The position numbers and the translations under genes are program-made. This document shows, one piece after another, positions 1 to 64,000 of a stretch of 64,000 nucleotides of DNA (position 1 is the first letter of the stretch; the number at the start of each line of letters is the position of its first letter). This stretch comes from Candidatus Babelota bacterium. Its GTDB lineage: Bacteria; Babelota; Babeliae; Babelales; RVW-14. The stretch is taken from contig JAFEAY010000016.1 in assembly GCA_018266175.1 (NCBI GenBank), forward strand, positions 1,029 through 65,028. The letters run 5' to 3'. The notes under the pieces are model-generated. The model was not told the DNA's origin, made no database searches, and worked only from the letters and a program-made list of their open reading frames with translations.

Positions 1-2
1 AT

Positions 3-374
3 GCTTTAGCATATGCTCAAGGCGATAAAACTAGAGGTGTTGAAACAATCGTCACTGTGTCAAAAATTAACGTTAAAGCCATTAGACAAAAGACGGGTCT
101 CACTCAAGAAGCATTTTCTCAACTTTTTGCTATAAAAGTTAGAACGCTTCAGGATTGGGAACAGCACAGAAGAAATCCAAGCATTGCAGCGCGTATCTTT
201 TTATCATTAATTGATCAACATCCATCAACAGTCAAAAAAACGTTAAAGTCTCTGGGCTATCCCCTTAAATCTTCTGTCGGCAAAAGCAAAGCAATATCCA
301 AGCCCAAAGTAAATAAATCTTCTAGAAAAATTGAGGATCCTCGACCAATTAAAAATAAATTGCGGCTTCGTTAA
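3..374 (+). CDS. XRE-family helix-turn-helix protein, antitoxin-like (MqsA/HigA-style); 5' end cut by the window edge
   Basis: The frame is open from position 3 (ALAYAQGDKTRGVETIVTV...), so the GTG at 57 is probably internal. The motif 'VKAIRQKTGLTQEAFSQLFAIKVRTLQDWEQHRRNPSIAARIFLSLI' matches the common HTH antitoxin pattern (IR..lGlSQ..FA..fG.s.rTlq.WEqGrr.P.g.a..ll). The tail is Lys/Ser-rich. Confidence 0.6.
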   Translation, partial: ALAYAQGDKTRGVETIVTVSKINVKAIRQKTGLTQEAFSQLFAIKVRTLQDWEQHRRNPSIAARIFLSLIDQHPSTVKKTLKSLGYPLKSSVGKSKAISKPKVNKSSRKIEDPRPIKNKLRLR

Positions 375-497
375 TTACCAAAGTCGCGTTGAAAAGTTGA
401 AATTCAGGTCACAGCATGTACTTCTGCGCTCACGCTGTGGCCTAAATTTCATTTTTTGGTCTCAGATGTATCTGAACTTAGACAGAGCCAAAAAAAT

Positions 498-2552
498 TTA
501 TGCAACAATTGCACTGAAACAGCTACTCACCAATTGAAAACGTTTTTGAAAATAATCTGGCAATGTTACAAAAACATGACGCCAACCATCACCAAGATTA
601 ACAACCTCGCTTTGTTGATAACATCGCTCAAGCTGAACAACCAGTGCAATCTGTTCAAACGAAAGGTCTGGATATAAATTCCACACCTTAATCGTTCCAT
701 CAGCAGAGGCAAAAACCAGTCCACCATCATTCAGTTGCTCGATACATCTAGCCCAAACTCTATGCTCATCAAGTGGGGCAATGCATCTATTGGTATTTAA
801 ATCCCACACCTTAATCGTTCCATCACAATAATCAGAGACCAGTCGACGATCATCCAGTTGATTGATGCAACTAACAAAACGTGTATGCGCCTCAAGCGTG
901 ACAACGCACCTGTTGGTATTCAAATCCCACACCTTAATCGTTCCATCATCAGAACCAGAAGCCAGTCGACCATCATCCAGTTGCTTGATGCATTTAACCA
1001 AACGTGTATGCGCCTCAAGTGTGGCAACGCACCTGTTGGTATTTAAATCCCACACCTTAATCATTCCATCACCAAAACCACAAATCAGTCTACCATCTTT
1101 CCGTAGCTTAATGCATCTAATCCAATGTTTATGCCCCTCAAGTGTGGCAACGCACCTGCTAGTATCCAAATCCCACACCTTAATCGTTCCATCATCAGAA
1201 CCAGAAACAAGTCGACCATCATCCAGTTGCGTGATGCAATTAACCCAATCTGTATGCCCCTCAAGTGTGGCAACGCATCTGTTGGTGTTTAAATCCCACA
1301 CTTTAATCGTGTTATCATTTGAACAAGAAACCAGTCGACCATCATTCAGTCGCTTGATGCATTTAACCGAACTTGTATGCCCCTCAAGTATGGCAACGCA
1401 TCTGTTGGTATCCAGATCCCAAATCTTAATCGTTTTATCTTTTGAACAAGAAACCAGTCGACCATCATCCAGTTGCTTGACGCAATTAACCCAATTTGTA
1501 TGCCCCTCAAGTATACTCACACTCACTTCAGCTCCTTCATTATCACCTACCATTAAGCATTCTGGAAAATAGTGGGCATACGATGTCATTGATGATTCAC
1601 TAAAACTGTGCTGCATCACATCATACCGGCTTGCTCTGCCGATCTCCCGATTCATGAGCATCGAAAAATTGTTCGGCACTTGCGCAGAAAGCCGATCAAA
1701 GAGTCCCTGATCCAGATCTTGGGTTATGTCGACATGATTGATTATCTGTTTGAGCTGTGCAACAAATTGCGTGTCACTGGTTGCTCCAGAAAAAATTCTT
1801 GCGCCTTTTTTGCAATGTTGATCATTAACCAAAGCTTGTGATGGAAAGTTTTCATCTGAATATTCAATCATTTCTATCTCTGAACTTTCACAAATCAGAT
1901 TTTCTTTTTGCGCTTCTTGCTCACGCGCTTCGCGTTCATGCATAAGCTCAAGATTCAATTGCAGCTGCAATGCTTGCGCCAGCTTTTCATCATCTCCAAC
2001 ATCCGGTTGCACCGCAATTTCAATGCCGCATGCTGATAAATCTCCCATACTCTGCAACGCTTCCAAACTTTGAATATTTCCACAAGCCAAAGCATCGCAA
2101 TGGCGTTTGTTCTGTATAAACTCGCAAAGAATGTGCTCAAGACTATGCTGTTCTTGCTGCACCTCAAGCAAGCGACATGACGGATTATTAACCGCAATTG
2201 CTTGCTCAAAATCCACAAAAAATCTTTGCATTATTTCAATTTTTCTTTTGATCAGATCGGTATCGTTAAGCTCCATAAATTCCAAAAGAATTGTCGGATC
2301 TTTTTCTATTTTTTTACAGAGTTCTTTGTATGCACTGTTTATCACTTCAAAATTTGCTTGAAAATTTTCAACTCCTGGATTTTCTTGCAAATTTTCAGAG
2401 CACGTTGTAAAAACCTTGATTGCAGGATTAAAGATGTTGAGCAAGCACTTAACTCGCTGGTGCACCCCTTGCTCAAAGAAATTTCCATTCATGGCCTGTG
2501 CTGTATTTGCCAATAAAACAATCGTAAGAATAAGCATCAACCGTGTAACCAT
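498..2552 (-). CDS. Exported WD40-repeat protein, paralogue 1 (signal peptide, Cys-containing N-domain, acidic linker, 7 WD blades, conserved C-terminal YPD...LPDYFQKRF module)
   Basis: N-terminus MVTRLMLILTIVLLANTAQA looks like a Sec signal peptide. Seven repeats of the type 'LxDGRLVSxSxDxTIKVWDLNTNRCVATLEGHTxxVxCIxQ'. ATG is preceded by AAGG (rc 'acaaggttttttATG'). Confidence 0.9.
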   Translation of the reverse strand: MVTRLMLILTIVLLANTAQAMNGNFFEQGVHQRVKCLLNIFNPAIKVFTTCSENLQENPGVENFQANFEVINSAYKELCKKIEKDPTILLEFMELNDTDLIKRKIEIMQRFFVDFEQAIAVNNPSCRLLEVQQEQHSLEHILCEFIQNKRHCDALACGNIQSLEALQSMGDLSACGIEIAVQPDVGDDEKLAQALQLQLNLELMHEREAREQEAQKENLICESSEIEMIEYSDENFPSQALVNDQHCKKGARIFSGATSDTQFVAQLKQIINHVDITQDLDQGLFDRLSAQVPNNFSMLMNREIGRASRYDVMQHSFSESSMTSYAHYFPECLMVGDNEGAEVSVSILEGHTNWVNCVKQLDDGRLVSCSKDKTIKIWDLDTNRCVAILEGHTSSVKCIKRLNDGRLVSCSNDNTIKVWDLNTNRCVATLEGHTDWVNCITQLDDGRLVSGSDDGTIKVWDLDTSRCVATLEGHKHWIRCIKLRKDGRLICGFGDGMIKVWDLNTNRCVATLEAHTRLVKCIKQLDDGRLASGSDDGTIKVWDLNTNRCVVTLEAHTRFVSCINQLDDRRLVSDYCDGTIKVWDLNTNRCIAPLDEHRVWARCIEQLNDGGLVFASADGTIKVWNLYPDLSFEQIALVVQLERCYQQSEVVNLGDGWRHVFVTLPDYFQKRFQLVSSCFSAIVA

Positions 2553-2595
2553 AAAAAACCTTGTATTCTATAAAAGAGAAAATCAATGCCGTAAA

Positions 2596-4359
2596 TCAAC
2601 CAACAACCGATTGAAAGCGTTTTTGAAAATAGTCTGGCAATGTTACAAAAACATCTCGCCAGCCATCGCAAAGATTAACGCGGTTGTCATCTTGATAACA
2701 TCGCTCAAGCTGAACTATCAGTGCAATCTGTTCGAATGAAAGGTCTGGATATAAATTCCACACCTTAATCGTTCCATCACCTGAACACGAAGCAAGTCGA
2801 CCATCATCCAGTTGCTTGATGTAATTAACAAAACTTGTATGCCCCTCAAGTGTAGCGATGCACTTATTAGTATTTAAATCCCATAACTTAATCGTTTCAT
2901 CATCTGAACAAGAAACAAGTCGCCCATCTTTCAGTTGCTTGATGAATAAAACCCCTTCAAGATGCCTCTTAAGTGTGGCAATACACCTAATTTCATTGAG
3001 ATCCCACACCTTAATCCATCCATACCTTTGTTCATCGTCATCGAAGTACACACCGCTCTCATCTGATGAACAAGAAACAAATCGAGCATCATCCAGTTGC
3101 TTAATGCAATTAATTGTATCTGTATGCCCCTCAAGTGTAGCGATGCACTCATTAGTATTTAAATTCCAAAGCTTAATCATTCCCTCATCTGAACTACCAT
3201 CAGATTCCTCATCTGGACGAAAACTAGAGCCAGAAGCTAGTCGATTCTCATTCAGTTGCTTGATACAACAAACCTCTGCAAAATGACCTTCAAGCGTGAC
3301 AAAGCACTTGTTGGTATGCAAATCCCACAACTTAATCGTTCTATCATGAGAGCCAGAAGCAAGTCGACCATCACTCAGTTGTTTGATGCAACTAACTAAA
3401 TCTGTATGCCCCTCAAGCGTGGCAACGGATGTATTTGTATTCAAATCCCATATCCAGATCATATTATCACTTGAACCAGAAGCAAACCGACTATTAGGCA
3501 GCAGAGTTATGCAATAAGCCACACTTCTATGCCTTTCAAGTGTGGAAACGCATGTATTTGTATTCAAATTCCATACCCTGATCGTTTTATCACTTGAGCC
3601 AGAAGCAAGACGACCATCAGGCAGCAGGGTTATGCAATAAACCCAACCTCTATGACCTTCAAGCGTGGCAACGCATGTATTTGTATTCAAATCCCATACC
3701 CTGATCGTATTATCCCGCGAAGCAGAAGCAAGGCTACCATCTGACAGTTGCGTTATGCAATAAACACAATCTTTATGCCCCTCGAACGTAGTACATGGTA
3801 CATCTTTTTTAATCATGCATTCTGGAAAATAGTGTGCATAAGAAGTCATGTGCGACTCACTAAAATTATGTTGCATGATATCATAGGTGCTTGCTCTGCC
3901 AATTTCTCGATTCATCAACATTGAAAAATTGGTTGGAGCACGTGCTGCAAGCCTGTCAAAAAAATCTTGATCCAAATTTTTGGTTATATCTACTTCGTTG
4001 TAAATTATTTGTTTGAGTTGGGCAACATACTGAGCATTATTTGTTGCTCTTGAAAAAACTTCCCCAGTGCGTATCACTGGGTCTTGATCTTTATCATAAA
4101 ATTCTTCATCTGAGTAAAATTCACTATCTTCAAAATCATCTTTATCAGCTACGCTATCACCTATGAAATCTTGATTTTCACACACCTCAGGTATATCTGT
4201 AGCTTGTTCATTTTGATCGCTGACAATACTCTGATCTTCATCAACTTTGACAACTTTGTTGTTGTCATTAATAAGATCTTGATTATCCCGCTCGCGCTTA
4301 CCAGCATGGACACTGTTAAGCGACAGACCAAACATTAGCAAAATTAAAAAACGTTTCAT
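2596..4359 (-). CDS. Exported WD40-repeat protein, paralogue 2 (different acidic N-region, 8 blades, same mid-domain and C-terminal module)
   Basis: Signal peptide MKRFLILLMFGLSLNSVHA. Shares 'NFSMLMNREIGRAS.YD.MQHNFSES.MTSYAHYFPEC' and the tail 'YPDLSFEQIALIVQLERCYQ...GWRDVFVTLPDYFQKRFQ' with paralogue 1. GGAGG lies 7 nt upstream of the ATG. Confidence 0.9.
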   Translation of the reverse strand: MKRFLILLMFGLSLNSVHAGKRERDNQDLINDNNKVVKVDEDQSIVSDQNEQATDIPEVCENQDFIGDSVADKDDFEDSEFYSDEEFYDKDQDPVIRTGEVFSRATNNAQYVAQLKQIIYNEVDITKNLDQDFFDRLAARAPTNFSMLMNREIGRASTYDIMQHNFSESHMTSYAHYFPECMIKKDVPCTTFEGHKDCVYCITQLSDGSLASASRDNTIRVWDLNTNTCVATLEGHRGWVYCITLLPDGRLASGSSDKTIRVWNLNTNTCVSTLERHRSVAYCITLLPNSRFASGSSDNMIWIWDLNTNTSVATLEGHTDLVSCIKQLSDGRLASGSHDRTIKLWDLHTNKCFVTLEGHFAEVCCIKQLNENRLASGSSFRPDEESDGSSDEGMIKLWNLNTNECIATLEGHTDTINCIKQLDDARFVSCSSDESGVYFDDDEQRYGWIKVWDLNEIRCIATLKRHLEGVLFIKQLKDGRLVSCSDDETIKLWDLNTNKCIATLEGHTSFVNYIKQLDDGRLASCSGDGTIKVWNLYPDLSFEQIALIVQLERCYQDDNRVNLCDGWRDVFVTLPDYFQKRFQSVVG

Positions 4360-4416
4360 CGTATAACCTCCGTACGAAAAACAGATAATTCAAATAAATT
4401 ACAATAAATAATTACA

Positions 4417-4445
4417 AATTTATATAAATATAGTCAATTTGTCAA
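4417..4445 (-). promoter_or_regulatory. Candidate sigma70-type promoter for WD40 paralogue 2 (TTGACA-17 nt-TAAATT)
   Basis: On the minus strand TTGACA is at 4445-4440 and TAAATT at 4422-4417, with a 17-nt spacer, about 58 nt upstream of the ATG at 4359. The region is AT-rich, so a chance match is possible. Confidence 0.3.
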
Positions 4446-4506
4446 AAATTAATTTATCCCTGAAAAAGAGGTAAGCCCAGGGATAACGATGCCGTCCGCC
4501 CGCTTA

Positions 4507-4716
4507 CTTGACTTACAACCTGCTCATGATAAGGTGATAGCCCAGGGGCACGTGAAACATTACAACGCTTGAAACGATCATGCTGGTAAGGAGAGTGTGT
4601 GAACAAAATCAATATTCCAGTCGTTATTCTGGCTGGAGGACTCGGAACTCGATTACGCTAAGAAACTGAATTTAGACCAAAACCGATGGTGCCAATTGGT
4701 GGTAAGCCAATTTTGT
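4507..4716 (+). pseudogene. Duplicated fragment of the rfbF upstream region plus its first ~39 codons, inactivated by an in-frame TAA
   Basis: 4507-4542 'cttgacttacaacctgctcatgataaggtgatagcc' parallels 9057-9092. From GTG 4599 the fragment reads [38 protein letters not shown], against the intact [39 protein letters not shown] at 9152. The stop codon is at 4659-4661. Confidence 0.8.
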
Positions 4717-4765
4717 GCTGCATCACATCATACCTGCTTGCTCTGCCGATCTCCCGATTCATGAG
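4713..4765. repeat. 53-bp exact duplicate of an internal WD40-gene segment (5741-5793), joined to the 3' end of paralogue 3
   Basis: 'ttgtgctgcatcacatcatacctgcttgctctgccgatctcccgattcatgag' occurs identically at 4713-4765 and 5741-5793. A copy with one mismatch lies around 1606-1658. In the intact copies it encodes MLMNREIGRASRYDVMQH on the minus strand. Confidence 0.9.
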
Positions 4766-6690
4766 TGCTGAACAACCAGCGCAATCTGTTCTAATGAAAG
4801 GTCTGGATACAAATCCCATAGCTTAATCGTTCTATCATCTGAACAAGAAGCAAGTCGCCCATCATTCAGTTGCGTGATGAATCTAACCCAATTTCTATGC
4901 CCTTCAAGTGTGGCAACGCACCTATTAGTATTTAAATCCAACAGCTTAATTGTTCCATCATCAGAACAAGAAGCAAGTCGCCCATCATCCAGTTGCGTGA
5001 TGCAATTAACCCAATCTCTATGCCCCTCAAGTGTGGCAACGCACCTGTTGGTATCAAAATTCCACACCTTAATCGTTTTATCACGAGAACAAGAAACAAG
5101 TCGCCCATCATTCAGTTGTTTGATACATATAACCGAATTTCTATGCCCTTCAAGTGTAGCGATGCACTCATTAGTATTCAAATCCCACACCTTAATCGTT
5201 TCATCATGTGAACCAGAAACAAATCGACCATCATTCAGTTGCGTGATGCATCTAACCAAATCTCTATGCCCCTTAAGTGTGGCAACGCACCTGTTGGTAT
5301 CCAAATTCCACAGCTTAATTGTTCCATCATCAGAACAAGAAGCAAGTCGACCATCATTCAGTTGCGTGATGCAATTAACCCCGCTTTTATGCCCCTCAAG
5401 TGTGGCAACGCACCTGTTAGTATTTAAATCCCATAACTTAATCGTTCTATCACAAGAACAAGAAACAAGTCGCCCATCATTCAGTTGCTTGATGCATTTA
5501 ACCGAGCCTGCATGCCCCTCAAGTGTGACAAAGCACCTGTTGGTATTCAGATCCCACACCTTAATTGTTTTATCACGAGAACCAGAAGTAAGTCGCCCAT
5601 CATTCAGTTGCTTGATGCAATTAACCCAACCTGTATGCCCTTCAAGTGTACTTACGTGTACTGCCGCTCCTTCATTACCACGTACCATTAAGCATTCTGG
5701 GAAATAGTGTGCATACGAAGTCATTGGTGGTTCACTAAAATTGTGCTGCATCACATCATACCTGCTTGCTCTGCCGATCTCCCGATTCATGAGCATCGAA
5801 AAATTGCTCGGCACTTGGGCAGAAATCCGATCAAACAGAACTTGATCCAGATCTTGAGTTATGTCGACATGATTGATTATCTGTTTGAGCTGTGCAACAA
5901 ATTGCGTGTCACTGGGTGCTCCAGAAAAAATTCTTGCGCCTTTTTTGCGCTTTTGATCATTAACCAAAACGTCTTGTGAAAAGTTTTCATCTGAATATTC
6001 AACAATTTCTATCTCTGAACTTTCACAAATCAGATTTGCTTTTTGTGCTTCTTGCTCACGCGCTTCGCGTTCATGCATCAACTCAAGATTCAATTGCAGC
6101 TGCAATGCTTGCGCCAGCTTTTCATCATCTCCAACATCTGGCTGCACTGCAATTTCAATGCCGCATGCCGATAAATCTCCCATACCCTGCAACACTTCCA
6201 AGCTTTGAATATTTCCACAAGCCAAGACATCGCAATGGTGCTTGTTTTTTATAAACTTGCCAAGAATGCGCTCAAGACTATGCTGTGCTTGCGGCGCGTC
6301 AAGCAGGCGACATGACGGATTATTAACCTCAATTGCTTGCTCAAAACCCACAAACAGGTTTTTTATTGTTTCAATTTTTTCTTTGATCAGATCTGTATCT
6401 TTGGGCTCCATAAACTCCAAAAGAATGGTCGGATCTTTTTCTATTTCTTTACAGAGGTTTTTGTATGCACTGTTTATCACTTCAAAATTTGCTTGAAAAT
6501 CTTCAACTCCTGGATTTTCTTTCAAATTTTCAGAGCACGTTGTAAAAACTTTGATTACAGGATTAAAGATGTTGAGCAAGCGCTCAACTCGCTGATGCAC
6601 CCCTTGATCAAAGAAGTTGCCGTTCATCGCATGTGTATTACTCATGAACATTGTTAAAACGAGTGAGAAATAAAGAATGGGAATATTCAT
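4759..6690 (-). CDS. Exported WD40-repeat protein, paralogue 3; C-terminally truncated, lacking the LERCYQ...LPDYFQKRF module
   Basis: The N-domain and mid-domain are very close to paralogue 1, with 7 blades. The protein ends '...YPDLSLEQIALVVQHS*', where the reading frame runs into the out-of-frame 53-bp duplicate. The likely start is ATG 6690 (MNIPILYFSLVLTMFMSNTHA, preceded by rc 'caaggtttttactATG') rather than the ORF-track start at 6738. Confidence 0.85.
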   Translation of the reverse strand: MNIPILYFSLVLTMFMSNTHAMNGNFFDQGVHQRVERLLNIFNPVIKVFTTCSENLKENPGVEDFQANFEVINSAYKNLCKEIEKDPTILLEFMEPKDTDLIKEKIETIKNLFVGFEQAIEVNNPSCRLLDAPQAQHSLERILGKFIKNKHHCDVLACGNIQSLEVLQGMGDLSACGIEIAVQPDVGDDEKLAQALQLQLNLELMHEREAREQEAQKANLICESSEIEIVEYSDENFSQDVLVNDQKRKKGARIFSGAPSDTQFVAQLKQIINHVDITQDLDQVLFDRISAQVPSNFSMLMNREIGRASRYDVMQHNFSEPPMTSYAHYFPECLMVRGNEGAAVHVSTLEGHTGWVNCIKQLNDGRLTSGSRDKTIKVWDLNTNRCFVTLEGHAGSVKCIKQLNDGRLVSCSCDRTIKLWDLNTNRCVATLEGHKSGVNCITQLNDGRLASCSDDGTIKLWNLDTNRCVATLKGHRDLVRCITQLNDGRFVSGSHDETIKVWDLNTNECIATLEGHRNSVICIKQLNDGRLVSCSRDKTIKVWNFDTNRCVATLEGHRDWVNCITQLDDGRLASCSDDGTIKLLDLNTNRCVATLEGHRNWVRFITQLNDGRLASCSDDRTIKLWDLYPDLSLEQIALVVQHS

Positions 6691-6818
6691 AGTAAAAACC
6701 TTGATTAACACAAACTTGATAATTAAAATACCCCACAAACCTTGATCAAATCGAATATATCACCACTCAAATTCTTCGATACACCTCGCTGCGCGAGGCA
6801 CTCAGGACGAGCAAAATG

Positions 6819-6840
6819 TAAGCCTTATCCAATAGGCTTA
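6819..6840 (-). terminator. Possible intrinsic terminator hairpin downstream of WD40 paralogue 4
   Basis: TAAGCCT / AGGCTTA forms a 7-bp stem. On the minus strand it is followed by 'cattttg'. A second hairpin CCTCGC-tgc-GCGAGG lies at about 6784-6798. Confidence 0.3.
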
Positions 6841-6879
6841 TCCCGCAAATTTGAATTATCGAATTCGCGTTGGTTAACT

Positions 6880-8922
6880 TCAGCTTACAAACTGTTCAAA
6901 GCGCTGCCAAAAATAGTCTGGTAGTGTTTCAAAAACATCCCACCAGCCTTCACCAAGAACAACAACTTTGGATTTTTGAAAATATTGCTCAAGATTAACA
7001 ATAAGCGCAATCTGTTCAAGCAAGAGATCATCATAAAAATTGAATATCTTAATATTCCCATTTTTCAAACCCGCCACAAGTCTACCATCGAGCAGTTGTG
7101 TTACATAACAAAAACAACCTTCTTTATTTAAGGAAATTGCCTTGACAGATTTTCCTTTTTTCAAATCCCATATCACGATTCTATGATTACATACCACAGC
7201 TACATGGCCATCATGTAACTCTTTTATACAATGAATCTCTGTCATATTGTGAGATAATTGAGCAATCAACTTCTTGGTCTTTAAATTCCATACCATCATC
7301 TTTCCATCAGATGAGCACGAAACAAGATTCCCATCACGCAGTTGCTTGATAAAATAAACTATACCCTCATGCCCGTTAAACGTGAAAAGACACTCTTTTG
7401 TATTTAAATCCCATATTTTAATTGTTTTATCGTCTGAACAAGAAGCAATATGACCACTATTTAATTGTTTTATGCAATTAACAATATTAGAATGCTTGAA
7501 AGTCGCGATACACTCCTTCTTATTCAAATCCCAAATTTTAACACTTGTATCCATTCCCCCAGATGCAAGATAACCATTATCCAGTTGTTTAATACAGTTA
7601 ATCCAACTATTATGCCCATAAAGATTGGCAATTACAATATTTGAATCCAAATCCAACACTTTAATTGGTTGACTATCTGAAAACAAAGCAAAGCTTCCGT
7701 CATTCAATTGTTTTAAATGTATTTGACTTCCATTAATCTTTTTTTGTATTGAAACATAACTACTTGTATTCAAATCCCACACCACTCTGGTACCATCACT
7801 TAAACAACAAGCAATTCGAGTATCATCTAACTGTTTTATAAAAAAAATCGAATCTCTTGAATTTCCAAGACTAATAGTTTGTAGAGCTTCAACTTCTCCA
7901 TTTCCATTCATCATGCATTCCGGAAAATGATGCGCATAAGAAGGCATGCAAAAATTGTGCTGCATAAGATTATACGGTGTTGCTCTGCCAATCTCTCGGT
8001 TCATCACCATCGAAAAGTTGGTTGGCGCATGCGCTGCAAGCTTGTTGAATAATTCTTGATCGAGCTTTTTGGTTATATCCATTCCGTAGATTATTTTTTT
8101 GAACTCTGCAATAAATTGTGTATCATTTGTTACGCCAGAAAAAATTGATGCCCCTCTTTGTTGTGTACTCTGGCATTCAGGCAAAACTTCTTCGTTAGAA
8201 AAACATTCAACCATTTCTATGGCTTGTTCATCTACCAAATTTTCATTTCTGAGATGTCCATTAAGCACACTTCGTTCTTGTGCTTCCCGCTCATACATCA
8301 ATTCAAGATTAGACTCAAGATTCAACTTCTGTTGCAGCTCCTGCGCAAGCTTTTCATCATCTGCAGTGTGCGGCTCTACAGTAATTTCAACCCAATCAAA
8401 CGCTTCTTGTTTGCGCTCAAAAAATGCTTCTAACGTTTCCATATTTCCTTGAGCCAGCGCATGACAGTGACATTTATTTTTTATAAACACATTCATAATG
8501 TGCTTCAGATTTTCCTGCTGGGACCCTGCATGCTCAAGCAACGAATACTTCGGGGTGTTAGCTGAAATAACTTGATGAAAAATATCAAAATAATTTTTTA
8601 TTGTTTCAATTTTTTCTTTGATTTGGGAAGTCTCTTTGAGTTCCATGAACTCGAACAGAAGGGACTGATCTTGTATTTTTTCGCACAGCGTTTTATATGC
8701 AGTGTTTATCACTGCAAAGTTTGTTTGAAAATTTTCAAGGCCAGGATTTTCTTTCAAATTTTCTGAACATGTCCTAAAAACGTTGATTGTGGGATTAAAG
8801 ATGTTGAGCAAATGCTCAACGCGCTGGCAAGTTCCCTGCTCGAAAAGATTATTGTTCATGGCATGAGTGCTGCTCATAAATGTTGCTACGATGAGTGAGA
8901 AAAATAGAGCGTGTAATTTCAT
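6880..8922 (-). CDS. Exported WD40-repeat protein, paralogue 4 (most divergent; same domain order)
   Basis: Signal peptide MKLHALFFSLIVATFMSSTHA. Same N-domain pattern (NLFEQG.CQRVEHLLNIFNPTINVF.TCSENLKENPG), 'DDEKLAQELQQKLNLE', the mid-domain 'NFSMVMNREIGRATPYNLMQHNF', 7 degenerate WD blades and the tail 'LLLEQIALIVNLEQYFQ...GWWDVFETLPDYFWQRFEQ'. I chose ATG 8922 by analogy of 'caaggttttgactATG' with the paralogues; the ORF track starts at 8928. Confidence 0.85.
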   Translation of the reverse strand: MKLHALFFSLIVATFMSSTHAMNNNLFEQGTCQRVEHLLNIFNPTINVFRTCSENLKENPGLENFQTNFAVINTAYKTLCEKIQDQSLLFEFMELKETSQIKEKIETIKNYFDIFHQVISANTPKYSLLEHAGSQQENLKHIMNVFIKNKCHCHALAQGNMETLEAFFERKQEAFDWVEITVEPHTADDEKLAQELQQKLNLESNLELMYEREAQERSVLNGHLRNENLVDEQAIEMVECFSNEEVLPECQSTQQRGASIFSGVTNDTQFIAEFKKIIYGMDITKKLDQELFNKLAAHAPTNFSMVMNREIGRATPYNLMQHNFCMPSYAHHFPECMMNGNGEVEALQTISLGNSRDSIFFIKQLDDTRIACCLSDGTRVVWDLNTSSYVSIQKKINGSQIHLKQLNDGSFALFSDSQPIKVLDLDSNIVIANLYGHNSWINCIKQLDNGYLASGGMDTSVKIWDLNKKECIATFKHSNIVNCIKQLNSGHIASCSDDKTIKIWDLNTKECLFTFNGHEGIVYFIKQLRDGNLVSCSSDGKMMVWNLKTKKLIAQLSHNMTEIHCIKELHDGHVAVVCNHRIVIWDLKKGKSVKAISLNKEGCFCYVTQLLDGRLVAGLKNGNIKIFNFYDDLLLEQIALIVNLEQYFQKSKVVVLGEGWWDVFETLPDYFWQRFEQFVS

Positions 8923-9006
8923 AGTCAAAACCTTGCGTTTTAGAAGTACAATAAGAAAATCTTTGTATGTTTACACTAAAAATTCGTAACGGTCAAAAAA
9001 ACAATT

Positions 9007-9052
9007 TTATGCAACAATTGCACTGAAAAAGCTCCTCATCGATTGACGCTTT
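9007..9052 (-). pseudogene. Orphan remnant of the last ~15 codons plus stop of a WD40 paralogue
   Basis: 'ttatgcaacaattgcactgaaaaagctcctcatcgattgacgc' closely parallels the 3' end of paralogue 1 at 498-540 ('ttatgcaacaattgcactgaaacagctactcaccaattgaaaacg', encoding ...SSCFSAIVA*). Similarity stops where the rfbF upstream region begins. Confidence 0.6.
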
Positions 9053-9057
9053 CTTTC

Positions 9058-9085
9058 TTGACTTCCCACCGACTCATGATAAGGT
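9058..9085 (+). promoter_or_regulatory. Candidate promoter of the glycan operon (TTGACT-16 nt-TAAGGT)
   Basis: TTGACT is at 9058-9063 and TAAGGT at 9080-9085. The block 'cttgactt...ctcatgataaggtgatagcc' is conserved in the duplicated copy at 4507-4542. The -10 element is weak. Confidence 0.3.
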
Positions 9086-9151
9086 GATAGCCATGTAGGA
9101 GAGGCTTGAAACGTTGCCGTACAGGAACGATCATGCAGATGAGGAGAGAGT

Positions 9152-10039
9152 GTGGATAAGATCAATATTCCGGTCGTCATATTAGCTGGTGGGCTTGGAA
9201 CACGGCTTCGCGAAGAAACTGAATTCAGACCAAAACCGATGGTCCCCATTGGCGGCAAGCCGATGTTGTGGCACATCATGAAAATCTATTCATCATACGG
9301 TTTTTACCGATTCATTATTTGCCTTGGTTACAAAGGCGAAATGGTTAAACACTATTTTTTGAACTATCGCTTTGACGGTGTAGATTTTACCCTCAACACC
9401 AAATCAGGAGCTATTACTGAACATCAAGCAAATGATGAAGAATGGGAAATAACCCTTGCAGACACAGGACAAGATTGTATGACCGGAGGCCGCATAGCTC
9501 GTGTTGCACGGTATATCGACACGCCAACTTTTTTACTCACCTATGGTGATGGCCTGAGCAATATTAACATTGCCAATACCCTTGAATATCATCGCAGCCA
9601 TGGAAAATTGGTAACACTTTCTGGCGTGGCTGCACCTTCACGTTTTGGCAATCTTGAACTTGAAGAAAATAAAGTTGTCTCTTTTTTAGAGAAAAAACCG
9701 CTTACACAAGAATGGGTAAATGGTGGATTTTTTGTCTGCCAAAAAGAATTTTTAAAATATCTTTCACCCGACTCAAGCTGTGTACTTGAACAAGAACCGC
9801 TCCGCAAAGCAGCTCATGACAACCAGCTCATGATCTATAAACATCATGGCTTCTGGCAATGCATGGACACTCTGCGCGAACAACAAAAACTTGAAGAGCT
9901 CTGGTCCACAAGTGCACCATGGAAAGTTTGGGCCGATAAAAGCTTTACTCCAGCAACCAAAGATCTTTCTGAACAAGCAATAAAATCTTGCCCTGAAGCA
10001 GGAATGGCATCACATGACGCACAGGAAAAACAACTATGA
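9152..10039 (+). CDS. rfbF: Glucose-1-phosphate cytidylyltransferase
   Basis: 'VVILAGGLGTRLREETEFRPKPMVPIGGKPMLWHIMKIYSSYGFYRFIICLGYKGEMVKHYFLNY' is the characteristic RfbF/DdhA N-terminus. GTG start. It carries an unusual C-terminal tail of roughly 35-40 aa after 'APWKVW'. Confidence 0.9.
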   Translation: MDKINIPVVILAGGLGTRLREETEFRPKPMVPIGGKPMLWHIMKIYSSYGFYRFIICLGYKGEMVKHYFLNYRFDGVDFTLNTKSGAITEHQANDEEWEITLADTGQDCMTGGRIARVARYIDTPTFLLTYGDGLSNINIANTLEYHRSHGKLVTLSGVAAPSRFGNLELEENKVVSFLEKKPLTQEWVNGGFFVCQKEFLKYLSPDSSCVLEQEPLRKAAHDNQLMIYKHHGFWQCMDTLREQQKLEELWSTSAPWKVWADKSFTPATKDLSEQAIKSCPEAGMASHDAQEKQL

Positions 10040-11088
10040 TGAGCACTTTAATACAACCATACTGGAGAAACCGCAACGTCTTTGTTACCGGTGCAACCGG
10101 ATTACTCGGACCATGGCTGATCAAAGAGCTTCTTGCCCAGCAAGCACGTGTATTTGCGCTCGTGCGTGATCGAATTCCGGATTCATGCTTTTTCACTGAA
10201 AATCTTACTGACCATGTTAACGTTGTATACGGAGATCTTGACAATCTGCCGCTCTTACAACGAGTGCTCAACGAATTTGATATAGAAGCAGTTTTTCACT
10301 TAGGTGCTCAAGCTATTGTTGGGATTGCTAACCGAAGCCCAATTTCTACCTTTACATCCAATATTGCAGGAACCTGGAATTTACTTGAAGCTTGTCGGCT
10401 TTCACCCTGGGTAAAAAAAATTGTTGTTGCATCAAGCGACAAGGCTTATGGGCCACAAGAAATTTTGCCCTACACAGAGCACACTCCATTACAAGGGAAA
10501 TTTCCGTACGATGTTTCAAAAAGTTGCGCCGACTTGATTGCACAATCATATTTTCATACCTACGGAGTGCCGGTATCAATCACTCGTTGTGGCAATTTTT
10601 TTGGTGGTGGAGACTTGCACTTTAATCGAATCATTCCAGGGACTATCAAAGCTGTTCTAAATGGACAAGCTCCTGAAATTAGGTCTAACGGACTTTTTAT
10701 TCGTGATTACATTTACGTTAAAGATGTTGCTGACGCTTATTTGACGCTTGCTGAAAAAATGGATGATCCTGCAATTATTGGACAATCGTTTAATTTTAGC
10801 ACTGATAAGCCATACAATGTGATTGAAATTGTCAAAGAAATCTTGCAGCTCATGAATATGCAAAATCTTGAACCAATTATACGAAACAATGCATCACATG
10901 AAATTCCCGCACAGCATTTAAATTCAAGCAAAGCAGAAGAACTTCTTGGATGGAAAGCAAAATATGGCGTCACGCGCGGCCTTAAAGAAACCATCGATTG
11001 GTATACCAATTTTCTTAGTTCATCAAGCAATACAATAGCTCCTGCACTTCATGCACCCAATGCTTTAGCGAATCTAAAATCATTATGA
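10036..11088 (+). CDS. rfbG: NAD-dependent sugar-nucleotide 4,6-dehydratase, probably CDP-glucose 4,6-dehydratase
   Basis: Rossmann motif 'VFVTGATGLLGPWL', catalytic 'YDVSKSCAD' (YxxxK). It sits directly after rfbF with an ATGA overlap. The substrate assignment rests on context. Confidence 0.65.
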   Translation: MMSTLIQPYWRNRNVFVTGATGLLGPWLIKELLAQQARVFALVRDRIPDSCFFTENLTDHVNVVYGDLDNLPLLQRVLNEFDIEAVFHLGAQAIVGIANRSPISTFTSNIAGTWNLLEACRLSPWVKKIVVASSDKAYGPQEILPYTEHTPLQGKFPYDVSKSCADLIAQSYFHTYGVPVSITRCGNFFGGGDLHFNRIIPGTIKAVLNGQAPEIRSNGLFIRDYIYVKDVADAYLTLAEKMDDPAIIGQSFNFSTDKPYNVIEIVKEILQLMNMQNLEPIIRNNASHEIPAQHLNSSKAEELLGWKAKYGVTRGLKETIDWYTNFLSSSSNTIAPALHAPNALANLKSL

Positions 11089-12032
11089 AAAAAATTTCAA
11101 TCATCGTTGCCTGCTATAACGAAGCAAGCAATATCGAAGAAATGCATGAGCGTGTTAGCAAGGTTATGAAAAGCCTACCCACCTATGATTACGAATTAGT
11201 CTTGATCGATAATGCAAGCACCGATAACTCGCTTGTTATATTTAATAAAATAGTCGCACAAGACGATAAAGTTCATGTTCTTCTGATGTCTCGCAATTTT
11301 GGATCAAACCAACCAAGCCTCCTTGCAGGGATGCGTTATGCCCATGGTGACTGCACGATTGCCCTTGATGGCGACTTACAAGATCCTCCGGAACTCATTC
11401 CAGAGTTTATTAAAAAATGGGAAGAGGGATTTAACGTCGTCTATGGCATTCGCAAGAAGCGCAAAGGAAGCATTTTACGTCGTATTGGATACACCTGCTT
11501 TTATCGAATTTTTAAATGGCTTTCATATCTTGATATTCCACTTGATGCTGGTGATACCTGCTTAATTGATCGTAAGGTTTTAAACATCATTAACAGCTTG
11601 CCTGAAAAAGATCTCTACATTCGCGGCTTACGAACGTGGGCCGGCTTTAAGCAAACAGGACTTGAATATGTACGCGAAGACCGCGCAGGCGGCAGATCGA
11701 GCAACAGCTTTTTTGCAAATTTTTCATGGGTTAAAAAAGCAATCGTTAACTTTTCCTATAAACCACTCGAATTCATTTCTCGGTTAGCAATCATCGCGGT
11801 ATGCATAACCATTATTGCAGCATTTTTTTATCTGTACTGTCACTTCAGATACGGCGCTCCGCAAGGCTTCTCAACACTCCTCATGGTTATGTTTATTTTC
11901 GGAAGCATTCAAATGCTTGCACTGAGTATTATTGGCGAATATCTTATTCGTATATTTCAAGAAGTAAAAGCTCGACCACCCTATTTAATTGGTGAAGTTT
12001 TGCATCGACCGATAAATCGCACAAGGGAGTAA
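11085..12032 (+). CDS. GT2-family polyprenyl-phosphate glycosyltransferase (ArnC/GtrB/DPM1-like)
   Basis: 'ISIIVACYNEASNIEE', 'LVLIDNASTDNS', 'DGDLQDPPELIPEFIKKWEEGFNVVYGIRKKR', plus two C-terminal TM helices. This is the typical ArnC/GtrB architecture. Confidence 0.8.
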   Translation: MKKISIIVACYNEASNIEEMHERVSKVMKSLPTYDYELVLIDNASTDNSLVIFNKIVAQDDKVHVLLMSRNFGSNQPSLLAGMRYAHGDCTIALDGDLQDPPELIPEFIKKWEEGFNVVYGIRKKRKGSILRRIGYTCFYRIFKWLSYLDIPLDAGDTCLIDRKVLNIINSLPEKDLYIRGLRTWAGFKQTGLEYVREDRAGGRSSNSFFANFSWVKKAIVNFSYKPLEFISRLAIIAVCITIIAAFFYLYCHFRYGAPQGFSTLLMVMFIFGSIQMLALSIIGEYLIRIFQEVKARPPYLIGEVLHRPINRTRE

Positions 12033-12034
12033 CT

Positions 12035-13027
12035 ATGAAGAAAGTTCTTGTTACCGGAGGATCTGGGTTTATAGGTTCCAACCTCATACGATCACTTCTT
12101 GGGCCAGAACATGAAATATATTTGCTTGTTCAACCCAACGACACCCTGTGGAGAATTAAGGATATCGCCGACAAGCTGATTATTTTTTACATAGGGTTAA
12201 CCGAATTTTCAACCATCAATACCGTTATATCGGTTATCAAGCCGGATATTATTTTTCATCTTGCCTCGTTTGGCGGTATGCCTTATGAAACAGACTCAAA
12301 AGCTATTTTTGATGTCAATTTCTATGGAACGCTCAACCTCCTCAATGCATGCAAAAAAGTAGGCTTTGAATGCTTTATTAATACCGGAAGCTCTTCAGAA
12401 TATGGTAAAAAAAATATTCCGATGCATGAAGATTTAGTCCTTGAACCCATCAGTGACTATGCGGTCTCAAAAGCAGCAAGCACACAACTCTGCTTGAAAG
12501 AAGCACTCTTTAATAAACTCCCCATCTACACGGTACGACCATTTTCGGTCTACGGTGATGCAGAGTTACATACCAGACTGATTCCTACTATTGCACTCAG
12601 CATTGTCTGTAACGAACCACTTCAGCTTTCATCACCATATTTAGTGAGAGATTTTATTTATATTGATGATATGATTGCGCTCTTGCAAGCAGTCGCTGAT
12701 AAAAAACCTACAAATCATTTCATTTTTAATGCAGGCAGCGGCGTTCAATCAAGCATTCAAGATGCTGTTAATGCAGCACAATTACTACGTGCATTTCCTG
12801 GAGAAGTTCAATGGGGTAAACATACACCTCGCCCTTGGGAACCCACTCATTGGGTTGCAGACATTACACGATCACAAACAGTCCTGGAATGGACTCCTCG
12901 CTTCACGCTGACAACAGGACTTGAAAAAACAATTATATGGTTTAAAAATAATCTCCATCTTTATGGCGAAAGGTTGGGGGCCTATGTACCAGCTTCAAGC
13001 ACAAGCAAGCAACCTGAAACTATCTGA
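12035..13027 (+). CDS. NAD(P)-dependent sugar epimerase/reductase (extended SDR)
   Basis: 'VLVTGGSGFIGSNLIRSL' Rossmann motif and 'YAVSKAAS' YxxxK motif. Confidence 0.75.
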   Translation: MKKVLVTGGSGFIGSNLIRSLLGPEHEIYLLVQPNDTLWRIKDIADKLIIFYIGLTEFSTINTVISVIKPDIIFHLASFGGMPYETDSKAIFDVNFYGTLNLLNACKKVGFECFINTGSSSEYGKKNIPMHEDLVLEPISDYAVSKAASTQLCLKEALFNKLPIYTVRPFSVYGDAELHTRLIPTIALSIVCNEPLQLSSPYLVRDFIYIDDMIALLQAVADKKPTNHFIFNAGSGVQSSIQDAVNAAQLLRAFPGEVQWGKHTPRPWEPTHWVADITRSQTVLEWTPRFTLTTGLEKTIIWFKNNLHLYGERLGAYVPASSTSKQPETI

Positions 13028-13838
13028 TCCAGAGCTGCCTAAGATTATTGCAGAGCATGCACAAAACATGCGACTCAACATTCTTGATATGCTCACCAAA
13101 GCAAAAAGTTCTCACCTTGGATGTTCATTTTCGGTGGTCGATATTTTAGCCGTTGTTTATCACGCTTTTTTAAATGTTGAATCAATTAAGCAGCAACAAC
13201 TTGATCGCGATTACTTTATTTTGAGCAAAGGGCACAGTGCCGCAGCACTCTACACCGCGCTTGCTAGCGCTGGCATTATTCCTGAAGAAATTTTAAAAAC
13301 CCACTACCAAGATGGTAGCGTTTTGTGCGGACACCCGATGAAGGGAGCACTTCCAGGCATAGAGTCAAGCACCGGCTCACTTGGGCATGGCCTTTCACTT
13401 GCTGTTGGACTTGCACTTGCAGCAAAACATAATGGTACAAATAATAAAATTTGTGTACTTGTTGGCGATGGCGAATGCCAAGAAGGCTCAATTTGGGAAG
13501 CAATTACCATGGCTGCCCGCTTCAAGCTCAACAACCTGACCGTTATTGTTGATTACAATAATCTACAAGGGCTTGATATCACTGACGACATTATGCCAGG
13601 AACCTTTGAAGAAAAATTTAAAGCATTTGCTTGTAACCCAATCTCAGTTGATGGCCACAATATTGAAGCGTTGCTTGCTGCTTTTGCACAAACTGGAAGA
13701 ACTGATAAGCCGGACATTATTGTTGCCCGTACGCACAAGGGTCATGGCGTTTCTTTTATCGAAGATAAAATTGAATGGCATTACAAATCATTTTCTCCCG
13801 AGCAATTTTCTCAAGCTCATAAGGAGTTATGTTCATGA
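12984..13838 (+). CDS. Transketolase, N-terminal (TPP-binding) subunit
   Basis: 'HLGCSFSVVDILAVVY', 'LSKGHSAAALYTALA', 'GSLGHGLSLAVGLALA', 'GDGECQEGSIWEA'. The start is uncertain: in-frame candidates are 12921, 12963 and 12984. I chose 12984 to minimise overlap with the preceding gene. Confidence 0.85.
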   Translation: MYQLQAQASNLKLSDPELPKIIAEHAQNMRLNILDMLTKAKSSHLGCSFSVVDILAVVYHAFLNVESIKQQQLDRDYFILSKGHSAAALYTALASAGIIPEEILKTHYQDGSVLCGHPMKGALPGIESSTGSLGHGLSLAVGLALAAKHNGTNNKICVLVGDGECQEGSIWEAITMAARFKLNNLTVIVDYNNLQGLDITDDIMPGTFEEKFKAFACNPISVDGHNIEALLAAFAQTGRTDKPDIIVARTHKGHGVSFIEDKIEWHYKSFSPEQFSQAHKELCS

Positions 13839-14821
13839 GAAATATATTTCTTAACTACCTAACGGAACAAGCAGCAATTGACCCCAACCTTTACTTAATC
13901 GTTGGTGATGTTGGCTATTCAGTTATTGAAAAATTTCAAGAACGTTTTCCTCAACGCATGATCAATGCTGGGGTTGCTGAACAAAATATGATCGGCATGG
14001 CTGCGGGTCTTGCAATGGCAGGTAAAAATGTTTACGTCTATTCAATTGTTCCCTTTGCCTGCATGCGCAACTTTGAACAAATTCGGATCGACATTTGTTA
14101 CCAAAATTTACCGGTAAAAATTGTCGGCAACGGTGGTGGATTTTCTTATGCGCAGGCAGGCGTTACGCATCATGCGCTTGAAGATGTTGCAATTATGCGC
14201 GCACTGCCAGGTATGACGGTTGTCAGCCCTGGCTCTAAAAAAGAGGTTGGCGACTTAATGCCTCAAATCAACGCTCTTCAAGGACCTGCGTATCTACGTC
14301 TTGCGAACAACGAAGAGCTCGTAACCTACGAAGATCAAACAACATGCAAACTTGGTAAAGCTATTGAACTTATTACACACGATGAGGTGATCATTGTTGG
14401 AACGGGGAACGGGCTAGACCTTGCATGGGAAACTTGTAAAGCCTTGGAAACTATTGGGATACCTGTTGGACTGGTGAGCATGCCAACCATTAAACCACTT
14501 GATAGTAAGTTTTTTCTTGCACGGCATAAAAATTTAAAAGCTGTTTTTACCATCGAAGAACACAGTGTCATTGGTGGACTTGGTGAGGCAACAGCTCGCT
14601 TTGTAGCAGAAACAATGCCGAACAAAATTATTTTCAAATCATTTGGTGTTCAAGATTTTTACTACCACACTGTTGGCTCACGTGCATATCTTAAAAAACA
14701 TGCCGGGCTTGAAGGCGAACAGATTGCAACACAGATCAAAAAGCTCCTTGTCGATTATGCATCTTCTACGGTCATGCAATCATCGAATACTGGGCCAGCG
14801 ATAACACATAACCACATTTAA
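13835..14821 (+). CDS. Transketolase, C-terminal (pyrimidine-binding) subunit
   Basis: 'INAGVAEQNMIGMAAGLAMAGKNVYVYSIVPF', 'THHALEDVAIMRALPGMTVVSPG'. ATGA overlap with the upstream subunit, and AAGGAG lies 8 nt before ATG 13835 (the ORF track starts at 13829). Confidence 0.85.
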   Translation: MRNIFLNYLTEQAAIDPNLYLIVGDVGYSVIEKFQERFPQRMINAGVAEQNMIGMAAGLAMAGKNVYVYSIVPFACMRNFEQIRIDICYQNLPVKIVGNGGGFSYAQAGVTHHALEDVAIMRALPGMTVVSPGSKKEVGDLMPQINALQGPAYLRLANNEELVTYEDQTTCKLGKAIELITHDEVIIVGTGNGLDLAWETCKALETIGIPVGLVSMPTIKPLDSKFFLARHKNLKAVFTIEEHSVIGGLGEATARFVAETMPNKIIFKSFGVQDFYYHTVGSRAYLKKHAGLEGEQIATQIKKLLVDYASSTVMQSSNTGPAITHNHI

Positions 14822-14839
14822 AAATAGAAAAAACAAACC

Positions 14840-15835
14840 ATGAGTGCTCAAAAAATATGTTTAGTCACTGGCGGAGCTGGGTTTCTTGGGAGTCATTTAT
14901 GTGCAAAACTCTTGCAGCTTGGCCATATCGTTATTGCACTTGATAACTTTTATACCGGCCGTGAAAAAAATATTGCTGTGCTTCGTCAAAACAAAAATTT
15001 TTCTCTTATTACGCATGACATCATCAATCCAATTCAACTTAACCATGTTGACTGGATTTTTAATCTTGCTTGCCCTGCGTCACCGCCCCACTATCAAAAG
15101 GATCCCATCTACACAACTAAAATTAGTGTGCTTGGCGCTTTAAATATGCTTGAACTTGCACGCACGCACAATGCACGTATTCTGCAGGCATCAACCAGCG
15201 AGGTGTATGGCGACCCCGATGTACATCCTCAGCCAGAAAGTTATAGAGGGGCAGTTAATCCAATTGGGGTTCGTGCGTGCTATGATGAAGGCAAGCGGTG
15301 CGCAGAATCACTTTTTTTTGATTATCATCGCATGTACAAAACTGATATCAAAGTAATTCGAATTTTTAATACCTATGGCCCAAACATGGACCCTGATGAT
15401 GGACGCGTGGTCAGCAATTTTATTATTCAAGCACTTAAGCAAGAGCTCATCACCATGTACGGTGATGGAACGCAAACGCGCTCATTTTGTTATGTTGATG
15501 ATTTGATTGCAGGCATAGTTACAATGATGAATACCAACCACACGGTCACAGGCCCATTAAATTTAGGTAATGATACTGAATTTAATTTGCTGCAACTCGC
15601 AGACATGGTAATTAAATTAACAGGCAGTTCATCGACGTGTGCATTTAAGCAACTTCCGTCTGACGACCCACGTCAACGAAAACCTGATTTGACGTTAACC
15701 AAAGCAACCCTTGGATGGGCGCCGCAAGTTCAACTTGAAGATGGTTTAAAGAAAACGATTGTGTATTTTCATGAAGCGTTAGCACTTCAAAATTTGACAG
15801 ACAAAAGTTATGAAAAAAATATAAGCATCGAGTAA
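14840..15835 (+). CDS. uxs: UDP-glucuronate decarboxylase (UDP-xylose synthase)
   Basis: '[13 protein letters not shown]', '[11 protein letters not shown]', '[31 protein letters not shown]', '[18 protein letters not shown]', '[11 protein letters not shown]', '[22 protein letters not shown]'. This is a near-canonical UXS signature. Confidence 0.9.
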
Positions 15836-15836
15836 T

Positions 15837-17537
15837 ATGAAAAAAATTCCCGCAAAACATTTACTCGCACTTCTTTCGTTCCTTGTAGTCTTCCTTATTT
15901 TAGGAATTCCCTACACAACGATTGGCTTTGACTCTGATTGTTTTGGATTGGTATTTTTTAGCGCACAGATAAAAAATTTTTATGATCTTGTACTTCAGCT
16001 CTTTAAACCAATTCAATCATCCTACGTAGCGCTCAATGAACTCACAACACATGCGCCCGAGGGTTTTTTAACCTACTTTCGCCCCTTCATGACACTTGCT
16101 CATTACATATGCTACCAAGTTTTTGGATTTAATCCTTATGCGTATCATTTAGTAAATGTAGGACTGCATGCTTTAACAACAAGCACTTTGGTTTATTTAT
16201 TTTCAGAGTTTTTAAACTGTTGGATTGCCTTTTTACTTGGACTGGCATTTGCGTTTCATCCTGCACTCACACCCGCGTATGTTGGTGTTACCTCGCATGT
16301 TGTTCCAGGATATTTATTCTGGGCTCTCATGCTGCTTGCATACCTAAAATTTTTAAAAACTGACCAACAACGCTGGCACCTTTTGGCGGCCTTTCTCTTT
16401 TTATTGTCACTGCTTTGTTACGAAATAGTTATTGTTTTTCCCGTTGTTTTGCTGTTGTTTTTGGTAATTTTTAAATATGACAACATCATCAAAAAATCAT
16501 ACTTATTTCTTATCGCAATACTCAGCTATCTTACCACACGCTATTTCCTGCTTGGACCTGCAGCAGCTCACGAACAAAAAGCATTAGCGCTAACATCTTT
16601 GCCTCATAAAATAATATTGAATTGGCATCAAGCAATAAAGCCATTTTGGGGGCTTCAAAACGCTTCTAAAGTTACAACAATCACAGTAATGACAACATTT
16701 TTTTACTTCTTTTTTATGATTTTTTTTCAAACTCCAGAGCGAAGAAGACGGTTTATTTTTTACGTACTTTCATTTTTCTTACTTGCATGGCCAATAAGCT
16801 TAGTAAGCCCTGATGGTCGTTATTTTTATCCAGCAATTCCAGTATTTACGCTAATCCTTTACGAGATGATTTCGCACCTTGCAATGCTCATAGACAAAAG
16901 TTCACGTAAAGATCTTTTCAACCTAGCTCTTTATTTAAAAAATGGTATTGCTTTACCATTTTTATTAATGCATTTTATCGGATGGGGAATTTTTCACGAT
17001 AGACAAGCACTTGCAACGCGTACTTTTGTTACACACCAACGAGATCAAGCATTTCAAAGTATTGCCGACCATTATAAAAACATTCCAGATCTGCGTTTGA
17101 TTATGATTGGAACACTTCATTGCTATAACAGCGACACCTTGCTCATGCAACAAGGCATGACGCAAGCTGCACGCCTTTTTTTCAAAAACCCAGAGCTTGA
17201 AGCATACCACGTTACGCAAGCAAAAATTTATAGTATTCAAAGCACAAATTGTTCGTTTCACATTCAACAACTTGCAAACGGCTTTCGCTTCACGTCACCC
17301 CTACCAGAGAAATTATTTTTTATGATTCCTCACGCTTGGCAGCAAGAGACACCTATTCCTTTTTCAATGGGGACAATTATTGTGCATAAAAAGTCTGCTC
17401 CCTGGAAAGCAAGTGATATCTCTTTTATTTTTGATGAAACGTGGCTGGCGGCAAGCGATTTGGTAAGAACCAAATTTGTTACCTTTGATCTCAACCTCTG
17501 GAGCTTTGTTCAACTTGAACTTGGTGAAAAAGTATGA
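15837..17537 (+). CDS. Polytopic membrane protein, putative GT-C-fold glycosyltransferase (ArnT/PMT-like); Wzy/ligase-like role not excluded
   Basis: About 10 or more hydrophobic helices in the first ~380 aa, an acidic 'FDSD' motif after TM1, and a soluble C-terminal domain. It sits in an operon with the ArnC-like GT2. The family assignment is inference. Confidence 0.5.
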   Translation: MKKIPAKHLLALLSFLVVFLILGIPYTTIGFDSDCFGLVFFSAQIKNFYDLVLQLFKPIQSSYVALNELTTHAPEGFLTYFRPFMTLAHYICYQVFGFNPYAYHLVNVGLHALTTSTLVYLFSEFLNCWIAFLLGLAFAFHPALTPAYVGVTSHVVPGYLFWALMLLAYLKFLKTDQQRWHLLAAFLFLLSLLCYEIVIVFPVVLLLFLVIFKYDNIIKKSYLFLIAILSYLTTRYFLLGPAAAHEQKALALTSLPHKIILNWHQAIKPFWGLQNASKVTTITVMTTFFYFFFMIFFQTPERRRRFIFYVLSFFLLAWPISLVSPDGRYFYPAIPVFTLILYEMISHLAMLIDKSSRKDLFNLALYLKNGIALPFLLMHFIGWGIFHDRQALATRTFVTHQRDQAFQSIADHYKNIPDLRLIMIGTLHCYNSDTLLMQQGMTQAARLFFKNPELEAYHVTQAKIYSIQSTNCSFHIQQLANGFRFTSPLPEKLFFMIPHAWQQETPIPFSMGTIIVHKKSAPWKASDISFIFDETWLAASDLVRTKFVTFDLNLWSFVQLELGEKV

Positions 17538-18703
17538 AGGTTACCGTTGCCGCAGGCGGACGATTTCACGCGCTTCACCTTGCAGCACAACTGGTTAAGC
17601 GTAATTGCCTAGAAAAGCTGATAACGTTTAGCTACACATCAACCGATAAGAAAGTTATCCCAGAAAATCTGGTAGCTCAAAGCAAGCTCTGCAACTTTAT
17701 TGATCAAAGTTATTGTCGACTCAGACTTGGACGCATCATACAACCTTCAACGCTCAATGTTTTTAAAGATAATTTATTTGACCGCTTTATCGCCAAACAA
17801 CTCCGCTCAAGCAAGCCGATTGATCTTTTTGTTGGATGGGCCCACTACGTTTTGAACAGCATTCCACTCATTAAAAAAAAGTCGGGACACTTAATTATCG
17901 AATCTGGGTCGTGCCACATTCTTGAACAACAAGAAATTTTGCAAACGGCATACACAGAGCTTGGGCTTTTGTATCCTCCCATTCATCCAGCAAATGCCGC
18001 TAAAATGGTCAAAGAATATGAGCTAGCAGACTACATTGTTACGCCATCTTCGTTTGCACGTGCAAGTTTTATCAAGCACGGCGTAGCTGCAGAAAAAATT
18101 ATTGTCGTCCCTTGCGGTGTTGATACGCAGTTTTTTAGAATCGAAAATAAAATTGAACCTGCAAAGTTTACGGTCATTTTTGTTGGCCTTCTGAGCGTAC
18201 GCAAAGGTGTTCATCACTTGCTTGAAGCATGGCAAAAGCTTGCACTGCCAGAATCGCAGGCTCAACTTATTCTTGTAGGCTCACTTCAAAAAGATTTATA
18301 TCAACTACTACCCAACTACAAGTTGGCAAACAATGTCATTATAAACGGACCAACCGACAAGCACAGTTTAAAAAAACTATATACTCAATCCAGTGTGCTT
18401 GTGCTTCCCTCGCTGGAAGATGGCTTTGGCATGGTTATTGGTGAAGCAATGGCAAGCGGATTACCGGTCATTACCACAACACATTGCGCCGGACCGGATT
18501 TGATTGAAGCTGGCAAAAATGGATTTGTTGTACCAGCTGCAAACAGCAATGCACTCGCTGAAAAAATTTCTTGGTGTTATCATAATCGTACAACTACACA
18601 TGAAATGGGAAAAGATGCCCAACAAAAGAGCTCTCAGCTCAGCTGGGACATCTATGGAAACACCATTTATGAGGTCTACCAAAAAATTGTGGGTGAAGAA
18701 TGA
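17534..18703 (+). CDS. Glycosyltransferase, GT4 (GT-B fold)
   Basis: 'LVLPSLEDGFGMVIGEAMASGLPVITT...GKNGFVV' (E-x7-E region). Confidence 0.8.
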   Translation: MKVTVAAGGRFHALHLAAQLVKRNCLEKLITFSYTSTDKKVIPENLVAQSKLCNFIDQSYCRLRLGRIIQPSTLNVFKDNLFDRFIAKQLRSSKPIDLFVGWAHYVLNSIPLIKKKSGHLIIESGSCHILEQQEILQTAYTELGLLYPPIHPANAAKMVKEYELADYIVTPSSFARASFIKHGVAAEKIIVVPCGVDTQFFRIENKIEPAKFTVIFVGLLSVRKGVHHLLEAWQKLALPESQAQLILVGSLQKDLYQLLPNYKLANNVIINGPTDKHSLKKLYTQSSVLVLPSLEDGFGMVIGEAMASGLPVITTTHCAGPDLIEAGKNGFVVPAANSNALAEKISWCYHNRTTTHEMGKDAQQKSSQLSWDIYGNTIYEVYQKIVGEE

Positions 18704-20016
18704 GTAATGAACTTCGAGCAAAAGTTGTTAAAAACTTTATCTCACTCAGCCTTGGTCAGTACGGCGGCATGCTTTGTAATATAGGTTTTTCTATTTGGTT
18801 ATCAAGACTTCTTGCTCCACGTGATTTTGGACTTTTGGCGATCACACTTTTTTATCTAACATTTTTTAACTGGTTTGTTGAATGGGGCTGGGAACAGGGA
18901 TTTATGGCGCACAAAGAGATCCCGCTCAACACTGCAGCAAGCACACATTTTTGGATTCGCTGCACACTTGGGCTTCTTCCTCTTTTAACTTTTTCAGTTG
19001 CTTACCCAATGCTTAGAATTATTTGTACGAGCGATAAAATTACGCTTTTATTAATGCTTGCAGCGATCTATTGGCTTGAAAAAATTGGGCTTACCTATCG
19101 CACAATTCTAGAAAAAAATTATCAACTTCACACACTTGCAGGGCTTGAGTTTTGCACCGTAGTAAGTAGCTACATTGTTGCAATTATTGCAGCACTTAAT
19201 GGACTTGGCATCTACAGCTTAGTTCTTCAGCGTCTTGTTGAAAAAGGGCTTATTTCACTTGCCTATTTTTTGGTCAGCCCTTGGAAAATTGGTTTTGATT
19301 TTGATTTAAATGTTGCGAAAACTTTTTTCAAAACATTTGGTATTGCAACCTGGCTTGGTGGCATTTTTAGCTTAACAATCTACGACTTCATGTCGTTTCT
19401 CATAGGCATGCTCAGCACAACAGATCAGGCAGGCTTTTACACAAAAGCATTTTCAATGGCAACATTTCCCGTCATGCTCACCGGAATTTTTGGACGGCTC
19501 ACGGTACCGCTCTACACACAATACCAATTTAATGTTCCAGAAATACGGAATATATTTGTTAAAACTCAAGCAATAAAAATGATTCTTCTTTTTCCCATAC
19601 AATTTCTTATGGCCTTTTACGCACATATTTGGATTCCTCTCCTCATAGGAAGTCAATGGGTTCCTATGGTACCGGTCTATCAAGTAATGACCGTTTATGG
19701 CATTGCACGAGCATTTTTTGATGATGTACCAGCGGTATATTTATACGGATTTAAAAACCCTTGGATGCTCACCAGAAACCAAATACTACAATCAGTTGTG
19801 ATTGTCACGTTAGGACCTCTTTTGGTTTATTTTTTTCAAGCATTTGGAGGAGCAATAGCCATCAGTTGCATGCTTGTTATTGCTGCAACCCTTTTCTGGA
19901 AAAATATCTGCACAACACTTGAATGCAAGACAAGTAATTTTATGGAATTTTTTATAGCCCTACCAGCACTTACAAAGTCGTATCTTACAGAACTTATTTT
20001 AAAACCAAAAACATAG
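18700..20016 (+). CDS. Wzx-like oligosaccharide flippase (MOP/PST family)
   Basis: A polytopic membrane protein of about 12 TM helices with the typical N-terminus 'NFISLSLGQYGGMLCNIGFSIWLSRLL.P.DFGL', inside a glycan cluster. Confidence 0.65.
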   Translation: MSNELRAKVVKNFISLSLGQYGGMLCNIGFSIWLSRLLAPRDFGLLAITLFYLTFFNWFVEWGWEQGFMAHKEIPLNTAASTHFWIRCTLGLLPLLTFSVAYPMLRIICTSDKITLLLMLAAIYWLEKIGLTYRTILEKNYQLHTLAGLEFCTVVSSYIVAIIAALNGLGIYSLVLQRLVEKGLISLAYFLVSPWKIGFDFDLNVAKTFFKTFGIATWLGGIFSLTIYDFMSFLIGMLSTTDQAGFYTKAFSMATFPVMLTGIFGRLTVPLYTQYQFNVPEIRNIFVKTQAIKMILLFPIQFLMAFYAHIWIPLLIGSQWVPMVPVYQVMTVYGIARAFFDDVPAVYLYGFKNPWMLTRNQILQSVVIVTLGPLLVYFFQAFGGAIAISCMLVIAATLFWKNICTTLECKTSNFMEFFIALPALTKSYLTELILKPKT

Positions 20017-20025
20017 TGTACTATT

Positions 20026-21054
20026 ATGGAAACCATAATGCTTATCGGCATGTTCAGCGAAAATAATGCTCAGTACGCCTATGCATCGTCATTTGCTCGA
20101 ACATTTTGCATACTGGGTTTTCGTGTTATCACTTTTAATAATCGACATCAATTTTTTTCATGGATTCCTAAGCGGTTCACAAATTGGCTTAATAATTACC
20201 TCATTAATCAATCGCTGCTCAAGCAAGTTCAAAAATATAAACCAAGCTTATTGTTCTTGATCAAGGCCGAAAATATTTTTCCAACGACACTCAAAACCAT
20301 CAAAGCAAAATATAACCCAACAATTGTTAATTTTTATCCAGATAATCCGTTTGCAGTATGGAATGGAAATTCAACACATCACGTACTTGCGTCATTACCA
20401 TTCTATGATCATTTTCTTATCTGGTCCCAAATGCTCATTCCCGTGCTCTATACCGCAGGATGCAAAAAGGTCCACTACTTCCCATTCGGATTTGAAGAAG
20501 AACTTTTTAATCAAATTCCTAAAATAGTTGATTCTGAATATCAATCTGAGGTCTGCTTTGTAGGCACATGGGAACCTGGACGTGAAGAATGGCTTACCAA
20601 CCTTCTTGCACGATTACCACATTTGAATCTTGCTATCTGGGGCGACTTATGGGGAAAAAACATATCACCTAAACATATCTTGCATACAAAAATACGTGGC
20701 CAAGCACTTTATGGAGAAAAAATGTTAGCTGCAACACAAGGAGCTGATATCGTTCTCAATTTCATTCGCGAACAAAATGCAACAGCACACAACATGCGCA
20801 CCTTCGAAGTGCCGGCAAGTGGTGCATTTTTACTGACACAACGTACATACGAACAAGCTGTATTATTGTTTACAGAAGATGAATCCATCGCTTGTTTTGA
20901 AAACTTAAGCGAACTAGTAGATCAAGTAACATTTTATTTAAATAATGCTGATCGACGAAAAAAAATTGCACAAAAAGGACATGAAGTCGTTCAGCAATAC
21001 ACCTTAAAAAAACAACTCTCTCTCTTTATATCTTCTCTTGAAAGGTTAACGTGA
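20026..21054 (+). CDS. CgeB-like glycosyltransferase-family protein
   Basis: The C-terminal 'HNMRTFEVPASGAFLLTQRT...F......ACFEN..ELVDQV.FYL.N...R.KIA..GHE' resembles the CgeB/Glyco_trans_1_2 domain. Confidence 0.55.
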   Translation: METIMLIGMFSENNAQYAYASSFARTFCILGFRVITFNNRHQFFSWIPKRFTNWLNNYLINQSLLKQVQKYKPSLLFLIKAENIFPTTLKTIKAKYNPTIVNFYPDNPFAVWNGNSTHHVLASLPFYDHFLIWSQMLIPVLYTAGCKKVHYFPFGFEEELFNQIPKIVDSEYQSEVCFVGTWEPGREEWLTNLLARLPHLNLAIWGDLWGKNISPKHILHTKIRGQALYGEKMLAATQGADIVLNFIREQNATAHNMRTFEVPASGAFLLTQRTYEQAVLLFTEDESIACFENLSELVDQVTFYLNNADRRKKIAQKGHEVVQQYTLKKQLSLFISSLERLT

Positions 21055-21752
21055 TTAATCCGGAACAAAAACCACAACTGAATTCTCAGATCACTCGGCA
21101 AGATCGTGATAAAAAACTTTCAGATGTAAAGCTCTCATACCTTAAAAAATACCTTCAACAATATGATATCCTTGATGTAGGTGCTGGCCGTTGTTACTAT
21201 AGCGATTGGATAGCTGAACATTATCCGGCAGCTCACATTACAGCACTTGATCACATTCCACTTGATGTAAGCAACCTGCCAAAAGAAATCTCCTATCACG
21301 TTACAGATCTTGAAAAGCCTCTTTATCTTGCCGATAAAACATTTAACTCAATTCTTGCTTTTGACATCATAGAACACATTTCACACGAAGAGCAGCTCGT
21401 TTTAGATCTTTTTAGACTGTGCAAACCAGGAGGTGTTTTGATTGGCTCAGTCCCTCACGATAATGATAAATTTTTACCAGCGTATAATCTCACGTTTAAC
21501 CATCGTCGTGACATGACGCATAAACGCTATTATATCCCTGAAACCCTACGCCAAGCACTTACACGTGCTGGTTTTTCAGATATTACCATCGAACTGCAAG
21601 GAGGAGCTTCGCCTCACGTTATTGCAGAATTTTTTCCTCAAGCATCGCAACTGCTTGTCAAAAAATGTATCGGACTTTTACGCAAGATTGGTATTATCAA
21701 CACAAAAATTCTTGCCTCTGACCTTTTTTTCGTTGCACACAAGGCCCTTTGA
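21051..21752 (+). CDS. Class I SAM-dependent methyltransferase
   Basis: 'ILDVGAGRCYYSDWIAE' (motif I), 'FDIIEHI', 'LCKPGGVLIGSVP'. GTG start overlaps the preceding stop. Confidence 0.75.
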   Translation: MINPEQKPQLNSQITRQDRDKKLSDVKLSYLKKYLQQYDILDVGAGRCYYSDWIAEHYPAAHITALDHIPLDVSNLPKEISYHVTDLEKPLYLADKTFNSILAFDIIEHISHEEQLVLDLFRLCKPGGVLIGSVPHDNDKFLPAYNLTFNHRRDMTHKRYYIPETLRQALTRAGFSDITIELQGGASPHVIAEFFPQASQLLVKKCIGLLRKIGIINTKILASDLFFVAHKAL

Positions 21753-21770
21753 GTGAGAAAAGGAGAACTG

Positions 21771-23096
21771 ATGAAGTTGCCTACCCAAAAACCTAAAATT
21801 GCTATTTTATCAATTCGTAATACTTATGATTACGGCGGAGTTCTGACCTCGCTTAAAATTATTTATAAATTTTGTTCAACATATTTTGAACCAACTGTTT
21901 TTTTTCTTGGATTTGATAAAGAAATTGCCGCAAGTTTACGTTCATTTAAATTTGTTTCTACCACCCAACCACTCACCTACTTTGGGATGAATTGTATTGA
22001 AATTGGTGCTCGGTGGGCATTTTGGGAACCAGGTCATTATAAATTTACAAGCGCGGAATGGAAAAAGCAGTTAGAAGGTTTTGACTATTTTTTTGCGGTA
22101 AGTGGAACTTGTATTGCTGCTCATCCCCTGATTCAACTTGATAAAAATTTTGCGATGTGGGTCTCAACGCCCTATGATGATGACCGCTCTGAGCGGGTCA
22201 AAAAGCTCACGGGGGTTTATTCATTACTCGATAAAATAGCCTCTCCTTTTATGCATAGAATTGAAAAAAAAGTTCTTGCTCGATCAACATTTATTTTTGC
22301 CTTGAGCAATTACTCAAAAGTTCAATTTGAACGGATTCTTGGAAAACCACGCCAAAATATGGTGCTCTGCGGGTTTCCCATGGATCCAAAAATAAAAGAG
22401 CTGCGAACACCGCCAACTGAACATGTTATTATCGCAGTTGGACGATTTAGTGATCCACGAAAAAATATTGATATGCTCATGCGAGCCTTCGAAAGAATTT
22501 TCACGACACTTCCGAGCTCAAAACTCTATGTGATTGGACAAAAGCCAAGTGATGAAAAATTACGCTCATGCGCACAACAATACAAAAGCTTTAAAAGTAT
22601 CACGTTTACAGGGCAAGTAAGCCAAGCCGATCTCAACAAGTTATATCGCAACGCATCACTCATGCTTATTACCTCTCATCAAGAAGGACTTGGGATTGTA
22701 GGACTTGAGGCGCTTTCGCACGGAATTCCAATTGTTGCAACCAACTGCGGCGGTCCTCGTGATTACGTTATCGAAAACCATACCGGCTACTTGGCGTCAA
22801 TTGACAATGATACCTGTATGGCACAAAAGGCGATTAAGATTTTAAAAAATCCAGAGCTCCATGCAAAAATGATGCGGAACGCTGTTCAATTTATTGCAGA
22901 AAATTTAGCAACTGAAAAGATTCATTCCATTTTCAAGCATGGCCTGACAACAACGTATCCCTCTCTTGAATCATGGTTTGCAACGTGCGATCAACAAATG
23001 AGTCAAAAGATTCATGGTGCTCAAAAAGATCCTGACGCTCAAACATACCCGCAAAGCAAGTCTCAAAAAACAACCTCTCCTGAGCAAAGCGTTTAG
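21771..23096 (+). CDS. Glycosyltransferase, GT4
   Basis: 'SHQEGLGIVGLEALSHGIPIVATNCGGPRDYVIENHTGYL'. AAAGGAG precedes ATG 21771 (the ORF track starts at GTG 21753). Confidence 0.8.
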   Translation: MKLPTQKPKIAILSIRNTYDYGGVLTSLKIIYKFCSTYFEPTVFFLGFDKEIAASLRSFKFVSTTQPLTYFGMNCIEIGARWAFWEPGHYKFTSAEWKKQLEGFDYFFAVSGTCIAAHPLIQLDKNFAMWVSTPYDDDRSERVKKLTGVYSLLDKIASPFMHRIEKKVLARSTFIFALSNYSKVQFERILGKPRQNMVLCGFPMDPKIKELRTPPTEHVIIAVGRFSDPRKNIDMLMRAFERIFTTLPSSKLYVIGQKPSDEKLRSCAQQYKSFKSITFTGQVSQADLNKLYRNASLMLITSHQEGLGIVGLEALSHGIPIVATNCGGPRDYVIENHTGYLASIDNDTCMAQKAIKILKNPELHAKMMRNAVQFIAENLATEKIHSIFKHGLTTTYPSLESWFATCDQQMSQKIHGAQKDPDAQTYPQSKSQKTTSPEQSV

Positions 23097-23100
23097 TCCC

Positions 23101-24258
23101 ATGAAAGTTTTGATCATCAGCCATACCTATATCTCTGCAATAAATCGAGATAAGTGGAAAGTTCTTGCACAAAGACATCCAGATATTACATTGACGGTTG
23201 TCTTCCCAACACAATGGGAAAATATCTTGTTTTCATATGACATCAAACAACCCGAACTCGACCAAGAAAAGATGAGCAATTGCTCATTTCTTGCAATTCC
23301 AGCATACAACATTGGAAATGAAGTTCGCTACTGTTATCACACAAAAAAGCTTTTAACTCTCTTAAAAGATTGTAAGCCAGATTTAGTGCATGTTGAACAG
23401 GGAGCAACAGCGCTCAGCTTTGCTCAAGTCATCCTGTGTTGCAAGTTTTTACGCCTCAAACCCCGATTTACCTTTTTTACCTGGATTAACTGGCGTCCCC
23501 AAAAAAGTTTGGGTGACCTTGTATTCTGGAATTTTGTCAGACGCTGGAATCTGCGTAACGTGCACGGTGGCTTTACCGGAAATCATGACGCTGCAAAAAT
23601 CTTACAAGAAGATGGTTTTACCAAACCAATATGCGTACTTCCGCAACTGGGCATCAGTTTAAAAAAATTTCATCCAGCACCACCAACGGAAAAAAATAAC
23701 TCAAAGCGGATTGGTTACGTTGGTCGTTTGGTACCTGAAAAAGGGGTACACCTGTTACTGAAGGCATTTGACCAAGTTTCTCGGTCACATCCAGACTGGG
23801 AACTCGTGTTTGTTGGTAGAGGTCCAGAGCAAGCAATGCTTCATGAATCAATTCATGATTTAGGTCTTTCCAAGCGTGTTACGATTATCAACCCTGTTCC
23901 ACATGAGGAAGTAGCAAATCTCATGCGCTCATTCTCGCTGTTTGTACTTCCACCATGCGATACACCGGGATGGAAAGAACAATTTGGCCATGTACTTATT
24001 GAGGCGATGGCATGCGGAATTCCAATTCTTGCAAGTAATGCGGGAGAGATCCCCAATGTTGTTGGTGATGCTGGTATAATTTTTGAACAGAAAAATCTTG
24101 AGGATTTAACACAAAAATTAGCGCACCTCATCAAAGATTCTGCACTTAGAGAAACACTAGCTCAAGCAGGGCTCAAGCGTGTTGAAAAATTTTATTCGCA
24201 TGAAGCAATTGCGGATGCAACGTATAATTTCTGGAAAACGATAAATTCGCTGGGTTAA
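23101..24258 (+). CDS. Glycosyltransferase, GT4
   Basis: 'MKVLIISHTYIS' N-terminus and 'EQFGHVLIEAMACGIPILASNAGEIPNVVGDAGIIF'. The ATG at 23101 follows the upstream stop at 23096. The ORF-track start at 23014 would overlap the previous gene. Confidence 0.8.
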   Translation: MKVLIISHTYISAINRDKWKVLAQRHPDITLTVVFPTQWENILFSYDIKQPELDQEKMSNCSFLAIPAYNIGNEVRYCYHTKKLLTLLKDCKPDLVHVEQGATALSFAQVILCCKFLRLKPRFTFFTWINWRPQKSLGDLVFWNFVRRWNLRNVHGGFTGNHDAAKILQEDGFTKPICVLPQLGISLKKFHPAPPTEKNNSKRIGYVGRLVPEKGVHLLLKAFDQVSRSHPDWELVFVGRGPEQAMLHESIHDLGLSKRVTIINPVPHEEVANLMRSFSLFVLPPCDTPGWKEQFGHVLIEAMACGIPILASNAGEIPNVVGDAGIIFEQKNLEDLTQKLAHLIKDSALRETLAQAGLKRVEKFYSHEAIADATYNFWKTINSLG

Positions 24259-24331
24259 CAGGTCTAAAAAACTTATGTTACAATAGTGCTATAAATTTGA
24301 CTGATACCTGTTAAGCGTGAGGATTTTTAAA

Positions 24332-24637
24332 ATGAAAAACCAAACGGTTACACGTTTTAAAGATGAGTTGCTTAAAATTATTCATAAGCACCTTCCCGGA
24401 TGCCAAGTCTATCTCTTTGGTTCTCGCGCACGAGCAAGCCACCAAGAAGGTGCCGACATGGATATTGCTCTTGATACTGGAGAAAAAATAGATTTCAGAA
24501 TACTCTTCAAAATCAAAGATGAAATAGAAGAAACCACTATTCCAGTATTTGTTGATATCATCGATCTCAATTCAGTCTCTAACAGCTTTAAAAATGAGAT
24601 AAAGCAGGATATGATCCCATGGCAAAACTTGAAATAA
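24332..24637 (+). CDS. Minimal nucleotidyltransferase (MNT; HI0073-like), antitoxin-type component
   Basis: 'VYLFGSRARASHQEGADMDIALD' is the G-S-x(n)-D-x-D polymerase-beta-type NTase motif. The protein is about 100 aa. GAGGA lies 8 nt before ATG 24332. Confidence 0.8.
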   Translation: MKNQTVTRFKDELLKIIHKHLPGCQVYLFGSRARASHQEGADMDIALDTGEKIDFRILFKIKDEIEETTIPVFVDIIDLNSVSNSFKNEIKQDMIPWQNLK

Positions 24638-25089
24638 AATATCAAGAACTTATCAAGGCTCTTGAATCACTCGACAGAGCAATTGAACTATTTAAGCGAG
24701 CTTCTGTGAAGAGGGAACAGATGCTACTCAGATCTCTTGATGAAGATCTTGCAGAGCTATACGGATATGATGAGATCATAAAAAGCTTTAGAGATTCGCT
24801 CATCCAGCGTTTTGAATACTCCGTTGATTCTTTTTGGAAACAAATCAAAGATTATTTAGAAATTGTTCTAGGAGAACAACTTGAAATGAAAGGACCTAAG
24901 CACATTGTTAGGGCTGCTGGAAAAGATGGTATTTTAAGCGAAGAAGAAGTAACTCAAGCCCTTGAAATGCTTAATCATAGAAACCTTACATCTCATATGT
25001 ATCGTGAAGAAATTGCTCAAGAAATCAGTGCAATAATCGATAGATACCATCAACTTATGGTGCGTGTCACTCAAAAAATAAAACCTTAA
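24619..25089 (+). CDS. HEPN-domain protein (nucleotidyltransferase substrate-binding protein, HI0074 family), toxin-type component
   Basis: R-x4-H motif 'HRNLTSHMY'. About 155 aa and helical. It overlaps the MNT gene by 19 nt. Confidence 0.75.
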   Translation: MAKLEIKYQELIKALESLDRAIELFKRASVKREQMLLRSLDEDLAELYGYDEIIKSFRDSLIQRFEYSVDSFWKQIKDYLEIVLGEQLEMKGPKHIVRAAGKDGILSEEEVTQALEMLNHRNLTSHMYREEIAQEISAIIDRYHQLMVRVTQKIKP

Positions 25090-25181
25090 TTAAAGACTAC
25101 TAGATAATACAATTCAATAAAACTCTTGTATGACTGCCTACTTTTTCAGATATAATAATATTTGAAAGGGGGGCTTTTCTT

Positions 25182-25619
25182 ATGAAATTATTATATTTTT
25201 TTGCTACAACAAGTCTATTATTATGTTTCAATCAACTTTTTTCTGTTCCCACTTTTGAAGATTTCATCAAAGACATACGCTATCTTTATGCCAACTCAGA
25301 AGCTACAATTTCTGAAGATGAAAAAGAAGACTCACAATCAGTTCTCATACGGGGAATGGAACAAGTGTGCAAACAATACATGCAAAAATTCCAACGCATC
25401 ATGTCAGCAAGAGATTTTAAAGAGATATCTGATTGGTCGCTCACGTTCTTCTTATTCAAATACGCAAAAGAGGGCAAAATTAATGATTTACAAGAACTTA
25501 TTACAAAATTTCCCAACCTCAAACGAGACCCACAAGATGGTAATGGAAAAATTCCAGCGGATTATGCCCGAGAAAATGGCCATACCGAATGTGAAAATCT
25601 TTTGATAATTCAAACATAG
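25182..25619 (+). CDS. Small exported ankyrin-repeat-like protein
   Basis: Signal-like N-terminus MKLLYFFATTSLLLCFNQLFS. The C-terminus 'YAKEGKINDLQELITKFPNLKRDPQDGNGKIPADYARENGHTECENLL' fits the ANK consensus (D..G.TP...A...GH.E....LL). Confidence 0.55.
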   Translation: MKLLYFFATTSLLLCFNQLFSVPTFEDFIKDIRYLYANSEATISEDEKEDSQSVLIRGMEQVCKQYMQKFQRIMSARDFKEISDWSLTFFLFKYAKEGKINDLQELITKFPNLKRDPQDGNGKIPADYARENGHTECENLLIIQT

Positions 25620-25718
25620 ACAAACCTTGAACAAATCAAAGCATTGACTTCAATTTCATGAGAAGCATACTTATTTTTATAAGGTAACATACTCATAAAA
25701 TATTTTTGGAGAGATGTA

Positions 25719-26690
25719 ATGATTCGATCTATACTACTGGTTATAACTTTTTTCTTTGTTTCCTATGCCCAACCAATGAATAAGTTCGAAACAAGTAATT
25801 TTAGCGTAAATTTTACCGTAGAACATGAAGAAGAAGATACTTCAGCTATTGATATTAAATGTTCGCAATGCAAAGAAAGCCTTGTTCATTATAATGAAGC
25901 TACACTAACCCAGCTTGCAAACATGTTAAAAAATGATGATGAATGGAAGAGCTTTTTACATGAGATTATTACAACAATCAAAGATAACCATTATATTCAA
26001 GGTATTTTAGAAAACTTAGAATGGAGATATGGCTTTAAGCTCAAAACGCACGTGACATTTAGAGAAGAAGACCTTGATACTGTTCAAGAAATCATCAACA
26101 CACTTGTAGCCAACTGCTATTTTTGTCACGAATCAAATGAACCCCAATTTCATAGCTTCTGCCTTAACAAATTAGAGAAATGTACTCAATGTAAGGAAAA
26201 AATAGATCGAGATTTTTTATTGCTCCTTCGTCCACCAACAGATATTAACTTTGGTAAAAAATCCATTAAAAATGATATCCATCAACATAAGTGGCTCAAA
26301 ACTAAAACTATAAAAGAATTCAATGCTTCACTTTTATCTGCAGAGAAAAATGTGCGGCTATATACTCTTTGTATAATCTATCTTTGTTGTATAACGGCGC
26401 CTGTTATACTTTTTGGCTCTCTTAATAATCATAAGGGCTTAATAGGTTTAGTTGGTTTTGGTAGCATTCTTTTTGTCTATTTCATGATGTTTACAATTGG
26501 TGCAACAGGTAACGATCGCCCCGAAGACAGCGTTACAGAAAGAGCTCTTTTAACCGCAAAAGATTTGAATGTACCCCTTAGATGGTATTTCGCTCAACTT
26601 CGAAATAATCATAGATTAAATTTTTATAGTATCGAAACCGAATCATCAAAGCAAGATGATGAAGAAGCGATGAGCATTGAAGAAGAATAG
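25719..26690 (+). CDS. Hypothetical membrane protein with a Cys/His zinc-finger-like motif and an acidic tail
   Basis: N-terminal signal/anchor, 'CSQCKESL', 'CYFCHESNEPQFHSFCLNKLEKCTQCKEKI', two TM helices near aa 205-265, and the tail 'QDDEEAMSIEEE'. Confidence 0.5.
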   Translation: MIRSILLVITFFFVSYAQPMNKFETSNFSVNFTVEHEEEDTSAIDIKCSQCKESLVHYNEATLTQLANMLKNDDEWKSFLHEIITTIKDNHYIQGILENLEWRYGFKLKTHVTFREEDLDTVQEIINTLVANCYFCHESNEPQFHSFCLNKLEKCTQCKEKIDRDFLLLLRPPTDINFGKKSIKNDIHQHKWLKTKTIKEFNASLLSAEKNVRLYTLCIIYLCCITAPVILFGSLNNHKGLIGLVGFGSILFVYFMMFTIGATGNDRPEDSVTERALLTAKDLNVPLRWYFAQLRNNHRLNFYSIETESSKQDDEEAMSIEEE

Positions 26691-26715
26691 CCAGCTGGCA
26701 AGGCTCAGATTCTAT

Positions 26716-26755
26716 CAAGTTGAGTGTCTGGCACTATTACAAAACACTCAACTTG
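26716..26755. terminator. Bidirectional hairpin between convergent genes (12-bp perfect stem)
   Basis: CAAGTTGAGTGT (26716-26727) pairs with ACACTCAACTTG (26744-26755) around a 16-nt loop. There is no strong T-run. Confidence 0.4.
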
Positions 26756-26767
26756 TTCAGTTTAATT

Positions 26768-28621
26768 TTACAGCAAAATAAATGAATCACTGCTTGCAGA
26801 AATACCCGGTTCAAGGGTAAATGTGCTGCTCACGACTCCTAACTCAGCAGGAGTTAGCTTGATTTTATAGTTTTTAAAAATTGACGGGTGCGCGGCTTCA
26901 AGTGTTGTAAGAACCGGCAAGTGCGTTGCAACAAATGCAATTGCGTTATCAAACTGAGCAAGTTGCTCAATAAAATCATACGCTGCACGCTGACCAAGCT
27001 CAGGATTTGTTCCACTAAACAACGAATCATCAATCAGCACAAAAGCTGATTGCTCTCGATTCAAAGACTTAAGACGCGCTATGCACTGGTCTGCTCGCAT
27101 AATTTCAGCAACAAACTTTGATTGATTATTGGCAATATCATCAGCAATGTTAATGTAGGTAATAACTTGATCAAATGGCTTGAGCTTAAGCTTTTGAGCT
27201 GAACAAATTCCTAGAGTTTGCGCCATCAAAATATTAAGTGCAATCCCCTTCATAAACGTTGACTTACCGGATTTATTTGGTCCAGTCAAAATCATTTTAG
27301 AAACAGTTCCTGTAGGTCCACAAGTGATAGAACAGGGAACGGCGCTTGCTCCATCAAGCATCATATTCCAACTATCAACCACTTCAAGGTAGGGCTCTTG
27401 TTGTTCAACAAATTCTGCAAAGCAACATTGGCCTTGGGGTACTAATTCTTGATACAATGTGGCGCATGAACTGCAGACATCAAGTTGCGCAAGCGAATGA
27501 ATTGCTGGCTTAATTTGATCAAGCGCAGTGCTCATGAGCTGATGCGCACGTAATGTTGTACCAACTGATGAAAAATATCCAAGTTCATCATGAATTGAAA
27601 AACTTCCATCAGAAATTAAGTTAATAAATTCATGAAGCTCATCATTCTGATGACATTCATAAATTTCCTGAATTTTTTCAAATCCATAACACTGTTGCGC
27701 AAGCTCTGGATGTCCTTGAACCAATTCATAAACAGTCCGTAAGGCTCTGAGGGAATATGCACACGCAGCTATTTTTTTATACAAACAATTAACAACATTA
27801 AGTCGAGCCATAATATGCTCAATCATCTCTTTAATGCTAAAAAGATGAATACCCAAATGAGCAGCACGTATGCCCCAAAATAAACCTTTTACAAAAGTCG
27901 AAGCATCATGATCAGCCTCTAGATGTCCTAAACAAAAATGATGATCATGCCCATGATGATCATCATGATGGTGATCGTGACCGTGATTGCAGTGATGATC
28001 GTCGTGATGGTGATTACAATGATGACCATGTTCGTGATGGTCATGTGATTTTTTTGTAATTTTATCCTGCAAATACTCAAGCGCAAAGTGCAAAATTAAA
28101 TGCTCCACAACCGGACTAAGCAAGCTTGCTCCATGCATAAGATTAAGAATATCTAAGGCTAGAGGACTTTTATTAAGTGATTCAACTAACGAGAAATTAA
28201 AATAAAAGCCCTTGAGAATTTCTTGAGTCAAAGTATCAATTTGTTGGTGATCGGCAAAGCCATATGCAAAAAGCTCAAAGTCTTTGAGCGCAGCACAGAG
28301 CTTTTCATGCTGTTCTGGATGCTCACAAAACCATTGTATAAGCAGCTGTCGCCCTTGAAGAGCTTTGATATCTGTTGTTGGACTTGCAATCTGATTTTTA
28401 AGCTGCTGCTTTCCGACAGAAGTACAAGTACGATCAAGCTTGCTATAAAAGCCATCATGCGAAGCATTAGGCGACCCAAAGAGCTCTAAATCTTTTTCTT
28501 CAAACGATGTGATAACTGTTGCTCCTGATTGTCCTTGTAAGTCACCAGATACACCAAATAAGAATCCAAATAAAACTATTCCAAAAACTACACGCATATT
28601 TTTTACAATTAATTTAATCAC
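26768..28621 (-). CDS. MutS-related ATPase (domain V only) with N-terminal membrane anchor and a histidine-rich insert
   Basis: Walker A 'LTGPNKSGKSTFMKGIALNILMAQTLG', Walker B 'FVLIDDSLFSGTNPELG', 'ATHLPVL'. Hydrophobic N-terminus 'VVFGIVLFGFLFGV'. His-rich tract 'HDHHEHGHHCNHHHDDHHCNHGHDHHHDDHHGHDHH'. Confidence 0.75.
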   Translation of the reverse strand: MIKLIVKNMRVVFGIVLFGFLFGVSGDLQGQSGATVITSFEEKDLELFGSPNASHDGFYSKLDRTCTSVGKQQLKNQIASPTTDIKALQGRQLLIQWFCEHPEQHEKLCAALKDFELFAYGFADHQQIDTLTQEILKGFYFNFSLVESLNKSPLALDILNLMHGASLLSPVVEHLILHFALEYLQDKITKKSHDHHEHGHHCNHHHDDHHCNHGHDHHHDDHHGHDHHFCLGHLEADHDASTFVKGLFWGIRAAHLGIHLFSIKEMIEHIMARLNVVNCLYKKIAACAYSLRALRTVYELVQGHPELAQQCYGFEKIQEIYECHQNDELHEFINLISDGSFSIHDELGYFSSVGTTLRAHQLMSTALDQIKPAIHSLAQLDVCSSCATLYQELVPQGQCCFAEFVEQQEPYLEVVDSWNMMLDGASAVPCSITCGPTGTVSKMILTGPNKSGKSTFMKGIALNILMAQTLGICSAQKLKLKPFDQVITYINIADDIANNQSKFVAEIMRADQCIARLKSLNREQSAFVLIDDSLFSGTNPELGQRAAYDFIEQLAQFDNAIAFVATHLPVLTTLEAAHPSIFKNYKIKLTPAELGVVSSTFTLEPGISASSDSFILL

Positions 28622-28835
28622 GATATTCCTGCCTACACGTTTTTTACGCTTAATTCGACCTAAATAATAAATCCTAATTGAATAAATAATTTACTTTATT
28701 TGATCCCAAAAGAAAAGTATCATCCTATTCTATCGTTCTTAAAAGAGCAAGTCCACAGCCATAATTTCTTTCTAGAAGAACCCTGTATTGCATGCTATGC
28801 TTACCTGCAAGCTCACCATTTATTCAAAAAAGGAG

Positions 28836-30224
28836 ATGAACGTGAGAACAATTGCTGTCATTGGAGCCGGCTATGTCGGCCTTGTAACCGGCGCATGCTT
28901 TGCTCAAAAGGGCAATCGCGTCATTGTTGTGGAGAACAATCAGTCAAAAATTGATCAACTTCTTCAAGGATCTATACCCTTTTACGAACCGGGACTCGAT
29001 GTTCTAGTAAGTAATTGCATCAAAGAAAAAACCCTTCAATTTGTTAAAAATATTTATGTTGCACTCCAGCATAAGCCTGAACTCATTTTTTCATGCGTTG
29101 GAACACCGCCACTTGCAAGCGGTGCGGCTGATCTTTCGTACGTTTGGAATGTAGCACGCGAAATCGGCAGAACAATCACCGATTACTGTGTCGTTATTAA
29201 CAAGTCTACTGTTCCAGTTGGAACAGCGCTTCAAGTCAAACATATTATTCAAGAAGAGCTTCAAGCTCGTGGAGTATCAGTTAATTTTGATGTCGCATCA
29301 AACCCTGAATTTTTAAAAGAAGGCGATGCGCTCAGTGACTTCTTACAACCTGACCGAGTTGTTATTGGTACTGAATCTGAACGCGCACGAACAGCTCTTG
29401 AAGCACTCTATAAACCATTTCTGCATACCGAGGGACAGCTTGTTTGCATGAACATTCCTTCTGCAGAACTCACCAAGTATGCTTCAAATGCCATGCTTGC
29501 AACACGCATTAGCTTCATGAACCAAATTGCACTGCTCGCCGATAAAGTTGGCGCTGACATTGACCAGATAAAACAGGGAATGGCAAAAGACCGTCGCATC
29601 GGCCCTCACTTCTTGAATGCAGGTATTGGTTATGGCGGAAGCTGCTTTCCAAAAGATGTTAAAGCGCTTCTCCATACGGGGACAGAGAACGAACAGGAAA
29701 TGTCACTGGTTAAAGAAGTTGATGCCGTGAATGAGTTGCAGCGTAAACAATTTATTCAAACCATTATCAACCACTACGACTCAAGCATTGGTCAAAAAAA
29801 AGTTGGTATCTGGGGGCTTGCATTCAAGCCTGAAACCGATGACATTCGCTGTGCTCCATCACTTGATGTAATTAATGCACTTCTTGAACACGGCGCAAAG
29901 GTTTATGCATACGACCCGGTTGCAATGCCCAATATTAAAGCACAATTTGAAAAGGCTATCACCTATACTCGAACAGCAGATGAAATTCTTGAGCTTGCTG
30001 ATTTTCTTATCGTTCTTACAGAATGGAAAGAATTTATACGTCATGAGCCAGCACATTTCACCAAGCTTACTGATAAAACTGTTTTTGATGGACGCAATTG
30101 CTTTGATCCAACGCTAATGACCGCAGCAGGGCTCACGTACTTTTGTATTGGTCGAAATCAATCAACAAATACTTCCTATGCTCTTTTAAAATTTGATAGA
30201 AGTTTATCTCGTGCTCATCAATAA
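28836..30224 (+). CDS. ugd: UDP-glucose 6-dehydrogenase
   Basis: 'IAVIGAGYVGLVTGACFAQKGNRVIVVE', 'NPEFLKEG.A..DF..PDRVVIG', 'GGSCFPKDV' (catalytic Cys). AAAGGAG sits immediately before ATG 28836 (the ORF track starts upstream at 28788). Confidence 0.9.
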   Translation: MNVRTIAVIGAGYVGLVTGACFAQKGNRVIVVENNQSKIDQLLQGSIPFYEPGLDVLVSNCIKEKTLQFVKNIYVALQHKPELIFSCVGTPPLASGAADLSYVWNVAREIGRTITDYCVVINKSTVPVGTALQVKHIIQEELQARGVSVNFDVASNPEFLKEGDALSDFLQPDRVVIGTESERARTALEALYKPFLHTEGQLVCMNIPSAELTKYASNAMLATRISFMNQIALLADKVGADIDQIKQGMAKDRRIGPHFLNAGIGYGGSCFPKDVKALLHTGTENEQEMSLVKEVDAVNELQRKQFIQTIINHYDSSIGQKKVGIWGLAFKPETDDIRCAPSLDVINALLEHGAKVYAYDPVAMPNIKAQFEKAITYTRTADEILELADFLIVLTEWKEFIRHEPAHFTKLTDKTVFDGRNCFDPTLMTAAGLTYFCIGRNQSTNTSYALLKFDRSLSRAHQ

Positions 30225-30284
30225 AAATTGCTTAAGCTCACCATAAACTTTTAAATTTTTTTATCTGAATAGGAGATCGAAGGT

Positions 30285-32444
30285 ATGAGATTATATCAAT
30301 CTATCAGAGCACTCTTCTTATTGAGTGCTCTTTTTTTTAAGCATGCAGATGGCTCGAACCTAAACGGCACAGCAGCCGTCGTCTATAAAAATCAACATCA
30401 TGTTTTTTCAAACGGAGAAAGCGCACTCGGGTATGTCCGCATGAACGGCGGCTTTACCGTCAAGCCTGGTGCCACCGCAACACTTGATACGGTTGTTTCC
30501 GTTTCTGGCAGTATTGATTTGCGTGAAACAGGAGTTCTTCAACTGCTCAAAGATCTAAATCTTGATGCAGGTGTAACATGGTCCAGTGGTGGTTACATCA
30601 AAGGACGTAGCCGAGCGTTGATTCTAAACGACACACTCTCAATCCCCGCTTCAAAAATTATCCACATTTCAGATGATACGATTATTGACGGTAACGGGAA
30701 TACACTCTTATTAAACGATTATGCGCAAATTTTTGTTGATAACAATGTAACGCTTACGCTACGAAACTTGGTTGTATGCAACACCAAAAACAACGTGAAT
30801 AACCCCTGCCTCAGAATTAGCGGTAACCGTGGCAAGCTTGCGCTTGATAACGTTGAACTCGCCATGGCAAATGATATGGCATTAGCGCAAGGACAACTTT
30901 ACTTCCACAACGAAGTTATTTTTACCGGAAGCTCTACATTCATTTATAATTCCCCTGAAGCAAGTTTCATTACACGCTCTGGAGTTGTAAAGTTTGATAA
31001 AGGAACAACGTTTTCATTTGCTCCAACGAGCACTGCAGATCATCTGTTCAAACTTCAAGACAAAACATCAACACTCTATTTAAATGGTTGCACACTGAAG
31101 ACAACAAGTTCTGGTATGCGATTAACCAAAGGCAATTTAATTCTTGATAACAAAATTGTTTTAGAGAGCAATCCAGGAAATGGTTCAATGCCTGCAACTT
31201 TAACCTTACTTGATGACGCCGATTACACAACAACATCTGGAGGTTTAAATATTTCCGCATGGCATCCAAACGGAAATGTGCTCGCCATTGGAGGACAAAG
31301 AGTTCTCAGCACTCCAGGCTTTGCAAATCACAACGAACTACGACTTTTTTCATTTGATGGAGCAATCCTAACAGCTCTAACCAGCCAAGACTATGGAACC
31401 AATTTTAATAACCAAGTGCAAGCACTTGCATGGACTCCAGATGGACGATTTCTTGCTGTTGGGGGAACACTTGCAGATACCGTTGGGGGCTTTGCAAATA
31501 CTGATGAGCTACGAATTTACAGTTTTAACGGGTCAACACTTACGGCTGTTACCAGCCAACCATACGGCACTGCAGGAGCTGGGCAAATTTATGATCTTTC
31601 ATGGAATCCTGATGGAAAAACAATTGCTCTTGTTGGACGAATTCAAGCAGCTGTTGGTGGATTTCCTTCAACAGACTCTATTCGGCTGTATAGCTTTAAT
31701 GGAACGTCACTCACTGCACTAACCAGCCAGCCATACGGCCCAGGAAGTCAAACGCTTAGAGTCGCCTGGTCACCCGATGGTAAGACACTTGCAATTGGTG
31801 GTGGGTCACCCACTGCCGTGGGTGGTTTTGCAAATACCGATCAACTTCGTTTGTATAGTTTTAATGGATCTACGCTTACGGCATTAACAAGTAGCTCTTA
31901 TGGCTCAAGTTCAGCCTTCAATGTTTATGCACTTGCATGGTCACCTGACGGAAAATCCCTAGCATTTGGCGGAGACCTTGGTGGTGGTCCAGTACCAAAC
32001 CAATTGAGAGTGTGCTCTTTTACAGGAAATACATTGAAATTAACAGCAGGCCAACCATATGGAATTCAAATAACATGGATTGATTGGTCACCGGACGGAA
32101 AGACTCTTGCTGTTACTGGACAAAGCACAGGAACTGAACTATTTGACTTTTCAAGCACAACAACTCTTAATGCTATAACAACGGTTTCGATTGCTTCATA
32201 CACACCAACAGTACGATGGGCACCTAATGGCAAAACGCTTTCGCTCAGTGCATATAGCCCAACAAGTGGAAATGAATTGCAATTGTACAGCGTAGGTTTT
32301 TCTCAGGAATCGTTTCCTCAATCTTATTCCCGCTCGATTATTTTTGGCAACAGTGCTTTGGGTAGCTCAAGTAATTTGAATGCCGAAGTGCTGGGCGCTG
32401 CGCACGTAACAATTAACGGCATTGTCAATGACGACTCGGTGTAA
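30285..32444 (+). CDS. Exported protein: beta-helix-like N-region plus seven PD40/WD-like propeller repeats
   Basis: Signal peptide MRLYQSIRALFLLSALFFKHADG. Seven repeats of about 50-57 aa, e.g. 'LAWSPDGKTLAIGG...VGGFANTDELRLYSFNGSTLTALTSQPYG'. The N-terminal 300 aa are rich in N/T/G strand-turn patterns. Confidence 0.6.
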   Translation: MRLYQSIRALFLLSALFFKHADGSNLNGTAAVVYKNQHHVFSNGESALGYVRMNGGFTVKPGATATLDTVVSVSGSIDLRETGVLQLLKDLNLDAGVTWSSGGYIKGRSRALILNDTLSIPASKIIHISDDTIIDGNGNTLLLNDYAQIFVDNNVTLTLRNLVVCNTKNNVNNPCLRISGNRGKLALDNVELAMANDMALAQGQLYFHNEVIFTGSSTFIYNSPEASFITRSGVVKFDKGTTFSFAPTSTADHLFKLQDKTSTLYLNGCTLKTTSSGMRLTKGNLILDNKIVLESNPGNGSMPATLTLLDDADYTTTSGGLNISAWHPNGNVLAIGGQRVLSTPGFANHNELRLFSFDGAILTALTSQDYGTNFNNQVQALAWTPDGRFLAVGGTLADTVGGFANTDELRIYSFNGSTLTAVTSQPYGTAGAGQIYDLSWNPDGKTIALVGRIQAAVGGFPSTDSIRLYSFNGTSLTALTSQPYGPGSQTLRVAWSPDGKTLAIGGGSPTAVGGFANTDQLRLYSFNGSTLTALTSSSYGSSSAFNVYALAWSPDGKSLAFGGDLGGGPVPNQLRVCSFTGNTLKLTAGQPYGIQITWIDWSPDGKTLAVTGQSTGTELFDFSSTTTLNAITTVSIASYTPTVRWAPNGKTLSLSAYSPTSGNELQLYSVGFSQESFPQSYSRSIIFGNSALGSSSNLNAEVLGAAHVTINGIVNDDSV

Positions 32445-32461
32445 ATTTTTTAGAATAGAGC

Positions 32462-33679
32462 ATGAAAAAAATATTATTCATACATCATGGAAAAGGACTG
32501 GGCGGTGCGCCGCTCAGTCTCCTATACTTGGTTGAATCGCTTGATACAACCAAGTATACGCCAATTGTTTTGTTTTTGCATCACTCTGAAGTGATTGAAC
32601 TTTTTAAAGAACGGGGCATCCAAACAGTTGGACCGGTCAACGTCTACGACTTTGCACATACTAAAATTTGGTGGTTTGGGTGGCGACACGCGCATCACCT
32701 TGCACGAGCAATTAAAGACACCATTAAAACAATGTTGTTTATCGCACCAAAAATACTTGCTCATATCAAGCCGGATCTTGTACACCTGAACACCAGTTCA
32801 TTACTGGGCTGGGGCATTACTGCGCGGAAAAAAAATATCCCACTTGTCTGGCACATTCGTGAGCCGCTTGCTTCTGGGTATTTTGGCATTCGCAAAAAAA
32901 TTGTACAACAAACCGTTAAGCGCTACGCTGACGCAATTGTGCCTATTTGTAAGCACGATGCAACGCCATGGGCTCATAACAAAAAAACACACGTTGTCTA
33001 CAACGCCGTACACGAAAAATATTTTAATGAAAAATCTGATGTAACATCGTTTTTCGCATCGCACGGAGTGCCAAAAGATGACCCCAAAATTCTTTTTGTT
33101 GGTGGCCTTTCCAAAGAAAAAGGAACGCTTGAAATTTTAAAAATTTTTCAAAAAGTTCTTATAAAAATTCCAAATGCAAAACTGTTGCTCGCAGGCTACC
33201 TGCACAAGCAAGCACTCAGTTGGAAACAATTAATCCATCGAATTTATCCGGCAAGCAATTATGCTCATCAGATTCATGTGCTACTTGAGGAGCTTGGTTC
33301 ATCAGTCATTCAACTCGGCTCCATTCGCAACATTCCTGCAGCAATGACTGCAAGCAATGTTATAGTATTTCCTGCAACCGTTGGCCACTTTGCACGACCA
33401 ATTATCGAGGCCGGATTTATGAAGAGACCGGTCGTAGTATCAGCCCTTGCACCGCTTGATGAGCTCGTTATTGATGATAAAACAGGTTTTTTAGTTGCTA
33501 TTAATAATCATCAATTATGGGCAGAAAAGTTGTGCTTATTGTTGACTGACAAGCTCTTAGCACAGAGAATGGGTAATGCTGCGTATGCTTTTTGTAGAGA
33601 AAAATTTAGCCTGCCTGAGCAGGTACAAAAGATAGAAAAAATTTATACTGAGCTCTTGACCAAGGAGTCGCATGAATAA
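32462..33679 (+). CDS. Glycosyltransferase, GT4
   Basis: 'MKKILFIHHGKGLGGAPLSLLYL', 'GHFARPIIEAGFMKRPVVVSALAPLDELVIDDKTGFLV'. Confidence 0.75.
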   Translation: MKKILFIHHGKGLGGAPLSLLYLVESLDTTKYTPIVLFLHHSEVIELFKERGIQTVGPVNVYDFAHTKIWWFGWRHAHHLARAIKDTIKTMLFIAPKILAHIKPDLVHLNTSSLLGWGITARKKNIPLVWHIREPLASGYFGIRKKIVQQTVKRYADAIVPICKHDATPWAHNKKTHVVYNAVHEKYFNEKSDVTSFFASHGVPKDDPKILFVGGLSKEKGTLEILKIFQKVLIKIPNAKLLLAGYLHKQALSWKQLIHRIYPASNYAHQIHVLLEELGSSVIQLGSIRNIPAAMTASNVIVFPATVGHFARPIIEAGFMKRPVVVSALAPLDELVIDDKTGFLVAINNHQLWAEKLCLLLTDKLLAQRMGNAAYAFCREKFSLPEQVQKIEKIYTELLTKESHE

Positions 33680-34472
33680 GCAAACACTCAAAGATTCCGT
33701 TAAAAACTACTGGAATCAAGCAAGCTGTGGAACAGAATTTATTAATAAGCAAAAGTTCTCACCCGAATACTTTCAGGCAATCGAAGAATTCAGGTATCGC
33801 ATAGAACCTGAAATTTTCTCCTTTGCACAGTTCACCCGATTTCATGGTAAAAAAATGCTGGAGGTTGGGGTTGGTGCAGGAAGTGACTTTTTGCAATGGG
33901 TCCGCGCTGGCACACAGGCGCATGGCATTGATTTGACCGCTGAAGCAATTGAAAATGTTAAACAACGCTTAGCTGTTTATAATCTGCAAGCAACAGATCT
34001 ACAAGTAGCTGATGCTGAACAACTGCCATACGCTGATAACTCATTTGATCTGGTTTACTCATGGGGCGTCATTCACCACTCACCCGACACAGAAAAGTGT
34101 TTGGCTGAAATTGTGCGCGTTACCAAACCAGGCGGCACAATTAAGATTATGATTTATAACCGCTACTCACTCTTTGCTTTTTATCGCTATCTTGCATGCG
34201 CACTTTTCAAGGGCAAGCCGTTCAAAAGTTTTAAATCGGTCTTGTTTGATCATCAAGAAAGCCCAGGAACTAAAGCTTACACGTTTGCTGAAGCAAAAAA
34301 GATGATTGCTGCGCATCCTGTAAAAACTGTCTCACTGAACGCTCAAGTTTCAGCGCATGATCTGCTCTACTACAAAGGACGCTTTGTTCAATTTTTTGCA
34401 TACGTTGCAGCATGCCTTTTTGGCTGGCGTCGTGTGGGATGGTTTATGACTCTTGAATTACAAAAAAAATAA
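33672..34472 (+). CDS. Class I SAM-dependent methyltransferase
   Basis: 'MLEVGVGAGSDFLQWVRAG', 'FDLVYSWGVIHHSPD', 'VTKPGGTIKIMIYN'. Confidence 0.8.
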   Translation: MNKQTLKDSVKNYWNQASCGTEFINKQKFSPEYFQAIEEFRYRIEPEIFSFAQFTRFHGKKMLEVGVGAGSDFLQWVRAGTQAHGIDLTAEAIENVKQRLAVYNLQATDLQVADAEQLPYADNSFDLVYSWGVIHHSPDTEKCLAEIVRVTKPGGTIKIMIYNRYSLFAFYRYLACALFKGKPFKSFKSVLFDHQESPGTKAYTFAEAKKMIAAHPVKTVSLNAQVSAHDLLYYKGRFVQFFAYVAACLFGWRRVGWFMTLELQKK

Positions 34473-34493
34473 GGGCTGAAATTTCCAGCCCTT
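34471..34493. terminator. Bidirectional intrinsic terminator between convergent genes
   Basis: AAGGGCTG-aaatttc-CAGCCCTT, flanked by an A-run on the left and 'ataaatt' on the right. Confidence 0.6.
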
Positions 34494-34517
34494 ATAAATT
34501 CGTATAACTTTTATACT

Positions 34518-35744
34518 TTATTTATTACGTTCAGTTATCAACTGATACGAGGTTTTAATGCCAACGGCGTTATAAAGTTTTTTGTATTTATTAAATGTTG
34601 CAGTTGGATCATTAACTTGTACCAATTGCTTTTTAAGCATTGTTTTATCAAGTGAACCAATAAGCGTTTTTATATCTGCATCAGAACAGTTATTCATAAA
34701 TGCTTGATGAGGTGTCAACACACTGTTCACAGCTCCAGACCGAGCATCTTCTCGATTCATAACAACAACATGCGCCAATGCATTTTGAAAGTCGATTGCT
34801 TCAAGAGATGTAAGATTTACTGTCGGTTTTGGTGTTGTCACTACAACAGGCTTTGTTACCGCAACTGCCGGTTTGGGCGTATAAGCTGGTGGTAAAGGCG
34901 GAGGCGTTGGTATCGATGACGACTGCTTTGCAGGAGGAAGCGGTGGTGGCACAGGTATCGTTACTTTGCTTCCAGGAAGCGGTGGAGGTACCGGAATCTT
35001 GCTACCAGGCAACGGTGGCGCTGGAGGCGGTGGAGGTGGCGTACCTGACAATGGTGATGGCATTGCAAACGGTTCTACCGGTTGATCATGTTTTTCTGTT
35101 GCAGTTGCATTGGCTCCCTGTTTTTTCCCAAAAAAAGCTTCTAGTGCTGCCTTGCGATCATCACCAAGCTTACCTGGAACCTCTTCTTGAGCTGTAGCCG
35201 AGGAACCTGAAGAAGCCGCTTGTTTTTTCGCAAAAAAATCTTCTAGTGCTTTCTTGCGATCAGCGCTCAACTTTCCTGGAGTTCCTTCTGAATCTTTTAA
35301 TTTTTCAGAAACTGGGTCAACTTTTTTTCCACCGTAACGCTCCTCGAGCTTTGCTTTGAGAGCATCAAGTTTGGGGCTTAATTTCCCAGGAGCAGTTTTT
35401 TGCTCTTTTTGAAATTCCAAAGTATTAAGCAACTCTTTTTTCCGTTGATCAGAAATTTTGCTCGGCTTAATTTGAGGCTCATCTTCAGAAGAAAGCTCTT
35501 GGCCTTTACGAATTTTTTCTTCTCTGATTTGACGCTGAAGCTCAAGCGCTTCAAGAGCACTAAGCCCTGCTTTTTGATCTTCTTTTTCAATTACAGATTG
35601 CTTAGATTCACCTGGCAAAGCATCTTTAAGAACACCTAGTTCCTCATCAATACTTATTGGACTCTCTTGAACTCGACATTCAAGATTAGCAACAAGCAGG
35701 ATCGAAATCGCTATGATTCCCGAAATAAATTTATTCTTCATCAT
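34518..35744 (-). CDS. Exported proline-rich protein (paralogue A): 3 PGKL repeats, FH1-like polyproline block, shared C-terminal WH2-like module
   Basis: Signal peptide MMKNKFISGIIAISILLVANLEC. Repeats 'PGKLSADRKKALEDFFAKKQ' and 'PGKLGDDRKAALEAFFGKKQ'. Polyproline 'PPPPPPAPPLPGSKIPVPPPLPGSKVTIPVPPPLPPAKQSSSIPTPPPLPPAYTPKP'. The C-terminal ~100 aa are shared with the two upstream genes. Confidence 0.85.
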   Translation of the reverse strand: MMKNKFISGIIAISILLVANLECRVQESPISIDEELGVLKDALPGESKQSVIEKEDQKAGLSALEALELQRQIREEKIRKGQELSSEDEPQIKPSKISDQRKKELLNTLEFQKEQKTAPGKLSPKLDALKAKLEERYGGKKVDPVSEKLKDSEGTPGKLSADRKKALEDFFAKKQAASSGSSATAQEEVPGKLGDDRKAALEAFFGKKQGANATATEKHDQPVEPFAMPSPLSGTPPPPPPAPPLPGSKIPVPPPLPGSKVTIPVPPPLPPAKQSSSIPTPPPLPPAYTPKPAVAVTKPVVVTTPKPTVNLTSLEAIDFQNALAHVVVMNREDARSGAVNSVLTPHQAFMNNCSDADIKTLIGSLDKTMLKKQLVQVNDPTATFNKYKKLYNAVGIKTSYQLITERNK

Positions 35745-35756
35745 ACTCTCTCTTTT

Positions 35757-37604
35757 TTATTTGTTTCGTTCAGTTATCAATTGATAAGAAGTTTTAATAC
35801 CAACGGCGTTATAAAGTTTCTTATATTTATTGAATGTTGTAGTTGGATCACTCACCTGGACTAATTGCTTTTTAAGCATTACTTGATCAAGTGAACCAAT
35901 AATCGTTTTTAGATCTTCATCAGAACACTTATTCATAAATGCTTGATGAGGTGTCAATAGACTATTCACAGCACCTGAACGAGCATCTTCTCTATTCATT
36001 ATAGAAATCTGCATTAATGCATTTTTAAAATTAATTGCTTCAAATGATGTATAATTCAAAACAGGTTTTTCAGCTCGAGCTGCACGCTGAATTTCAAGCG
36101 CCTCAAGAGCCTTAACCTGAGCAACTTCTGCACCTTGAGCCGCTTTTTCCTGCTCCCACAAATCTTTAAGATGAGCTTTGCGCTTTGCCTCTAGCTCTTG
36201 CTCCAATTTTGCAATCTTATCTTGCGCTTGATTTTTATCAGTCGACGCTTGACGCTCTTTAAGCTCCTGCAATGTTTTAATATGCCCAAGTACATCAGCC
36301 CCAGTGGGCACTTGCTCTTGGCTTGTAAAATCACGTCCTTGCTTCATAAGTACGAGTAAATTTTTCACCCTACTTAATTCATCACCTGACAGCGTTGTTG
36401 TTTCTGGATTGGAGTTACGGTCAAGCCAATCAACTAAGATTTGATCAACAACCTTGGAAAGACGTATTTCATAATCACGCATTTTCTCTTCAGGAACAGT
36501 AGTATATCGATATACAAGAATACCCGAATCAGGATTCAGCAACATATCATTGGTAAAAAGCAAGCGTGCCTGCACCATGTTTGGTTCTTTAAATTGATCA
36601 GGAAGAACTTTGAATCGCTCCAAAAAAGTTGAAACTTTAAAACGCCCATCGTTTACTGCTTTAAAAAGAAGATCTATTTGAGCCCTAAACGTTTGCTCAC
36701 CTCTCATATGCGCATCTTGTACTCTTTCAAGGTAAGCACGTATTTCATCCATTTTTCCACCGTAGATACTTCCAAACATTTCCACAATAAATTCAGGATT
36801 GTCTGGATCATTTGGAATACCGTGCCGCCAAGAAAGATATGCTATTTTATCAGCCATATTTTTTGGAATAAAAATTTGATACAGCGTCCCTTCTGGCGTT
36901 GCAATAATTTCATAAATTTCTCGCAACTCATCAATAAACCTTTTGTTCAAACCTGCTTTTTCAAAAAAACCGGGTAAAATTTTTGCCAATGGATCGAAAT
37001 GAGATAACCCGGTAACAAAATAATTCCACGTTGTTTCGCCTCCAATACCAATACCACCAAAAGGTGAAAGATTAACCGACATGATAAAAGTCTTCACATC
37101 CGAAATATTATCATCAATCAATCCGCGCGCTTCAATTTCTTTTTTTAAAAATTCATCGGCAGTACTGTAGGTATCAAATATTGGGTCATTCCATCGAAAG
37201 AATACAAAATTTTTAATGTTTGCTTTTAATGCAAAAAACTCATAAAACTTTTTATAAAGATCTTGAACTAAGCGAAACCGAGGGTCACAAGAATGATAAA
37301 AAGTATAATAATTTTGGTGTGCACGCTCTTGTTTTATGAGATCTTGAACAAGCTCATTTTTATCATCAACTTGAAACTGTTCTTTTACTTTATCTAGAAG
37401 CGTTCCCCTTCTATTAGGAATGGCAAAGTGAGCCTCTATTTGAGTCATTTTTTTTTTAGGTTTTTGAGTTGTTTTTTTTGATTCTTGCTTGGTTTGTTTT
37501 TTTATAACTTGCGCTTTAAGAGATTTAACGCCTATCAAAGTAACCAATCCAAAAGAACAAACAATAAAGCTTAAGATCCCTGATAATCGTAAAATTCCCC
37601 TCAT
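35757..37604 (-). CDS. Exported/anchored hypothetical protein (paralogue B): ~330-aa unknown domain, coiled coil, shared C-terminal WH2-like module
   Basis: Collinear with the 37687-39549 protein. The likely start is ATG 37604 (MRGILRLSGILSFIVCSFGLVTLIGV), preceded by a G9 run plus AGCT. The ORF track starts at TTG 37637. Only a 12-nt gap separates it from paralogue A. Confidence 0.85.
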   Translation of the reverse strand: MRGILRLSGILSFIVCSFGLVTLIGVKSLKAQVIKKQTKQESKKTTQKPKKKMTQIEAHFAIPNRRGTLLDKVKEQFQVDDKNELVQDLIKQERAHQNYYTFYHSCDPRFRLVQDLYKKFYEFFALKANIKNFVFFRWNDPIFDTYSTADEFLKKEIEARGLIDDNISDVKTFIMSVNLSPFGGIGIGGETTWNYFVTGLSHFDPLAKILPGFFEKAGLNKRFIDELREIYEIIATPEGTLYQIFIPKNMADKIAYLSWRHGIPNDPDNPEFIVEMFGSIYGGKMDEIRAYLERVQDAHMRGEQTFRAQIDLLFKAVNDGRFKVSTFLERFKVLPDQFKEPNMVQARLLFTNDMLLNPDSGILVYRYTTVPEEKMRDYEIRLSKVVDQILVDWLDRNSNPETTTLSGDELSRVKNLLVLMKQGRDFTSQEQVPTGADVLGHIKTLQELKERQASTDKNQAQDKIAKLEQELEAKRKAHLKDLWEQEKAAQGAEVAQVKALEALEIQRAARAEKPVLNYTSFEAINFKNALMQISIMNREDARSGAVNSLLTPHQAFMNKCSDEDLKTIIGSLDQVMLKKQLVQVSDPTTTFNKYKKLYNAVGIKTSYQLITERNK

Positions 37605-37686
37605 AGCTCCCCCCCCCACTTTATATTTGTAGAGCAATCGGGCTAGAATACTCCAGCCCGTTACCCCTCAAGTATTAACGTTTTTT

Positions 37687-39549
37687 CTATTTATTTCGCT
37701 CATCGATCAGTTTAAGTGTATTTGAAATACCAATAGCTTTATAAAGGTTTTTGTATCTATTGAAAGTTGATGTTGGATCACTCACCTGCACCAATACTTT
37801 TTTAAGTACTGATTGATTGAGCGAACTCATTATATTTTTCATATCAACATCAGAAGATTGTGCAATAAAAGTTTGATGTGGCGCTAATAGATTATTAATC
37901 GCACCTGAACGAGCATCTTCTATTGTCATTCCCATCACCTGTTTCAACGTAGCTTTCAAACTCATCGATTCTTGGGATAATGATTCTACTTCAGATTTCC
38001 CAGCCTGAGCTATACGCTGAATTTCAAGCGCTTCAAGAGCCTTAGCTTGAGCAGCCTCTGCAGCTTGAGCCGCTTTCTCTTGCTCCCAGAGCTCTTTAAG
38101 CTGAGCCTTGCGCTTTGCTTCAAGGTTCTGTTCAAGCTTAGAAACTTCAGATTTTGCTTTTGCTTGAGCTTCTTGATCAACTGATGCCTGCCGCTCCTTG
38201 AGTTCTTGCAATGCTTTAATATGTGCCAAGGTATCAGCTCCAGATGGGGCCTCTGTTTGTCCGGTAAACTCTCTCCCTTGCTTCATAAGGCTCATCAGGT
38301 TTCGAGCTCTACCAAGCTCTTCGCTGGATAGCTTTGAGCTTGCAGAATTTGAATTTCGATCTAACCAATCAATTAAAATTTCATCAATAAGTCGAGCTAG
38401 TTTTTCTCGATACTCCTGCATTTTCCCAGCAAGAACATCTTCATATCGGTAGATAATAATTCCAGAATCAGGATTAAGAAGCTCATTATTGGTAAAAACT
38501 AATCGAGCTTGAACATAATTCATAACTTTTGTTGGATTGGTTCGATATGAATCAAGAAAAGTTGATAACCTATACTTGCCTGTAGTCATTGACTTAAGCA
38601 TGTCATTGAGGGCGTCACTATAAATTTTCTCACCTCGAGCAGAAGCTGCTTGAATTTCATCAACTTTTTGCTGCAAATCGGCATACCGTGTAAATATTCC
38701 CGCTTTGCCGAAAATCTCCTGAAGTTTTTCTTCATTGAGCGGAATACCAAGCCTCCACGATAAATAACCTATTTTATCAGCCATACCCTTAGGAATAAAA
38801 ATCTGAAAAAAACTTCCAGTTGGCGTGTCAATTGAAGCCCCAAGCTCCTGAAGCCGTGGTATAAACTTTTCGTCAAGTCCAAAAGTTTTAAAAATACCCG
38901 CTAAAAAACCTGCTTGTCGTGCAGGGTCCATGATACCTGTACCTGTTGCATAAAAGTTATATGTCGACTCTCCAGGAATACCTGTGTTTCCAAATGGTGA
39001 TAAATTAGCTGATAAAAGAAAAAAATTTACCTTGTTGTCGTCAATAATGCCTTTTTCTGCAAATTGTTTTTTTATAAAATTTTCGGCAGTATCAATGTCG
39101 CTAAAAACAGGGTCTTGGCAACGGAGGAAAGTAAAATTCTTTATTTTTGCCTTGAGAGCAAAAAATTCATAAAATGCCTTGTAGGCATCTTGATTTATAC
39201 GTAGTGATGGAGTTTGAGCATGGTAAAAATCATAGTGGGTGTCCCAATGCTCATGGGCTCGAGCATTCATTTGCTGAACCATTTCTGGTAAATCATCAAT
39301 ACCAAAATTCTTTTTTACTATATCTTGAAAAAATGCTGCTTTAATTTTTTTTTTCACACTCGGAAGGCTTAAGTGTGCCTCGATTTGAGTCATTTTCTTC
39401 TTCTGAGCAGAAGGCTTTTTTGGTTTATAAATTGATTGCTTAGCCTCTTGAACTCGTGCCTCAAGCGATGCTTTAAAAAAGAAGGTCCCTAATCCAAAAA
39501 ATAAAAGTGCTACACTAAACGTTCCCCAAATAAGTCGATTCTCCTTCAT
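37687..39549 (-). CDS. Exported/anchored hypothetical protein (paralogue C), same architecture as B
   Basis: N-terminal TM 'LIWGTFSVALLFFGLGTFFF', shared 'KKKMTQIEAH', 'FYEFFALKA.IKNF.F', 'LSPFG', 'LSWR.GIP', 'DWLDRNSN', a coiled coil 'LEAKRKAQLKELWEQEKAAQ', and a tail with 'SLNQSVLKKVLVQVSDP'. GGGGAG Shine-Dalgarno sequence. Confidence 0.85.
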   Translation of the reverse strand: MKENRLIWGTFSVALLFFGLGTFFFKASLEARVQEAKQSIYKPKKPSAQKKKMTQIEAHLSLPSVKKKIKAAFFQDIVKKNFGIDDLPEMVQQMNARAHEHWDTHYDFYHAQTPSLRINQDAYKAFYEFFALKAKIKNFTFLRCQDPVFSDIDTAENFIKKQFAEKGIIDDNKVNFFLLSANLSPFGNTGIPGESTYNFYATGTGIMDPARQAGFLAGIFKTFGLDEKFIPRLQELGASIDTPTGSFFQIFIPKGMADKIGYLSWRLGIPLNEEKLQEIFGKAGIFTRYADLQQKVDEIQAASARGEKIYSDALNDMLKSMTTGKYRLSTFLDSYRTNPTKVMNYVQARLVFTNNELLNPDSGIIIYRYEDVLAGKMQEYREKLARLIDEILIDWLDRNSNSASSKLSSEELGRARNLMSLMKQGREFTGQTEAPSGADTLAHIKALQELKERQASVDQEAQAKAKSEVSKLEQNLEAKRKAQLKELWEQEKAAQAAEAAQAKALEALEIQRIAQAGKSEVESLSQESMSLKATLKQVMGMTIEDARSGAINNLLAPHQTFIAQSSDVDMKNIMSSLNQSVLKKVLVQVSDPTSTFNRYKNLYKAIGISNTLKLIDERNK

Positions 39550-39841
39550 GTTTTCTCCCCATTTTCTTTATGATATGATCAAGTTTGTATTAAAAAATAT
39601 AAACACTTCTAACTTACTTTAATTTACTATTAGAAATGATATCAATGGTTTTACAACAAAACCTAAAAACATATAGCCCAAGCTTATTTTTGTTTTTTAA
39701 ACTCAAGAGCAATTTTTTTAAGTTTTAGTTTCAAAACCTCTAGATGTGATAACAGACCCCTCCAAGCACATTACCCTTTTTGACAATCGGTTTTTATGCT
39801 AACCTAGAGAGCATTACTCAAGTAGCGAAAGGGAAATACTT

Positions 39842-40366
39842 ATGAATATTCATGACGAAACAGACAATAAATCAACAACTCATGGCCAACCAGAGTCTCA
39901 AACTGATGCACCATTCACCAATGAAAATAGCATTGAAGAAACCGCAAACGACTATAGAGCACAGTTCTTGCGAGCTTCTGCAGATTTTGCTAACTACAAA
40001 CGCCGGGTAGAAAAAGAGCGACTTGAATGGATGCAAACAGCACAAAGTTCAATTTTGCAAAAAGTTCTTCCGATTATTGACGATCTTGAACGTGCACTTG
40101 CTCATACTCAAAACAATGTATCAACAGAACAAAACCCTTGGGTAGAAGGCTTCATTCTTATTCAAAAGAATGCACAAAAATTGCTCGCCGACCTTGGAGT
40201 TGAGCTGATTGATGCTTCAGGAACATTTGATCCCGAGCTCCACGAAGCTCTTGTCAGCGTTCAAGTTGATAACAAGCAAGAAGGACAAATTGTCGACGTA
40301 CTCCGTAAAGGATACCTCTTTAAAGGCAAAGTTCTTCGGCACACACAGGTAACTGTGGCAAAATAA
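39842..40366 (+). CDS. grpE: Nucleotide exchange factor GrpE
   Basis: 'RASADFANYKRRVEKER', 'LPIIDDLERAL', 'FDPELHEAL', 'GYLFKGKVLRHTQVTV'. Confidence 0.9.
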   Translation: MNIHDETDNKSTTHGQPESQTDAPFTNENSIEETANDYRAQFLRASADFANYKRRVEKERLEWMQTAQSSILQKVLPIIDDLERALAHTQNNVSTEQNPWVEGFILIQKNAQKLLADLGVELIDASGTFDPELHEALVSVQVDNKQEGQIVDVLRKGYLFKGKVLRHTQVTVAK

Positions 40367-40409
40367 AAAAAACTTCGACTTTTCCAGGATCATTACGGCA
40401 AGGAAAATC

Positions 40410-41174
40410 ATGGCTGATTCAAAGCTTATACAAGAATCCTCTCTTCCGCGCGTACGCTGGTATAAAAAAGGTCGCCGTTTTAAATTGCCCAAATTAAGGC
40501 TGAGGAATAAGATTCATCTGGTTCCTCACCTTTTTACACTGGGAAATGCTTTTTTTGGTTTTTGCTCGATTATTTTTGCCGCTCATGACCATTTAGTAGC
40601 AGCGGGCTATCTTATTTTGCTCGGTGCACTTATGGACGCACTCGATGGACGCGTTGCTCGCTTTCTTGGCCAAGCAAGTGATTTTGGGATGCAGCTTGAT
40701 TCACTGTGCGATGCTATCTCATTTTGCTGCGCGCCGGCCCTTTTAATCTATTTTTGGCAGCTCAAAAAGATTGGTTTTTTTGGGTTGGTTATCTGCTCGA
40801 TCTTCCTCCTAGCGGGACTTCTACGACTTGCTCGGTTTAACCTGAGCCATGTACAGCAATCCCACACCTTTATTGGACTTCCTTCAACTATTGCCGGATG
40901 TTTTTTGGCAACAATGCTCATCAACAGCCAATACATTGTTTTTAGCGCATTTTTAAGCACCGTACTTGGAGCGCTCGTTCTGAGTCTTTCAGTGCTTATG
41001 ATCAGCAAGGTTCCATTTCCCGCATTTAAAAAAGTTACACGTAACGTCTATGCGCTGGGTGCGCTCTCTCTGCTTGCGTTCACCATCATTATGGGTTTTA
41101 CCAAAGTTTTACTCGCTATTTTCGTCGCCTATTTTGCATATGCTTTTACATTTGCACTGATAACTAAACGCTGA
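40410..41174 (+). CDS. pssA: CDP-diacylglycerol--serine O-phosphatidyltransferase (CDP-alcohol phosphatidyltransferase family)
   Basis: 'DALDGRVARFLGQASDFGMQLDSLCD' fits D-x2-D-G-x2-A-R-x8-G-x3-D-x3-D. Multi-TM, about 250 aa. Confidence 0.8.
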   Translation: MADSKLIQESSLPRVRWYKKGRRFKLPKLRLRNKIHLVPHLFTLGNAFFGFCSIIFAAHDHLVAAGYLILLGALMDALDGRVARFLGQASDFGMQLDSLCDAISFCCAPALLIYFWQLKKIGFFGLVICSIFLLAGLLRLARFNLSHVQQSHTFIGLPSTIAGCFLATMLINSQYIVFSAFLSTVLGALVLSLSVLMISKVPFPAFKKVTRNVYALGALSLLAFTIIMGFTKVLLAIFVAYFAYAFTFALITKR

Positions 41175-41269
41175 GCTTGGCTTGGTCATTTAACTGAATG
41201 TTTGGTAGAATTTCTAGACAGTACTTTTTATCACAAAGCTTTAATACAAAAGTAGAAGGAAGGTAATCA

Positions 41270-42934
41270 ATGAAGGCAGGAATAAAAATTGCACTGGTAC
41301 TCCTGATTGGGGGGATTGTTCTTGGTGGTGGTATTTTCGGCTATAAGCTCTACCAAAAATATCTTGCTATTTCTGGTGCCGTTGAGCTGCTCGAAATGGC
41401 CCACAGCAAAACAAAGTCACTCAAGAGTAAAAAGAAACAATCAAAAAAAATTGCCGAAACGAAATCATCAAAAAGCCCATCAAACTGGTTAGAAGTTCAG
41501 CAAAAGGTTAAGGATACCGTTGTCCAAGTTTTTGCAAACATCTCTGAATTTAACTGGCTTGAACCCTATAAAACTCCTGAACAAAGCAAAAGTGCAGGAA
41601 GTGGTTTTTTCATTAATGAAGAAGGTGACATTGTCACTAACTACCATGTTGTTGCTCAAGCTGCATGTGTACAAATTCAGATTCCATCATTTGGCATGGA
41701 GCGCTTTGATGCCAGCATTGTTGGAGTAAGCCCTGATCGAGATATAGCATTACTTAAGCTTACCGATGCAGCACGTGCAAAAATTTCACAACGCATTAAT
41801 CCAATCCCCTATTTAGAACTTGATGATTCTGACAATATTTTACGCTCTCAAGAGGTACTCGCATTGGGTTATCCACTAGGACAAGCTCGCGTAAAAAGCA
41901 CACTTGGTATTGTGAGCGGACGCGAACGACTTGGCTACTTTGGTTATATTCAAATTACCGCAGCGCTCAACCCAGGAAACTCTGGCGGCCCAGCGCTCAA
42001 CTCGGTTGGAAAAGTAATCGGCATCAATAATTGTGGCGTTATGGAAGCTCAAAATGTTGGGTATATTATCCCGATTAACGAAGTAAAAAGCGCTCTGCAA
42101 GATTTGTATAAAGTTCCATTGCTGCGCAAACCAACACTGGGCTGTATTTTTACCGTTGCAACTCCTGAGATGGTCAGCTTTTTGGGCAACCCCGGAAGTG
42201 GCGGCTGGTACATTGCTAAAGTATTTGAAGACACCTTGCTTGAAGCGGTAGGCATTAAAGAAGATGATATGCTTTATGCGGTCAATGATAACCGCGTTGA
42301 TATTTATGGTGAAATGAATGTTGACTGGAGCGAAGATAAAGTTTCTCTTTTTGAATACCTCAATCGACTTACTATCGGCGATACCATCAATTTCTTGATT
42401 TATCGCAAAGGTGAACGTAAAGAATTTACCTTCAAGCTCGAGCACAAGTACTTGCCCTCAGTCAGATCTATCTATCCAGAATTTGAACCTGAAGCGGTCG
42501 ATTATGAGGTTATCGGTGGTATGGTTGTGATGCAATTGACCCTCAATCATATCGGCAGAATGATTCAGCGCTGCCCAGATTTAGTTCGTTTTGGACGTGT
42601 TGAAGCGCAGCATGAACCATCACTGGTCATTACCTATATTCAACAAAACTCTCAGGCCGATAAAGCACGTGTACTGCGACCAGGAGAAATTATTGAAGCA
42701 ATCAATGGTGAAAAGGTAAAAACACTTGATGAATTTAGAAAAGCGGCTCTTAAGAGTGCTGATAACAACTACCTCACCATTCGTACCGAAGATAAGCTGT
42801 ATGGCGTTCTTGCTCTTGATAAAATTATCAAAGATGAAGACTCACTCTGTTCTCAATATTTCTTCAGAAAATCGAACTTGGTTCGAAGACTTGCAGATTT
42901 ATCAAGCACCGGAACAGCCACACTGAGTGCATAA
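41270..42934 (+). CDS. HtrA/DegP-family serine protease with PDZ-like C-terminal region
   Basis: N-terminal TM. Catalytic triad context 'TNYHVV', 'DIALLKL', 'GNSGGPAL'. Confidence 0.85.
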   Translation: MKAGIKIALVLLIGGIVLGGGIFGYKLYQKYLAISGAVELLEMAHSKTKSLKSKKKQSKKIAETKSSKSPSNWLEVQQKVKDTVVQVFANISEFNWLEPYKTPEQSKSAGSGFFINEEGDIVTNYHVVAQAACVQIQIPSFGMERFDASIVGVSPDRDIALLKLTDAARAKISQRINPIPYLELDDSDNILRSQEVLALGYPLGQARVKSTLGIVSGRERLGYFGYIQITAALNPGNSGGPALNSVGKVIGINNCGVMEAQNVGYIIPINEVKSALQDLYKVPLLRKPTLGCIFTVATPEMVSFLGNPGSGGWYIAKVFEDTLLEAVGIKEDDMLYAVNDNRVDIYGEMNVDWSEDKVSLFEYLNRLTIGDTINFLIYRKGERKEFTFKLEHKYLPSVRSIYPEFEPEAVDYEVIGGMVVMQLTLNHIGRMIQRCPDLVRFGRVEAQHEPSLVITYIQQNSQADKARVLRPGEIIEAINGEKVKTLDEFRKAALKSADNNYLTIRTEDKLYGVLALDKIIKDEDSLCSQYFFRKSNLVRRLADLSSTGTATLSA

Positions 42935-42976
42935 AAACGATATCAAAACAAACATTTTCTTCATTATGCTCAACAT

Positions 42977-43020
42977 ATCGTGTTATATGTTTTTTACGAG
43001 TAAAAAACATATAACACGAT
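42977..43020. repeat. Perfect 21-bp inverted repeat (hairpin with 2-nt loop) downstream of the protease gene
   Basis: ATCGTGTTATATGTTTTTTAC-ga-GTAAAAAACATATAACACGAT. A second weaker hairpin plus T7 run follows (ACCCAA...TTGGGTTTTTTT, about 43026-43066). Confidence 0.8.
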
Positions 43021-43086
43021 AGAAAAACCCAAATACCCTCTTGCTCTTGTTCAAATTGGGTTTTTTTATAAAATTTGATGAGACCT

Positions 43087-45198
43087 ATGAATAAATTATT
43101 TTTTTTAACCTTATTTCTACTCAATGTTAATACTGCTACAGGATCCCTAGAAATGTCTTTGAACAAGCTACATAATAGCCTGCAAGACTTAAGGAACCGA
43201 CTCACAACGCTAAGAGATAACCTCAACAAATTAAAAAGTACGCTATCTGGGAAGCAAGTTGACCAACCTGAGGAAGTAAAAAAAATTGTATACGATAAAA
43301 TTGACTACCTAGAGATCCCTGAAGACGACCTTGATCTTCCTTTTCCAGAAAATATTAGGCAAAATTTTCCCAACACAAGTGTTTTTGAAAAATTTTATCA
43401 GTACTTTAAACAAAAATATTTAAGCACAGCGGTTTTGGATAATAAATGCCAAGCCTGGATTAAATATCCAGAGCACTACAAAATTCACATTTCTGATGAA
43501 GAATTTGAAGAGTCTCGTCTTCATGACGAACTCAATTTATTGGGCGTTCTTGAATCTGAAAAAAAATTCGAAGAACTCAAAAAAACCGCAACACCTGAGA
43601 TGCTCAAGAAATTAAACAAACAGCTAATGGATACAAATTATTTTATGAAAATAGCTGAGCTCAAAGATAGAGCAACAAACAACGTTATCCTAGCTCAGAA
43701 ACAAAGAGCCCGCGGAATAAATTTATTCAATCACCTTCCAATAGCATTAGATACCATTGGTCGAGCTTGTTTTGAAAAGTATGTTCTTGATGCATGCCTT
43801 GCATACATTAATCAGCATGACCCAAACCGCATGGCTTCTGCAAACGATGAGCTTTGGGTTTATACTAATTTTTTAAAAAAATTTATTACTCAAAACCTGT
43901 CTAGTTCAGCCGAAAATCTTGTATTAAATAATGCAGCCGAACTTACCATACAATCTCTGGATGATATGTACTTTCATGCAGAAAGAGACCCCGACTCGGA
44001 CTATCCATCCAGCTCAAAAAATTTTGTCTGGTGCCATTGTTTATTAGGAAGACTACTTGAATGTAATGATATCCATCCTGATATCAGAAAATCGCTTCAG
44101 AGTAATTCCTTAAAGTATCCACTATGCTATCTTATCTATGAGACAATGCACATAACGCTTAATCACAATTACTTCCTCATCAATAAATTGGCACATCTTT
44201 TTAACTGGGATAAAAATGTTGAAATTCCCAAAAAAGTTTCATTTCATATCGGATTCGAACAGGCTTTTGGTGAAATAATAAACCTTTTTGTCGACAATGA
44301 AAAAATGGTTGAAAGTAAATTGCTCATACAAACTCAAAAAAAAGAATTTGCTGATAAAGGAGAAATCCTACTAAGAGACGGTCACCCTCGGAATATTATT
44401 TACGGAAAAAAGCGAGAAATACCACTCGCTTCTGATCCAGTAATAGATGCCAATACAAAAAATTTACCGTACAACGACAACAAAAATGAATTTCAATGGT
44501 CACAAATAACAGCAACGAATGATCATCCCTCTGCTGTAACAGACAATGATCTTCGTTATGCGATAAAGCTTCATCTCTCTCGCCATTCTTGTTACAGCGT
44601 AGGACTCATTCCTCGAGACCTCGTTGAAGTGATAAAACTTCCAATAGAAAAAGAAATAGAAAAAGCAAAAATTATACGTAAGTACATAATAAATCCTAAA
44701 GAACAAGATCGATTAGATAATGAATTTAAAAAACTACGCCGCATTGTAGCTATTGGCACAGTCCTTTCTGGTGTTGGAGATTTTACAAAATCAAATGACA
44801 TAAATACTCGTTTCAAGGACATTCTTAACGAAAAAACCAGTGAGATTATTCTTAAGAATAAGGCCACTCAAATCAGTCAGCTCTTCACTGAACAAATTAA
44901 AGTTAATAGTTATTACATCAAGGAGGATAATACAAAAGAGCAAGATGCTCATATTACACTTCATTCAATTAATCAAGAAGAATGGCTTGGTGTATTTTCC
45001 TACCTTAAATCAATTCTCAATCGTTCACTTGACGGCGACGCTAACCTAGAAAAACAGCACAAAAATATAAACGCTTTCATAAAAGCACTCAAAGAAAATT
45101 CTATGCAAGAAAGACTTGAGAAAATCATGACTGATAAAAAAGATAAAGACTGTCTTGAACCGATTTATAAAGCACTTTATAAGATTTTTCCAAGCTGA
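43087..45198 (+). CDS. Large exported hypothetical protein
   Basis: Signal peptide MNKLFFLTLFLLNVNTATG, then a coiled-coil-like 'LNKLHNSLQDLRNRLTTLRDNLNKLKSTL'. I recognise no catalytic motif. Alternative starts are 43075 and 43078. Confidence 0.7.
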   Translation: MNKLFFLTLFLLNVNTATGSLEMSLNKLHNSLQDLRNRLTTLRDNLNKLKSTLSGKQVDQPEEVKKIVYDKIDYLEIPEDDLDLPFPENIRQNFPNTSVFEKFYQYFKQKYLSTAVLDNKCQAWIKYPEHYKIHISDEEFEESRLHDELNLLGVLESEKKFEELKKTATPEMLKKLNKQLMDTNYFMKIAELKDRATNNVILAQKQRARGINLFNHLPIALDTIGRACFEKYVLDACLAYINQHDPNRMASANDELWVYTNFLKKFITQNLSSSAENLVLNNAAELTIQSLDDMYFHAERDPDSDYPSSSKNFVWCHCLLGRLLECNDIHPDIRKSLQSNSLKYPLCYLIYETMHITLNHNYFLINKLAHLFNWDKNVEIPKKVSFHIGFEQAFGEIINLFVDNEKMVESKLLIQTQKKEFADKGEILLRDGHPRNIIYGKKREIPLASDPVIDANTKNLPYNDNKNEFQWSQITATNDHPSAVTDNDLRYAIKLHLSRHSCYSVGLIPRDLVEVIKLPIEKEIEKAKIIRKYIINPKEQDRLDNEFKKLRRIVAIGTVLSGVGDFTKSNDINTRFKDILNEKTSEIILKNKATQISQLFTEQIKVNSYYIKEDNTKEQDAHITLHSINQEEWLGVFSYLKSILNRSLDGDANLEKQHKNINAFIKALKENSMQERLEKIMTDKKDKDCLEPIYKALYKIFPS

Positions 45199-45332
45199 TG
45201 CTTACGAATTAGTTTTCAGAAAAATTAGTTATTTACTGCTCGGTTTGGTAAAATTCCTAAACAATACTTTCACTGGTTGTTGTATCGCAAAGAATGAACT
45301 CAATAACAGCACACAAGAACGATATATTTATT

Positions 45333-46073
45333 ATGAAAAACCCAAAAGAACGTCTTGACGCTCGCGTATTACGCGAACACCCTCACCTAACCCGTAACCA
45401 AGTACAAGGCTTTATTATACAAGGCAAAGTATTGGTTGACGGCAAAGCAATGACTAAATCTGGAACACAAATCACCGCTGAAAATGTTGTTGAGTTGACC
45501 ATACAAGACCCTAAGTTTGTCAGCCGAGCTGGGTTTAAACTTGAAGAGGCGCTCAAGCAGTTTGGCGTTGACGTAACTGGCCTCACGGTTGTTGACGCAG
45601 GTATTTCCACAGGCGGCTTTACCGATTGCCTTTTGCAGCAAGGCGCCAAGCGAGTGTATGGCGTTGATGTTGGCTATGGCCAAGTGCACGAAAAGATTCG
45701 TACCGACCCACGCGTTGTTTTGCTTGAAAAAACCAATCTGCGACTTCTTGAACGACTTCCGGAGCAGGTTGACTTAGCAACGCTTGATTTGTCATTTATC
45801 TCACTCCTTAAAGTAATCCCTGCTATAAAAAACTTACTTAAACCGGATGGTAGAATTGTTGCACTCATCAAGCCTCAATTTGAAGCTGAGCGACACGAAG
45901 TAAGCCGTGGTGGAGTTATTAAAGAAGATGCCATTCACCAACGCATTATTCAGCAAATCAAGACTGGCATGGAAGAATTTGGATTTACCTTGGTCCACGT
46001 TATTGAGTCACCTATTGTTGGTGCAACATCAGGGAATAAAGAATTTCTTGGATACTTTGTTTCAAAACAATAA
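45333..46073 (+). CDS. tlyA: TlyA-family rRNA 2'-O-methyltransferase (hemolysin A-like)
   Basis: S4-like 'RLDARVLREHPHLTRNQVQGFIIQGKVLVDGK', 'VSRAGFKLEEAL', and a SAM motif 'VVDAGISTGGFTDCLLQQGAKRVYGVDVGYGQ'. Confidence 0.85.
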   Translation: MKNPKERLDARVLREHPHLTRNQVQGFIIQGKVLVDGKAMTKSGTQITAENVVELTIQDPKFVSRAGFKLEEALKQFGVDVTGLTVVDAGISTGGFTDCLLQQGAKRVYGVDVGYGQVHEKIRTDPRVVLLEKTNLRLLERLPEQVDLATLDLSFISLLKVIPAIKNLLKPDGRIVALIKPQFEAERHEVSRGGVIKEDAIHQRIIQQIKTGMEEFGFTLVHVIESPIVGATSGNKEFLGYFVSKQ

Positions 46074-46093
46074 GAAAATTATCTGAACAAATC

Positions 46094-46127
46094 AAAAGCC
46101 CCTCGACCTAAAATCGAGGGGCTTTTT
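46094..46127. terminator. Bidirectional rho-independent terminator
   Basis: AAAAGCCCCTCGA-cctaaaa-TCGAGGGGCTTTTT, between convergent genes. Confidence 0.8.
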
Positions 46128-46146
46128 AAATTACTTAGTTTAAAGC

Positions 46147-47184
46147 TTAGTTAGCTGGATTAACAATTACAACTCTCATTGGAGCTGGATCCGCTGTAGC
46201 GCTCCATAAACCGGCATTTATACCAGCATTATTAACAATCTTATCAGCTTTTTTCTGAAGAGGATTACCAACATAATCCATAAACAACTTACAAATGATA
46301 AGAGTAGTCACCGTTGCGCATGCAGTTTTCACGCCTGACTCAAGAATGCTTGCAGACCACTCTGGAAGTTTAAAATCGCTGCAATCTTTTTCAATCAGAC
46401 GCATAAACTTAATCCCAAAACCTTCAGCTGCATTACCAAAATCAACACCACAGGTTGTAATGTCGGTCATGATAGCAGTTGCTTTGTTATAGAATTCCAT
46501 TGTTGATTCATCGGTTGGAGAAACCAAGGTAAAGTAAGCATTCAAAAATGCATAGTCACTTGCATCCAAATTTGCTCCGCCCTTACGAATATCAATGAGC
46601 AAGCTTGGCTTTTTAGCAAAGGTCAAACCTTTTTCAGCAATCTTATTTTCAAGGTATTGTCGTACCGACTTAAATTCTTCAGCATTGCGAAGAACCCACT
46701 TCATTGCAACACCATCGGTCATTTCATCAACAAGAAATGTTCCAGGATATGTTTCTTGAGGCAAGATACCGGTTAAGGTCAAAGCACCTGCAATCATGCA
46801 ACCAATGTAAGACTCTCTAAAGCCATCGTATTTACGATCAATTTGAATACCCGCATCAAGCGCTTTAACTGTTCTTCTGACAGGAATAAGTGCCTCTAAA
46901 TCTTGAGCTGTTTTTGCAAGACGAGGACTGCCGTCGATTTCAGTACCACACATAACCGATGTAAAGGTATTTTCTGCGGGATCAAAACGAAGCATGTACG
47001 GATATTTTGCGCCAACCGATTTAAAAACTACAAACGGTTCTGCAATAGTTAACGGAAAGCTTGTAAACCCAGCTTTTTTTTCAACTAATTCAGCTTCTGG
47101 ACTTACAAAATCTGCATGCAGATTTACTGCTGTAGCACATGCAAGAGCAAGAACGCCACTTGCAATAAATTTTCTCAACATCAT
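46147..47184 (-). CDS. Exported hypothetical protein
   Basis: Likely start ATG 47184 (MMLRKFIASGVLALACATAVNLHA), preceded by GGTGGAG. The ORF track starts at 47235. No family recognised. Confidence 0.7.
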   Translation of the reverse strand: MMLRKFIASGVLALACATAVNLHADFVSPEAELVEKKAGFTSFPLTIAEPFVVFKSVGAKYPYMLRFDPAENTFTSVMCGTEIDGSPRLAKTAQDLEALIPVRRTVKALDAGIQIDRKYDGFRESYIGCMIAGALTLTGILPQETYPGTFLVDEMTDGVAMKWVLRNAEEFKSVRQYLENKIAEKGLTFAKKPSLLIDIRKGGANLDASDYAFLNAYFTLVSPTDESTMEFYNKATAIMTDITTCGVDFGNAAEGFGIKFMRLIEKDCSDFKLPEWSASILESGVKTACATVTTLIICKLFMDYVGNPLQKKADKIVNNAGINAGLWSATADPAPMRVVIVNPAN

Positions 47185-47256
47185 GGTAACTCCACCATAA
47201 AAACACCTAAACCGACTGGCATGCCCGAAGCACACACATTTTTTACTCGTATGGCC

Positions 47257-47284
47257 ATTGTATAATAATGAGCACTTTTTTCAA
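47257..47284 (-). promoter_or_regulatory. Candidate sigma70 promoter (TTGAAA-16 nt-TACAAT)
   Basis: On the minus strand TTGAAA is at 47284-47279 and TACAAT at 47262-47257, upstream of the 46147-47184 gene. Confidence 0.45.
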
Positions 47285-47367
47285 GAAAATAGTCGCTACC
47301 TCATGCTAGCAATAAAGCCGATGGGATCATTCTTTTATTAATTTATTCAGACAGAATATAAGAGGTG

Positions 47368-48414
47368 TTATTTAATTAAATATTTGCCCGCCAGAATAGC
47401 AAAGAGCGCAACCAGGGCAATTGGAGCAAGTGCAATCCAAGCAGAACAACCATACGCAACCAAAAAATCAAGGAGTGCTTGGCTCGTCAAAAACAGTGGA
47501 TAAGCTGCACATAATGCAATCCAGCGCAATCTGTTATGCCCATACCAAACCGTAAATAATAGTATTGTTATCAACGAATACAAAAGAACGTAAAAATATG
47601 ATGTTATTATTTTAAGCAACTGATACAAAAGCTTATTAACAACGGAATTTGGCAGCTGTTTATAGGCATGCACAATAATTGGATACAAATTAAGAGCTGT
47701 TGGCACTTGATCTTCAAGTGAAAGCTGCGAAAATAATTCAGGGAAAGTCATAACCTTTTGACTAATTGGTAGACACTGATGCGCCATTGCGTCAAAGCTA
47801 CTTCCCTGTTCAATAGAGAGCTGATTTGCCTCAAGATCAACTGAAAAATTTGAACCTATAAGCGCCTGCTCAATTGAGAAATCTGGAGACATGGTAAGCA
47901 CTGTTATGTTTTGCCCACTGTTAGTACCCATATCAAGCATACCAATATGACAAAAGCGACTATCACTTAATTGAATCCAGCGATGAACAAGTAACTGTGG
48001 TGCTTTTTGTTTAAAATGCTTTACTTTAAATTGCTCAGCTTTGAACGCAAGCTTACAAACAAACAATTCTTTACTCACCATAACAACGCCTGCAAACAAG
48101 CATCCTGCCAGCACAAATAACCGAATGAGCTCTTTGTTGTTGATATTAAGCATCATCATGAGTTCCCACTCATGATGCACATAAAACTCTCTGAGTAATA
48201 ACCCTGTTGCAAGCCAACACCCCACCGCACAGTTATCAACAAGCACTGGAAGGGCATTAAGCCCTAAGAACATTCCAATATGCGCAAACGATGCATGCGA
48301 TACACGCATAAGCTTTTCAAAAAGCTCAATAAGCGTCAACAGAGCTGTAAGTAAAAGAGTTATCGTACCAACATAATAACAATAGCGTTTAAAAAAATAC
48401 CGGATAAAAACCAT
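47368..48414 (-). CDS. LptF/LptG-family (YjgP/YjgQ) permease-like membrane protein
   Basis: About 350 aa. N-terminus 'IRYFFKRYCYYVGTITLLLTALLTLIELFEKL', three N-terminal TM helices, a ~120-aa loop and three C-terminal TM helices. The assignment rests on topology and the N-terminal motif. Confidence 0.55.
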   Translation of the reverse strand: MVFIRYFFKRYCYYVGTITLLLTALLTLIELFEKLMRVSHASFAHIGMFLGLNALPVLVDNCAVGCWLATGLLLREFYVHHEWELMMMLNINNKELIRLFVLAGCLFAGVVMVSKELFVCKLAFKAEQFKVKHFKQKAPQLLVHRWIQLSDSRFCHIGMLDMGTNSGQNITVLTMSPDFSIEQALIGSNFSVDLEANQLSIEQGSSFDAMAHQCLPISQKVMTFPELFSQLSLEDQVPTALNLYPIIVHAYKQLPNSVVNKLLYQLLKIITSYFYVLLYSLITILLFTVWYGHNRLRWIALCAAYPLFLTSQALLDFLVAYGCSAWIALAPIALVALFAILAGKYLIK

Positions 48415-48426
48415 AAAGAGTAAGCG

Positions 48427-49110
48427 CTATGTTAATTTTTTTGCTCGATCGAGCAAAGATTTTGGAGTCACTAAGCCGCAAGAAACAATAGCCTTAATCG
48501 CCTCTTCAAATGAAATGTCGGTATGCGTGATATCATATTCTGACATAATAAAGAAATATCCGCTTGAAGGATTTGGAGAGTTGGGCATAAAAACCTTATA
48601 ATACTTTTCTCCAGGCTTTCCGCGCTCAGTTTCAGGAAGAAGTTGTTGATAGGTAAATTCTGCTGATTCAAGTAAAAATGCAAGATGATATTGTCCTTTT
48701 TGTGGATAGGGAATCAAAACAACTTTTTTTCCTGAATAATCGCTTTCGGAAAGCTTGAAAAAATCCACCAATGTTTTTACCGCTGAATAAATAATACGAA
48801 TAAGCGGAATGCGAATAATGAGCGATTCAAAATAATGAACAATACTGTTAACAATAAAAACTTTAAGGACAACCCCAATAAACAAAATAATTATCGTTAC
48901 AATAATGAACTGTGATCCGGGAATTTGCTTGAGAAATTGAGGCTCAATCTGGTGCAATGGCTGCAAAATTCTTACTAAAAAGTTATACGCAAATCCAATA
49001 AAAAATACAGTGGCCGCTAAGGGAATTATGGTAAAAAGACCACTTAAAAAAAGCGTCTGAAATGCTTGTGTAATTCTGTTCGTAAAACTTTGTTCTTTTT
49101 CGTTCATCAT
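48427..49110 (-). CDS. DUF502-family membrane protein
   Basis: 'LFTIIPLAATVFFI', 'IIRIPLIRIIYSAVKTLVDFF', 'PNSPNPSSGYFFIMSEYDI...DISFEEAIKAIVSCG' match the DUF502 pattern. Confidence 0.55.
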   Translation of the reverse strand: MMNEKEQSFTNRITQAFQTLFLSGLFTIIPLAATVFFIGFAYNFLVRILQPLHQIEPQFLKQIPGSQFIIVTIIILFIGVVLKVFIVNSIVHYFESLIIRIPLIRIIYSAVKTLVDFFKLSESDYSGKKVVLIPYPQKGQYHLAFLLESAEFTYQQLLPETERGKPGEKYYKVFMPNSPNPSSGYFFIMSEYDITHTDISFEEAIKAIVSCGLVTPKSLLDRAKKLT

Positions 49111-49130
49111 ATATCTCCCAATAATTTTAA

Positions 49131-50477
49131 TTAAATATCAAGATTTAACGCCTGCTGCAACCGTGCTGCAAGTACCTGCGCAATATGTCGTGCATAGTCA
49201 TGATTTGGCGCCTCAGTCATAACACGGAGTAAATTTTCAGTCCCTGAATAACGCACCAGCACTCTACCATGCTCTAGAAGTTGTTCATACTCCTGAATAA
49301 TATTTTGGAAAGGATCTACAGCCAAATCTTTTTTCTGAGCAACGGGAACATTAATAAGAACCTGGGGGAATTTTTCAAACGTTATAAAGTCCCAATTTTT
49401 TTGATGCATCAAACTCATAAGTACCATCAGTGCGGTAAAAATTGCATCACATGTTGGCAGATAATTTTTCAGGATAATGTGCCCAGAGTTTTCACCACCT
49501 AACAAGAGCTGCTCCTGCTCCAAGCTTGCAAAAACATACTTATCGCCAACAGCAGCACGCACAAGATCCCTATTTTGTGCTTCTAGTGCGCACTCAAGCG
49601 CTTGGTTCGTCATGACAGTGCCAACAACTGCACGCTCCTGTGCATATTCAGGCAACGCGAGCAACTGATACAAAATATCATCACCATCTTTAATTTGGCC
49701 ATATTTGTTTACTGCAATAACGCGGTCTCCATCCCCATCAAAAGCAAAACCGATATCAGCACCCCAACGGACCACTTCATAAGCAAGATTTTCTGGGTAA
49801 AGTGCTCCGCAACGATCATTAATATTAAAACCGTTGGGCTGATCGTTAAGAGTAATAACACGAGCTTTAAGCGCTTTAAAAATAGCTGGGGCTACTGCTG
49901 ATGTCGCACCATTCGAACAATCGAGAACTACGGTAAGACCTTCTAAAAAATTTTCAGTAAAATGAGCCCCTACCAAATCTTGGTAGGTACTAGCGGCCGT
50001 TTGCCATCGATAAATTTGAGCCTTGTCATGCGGCACAAGCTGTTCACTATTTTTTGAAAAATGCTCATAAAGAGCAACAATACGCGCTTCTTCTTGAGCG
50101 TTAAGCTTGCAATTGTCTTTGCCAAAAAATTTAATACCATTATCAACATATGGATTATGTGAAGCAGAAATGACAAGCCCGGCATCAATACTTTTATCAT
50201 GCATCATAAGTTGACACAGTGCCGGAGTTGGAAGAACACCTGCATCAATGATGGTAACTGGAAATTTTGATAGACCAGTAATCAGATCATTTTTAATGCG
50301 GTCGAAAGAAATACGAGTGTCACCACATATTAAAAGCTTTGGTGAGGATATTTGATACTGCTCCTGAGCCCAATATGCAAAAGCACAGCCCAAATAAAAA
50401 AGCGCCTGAGGTGTAAATGGGTATAAATCGGCTCGGCCTCGAATGCCATCAGTACCAAATGAAATGGTATCTTTCAC
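49131..50477 (-). CDS. glmM: Phosphoglucosamine mutase
   Basis: 'FGTDGIRG', 'ISASHNPYVDNGIKFF' (phosphoserine loop), 'FDGDGDR', 'GGENSGHI', 'VRYSGTENLLRVM'. Confidence 0.9.
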   Translation of the reverse strand: MKDTISFGTDGIRGRADLYPFTPQALFYLGCAFAYWAQEQYQISSPKLLICGDTRISFDRIKNDLITGLSKFPVTIIDAGVLPTPALCQLMMHDKSIDAGLVISASHNPYVDNGIKFFGKDNCKLNAQEEARIVALYEHFSKNSEQLVPHDKAQIYRWQTAASTYQDLVGAHFTENFLEGLTVVLDCSNGATSAVAPAIFKALKARVITLNDQPNGFNINDRCGALYPENLAYEVVRWGADIGFAFDGDGDRVIAVNKYGQIKDGDDILYQLLALPEYAQERAVVGTVMTNQALECALEAQNRDLVRAAVGDKYVFASLEQEQLLLGGENSGHIILKNYLPTCDAIFTALMVLMSLMHQKNWDFITFEKFPQVLINVPVAQKKDLAVDPFQNIIQEYEQLLEHGRVLVRYSGTENLLRVMTEAPNHDYARHIAQVLAARLQQALNLDI

Positions 50478-50609
50478 AAAATCCCTATCGTTGCATGTCC
50501 ATTGTGGACTAATAAAAAAATGCCAGCTCTAAAGTCTTTCTATTATTTTACCCGGTATGGTAAAATAATACAAAAATATCAACCCTAAGCCTGAGCATGC
50601 CTAGCCCAG

Positions 50610-51272
50610 ATGTTGTGGAGAATGAATATGAAAATGTTATTTTTACTCAAATGTTTTGCACTTGGTATATCTGCAGTTGCTGGGGTTGGACCTATTTTCA
50701 TTTTAACGTTTAATCGAGGCGCGCTCAAAGGTTTTGGTCGTGGACTTGCAACTGCGCTGGGAGCTGCTCTTGGCGACATGCTTCTTTTTTTTCTCGGATT
50801 AGTTGGACTATTGAGTATTCTTGAAGGCTCAAAGAATATGGTTCTTCTGCTTGATCTTATCGGCGGCGTTGCATTGGTTATTATGGGAACAAAAATGCTT
50901 CACAGCACACCAACTTACATTCACGAACGATTGGGTGGAAATGAACCATATCTTGGCACAGTCATCAGATCATTCTTATTAACCGTTATCAACCCACTGG
51001 CAATCATCTTTTTTTTAATCGTCAGCGTACAACTACTTCCTGCGGGACAAATTCGCTTGCCCTTTAACCAAATTATCGCTGCAAGTTTAACGGTTGGTCT
51101 TGGATCGCTTACCGCTTTAACTGCTATCGCTTTTGTTGCAAGTAAGCTTGGCAAGTCATTGAGCATTGCCTATCTTCTAAAAGTTTCTTACATAACCGGT
51201 GTTATTTTTATCGGAATTGGTATTTATTTTTTCAGCGATGTCGTAAGAGCAGCTTTTCATCTTTTTAGATAA
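50610..51272 (+). CDS. LysE-family amino-acid exporter
   Basis: 'FALGISAVAGVGPIFILTFNRGALKGFGRGLATALGAALGDMLLF', 6 TM helices, about 210 aa. Alternative in-frame ATGs are at 50622, 50628 and 50634. Confidence 0.75.
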   Translation: MLWRMNMKMLFLLKCFALGISAVAGVGPIFILTFNRGALKGFGRGLATALGAALGDMLLFFLGLVGLLSILEGSKNMVLLLDLIGGVALVIMGTKMLHSTPTYIHERLGGNEPYLGTVIRSFLLTVINPLAIIFFLIVSVQLLPAGQIRLPFNQIIAASLTVGLGSLTALTAIAFVASKLGKSLSIAYLLKVSYITGVIFIGIGIYFFSDVVRAAFHLFR

Positions 51273-51273
51273 A

Positions 51274-51311
51274 AAAAATGCGCCGAACTTTTTGAACTCA
51301 GCGCATTTTTT
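51274..51311. terminator. Bidirectional rho-independent terminator
   Basis: AAAAAAAATGCGCcga...tcaGCGCATTTTTTATT, between convergent genes. Confidence 0.65.
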
Positions 51312-51329
51312 ATTGAGAAATTTTTAGAA

Positions 51330-52001
51330 CTAACCAAGTCGTTGGTAACGATGCGTTACTTTACCAATAACACGGAAGTTGTCTTTTCCTCGAATCAACG
51401 CAACCGGTGGGGTCTTGTGATTTACCGATTCAAGAACAATAAAATCTTCCATATAGGTAATTTGCATGATTGCTTTGATTGGATTGTCGTTTCCATATTC
51501 AACAGCTGCAACATCACCTGAGCGAGTCCATGTTTCAGGAGATACAATTAAGTAATCGCCTTTAACAAAATTTGGAGCCATGCTGTTGTTTTCTACACAA
51601 AAGCAAAACATTGATTCATCGGTGCTGTTAAAAACAGGAACAAAAATATCTTTGTATCCTGTTGTTACTTGCATCAATTGATTGTTGTATGGCGAAGGAT
51701 TCGACGGAATGTCACCCATAACCGGTACAATTTTCAACTGAAGATCAACAACCGCATTTTCAGGCATTTTAACTGAATTATCAACGTTATCGGTACGGCT
51801 TCTACGCTGAGCAAAAAGATCCACTGGATGTGTTCCAAATGCATTTGCAAGCTTTTTAAGCGCGTCTTCATTCCAACGACGAGTTCCATTCTTGATATGC
51901 GTCAGATAGCTTTCAGACATTCCTGTCTTTTCAGCAAGGACCTTGGTTGTCCAACCACGTTCTCTGAGCAATTCTTTTACACGCAATTCTGTTGATGACA
52001 T
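51330..52001 (-). CDS. LexA-like repressor: XRE HTH plus S24 self-cleaving peptidase domain
   Basis: 'LRVKELLRERGWTTKVLAEKTGMSESYLTHIKNG', S24 motif 'NNSMAPNFVKGDYLIVSPE', and 'VIGKV'. ATG 52001 is preceded by GGAAGGAG. Confidence 0.8.
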   Translation of the reverse strand: MSSTELRVKELLRERGWTTKVLAEKTGMSESYLTHIKNGTRRWNEDALKKLANAFGTHPVDLFAQRRSRTDNVDNSVKMPENAVVDLQLKIVPVMGDIPSNPSPYNNQLMQVTTGYKDIFVPVFNSTDESMFCFCVENNSMAPNFVKGDYLIVSPETWTRSGDVAAVEYGNDNPIKAIMQITYMEDFIVLESVNHKTPPVALIRGKDNFRVIGKVTHRYQRLG

Positions 52002-52252
52002 AAAAAAACTCCTTCCCAAACTTTCTGCTTTCACATAACAAGCACATGTGTCGTCACTAATATAGACTATGCCAAATTGAAAAGCTACAAAAAAATGCTA
52101 GATGTATCTATAAAAAAAATCTTTCATTATGACAAATTCTTATACCCATTTTTTAAAGAACTATTTCCCATGTACGGCCACAAAGAATCATGTTAAGATA
52201 CGGCGTAATTTGACTATTAACCCAAGCTCAACTCATTGCAGATGATGACACA

Positions 52253-52942
52253 ATGAAAAGAAAAAATATTTCATTTCCGCTCAATTACTTTGAAAAAAAA
52301 GCATGGAACGATCAATTGTATGTTTGTGGAATTGATGAGGTTGGACGTGGATGCCTTGCAGGACCAGTTGTTGTTGCAGCGGTAATTATACCTTTGAATA
52401 AATCATATCACTTACTTAAAGATTCAAAGCTTATGAGCCACGATGAGCGCGAACTTGCTTATAAATGGATAACAAAACACTGCACCTATTCAATTGCAAT
52501 TGCTTGTCATAAAACAGTTGATCAACATAACATTTATCAAACAACACTTCGAACCATGAAAAAAGCATATATCTCTTTAATTGAAAAACTCCCTTTTGCT
52601 TTTAAGCAATTAAAATATGTTGTTGTTGATGCTATGCCGCTTGTCATTGAAAAATCGTATACACACACTGATCTTGAAGTTCATCATTTTAATTATGGTG
52701 AATCTATTTCGCATTCAATTGCTGCAGCATCGATTATTGCAAAAGTTACACGAGACCGATTATTGGAAAAAATAGATTGTTTATTTCCGGCCTACTCTTT
52801 TGGTAAACATAAAGGATACGCCACCAAGGTTCACATCCAGGCCCTTGAACAGCATGGCCCATCACTCCTGCACCGTATTTCTTTTCTTTCTAACTTTGGG
52901 AAAAAGGAGTCCGATGACAATCATCAACAATCACTTTTCTGA
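52253..52942 (+). CDS. rnhB: Ribonuclease HII
   Basis: 'GIDEVGRGCLAGPVVVAAV', 'DSKLMSHDERE', 'ASIIAKVTRD', 'GYATKVHIQAL'. Confidence 0.9.
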   Translation: MKRKNISFPLNYFEKKAWNDQLYVCGIDEVGRGCLAGPVVVAAVIIPLNKSYHLLKDSKLMSHDERELAYKWITKHCTYSIAIACHKTVDQHNIYQTTLRTMKKAYISLIEKLPFAFKQLKYVVVDAMPLVIEKSYTHTDLEVHHFNYGESISHSIAAASIIAKVTRDRLLEKIDCLFPAYSFGKHKGYATKVHIQALEQHGPSLLHRISFLSNFGKKESDDNHQQSLF

Positions 52943-53570
52943 TACCTCATCACCATTAATCACTCCTGTAATCGAAGAAAAAAGTTTTGCTGAAATCATT
53001 GCAAGTACGCTGGACCACTTTGTTGCTCAAAGCTGGAAGTGGGACCATTTTCCAAATTTTGGCTCGTTAATTCAGGTAACCAATAATCAAACAACAATCA
53101 TCGGTTGTGTTACTCATGTTGAAACAGGATCGATGGATCCACTACGCTCGCCATTTCCTTACCAAAAAACTGAGCTTGAACTCTTAGCTGAGCAGCCACA
53201 AATATTTGAATTTTTGCGAACAACCTTTAAAGTTCAAATATTAGGTTATTTTGAAAACCAAAATCTCCAGAGCATAACGTACCAGTTAGCCCCAAAACCC
53301 TGTAAAATCCATAGCTTTGTTGCTCAAAGCTCCCCCGATGTCATCAGGATTTTTTTTGGAAAAGCTGATTATTTACATTTGCTTTTTGCGTTTGCTCACC
53401 AGATACCCAATATCGATGAACTCTTACTTGCTATTATCCATCAACTCACCGATCAAAAGCTTTTTTCTCAAGAACACTTTGAATCACTTTGTGAAATGTA
53501 CTCACTGCTCACCGCAAATGACTATCGACGTATGAAACTATTCTTGCAACGTATCGAACAACTCATCTAA
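52914..53570 (+). CDS. Hypothetical protein
   Basis: AAGGAG precedes ATG 52914, which overlaps the rnhB end by 29 nt. The ORF-track start at 52800 would give a 143-nt overlap. No motif recognised. Confidence 0.6.
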   Translation: MTIINNHFSDTSSPLITPVIEEKSFAEIIASTLDHFVAQSWKWDHFPNFGSLIQVTNNQTTIIGCVTHVETGSMDPLRSPFPYQKTELELLAEQPQIFEFLRTTFKVQILGYFENQNLQSITYQLAPKPCKIHSFVAQSSPDVIRIFFGKADYLHLLFAFAHQIPNIDELLLAIIHQLTDQKLFSQEHFESLCEMYSLLTANDYRRMKLFLQRIEQLI

Positions 53571-53601
53571 TCTCAATCTATTATAAGCCAAGGAGGAAAT
53601 C

Positions 53602-54165
53602 ATGAACTATGCCACAACAGTAAATTTTTTTTACACAGTAGTCATTTCATTCACGCTTTTGACATTAAATTGCCGGGCAAATATTACGTATATAAAAAAT
53701 AAATCTGAAAATCCCATTACAGTCACACTGATGTCGCATAATGGTGACGAATTTAAAAACTCACCTATCGAAGTATTTGATAGTACCGAAGAACGTTATG
53801 AATTAGTTGATATCCCATTAATAATTGAATCAGGTTCTTCACTCAAGGTAAATATGGAAATTCCCCAATCTTTAGATGAATTTACCGAAAAAACGCCTTT
53901 TCAAGAAATCCCAACAATCGTCCCAACATACCTTAAAGTAACAACTAAGCGCTTTTTGAGAGATAAAAATCGATATCAAGACGCAACATTCAATATAGTC
54001 TATGGTAAGCACGCTTCATCATCAGCCATATGGTCACAAAAAATCGTCGCAACACAAGTAACGGCTATAGCTATCTTGGGCCAAATAAGCCCTTGCATGA
54101 ACCTAGTCATCGACGAAAACGGCTCTCCATCAATTAAAATTGTTCTCCATCGAGAATTACCATAA
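53602..54165 (+). CDS. Hypothetical exported protein
   Basis: AAGGAGG Shine-Dalgarno sequence. Hydrophobic N-terminus 'FFYTVVISFTLLTLNCRA'. Confidence 0.6.
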   Translation: MNYATTVNFFYTVVISFTLLTLNCRANITYIKNKSENPITVTLMSHNGDEFKNSPIEVFDSTEERYELVDIPLIIESGSSLKVNMEIPQSLDEFTEKTPFQEIPTIVPTYLKVTTKRFLRDKNRYQDATFNIVYGKHASSSAIWSQKIVATQVTAIAILGQISPCMNLVIDENGSPSIKIVLHRELP

Positions 54166-54722
54166 AACCCCTGGGTAATTCAAACTGAATATATTTAAAA
54201 TATTTAAAAATTTTGATTGATAAAACTATTATGCGCGCTATATTTCTAATGAAAAATCTAGAATAACAGCAACTGACATCTGGACAAAAGGTAACCGACA
54301 TGACAACAGACAGCGCGCATAAGGTTGAACAATCCTCCTTGCATTGTTCATACGATTTCATGTATGAACCAATTTACACACCAAGCTATAATATTTCGTT
54401 TATCTTTTATGATGAAAACGAAATTGAAGATGATAGTGAAAACTATGAAGAAGAGTTCTGCCCTCCTATTCATTAAAATATAGTATAACTATCAGCTTTA
54501 AATCCAACACAAATCAACAGCCCAAAGGGCACCTTCCCCGCCATGGCCTTGAGGCTTTGCTCCTTAGGCCAATAGAATACTCATTTTTAGCCAAAGCAGC
54601 CCCATTTGACAATTTTCAATTATTTTGACAATCTGAATTAATAATTAAAATTTATAAAAATTTTTAAACCTGAACATTGCATAAATTATGTAATAACAAT
54701 AAAAAACAAAATGGAGTTTACC

Positions 54723-63159: not shown

Positions 63160-64000
63160 ATGAAAATGAAAAGATCGCTGCTGTTACTTTTTATGCTCTC
63201 AAACATCTCTTTGACCATACTTGAGTCGAAAACTCAAGGCATCAAAAATAAAAAAATAGCAGCAACTCAAGCGCTGTCACAAGATAAAGCACAAGAAATG
63301 GTTAAACATGCTGATATCGATCATTTCTTGTCGCAAGAAGCAACACCCTCCGTTTTTAGCGTCAGAAGTTTGCGTAACTTTTTTACTCAACATTCTCCAC
63401 AACCATTTGAAAATATTCCAAACCTGGGACAACCAAAAACAAGCATTTCAGACTTTCAATCTTCTTTTTTGCGCTTCATTAAAGAAGAATACAACAAACC
63501 AACGTATGCTGAAGAATTTTCACAAGATGCAACCCATGTAGTTGAGTTTCTTGAAATTAGTGATGAAATGAATTTAACGGTTGATCACATTTACGTCTGC
63601 TTACGGCTTTTTTATAACAAACTCAAAGCTGCAGAAGCGCTTGATGACACGGTCACAACACAGCTTTTAAATAATTTGCCTATTCTCCTCAAAAGACACT
63701 TTGATAACGATGATGACGAAAATGATACTAAAATGGACCTTACCTTTATTAAAAAGAGCAGTGAAAATTTAATTTTATCGCGGCTAACCGATCATCATAC
63801 GCAATTTAGAGCAACACCAGATCTATTCATATCAAACCTGGCTCACGATCTTTGTTCCATTTTTAACCAAGAACAAGAACGATTAAAAAAAGAGGTTGAA
63901 CTCAATGAATATCGCGAACGACTTCGTCAAACAGTTATTCGTTTTTTTGAAACAGCACTGAGCAAGGTAGTCTGGAACCCTAAAGCACCTGAAGGTATTT
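63160..64000 (+). CDS. Hypothetical exported protein; 3' end cut by the window edge
   Basis: Not in the ORF track because there is no stop in the window. My own reading from ATG 63160 gives MKMKRSLLLLFMLSNISLTILESKTQG... and stays open to position 64000. AAGGA lies 7 nt upstream. Confidence 0.6.
   Translation, partial: MKMKRSLLLLFMLSNISLTILESKTQGIKNKKIAATQALSQDKAQEMVKHADIDHFLSQEATPSVFSVRSLRNFFTQHSPQPFENIPNLGQPKTSISDFQSSFLRFIKEEYNKPTYAEEFSQDATHVVEFLEISDEMNLTVDHIYVCLRLFYNKLKAAEALDDTVTTQLLNNLPILLKRHFDNDDDENDTKMDLTFIKKSSENLILSRLTDHHTQFRATPDLFISNLAHDLCSIFNQEQERLKKEVELNEYRERLRQTVIRFFETALSKVVWNPKAPEGI

Follow-up and report, generated by a model that had tools for sequence, protein, structure and literature searches.

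A tandem array of WD40 propeller proteins with predicted signal peptides in a Candidatus Dependentiae bacterium

Modular organization of the array

The window, i.e., the whole 64,000-nucleotide stretch analysed, carries four head-to-tail minus-strand open reading frames (G1, G2, G3 and G4) within positions 498-8928. All four match the Pfam WD40 profile (E 4e-23 to 4e-70). A family alignment confirmed a common module order, as did an HMM search for the N, mid and C modules in all six frames; the profiles of these modules match family members only (E 1e-43 to 1e-163). The genes and their parts are as follows.

498..2552, minus: G1, 684 aa, complete paralogue; Pfam WD40 E 1.9e-62; N, mid and C module HMMs all match
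2493..2552, minus: predicted Sec-type signal peptide of G1, MVTRLMLILTIVLLANTAQA, with MNG after the cut; Kyte-Doolittle mean 3.2, A-x-A, upstream AAGG
2058..2492, minus: helical N-domain of G1, residues 21-165; AlphaFold2 pLDDT 73.7, pTM 0.65, all helical
1812..2057, minus: linker of G1, a conserved acidic helix (DDEKLAQALQLQLNLELMHEREAREQEA), then an acidic stretch
1551..1811, minus: mid module of G1, residues 248-334 (..QFVAQLKQII..NFSMLMNREIGRA..YAHYFPEC)
675..1550, minus: seven-bladed WD40 propeller of G1, repeat period 41 aa / 123 nt
498..674, minus: C module of G1 (YPDLSFEQIALVVQLER...GWRHVFVTLPDYFQKRF), tail and stop; family HMM 109 bits
2596..4359, minus: G2, 587 aa; predicted signal peptide, long acidic linker, mid module, eight blades and C module
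3811-4080, minus: mid module of G2
2752-3810, minus: eight blades of G2, two with acidic loop insertions of 12-13 aa
2596-2751, minus: C module of G2
4759..6690, minus: G3, 643 aa from the ATG at 6690, frame open up to 6738; predicted signal peptide, N-domain, linker, mid module, seven blades and truncated C module
5686-5946, minus: mid module of G3
4810-5685, minus: seven blades of G3
4759-4809, minus: C module of G3, only 16 residues, then stop
6880..8922, minus: G4, divergent paralogue, 680 aa from the ATG at 8922, frame listed to 8928; predicted signal peptide, N-domain, linker, mid module, seven blades and C module
7909-8160, minus: mid module of G4
7036-7908, minus: seven partly degenerate blades of G4
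6880-7035, minus: C module of G4

The ATG codons at 6690 and 8922 are more likely starts for G3 and G4 than the listed TTG codons. The ribosome-binding-site-like AAGGTTTT lies directly upstream of the ATG in G3, G4 and also G1, and GGAGG lies 7 nt upstream of the ATG in G2. The C-terminal tail of G1 (..SCFSAIVA) is unusual.

A preliminary description of this DNA had proposed a tandem four-gene minus-strand array with a common multi-module architecture, on which open reading frames, family alignment and module HMMs agree. Propellers of seven (G1, G3, G4) or eight (G2) blades were correctly anticipated, as was the restriction of the N-domain to paralogues 1, 3 and 4, since G2 lacks it. The proposed acidic linker is also present: its helix, predicted at model residues 168-195 of G1, is conserved across the family. 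All quoted motifs were found (QFVAQLKQII..., NFSMLMNREIGRA, YAHYFPEC, YPDLSFEQIAL..., LPDYFQKRF). The mid-domain, described as conserved and about 80 aa long, is indeed conserved, but measures about 90 aa. The C module, ascribed to every paralogue, is complete in G1, G2 and G4, but stops after 16 residues in G3, at a recombination junction.

An independent assembly is collinear with the array, with one difference over 9 kb; the array is neither a chance pattern nor an artefact. It extends beyond the left edge of the window, where the near-identical contig L008 features a RelE/MqsA-like pair with a fifth paralogue, G0, beyond it, in line with the expanding tandem family that had been suggested. 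Tandem or multiple copies also occur on related contigs, and the G4 protein is found identical in four other assemblies.

The DNA comes from a Candidatus Dependentiae (Babeliales) bacterium that lives as an obligate intracellular parasite of protists, and a fragment near-identical to G0 is labelled Candidatus Dependentiae in NCBI. The best named relatives of the phosphoglucosamine mutase encoded in the window come from Candidatus Babeliales/Dependentiae (50-55% identity).

The Sec signals attributed to the array proteins are likewise predicted here, by a heuristic based on hydrophobic core, cleavage-site pattern and ribosome-binding site. All members have a hydrophobic N-terminal stretch, the best 11 residues of which average 2.3-3.5 on the Kyte-Doolittle scale; a small-x-small site (AQA, VHA, THA, THA) comes next, and ribosome-binding sites lie upstream of the signal-peptide start codons. 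The putative export signal is kept in 11 of the 11 members examined, although the signal sequence itself is only 14-81% identical from one member to another.

Relatives of the propeller and of the flanking modules

As judged from sequence, the blades of the array are canonical WD40 repeats and fit the highly repetitive class known from prokaryotes and fungi (PMC5587647). Among natural proteins with a solved structure, FBXW7 gives the best match per aligned stretch (150.8 bits, 40.5% identity over 210 aa). Metagenomic or bacterial WD40 proteins are closer, with 45-49% identity over the whole propeller, and the view that the blades resemble eukaryotic FBXW proteins more than bacterial WD40s is not upheld. 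These relatives are WD40s joined to NACHT or kinase domains, plus one from Endozoicomonas. In the array proteins, Pfam detects none of the NTPase, kinase or other cytoplasmic signalling domains that are usual on bacterial WD40s.

Both the N and the mid module are orphans, as Pfam, PDB-sequence and fold comparisons gave no match; together they matched just 6 cluster representatives among 1.84 billion. The C module likewise has neither a Pfam nor a PDB match. None of the non-WD modules resembles a common bacterial domain, a point on which the preliminary description is supported. For instance, the best Foldseek PDB match of the G1 N-domain has an E of 0.075 and a TM of at most 0.31, and the G1 linker has no Pfam UIM match. 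No other part of the family is as well conserved as the mid module and the C module, the latter about 50 aa long. Complete mid modules share 40-92% identity, and that of P0022, which carries an internal deletion, shares 30-58%. Taken alone, the G1 mid module is modelled poorly (pLDDT 46).

The preliminary description placed the mid-domain at the position of an F-box, though it recognised none; the module does lie directly before the propeller, and an F-box identity is not supported. None of the modules has a Pfam match to an F-box, SOCS-box, U-box or BTB domain. A validated F-box profile, which recovers 42 PDB F-box chains, gives the mid module an hhalign probability of 0.1%, and in profile-profile comparison the C module scores 0.2% against a SOCS-box profile validated by its recovery of SOCS1-4, ASB7/8/9 and SPSB3. 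Searched against the PDB, the N+mid and C profiles retrieve no F-box, SOCS, VHL or Vif chain even at E <= 10. On inspection, the blades end in W-D-L-N, unlike the W-D-x-R of DDB1-binding DWD boxes. In these comparisons, the array proteins reveal neither an F-box nor a specific origin in eukaryotes.

A distant sixth relative, G5, lies elsewhere in the window. It shares with the array only the WD and C-module part, and its eight homogeneous 41-aa blades have a consensus unlike that of the array.

54711..56417, plus: G5, outside 498-8928; predicted signal peptide, likely start 54723
55962-56153, plus: diverged C module of G5; hhalign 87.5%, E 3.6e-6; 16.7 bits, above 5,000 of 5,000 shuffles
56265-56279, plus: KKRKR in the acidic/basic tail of G5
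56403-56414, plus: C-terminal CSIM of G5, in the form of a CaaX prenylation box

The array diversifies by duplication and exchange

The WD unit has a 123-nt period, and its copies are 60-86% identical in DNA. Blade identity is 0.58-0.75 within genes and 0.60-0.71 between genes, and positional orthology is absent; the blades are homogenised internally. Family identity is mosaic, module by module. Sequence reading and the repeat families D10, D12, D13 and D14 delimit two segments that share copied pieces.

4360..4765, minus: recombination scar between G3 and G2 (D10, D12, D14)
4695-4765: copy of a mid-module fragment (mid HMM fragment match at 4661-4822)
4573-4725: 80% copy of 9126-9278, the 5' end of the cytidylyltransferase gene and upstream DNA
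4503-4542: 88% copy of 9053-9092
8999..9278, strand not assigned: array boundary segment upstream of G4, overlapping the cytidylyltransferase start at 9152 (D12, D13, D14)

Just past the G3 stop, the mid-module fragment is followed by this copy of the 5' end of the neighbouring gene, which encodes a glucose-1-phosphate cytidylyltransferase (TIGR02623, E 5e-101). Pieces of the boundary segment are copied at 4503-4725 and at 490-537, the latter being the 3' end of G1 and an 88% copy of 8999-9046. The truncation of the G3 C module is identical in the independent contig L008. The array diversifies by tandem duplication through unequal crossing-over, and modules and blades are exchanged between paralogues.

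The excess of amino-acid change falls on six top-face positions. The pooled dN/dS of these six hypervariable columns is 4.4, a value inflated by their having first been chosen by amino-acid entropy, versus 0.29 for the remaining columns, which are under purifying selection. In tree-based counting, performed by parsimony on a tree of recombining repeats, the nonsynonymous rate is 2.4-2.5 times the synonymous one at three columns, which are significant after Bonferroni correction (Poisson p 7e-5 to 3e-4), and 1.7-1.9 times at three others. The six positions flank a conserved Val (strand A) and Asp (B-C turn) in the pattern GH-xxx-V-x-C...S-x-D-x-T, and alignment with FBXW7 places them on the top face of the propeller. 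Columns 23 and 38, both among the three significant ones, align with the degron-binding arginines R465 and R479 of FBXW7, and column 23 also fits R505 by repeat register, in a numbering that assumes that the crystallised construct begins at residue 263.

Possible roles and comparison with known systems

The array proteins may well be effectors of this Candidatus Dependentiae bacterium, forming a lineage-restricted family of binding proteins that are secreted and aimed at the host, a reading that we hold with about even confidence. A cleavable Sec signal, predicted from sequence features, would take the protein across the inner membrane, and exit might follow via type II secretion/type IV pilus-like machinery or outer-membrane vesicles. 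In the host cell, the top face of the propeller would bind host proteins or peptides. By WD40 geometry, the mid and C modules would flank the propeller where the N-terminal closing strand meets the last C-terminal strand; this geometry and their conservation suggest that they probably form one composite helical unit contacting a constant partner, although this partner is a guess, since the three non-WD modules have no detectable relative. The helical N-domain, absent from G2 and G5, may be an optional accessory. If this is true, a hypervariable binding face on a tandem, recombining family makes the array a diversifying host-binder.

The lifestyle fits the effector proposal of the preliminary description, as the phylum is obligately host-dependent and its signal-peptide repeat proteins are presumed effectors (PMC6561590, PMC4776705). 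In Chromulinavorax, a cultured member of the phylum, signal peptides occur on 44% of the coding sequences and on 78% of the ankyrin proteins, interpreted as secreted effectors (PMC6561590). The core genes of Dependentiae include those for type II secretion and type IV pili, and WD40, F-box, LRR and TPR proteins are on record from its genomes (Dependentiae/TM6) (PMC4776705). Secretion/pilus-like machinery is partly encoded at 58-63 kb, and a GspF-like gene and pseudopilin genes occur in the window.

A Sec signal alone carries a protein only to the periplasm, and it is the only targeting feature on the array proteins. They might instead be envelope or surface proteins, periplasmic or displayed after Sec export, with a variable face that binds host surface or envelope, and a common role in shaping the cell surface might explain why the array adjoins an O-antigen cluster; we consider this unlikely, though it is the strongest rival. 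A CDP-sugar/O-antigen-type cluster is the immediate neighbour of the array, in the window as in the related contigs L006 and L008, and it diverges between strains in the mosaic fashion of surface loci; shared gene order in close relatives is, however, only weak support for a functional link. Adhesins and receptor-binding proteins, too, typically show diversifying selection and tandem expansion, but we know of no canonical GH/WD-type WD40 propeller that acts as an extracellular adhesin, and the array proteins lack a lipobox, transmembrane anchor, autotransporter or other surface-anchoring module. Cysteine content is 3.1-4.4% in G1-G4 versus 0.2-1.3% in six other window ORFs with signal-like N-termini, which argues for a reducing compartment; the cysteines occupy three blade positions, two of which (strands D and A) are also Cys in the FBXW7 alignment. 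These 20-30 or so cysteines per protein would also be awkward in transit through an oxidising periplasm, which counts against the secreted-effector reading. The CaaX-type end of G5, a single occurrence in one distant paralogue, only makes sense in the eukaryotic cytosol.

A special case of the effector explanation, and essentially the idea of the preliminary description, is that the proteins mimic ubiquitin-ligase substrate receptors in a layout like that of FBXW7, with its F-box ahead of the propeller, or WSB1, with its SOCS box behind it, the propeller recruiting host targets while the mid and/or C module docks a cullin-RING adaptor of the host (Skp1, Elongin B/C or DDB1). F-box mimicry by intracellular bacteria is established and counts in favour of this idea. 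AnkB is cited as an F-box mimic (PMC4776705). The propeller is immediately preceded by one short helical module and immediately followed by another, no natural solved structure is closer than FBXW7, and by eye the C module contains S-L-x-x-I-A-L (BC-box-like) and, about 23 residues on, L-P-x-x-F-x-x-x-F (Cul-box-like). Set against the absent Pfam domains, the profile scores of 0.1% and 0.2%, the empty PDB searches and the W-D-L-N blade ends, these likenesses leave the idea improbable.

It is more improbable still that the proteins are cytoplasmic, the N-terminus being no working export signal and translation perhaps beginning at a conserved Met just after it, or that the array is largely non-functional, decaying DNA. 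Most members do have a Met directly after the predicted cleavage site, but P0007, P0019 and G2 lack it and keep the hydrophobic segment; ribosome-binding sites precede the upstream ATG and not the internal one, the segment stays open and hydrophobic despite diverged sequence, and cytoplasmic signalling domains are missing. Decay is suggested by the largely lost G3 C module, the degenerate G4 blades and the spacers made of recombination debris; purifying selection outside the hypervariable columns argues against it, as do mid and C modules that are conserved in at least five related assemblies.

Among known systems, FBXW7/Cdc4/beta-TrCP share with the array a like blade consensus and a helical module directly N-terminal of the propeller, and FBXW7 places degron contacts at hypervariable columns of the array. 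In contrast, the array proteins have a signal peptide, no F-box, no similarity in the linker region and closer bacterial relatives. FBXW7 has eight blades, and most array members seven. The WD40 plus SOCS-box proteins WSB1/WSB2 likewise feature a helical module of about 50 aa directly C-terminal of a WD40 propeller. HIV Vif, a viral BC-box protein, carries SLQYLA, with which the BC-box-like motif can be compared; both C-module motifs were recognised by eye, their gap exceeds the 9-17 or so residues of aligned SOCS boxes, and Pfam reports no SOCS_box. Legionella AnkB is a CaaX-bearing effector of an intracellular bacterium. G5 is similar in that a eukaryote-type interaction domain occurs together with CSIM and a basic cluster, an arrangement for host prenylation and membrane targeting; this likeness is predicted, concerns G5 and not the array genes, and joins a Sec signal where the Legionella proteins are type IV substrates.

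The ankyrin proteins of Dependentiae, 98 of which occur in Chromulinavorax destructans (PMC6561590), belong to the same phylum and carry a Sec-type signal on a eukaryote-typical repeat domain. Paralogous expansion, presumed exit via Sec and type II secretion or vesicles, and presumed host manipulation are common to the repeat proteins of Dependentiae and the array. The array differs in its WD40 repeat, fixed architecture, three orphan modules, homogenised blades and hypervariable top face, and within a limited literature search no such WD40 family is described in PMC6561590 or PMC4776705.

High internal blade identity and repeat exchange are shared with the HNWD/HET-D/HET-E NLR family of Podospora (PMC5587647, PMC1805685, PMC2873952). 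The cut-offs for repetitive WD40s are 0.7 (highly) and 0.4 (moderately) (PMC5587647), compared with 0.58-0.75 for the array blades, and the closest database WD40s, the NACHT- or kinase-linked ones, belong to the highly repetitive class. In both families, positive selection acts on codon pairs that flank a conserved residue of the interaction face, x-V-x and x-D-x in the array and codons 7/9 and 25/27 in HNWD. Unlike HNWD proteins, array members have no NACHT, NB-ARC, NTPase or kinase domain, carry a predicted Sec signal and form one propeller of 7-8 blades rather than at least 14 blades. As the organism is a reduced-genome parasite, an offensive, host-directed role is likely, rather than intracellular self/non-self sensing.

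Gene array and module organization

Four ORFs of the WD40 family lie in tandem at the left end of the window.
498-2552, minus strand, G1, ORF of 684 aa
2596-4359, minus strand, G2, ORF of 587 aa, lacking the N-domain
4759-6738, minus strand, G3, ORF, the likelier start being the ATG at 6690
6880-8928, minus strand, G4, ORF, the likelier start being the ATG at 8922

The sequence AAGGTTTT is found immediately upstream of the likely ATG in G1, G3 and G4, and GGAGG is located seven bases 5' of the G2 start. The only Pfam matches of the four proteins are to WD40 and many propeller families (WD40 E-values of 4e-23 to 4e-70). PF00400 matches seven stretches each in G1 (E 1.9e-62), G2 (E 3.7e-61) and G3 (E 4.4e-70), and three in G4 (E 3.8e-23). 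Alignment of G1-G4 with four relatives from outside the window (P0003, P0007, P0019 and P0022) revealed the following order of modules.
Hydrophobic N-terminus, ending in a small-x-small site
Helical N-domain, about 145 aa, missing in G2
Acidic helix DDEKxAQxLQLxLNLELMHEREAQE and acidic linker, conserved
Mid module, about 90 aa, QFVAQLKQII..VDIT..LDQ.LFDRL.A..P.NFSMLMNREIGRA...YAHYFPEC
WD blades, 41 residues each, seven in G1, G3 and G4 and eight in G2
C module, about 50 aa, directly after the last blade, YPDLSFEQIALVVQLER...GW..VF.TLPDYFQKRF

The placement of modules in each gene was confirmed by a six-frame HMM inventory. The architecture shared by four genes, as proposed in the preliminary description, is therefore supported by both alignment and inventory, except that the C module of G3 ends after 16 residues. 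Plus-strand ORFs at 862-1572, 2858-3286 and 4874-5707 (142-277 aa) overlap the WD repeats in antisense; with a repetitive sequence of their own, they almost certainly arise from the repeats and are not genes.

The array continues past the left edge of the window. On L008, an independent JGI assembly that shares 98.9% identity with the window across 18.9 kb, genes are arranged in the order G4, G3, G2, G1, a RelE/MqsA-like pair and G0, a complete fifth paralogue (681 aa, seven blades, intact C module; L008 19474-21519). Hence, the tandem arrangement described initially holds, but the array has five genes, not four. The pair between G1 and G0 (window 1-374 (+); L008 18549-19322) encodes a RelE-like toxin and an MqsA-family HTH antitoxin, and the antitoxin gene is cut by the window edge. 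Because the window and L008 differ by one base across the 9-kb array, neither the arrangement nor the G3 truncation is an assembly artefact. Three more short-read assemblies hold G4 with 0-1 nt differences from the window, and all three break within the repeats.

The DNA just 3' of the G3 stop features, in another frame, LMNREIGRASRYDVMQH, a 92-100% copy of a mid-module segment. This is followed by an 80% copy of 9126-9278, which spans the 5' end and upstream DNA of the gene adjoining the array, a glucose-1-phosphate cytidylyltransferase (TIGR02623, E 5e-101), and then by an 88% copy of 9053-9092. Similarly, the odd C-terminal tail of G1 (490-537) is an 88% copy of 8999-9046, upstream of G4. 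Judging from these matches, the copied segments are scars of unequal crossing-over that carried along the original array boundary.

Three genes in the O-antigen-type sugar cluster, at 12035-13027, 13829-14821 and 17534-18703 (+), account for nearly all differences between the window and L008; they diverge by 3.3%, 7.8% and 7.1%, respectively, versus 0-0.1% elsewhere. They resemble blocks of strain-level recombination within a locus for surface polysaccharide. Promoter and terminator scans gave counts no higher than in shuffled sequence, and Rfam revealed no rRNA or other RNA family within the window.

A distant relative, G5, maps to 54711-56417 (+), with a likely start at 54723. It features a signal peptide and eight near-identical 41-aa blades with a consensus of their own (mean 37% identity to G1 blades). 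These are accompanied by a C module that has diverged from that of the family (hhalign 87.5%, E 3.6e-6; 16.7 bits, higher than any of 5,000 shuffles) and an acidic/basic tail containing KKRKR (56265-56279). A mid-like module seen by eye in the N-terminal region of G5 was rejected (hhalign 0.5%).

Propeller relationships and variation among blades

The blade consensus, IKVWDLNTNRCVATLEGHxxxVxCIxQLxDGRLxSxSxDxT, includes the GH and WD dipeptides and the residues of the Asp-His-Ser/Thr-Trp tetrad. H18, S35/S37, D39 and W4 are near-invariant among 23 aligned blades, and the G4 blades are partly degenerate. In the PDB, a 14-bladed WD40 protein of Nostoc and designed propellers rank highest by total score, while the best natural match per aligned stretch is FBXW7 (150.8 bits). 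The suggestion that the blades are nearer to eukaryotic FBXW proteins than to bacterial WD40s did not survive BLASTP comparison, in which FBXW7 showed 40.5% identity over 210 aa, whereas non-family metagenomic and bacterial WD40s showed 45-49% over 281-297 aa. The latter include a NACHT-linked protein, a kinase-linked protein and one protein from Endozoicomonas. By these comparisons, the blades are canonical and FBXW7-like in consensus, not specifically eukaryotic.

The DWD/WDxR motif of DDB1-CUL4 factors was not found in the 23 blades, which end W-D-L-[N/D]; column 7 holds N in 18 blades and D in the other 5, never Arg. A search of the full proteins for NACHT or NB-ARC domains upstream of the WD40 region returned only WD40-type families, and nothing in the N-domain or mid module. 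Membership in a defence system was rejected, as the PADLOC match is confined to the WD region. A 719-aa protein encoded at 30285-32444 (+), with a signal-like N-terminus and weak PD40/WD40-like propeller matches (TolB-like, E 3e-9), is unrelated to the family.

The repeats have a period of 123 nt, and copies are 60-86% identical at the DNA level. WD40 repeats have been classified as highly repetitive when internal identity is >= 0.7 and moderately repetitive when it is >= 0.4 (PMC5587647). By a simple pairwise measure, which may differ from that of Hu et al. 2017 (PMC5587647), mean blade identity places G0 (0.73), G3 (0.73) and G5 (0.75) in the former class, and G1 (0.64) and G2 (0.58) in the latter. 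Blade identity within genes (0.58-0.75) equals that between genes (0.60-0.71), and blades at the same position in two paralogues are not each other's best match.

Six of the 41 blade columns are hypervariable: the three residues that follow GH, the one that follows the conserved Val in strand A, and both flanks of the conserved Asp in the B-C turn. Pooled dN/dS is 4.4 in these columns, which were initially picked by entropy, versus 0.29 in the rest. Substitution rates were also estimated by parsimony counting on a neighbour-joining tree of the 23 blades, which ignores within-blade recombination. In columns 20, 23 and 38, the nonsynonymous rate is 2.4-2.5 times the tree-wide synonymous rate (Poisson p 7e-5 to 3e-4, surviving correction for 41 columns); in columns 19, 21 and 40, it is 1.7-1.9 times the synonymous rate.

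In the HMMER alignment with FBXW7, column 23 aligns with the residue flanked by V and C in HTSTVRC, and column 38 with the R of SGSRDAT. Since the crystallised FBXW7 construct presumably starts at residue 263, these columns would correspond to R465 and R479, respectively; by repeat register, column 23 also corresponds to R505. These three arginines contact the phosphodegron in FBXW7. The predicted ligand-binding face appears to carry a clear signature of continuing diversification.

Non-WD modules

None of the three non-WD modules has a detectable relative, and the prospect that they might match common bacterial domains was not borne out. The N-domain has no Pfam match at E <= 10 and no PDB sequence match. 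Its AlphaFold2 model features seven helices (pLDDT 73.7, pTM 0.65), for which Foldseek returned only generic helical bundles from the PDB (best E 0.075, TM <= 0.31). The mid module likewise has no Pfam (E <= 10) or PDB match; modelled alone, it reached a pLDDT of 46, and Foldseek returned nothing with this poor model. The C module has no Pfam or PDB match.

Known adaptor and ubiquitin-binding motifs were evaluated as candidates. No F-box had been recognised in the mid module in the preliminary description, and we concur: an F-box profile (A8; hand-typed seeds, validated by recovery of 42 PDB F-box chains) matched the module with an hhalign probability of 0.1%, Pfam F-box models (PF00646/PF12937) gave no match in the N-domain or mid module at E <= 10, and no F-box chain was matched by an N+mid profile searched against the PDB. 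The C module resembles a SOCS box by eye (S-L-x-x-I-A-L, about 23 residues, then L-P-x-x-F-x-x-x-F), and WSB1-type proteins combine WD40 repeats with a SOCS box. A SOCS/BC box was nonetheless rejected at the sequence level. The SOCS profile (A6; hand-typed seeds, validated by recovery of SOCS1-4, ASB7/8/9 and SPSB3 from the PDB) scored 0.2% in hhalign, Pfam PF07525 was absent, and the C-module profile matched no SOCS, VHL or Vif chain in the PDB. A UIM or MIU in the acidic helix is doubtful at best, as there is no Pfam UIM match (PF02809) and key residues are not conserved. Against the UIM consensus e-e-e-x-L-x-x-A-L-x-x-S-x-x-e, DDEKLAQALQLQLNLE has Q in place of Ser, and G4, P0003, P0007 and P0019 have E or Q in place of Ala. 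The mid and C modules are not duplicates of each other (hhalign 0.1%).

Conservation across the family is higher in the mid module (40-92% identity in members with a complete module) and the C module (46-88%) than in the propeller (23-71%) and the N-domain (27-80%). About ten residues separate the end of the mid module from the N-terminal strand closing the last blade, and the C module starts right after the C strand of that blade. Given these positions and standard WD40 geometry, the two modules must be neighbours on the rim of the last blade. We infer a single composite unit made of both, which would also account for the failure of the mid module to fold alone. Two orphan modules so strongly conserved should have a constant partner.

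Distribution, export and proposed role

An exhaustive search of 1.84 billion cluster representatives with the N+mid profile returned six proteins, each of them a family member or a fragment of one, and nothing more distantly related. In full-length searches, only the four outside relatives had the architecture; about 110 generic WD40 matches carried none of the three non-WD modules. No match turned up when GTDB species representatives, JGI metagenome contigs and IMG/VR were scanned with module patterns, and a non-exhaustive C-module search via a word index gave a single fragment. A 122-aa NCBI fragment labelled Candidatus Dependentiae bacterium is the G0 C-terminus with one residue different. 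The proteins constitute a real, bounded, lineage-restricted gene family.

Related contigs carry three tandem copies (L002), two copies (L007 and L001, each) or one copy, the last adjoining the same sugar cluster as in the window (L006). On L001, L002 and L006, the family is followed by a conserved block encoding an NAGPA-like phosphodiester glycosidase (with a signal peptide on L002), a sulfotransferase, an APH/fructosamine-kinase-like protein and an ankyrin-repeat protein; an SNF2-type helicase then follows in L002 and L006. The NAGPA-like/sulfotransferase/ankyrin block does not adjoin the array in the window.

Housekeeping proteins of the window score well under NCBIfam cut-offs. The best named relatives of its phosphoglucosamine mutase are from Candidatus Babeliales/Dependentiae (50-55% identity, versus 38-40% to Legionella/Helicobacteraceae), which, with the labelled G0 fragment, assigns the window to a bacterium of the Dependentiae (TM6); other relatives of the mutase are 87-99% identical. 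Among the latter is the 87% identical protein of L003 (CAYSDC010000108.1), a GTDB species representative entitled 'uncultured Pseudomonadota bacterium', a label that is probably wrong because the best named relatives of this mutase are in Dependentiae/Babeliales.

To our knowledge, Dependentiae are widespread and almost uncultured, and their manipulation of protist hosts is known essentially only as lists of repeat-domain genes. Cultured Dependentiae (TM6) live as obligate intracellular parasites in amoebae and flagellates. The core gene set of the phylum includes type II secretion and type IV pilus genes, and proteins with WD40, F-box, LRR, TPR and ankyrin domains have also been recorded in it (PMC4776705). 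In Chromulinavorax, signal peptides are present on 44% of coding sequences and 78% of ankyrin proteins, which were read as Sec-dependent secreted effectors (PMC6561590).

Sec signals had been proposed for the family, and heuristic type I signal-peptide features (positive n-region, hydrophobic core of 7-15 residues, small residues at -3/-1) are indeed predicted in 11/11 members inspected. Kyte-Doolittle values are 2.3-3.5, putative cleavage sites are AQA, VHA, THA, TIA, VQA, AIA, TQA and LNA, and the n-region lacks a basic residue in G3 and P0019. The signal-like N-terminus is kept in all 11 members despite 14-81% sequence identity, and in P0007, P0019 and G2 no Met follows the predicted cleavage site to act as an alternative start. 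Cysteine amounts to 3.1-4.4% of G1-G4, about three per blade, versus 0.2-1.3% in six other window ORFs with signal-like N-termini. The blade Cys positions in strands D and A are also Cys in the FBXW7 alignment. This high content may be taken as evidence for a reducing destination.

G5 ends ...NPCSIM*, in which CSIM (56403-56414) has the form of a CaaX prenylation box, the one also found in prelamin A. As far as we know, a CaaX end is useful in the eukaryotic cytosol only. It is a single occurrence: G1-G4 end without a CaaX box, and searches for orthologues or relatives of G5 in which conservation could be checked found none.

Taken together, the signal and cysteine content, the CaaX end of G5 and knowledge of the phylum favour putative secretion into the host. 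A surface or periplasmic role is conceivable, as the family adjoins an O-antigen-type cluster in several relatives; the same cysteine content and CaaX end point to the cytosol of a host. For proteins secreted into the host, a possible outer-membrane route is the type II secretion/type IV pilus-like cluster at 58097-62953, in which a GspF/PilC-like protein (366 bits to GspF versus a cut-off of 424) is adjoined by two prepilin-type N-methylation proteins and a weak GspK-like protein. A second tandem family with signal-like N-termini and no Pfam or NCBIfam match is located at 34518-39549 (-). It comprises 626-aa and 620-aa paralogues that are 50% identical and a 408-aa protein sharing only the last 103 residues (80%); all three end ..ERNK.

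The WD40 architecture, with three orphan modules and a predicted export signal and no NTPase, F-box or SOCS box, appears to be new; we know of no earlier case of an export signal preceding a canonical WD40 propeller. The best-supported view, to which we give even chances, is that these proteins are secreted host-binding effectors. Duplication, repeat exchange and positive selection would diversify the binding face of the propeller, and the function supplied by the mid and C modules would stay constant. If they reach the host cytosol, the pattern of highly repetitive WD40s with a hypervariable top face would extend from intracellular immune-type sensors to secreted effectors, and two new small domains would await characterisation. 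Practical value is limited, as there is no cultured organism and no known host.

A more specific version of the effector reading seems unlikely to us. The family would be a modular, self-diversifying repertoire, in which blade exchange among tandem paralogues and positive selection re-sort the target face. Together, the mid and C modules would make up a composite domain not seen before, linking the captured host protein to an invariant machine of the host, such as a cullin-RING ligase adaptor, without an F-box or SOCS box. Fungal and bacterial NLR sensor domains follow the same diversification logic, which here would be used offensively by a parasite.

The family fits among the signal-peptide-bearing, eukaryotic-like repeat proteins of Dependentiae, and evolves like highly repetitive WD40 sensor domains. 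Its blades show the pattern of exchange and homogenisation described in highly repetitive WD40s (PMC5587647) and in the Podospora HNWD genes (PMC1805685). In HNWD, codons 7/9 and 25/27 match the paired x-V-x and x-D-x pattern of the family.

What the first reader, a model, noticed from the sequence alone, without database searches (positions are those of the whole stretch)
34869..35060. FH1-like polyproline block (PPPPPPAPPLPG / PPPLPG / PPPLPP x2) in an AT-rich genome
Residues ~229-292 of protein A read 'PSPLSGTPPPPPPAPPLPGSKIPVPPPLPGSKVTIPVPPPLPPAKQSSSIPTPPPLPPAYTPKP'. Runs of five or more Pro and repeated PPPLP units match the profilin-, SH3- and EVH1-binding tracts of formin FH1 domains, WASP/VASP ligands, and bacterial mimics such as the Pro-rich regions of VopL/VopF, BimA, Sca2 and ActA. 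Encoding this with CCN codons is compositionally costly in an AT-rich genome, which argues for selection.
Basis: partly seen in the sequence, partly recalled or inferred. Interest (0 to 1): 0.7.

Follow-up and report, generated by a model that had tools for sequence, protein, structure and literature searches.

The report
Formin-like proline tract, exported TM6 protein
An uncultured intracellular bacterium of the phylum Dependentiae (TM6) encodes an exported orphan protein whose conserved proline-rich segment closely copies the profilin- and WW-binding units of eukaryotic formins, so it is a plausible but unproven host-cytoskeleton mimic.

Summary
Residues 229-292 of the 408-aa ORF 34518-35744(-) map exactly to 34869-35060. 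They are 47% Pro (background 3.9%) and carry four PPLP-core units. Units 2-3 read IPVPPPLPG/P, one substitution from the profilin-binding mDia1 unit IPPPPPLPG. The organism is a Dependentiae/TM6 (Babeliales) bacterium, a phylum of intracellular parasites of protists.

Protein A has a Sec-type signal peptide, four amphipathic helix-plus-KK repeats, the disordered Pro block, and an orphan all-alpha C-terminal domain (CTD). Two upstream paralogs share the CTD. The only ortholog is 65-69% identical, against 81-97% for neighbouring genes. It keeps three PPLP units under purifying selection (dN/dS 0.17), while the adjacent P/T/K/V linker drifts neutrally (about 1.1).

No FH2, WH2, acidic-Trp, EVH1-ligand, TonB or autotransporter feature was found. 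The six-Pro run is not conserved. ARPC5 is the top structural match to the CTD, but the match is not significant.

Best reading (about 0.45): an exported multivalent ligand for host proline-recognition modules (profilin, WW class II, SH3). Main rival (about 0.3): a passive envelope or surface stalk. The formin-like label holds at motif level only.

The parts
34518..35744 (-). Protein A gene (408 aa plus stop), last gene of a probable three-gene operon
   Evidence: ORF list and sequence. The ortholog P0002 is 65-69% identical with conserved synteny. No Pfam family matches.
35676..35744 (-). Sec-type signal peptide, residues 1-23 (MMKNK, a 13-residue hydrophobic core, then ANLEC|RVQE)
   Evidence: Hydrophobicity maximum at residues 7-18. 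The AlphaFold2 model places an N-terminal helix at residues 4-23. The same layout and an RVQE junction occur in the ortholog and in paralog 3. The cleavage site is inferred by inspection; no SignalP run was available.
35502..35564 (-). Conserved helix LSALEALELQRQIREEKIRKG (residues 61-81). It is also found just before the C-terminal domain in both paralogs (ALEALEIQR).
   Evidence: Identical in the ortholog. Part of the predicted helix 48-79. It repeats the first helix of the C-terminal domain at DNA level (repeat family D4).
35118..35465 (-). Four amphipathic helix-plus-basic repeats, P[GS]K[LI]S..RKKALE.FF.KKQ. Residues 94-116, 119-142, 156-175 and 190-209.
   Evidence: Predicted helices 99-116, 124-137, 161-179 and 194-210. 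Repeats 3 and 4 are 80% identical over 69 nt. Alignment A3. No WH2 or thymosin-beta4 match.
34869..35060 (-). The Pro-rich block (residues 229-292), predicted disordered, with four PPLP-core units
   Evidence: dN/dS is 0.17 against the ortholog.
35004..35039 (-). Unit 1: PPPPPPAPPLPG (residues 236-247). The ortholog has QPPPAPPLPG.
34965..34997 (-). Unit 2: IPVPPPLPGSK (residues 250-260). This 13-aa unit is absent from the ortholog.
34926..34958 (-). Unit 3: IPVPPPLPPAK (residues 263-273). It includes the only conserved class II SH3 consensus, PLPPAK (PLPPTK in the ortholog).
34881..34913 (-). Unit 4: IPTPPPLPPAY (residues 278-288). Its PPAY (PPxY) motif is not conserved in the ortholog.
34833..34868 (-). 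P/T/K/V-rich linker (residues 293-304) that evolves neutrally. It serves as an internal control for the Pro block.
   Evidence: 8% identity and dN/dS about 1.1 against the ortholog.
34521..34832 (-). Orphan all-alpha C-terminal domain (residues 305-408), shared with the two upstream paralogs
   Evidence: AlphaFold2 model of the domain alone: pLDDT 92.4, pTM 0.82, seven helices. dN/dS 0.13. Only three representatives in 1.84 billion proteins. No significant match in the PDB or BFVD.
34469..34495 (-). Intrinsic terminator-like hairpin (12-bp stem plus T-run), 23 nt after the stop codon
35757..37637 (-). Paralog 2 (626-aa ORF, called as 615 aa in P0004): signal/anchor, unknown ~400-aa N-domain, coiled coil, C-terminal domain
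37687..39549 (-). Paralog 3 (620 aa), same architecture as paralog 2. A promoter-like site lies upstream at 39616-39645(-).

Best explanation
Protein A is an exported, lineage-restricted protein of a Dependentiae (TM6/Babeliales) bacterium, a phylum of intracellular parasites of protists.

Shown: after Sec export, the mature protein is largely extended. It has one conserved helix, four amphipathic helix-plus-KK repeats, a disordered 64-residue Pro block, and a compact orphan all-alpha C-terminal domain.

Inferred: the Pro block is not a passive spacer. It is a multivalent array of four formin-FH1-type units (phi-P-x-PPPLP-G/P), displayed as polyproline-II helices. These units engage host proline-recognition modules. 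Profilin is the first candidate, because the units differ by one residue from the profilin-binding mDia1 unit. Class II (PPLP-binding) WW domains and SH3 domains are the alternatives.

More speculative: the helix repeats or the C-terminal domain supply a second contact, such as actin, a host organelle or the bacterial surface. The protein would then concentrate profilin-actin or adaptor proteins where it sits, in the way surface-clustered Pro-rich/WH2 proteins speed filament growth.
For: Motif identity with a measured profilin ligand: IPVPPPLPG here, against the mDia1 peptide IPPPPPLPGVASIPPPPPLPG with Kd about 2.7 uM. PPLP is also a documented high-affinity WW ligand.

Multivalency and order: there are four units spaced 11-15 residues apart, and the longest tract lies farthest from the folded domain.

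Sequence-specific constraint: block dN/dS is 0.17 at dS about 1.25. Nineteen of 21 aligned Pro positions are kept, nine of them with synonymous codon changes. The abutting P/T/K/V linker shows 8% identity and dN/dS about 1.1. Strain variants have an identical block.

The gene as a whole evolves fast: 65% identity against 81-97% for 14 syntenic neighbours, and dN is 2-13 times higher at similar dS. It sits in a variable island where an ankyrin-repeat gene, a WD40 gene and the two paralogs come and go.

Organism and export route: HtrA places the window in Babeliales/Dependentiae. A type II secretion system (T2SS) is core to TM6 genomes. In the cultivated Chromulinavorax destructans, 44% of coding sequences carry signal peptides, including ankyrin-repeat proteins, and the cells replicate in host cytoplasm. 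All six WD40 proteins in this window have signal-peptide-like N-termini. A GspF/PilC gene and a prepilin-like gene lie in the window.

The AlphaFold2 model leaves the block disordered and exposed between structured parts.
Against: No binding or localisation data exist. No recognised actin-binding or nucleating module is present: FH2, WH2, and the C/A region with Trp are all absent, and the protein has no Trp at all. Units 2-4 have only three consecutive prolines, and the single six-Pro run is missing from the ortholog, so profilin affinity may be low. Only one orthologous lineage exists, so comparative power is small. Whether this bacterium is cytosolic, or how a T2SS substrate would cross a vacuole membrane, is unknown. 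Pro-rich segments are also common in bacterial envelope proteins.
Confidence: 0.45

Rival explanations
1. Passive stalk or spacer. The Pro block forms a rigid polyproline-II rod that spans the periplasm or projects the C-terminal domain from the cell surface, in the manner of TonB, TolA or OmpA hinges. It has no specific partner. The C-terminal domain anchors to or recognises an envelope or host-surface component.
For: The overall layout resembles TonB/TolA: an N-terminal hydrophobic segment, a charged helical region, a Pro-rich region, and a ~100-aa C-terminal domain. The block is followed by a TPKP/TKP-type linker. The unit number differs between species, 4 against 3, as expected for a length-tolerant spacer. 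No host-binding domain is recognised. The gene lies beside envelope polysaccharide genes.
Against: A spacer should conserve composition, not position. Here the PPLP units are positionally conserved (dN/dS 0.17), while the true linker next to them drifts at dN/dS about 1.1. No TonB_C or TolA family hit was found, and the C-terminal domain is all-alpha, not the alpha/beta TonB/TolA fold. The hydrophobic core is only 13 residues, which fits a cleaved signal peptide better than a membrane anchor. The two paralogs join the same C-terminal domain to their N-domains without any Pro block.
Confidence: 0.3
2. Adhesin or uptake factor, or a ligand for another non-cytoskeletal partner. The exposed PPLP array and the C-terminal domain bind a host surface or vesicle-trafficking protein, or a bacterial SH3b-like partner, unrelated to actin or profilin.
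For: PPLP and PxxPxK motifs are generic ligands of many WW and SH3 proteins. The C-terminal domain is shared by paralogs with a different N-domain, which suggests a common targeting module. The gene is fast-evolving and lies in a variable island.
Against: No positive evidence exists for any particular partner. The closest sequence precedent for the unit is a formin FH1 unit.
Confidence: 0.15
3. Arp2/3-subunit mimic. The C-terminal domain is a highly diverged ARPC5 (p16-Arc)-like domain that docks onto or substitutes in the host Arp2/3 complex, while the FH1-like tract feeds it profilin-actin.
For: ARPC5 chains are the top-ranked PDB matches in two independent Foldseek searches, one with the full-length model and one with the domain-only model. 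There is a local sequence echo, D-I-x5-SLDK.
Against: The matches are not significant: E-values of 0.18-0.7 for the top-ranked ARPC5 chains (weaker for the rest), TM-scores 0.32-0.46, rmsd 5-7 A. hhalign probability is 0.5% over 13 columns. The Pfam P16-Arc model does not match any of the four C-terminal domains at E<=10. The profile search of PDB sequences does not return ARPC5.
Confidence: 0.04

Closest known systems
Formin FH1 domains (e.g. mDia1 units IPPPPPLPG)
   Same: Repeated phi-P-x-PPPLP-G units in a disordered segment N-terminal to a folded domain. The longest tract lies farthest from that domain. The PPLP core is also the classic ligand of formin-binding-protein WW domains.
   Different: There is no FH2 domain; the C-terminal domain is a 104-aa orphan helical bundle. 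The tracts are shorter (3 Pro against 5). The protein is bacterial and carries a Sec signal. No homology beyond low-complexity similarity was found.
Bacterial Pro-rich actin-assembly factors: BimA, Sca2, ActA, RickA, VopL/VopF, TARP
   Same: An exported or surface-routed protein of an intracellular bacterium carrying a eukaryote-like Pro-rich tract. The Pro-rich region of the NCBIfam BimA model is the only family model that touches the block (18.4 bits).
   Different: The BimA score is far below its cut-off of 800 and is compositional. There is no autotransporter or membrane anchor, no WH2, no FPPPP, and no acidic-Trp region. There is no structural match to the VopL C-terminal domain among the top 50 listed PDB hits. 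The phylum (Dependentiae) has no described actin effector.
Verprolin/WIP, Ena/VASP and WASP-type Pro-rich plus G-actin-helix polymerases
   Same: The module order is short amphipathic helices with basic tails, then profilin-type Pro tracts. This recalls the collaboration of WH2/G-actin-binding and Pro-rich regions described for WASP-family proteins (abstract of PMC5753033, listed).
   Different: The helix repeats do not match WH2 or thymosin-beta4 profiles (hhalign probability 0.2%) and lack LKKV. There is no EVH1 domain and no tetramerisation domain.
TonB/TolA-type envelope-spanning proteins
   Same: An N-terminal hydrophobic segment, an extended charged/Pro-rich middle, and a small C-terminal domain.
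   Different: There is no TonB_C or TolA match, the C-terminal fold is all-alpha, the Pro units are PPLP and not EP/KP, and the motifs are conserved by position.

Membership tests
Formin (FH1-FH2) | FH1-type polyproline tracts | tested here: met
   Four PPLP-core units and one PPPPPP run. The units are one substitution from the mDia1 unit IPPPPPLPG. This is a match at motif level only.
Formin (FH1-FH2) | FH2 domain C-terminal to the FH1 tract | tested here: not met
   No Pfam hit. The C-terminal domain is 104 aa and all-alpha, with no significant PDB match.
WASP/WAVE-type nucleation-promoting factors (including RickA and ActA-like mimics) | WH2 (V) motif with LKKV/T | tested here: not met
   Pfam WH2 is not reported at E<=10 for the whole protein, the repeat region or single repeats. 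hhalign against the N-WASP V region gives probability 0.2%. No L[KR]K[VTA] motif is present.
WASP/WAVE-type nucleation-promoting factors (including RickA and ActA-like mimics) | Central/acidic region with a conserved Trp that binds Arp2/3 | tested here: not met
   The protein contains no Trp and no acidic-Trp motif.
Tandem-WH2 nucleators (VopL/VopF, Spire, TARP-like) | Two or more WH2 repeats beside a Pro-rich region, plus an oligomerisation domain | tested here: inconclusive
   Four amphipathic helix-plus-KK repeats precede the Pro block, but none scores as WH2 or thymosin-beta4. The oligomeric state of the C-terminal domain cannot be tested here.
Ena/VASP EVH1 ligands (ActA-type FPPPP) | (F/W/Y/L)PxphiP core | tested here: not met
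   No match in protein A or in the ortholog.
BimA (trimeric autotransporter actin nucleator) | NCBIfam NF040984 above its cut-off, with a YadA-type anchor | tested here: not met
   18.4 bits against a cut-off of 800, on the Pro block only. No autotransporter domain was found in Pfam.
Profilin ligands (functional class) | A polyproline-II tract long enough for profilin (mDia1-like xPPPPPLPG, or at least 5-6 Pro) | tested here: inconclusive
   Unit 1 of protein A qualifies (PPPPPPAPPLPG). The ortholog has only QPPPAPPLPG, and the other units have three consecutive Pro. Binding itself cannot be tested with these tools.
Class II WW-domain ligands | PPLP core | tested here: met
   Four copies in protein A and three in the ortholog, all positionally conserved. 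PPLP is documented as a high-affinity ligand of the first WW domain of PRPF40A/FBP11.
SH3 ligands | [RK]xxPxxP (class I) or PxxPx[RK] (class II) | tested here: inconclusive
   No class I motif. One conserved class II match, PLPPAK/PLPPTK.
TonB/TolA | TonB_C or TolA C-terminal alpha/beta domain | tested here: not met
   No Pfam hit at E<=10. The model is all-alpha. No TonB or TolA chain appears among the top 50 listed Foldseek hits.
ARPC5 / P16-Arc | Sequence or fold match to the ARPC5 helical domain | tested here: inconclusive
   It is the top Foldseek hit in both searches, but with top-ranked E-values of 0.18-0.7 and TM-scores 0.32-0.46. hhalign probability is 0.5%. There is no Pfam P16-Arc hit, and the PDB profile search does not return it.

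The most novel reading that the evidence does not exclude
The orphan C-terminal domain shared by protein A and its two paralogs is a cryptic ARPC5-like module. These Dependentiae proteins would then dock onto or impersonate a subunit of the host Arp2/3 complex, and protein A would add an FH1-like profilin-actin feeder. That would be a hybrid actin-assembly device with no eukaryotic or bacterial precedent.
Probability: 0.04. Interest if true: 0.85.

Novelty: new variant of a known kind. Interest (0 to 1): 0.45.

Why it matters
Dependentiae (TM6) are widespread parasites of protists that rely on their hosts, and their means of manipulating the host is essentially unknown beyond counts of ankyrin, WD40 and similar repeats. 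A conserved FH1/PPLP-type motif array on an exported orphan protein gives a concrete hypothesis that peptide binding can test: this phylum also copies short eukaryotic linear motifs, possibly to tap the host profilin-actin pool or WW/SH3 adaptors. If confirmed, bacterial Pro-rich mimicry, known so far from Proteobacteria, Firmicutes and Chlamydiae, would extend to a deep-branching phylum that exports effectors through Sec and the type II secretion system. It would also define two new modules, the helix-KK repeat and the C-terminal domain. If refuted, the protein is an ordinary envelope stalk.

Tried and rejected
- Pfam, NCBIfam and PDB sequence searches of protein A, its sub-regions and its paralogs returned nothing significant.
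- The NCBIfam BimA hit is compositional: 18 bits against a cut-off of 800.
- WH2/thymosin identity of the four helix repeats is rejected for now. There is no Pfam hit, hhalign probability is 0.2%, and there is no LKKV.
- ARPC5 homology of the C-terminal domain is not supported by sequence and is sub-threshold by fold.
- The BFVD viral fold library returned nothing.
- A borderline local match of the C-terminal domain profile to eukaryotic uS9 (E 0.011 over 35 aa) is treated as chance.
- The search for more relatives found very little. The word-indexed search gave four hits. The exhaustive profile search gave three representatives. A pattern scan of 185,579 GTDB species genomes gave none. A search with the N-terminal half gave only a fragment of the protein itself. 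The family is therefore confined to two closely related lineages, and deeper comparative tests were impossible.
- TonB/TolA membership is rejected on the C-terminal fold and the lack of family hits.
- The antisense ORF 34829-35197(+) is rejected as spurious, because the minus-strand frame is conserved with dN/dS below 1.
- TRF found no clean tandem array in the block, only a 9-nt, 2.2-copy signal. The units are old, diverged duplications.
Full report
**Observation**

The window carries a 408-aa ORF on the minus strand at 34518..35744. Residues 229-292 read PSPLSGTPPPPPPAPPLPGSKIPVPPPLPGSKVTIPVPPPLPPAKQSSSIPTPPPLPPAYTPKP and map exactly to 34869-35060. Thirty of the 64 residues are proline (47%), against 3.9% in the 47 ORFs of at least 200 aa in the window. 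No other such ORF has even one PPP. Block GC is 58%, against 42% for the gene and 39% for the window.

The units are old DNA-level duplications, 84% and 64% identical over 25 nt. TRF finds no clean tandem array. There is a single run of five or more Pro. The genome is only moderately AT-rich.

**Organism and setting**

The neighbouring HtrA (41270-42934) is 94% identical to an uncultured MAG. It is 41-67% identical to some twenty MAGs labelled Babeliales, Dependentiae or TM6. Dependentiae are known or inferred intracellular parasites of protists. A type II secretion system (T2SS) is part of the TM6 core genome, and WD40, ankyrin and similar repeat proteins are regarded as host-interaction factors (PMC4776705). 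In the cultivated Chromulinavorax destructans, 44% of coding sequences carry signal peptides, ankyrin-repeat proteins among them, and the cells replicate in the host cytoplasm (PMC6561590).

The window fits that picture. It has six WD40-repeat ORFs, all with signal-peptide-like N-termini. It also has a GspF/PilC platform gene and a prepilin-like ORF.

**Anatomy of protein A**

- Residues 1-23 form a Sec-type signal: MMKNK, a 13-residue hydrophobic core, then ANLEC|RVQE. The cleavage site is inferred by inspection and by conservation of the RVQE junction.
- The AlphaFold2 model (mean pLDDT 57) shows a helix at 48-79 that contains the fully conserved LSALEALELQRQIREEKIRKG.
- Four further helices (99-116, 124-137, 161-179, 194-210) coincide with four repeats of the form P[GS]K[LI]S..RKKALE.FF.KKQ.
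- The Pro block is disordered.
- A confident all-alpha domain covers residues 313-406. Modelled alone, this C-terminal domain (CTD) reaches pLDDT 92.4 and pTM 0.82.
- Repeats 3 and 4 are 80% identical over 69 nt.
- A strong terminator follows the stop codon. A promoter-like site precedes the third gene upstream. The three tandem genes therefore probably form one operon.

**Relatives**

The CTD is shared with the two genes immediately upstream, 35757-37637 and 37687-39549. Those genes join it to an unknown N-domain of about 400 aa and a coiled coil, and they have no Pro block.

Beyond these, a word-indexed search of 5.8 billion proteins found only one ortholog cluster (P0002, 399 aa) and fragments. 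An exhaustive HMM search of 1.84 billion representatives with the CTD profile found three proteins, all belonging to this set. A pattern scan of GTDB species genomes found none. The N-terminal half alone found nothing new. The protein and its CTD are therefore orphans, confined to two closely related lineages.

**Selection**

Against the ortholog, protein A is 65% identical by tblastn (69% in the MAFFT alignment). Fourteen syntenic neighbours are 81-97% identical. Its dS of 0.94 is in line with the neighbours (0.6-1.3), but its dN is 2-13 times higher.

Within the protein the constraint is uneven:

| Region | dN/dS | Identity to ortholog |
|---|---|---|
| C-terminal domain | 0.13 | 81% |
| Pro block | 0.17 | 75% |
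| Helix repeats | 0.24 | 67% |
| P/T/K/V linker (residues 293-304) | about 1.1 | 8% |

The 12-residue linker directly after the Pro block drifts neutrally, so it acts as an internal control. Of 21 aligned Pro positions in the block, 19 remain Pro, and nine of those use a different synonymous codon. The ortholog lacks one 13-residue unit, giving three PPLP units instead of four, and it lacks the six-Pro run. Strain-level variants of protein A have an identical block.

In the relative's genome the ortholog lies between GrpE and an ankyrin-repeat gene. The two paralogs and one WD40 gene are absent there. The locus is thus a variable accessory island.

**Motif tests**

- PPLP: four copies in protein A and three in the ortholog, all positionally conserved.
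- EVH1-type [FWYL]PxphiP: none in either protein.
- SH3 class I: none.
- SH3 class II: one conserved match, PLPPAK/PLPPTK.
- PPxY: one (PPAY), not conserved.
- LKK[VTA]: none.
- Acidic-Trp: none. The protein has no Trp at all.

Units 2 and 3 (IPVPPPLPG/P) differ by one residue from the mDia1 FH1 unit IPPPPPLPG. A two-unit peptide of that mDia1 sequence binds profilin with Kd about 2.7 uM (10.1101/2022.01.05.475096). PPLP is also a documented high-affinity ligand of the first WW domain of PRPF40A/FBP11, a formin-binding protein (PMC11079029).

**Family tests**

- Pfam gives no family for protein A or its paralogs, including WH2, FH2, TonB_C and P16-Arc, even at E<=10 on sub-regions.
- NCBIfam gives only an 18-bit, low-complexity match of the block to the Pro-rich part of the BimA model, whose cut-off is 800.
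- hhalign of the eight repeat copies against the N-WASP V region and against thymosin-beta4 gives probability 0.2%.
- Foldseek against the PDB ranks ARPC5 (Arp2/3 p16) first, both for the full-length model and for the domain-only model. The scores are not significant: E-values of 0.18-0.7 for the top-ranked chains, TM-scores 0.32-0.46, rmsd 5-7 A.
- hhalign of the CTD against human ARPC5 aligns 13 columns at probability 0.5%. I wrote the ARPC5 sequence from memory, and it matched PDB chain 6uhc_G across all 151 residues.
- A profile search of PDB sequences does not return ARPC5. It gives a borderline local match to eukaryotic uS9 (E 0.011), which I treat as chance.
- BFVD gives nothing.

**Interpretation**

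Shown:
- The protein is exported-type, fast-evolving and lineage-restricted, and it belongs to an intracellular-type bacterium.
- It carries a disordered array of PPLP units that copy formin FH1 units at motif level.
- That array is under sequence-specific purifying selection, unlike the neighbouring linker.

Inferred:
- The array is a multivalent ligand for host proline-recognition modules. Profilin is the first candidate; class II WW and SH3 domains are the alternatives.
- The helix-KK repeats or the CTD provide a second interaction or a localisation function.

Not shown:
- Any binding.
- Any actin activity.
- The final location of the protein.

The main rival is a passive polyproline-II stalk in the envelope or on the surface. 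The TonB/TolA-like overall layout and the variable unit number favour it. The positional conservation of the motifs, the all-alpha CTD, the short signal-type hydrophobic core, and the paralogs that lack a Pro block all argue against it.

**Comparison with known systems and novelty**

Functionally the tract resembles FH1 domains and the Pro-rich regions of bacterial actin-assembly factors (BimA, Sca2, ActA, RickA, VopL/F, TARP). It fails every testable membership criterion of those families except the Pro tract itself.

Full-text searches that paired Dependentiae or Babela with actin, formin, profilin, proline-rich or WH2 listed no paper that describes such a protein in this phylum. I therefore file it as a new variant of a known kind: bacterial mimicry of eukaryotic proline-rich linear motifs, in an orphan architecture and a new phylum. 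The function is unproven.

Interest is moderate (0.45). The idea is testable and fits what is known of the phylum. It is not very surprising to specialists, and it rests on motif-level inference from two lineages.

Noticed in passing
window 498-2552(-), 2596-4359(-), 4759-6738(-), 6880-8928(-), 30285-32444(+), 54711-56417(+): Six WD40-repeat (eukaryote-like beta-propeller) ORFs, four of them in tandem. All have signal-peptide-like N-termini, for example ...LLANTAQA|MNGNFFEQG. They are likely part of a Sec-exported host-interaction repertoire.
   Followed up: partly
window 35757-37637(-) and 37687-39549(-): Two tandem paralogs carry an unknown N-domain of about 400 aa. Invariant residues across seven sequences include Y109, H110, Q120, R143, S180, N182, Q249-I-F-x-P, D258 and Y262. 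Only five distant homologs (25-32% identity) exist in 5.8 billion proteins, and there is no Pfam or PDB sequence match. It may be an enzyme. Its structure was not predicted.
   Followed up: partly
L029 9178-12935 versus window 33672-40366: This is a variable island. In the related genome the protein A ortholog sits directly next to GrpE. Both 620-aa paralogs and the WD40 gene at 30285 are absent there, and an ankyrin-repeat gene is inserted between the ortholog and the methyltransferase.
   Followed up: yes
window 43075-45198(+): A 707-aa ORF with no family hit and a signal-like N-terminus. Its synonymous divergence from the relative is unusually low (dS 0.27 against 0.6-1.3 for neighbours) and its dN/dS is 0.27. 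This may reflect recent exchange between the lineages.
   Followed up: no
window 58097-62953(-): A GspF/PilC-type platform protein (61739-62953) and an ORF with a prepilin-type N-terminus, AFTIIELLIAL (59242-60294). They belong to a type II secretion or type IV pilus cluster, which is the likely export route for signal-peptide proteins in this phylum.
   Followed up: partly
window 9152-24258(+): A long same-strand polysaccharide or O-antigen-type cluster. It includes glucose-1-phosphate cytidylyltransferase, a CDP-glucose 4,6-dehydratase-like gene, several GT4 glycosyltransferases and a Wzx-type flippase.
   Followed up: no
P0003 (Logan contig of 2.1 kb), corresponding to window ~35040: A 259-aa variant is identical to protein A up to ...PSPLSGT and then reads out of frame through the Pro block. 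This could be an assembly or sequencing error, or slippage in the C-rich tract.
   Followed up: no
window 34521-34832(-) (C-terminal domain): The C-terminal domain profile gives a borderline local match (E 0.011 over 35 residues) to eukaryotic ribosomal protein uS9/S16: l.a.HQ.f....s...LKK...s.D.t.L. ARPC5 is the top but non-significant fold match. Both remain unexplained and may be chance.
   Followed up: partly
window 34469-34495(-) and 39616-39645(-): A strong terminator-like hairpin lies right after protein A, and a promoter-like site lies upstream of paralog 3. Intergenic gaps are 12 and 49 nt. Together these suggest a three-gene operon.
   Followed up: partly
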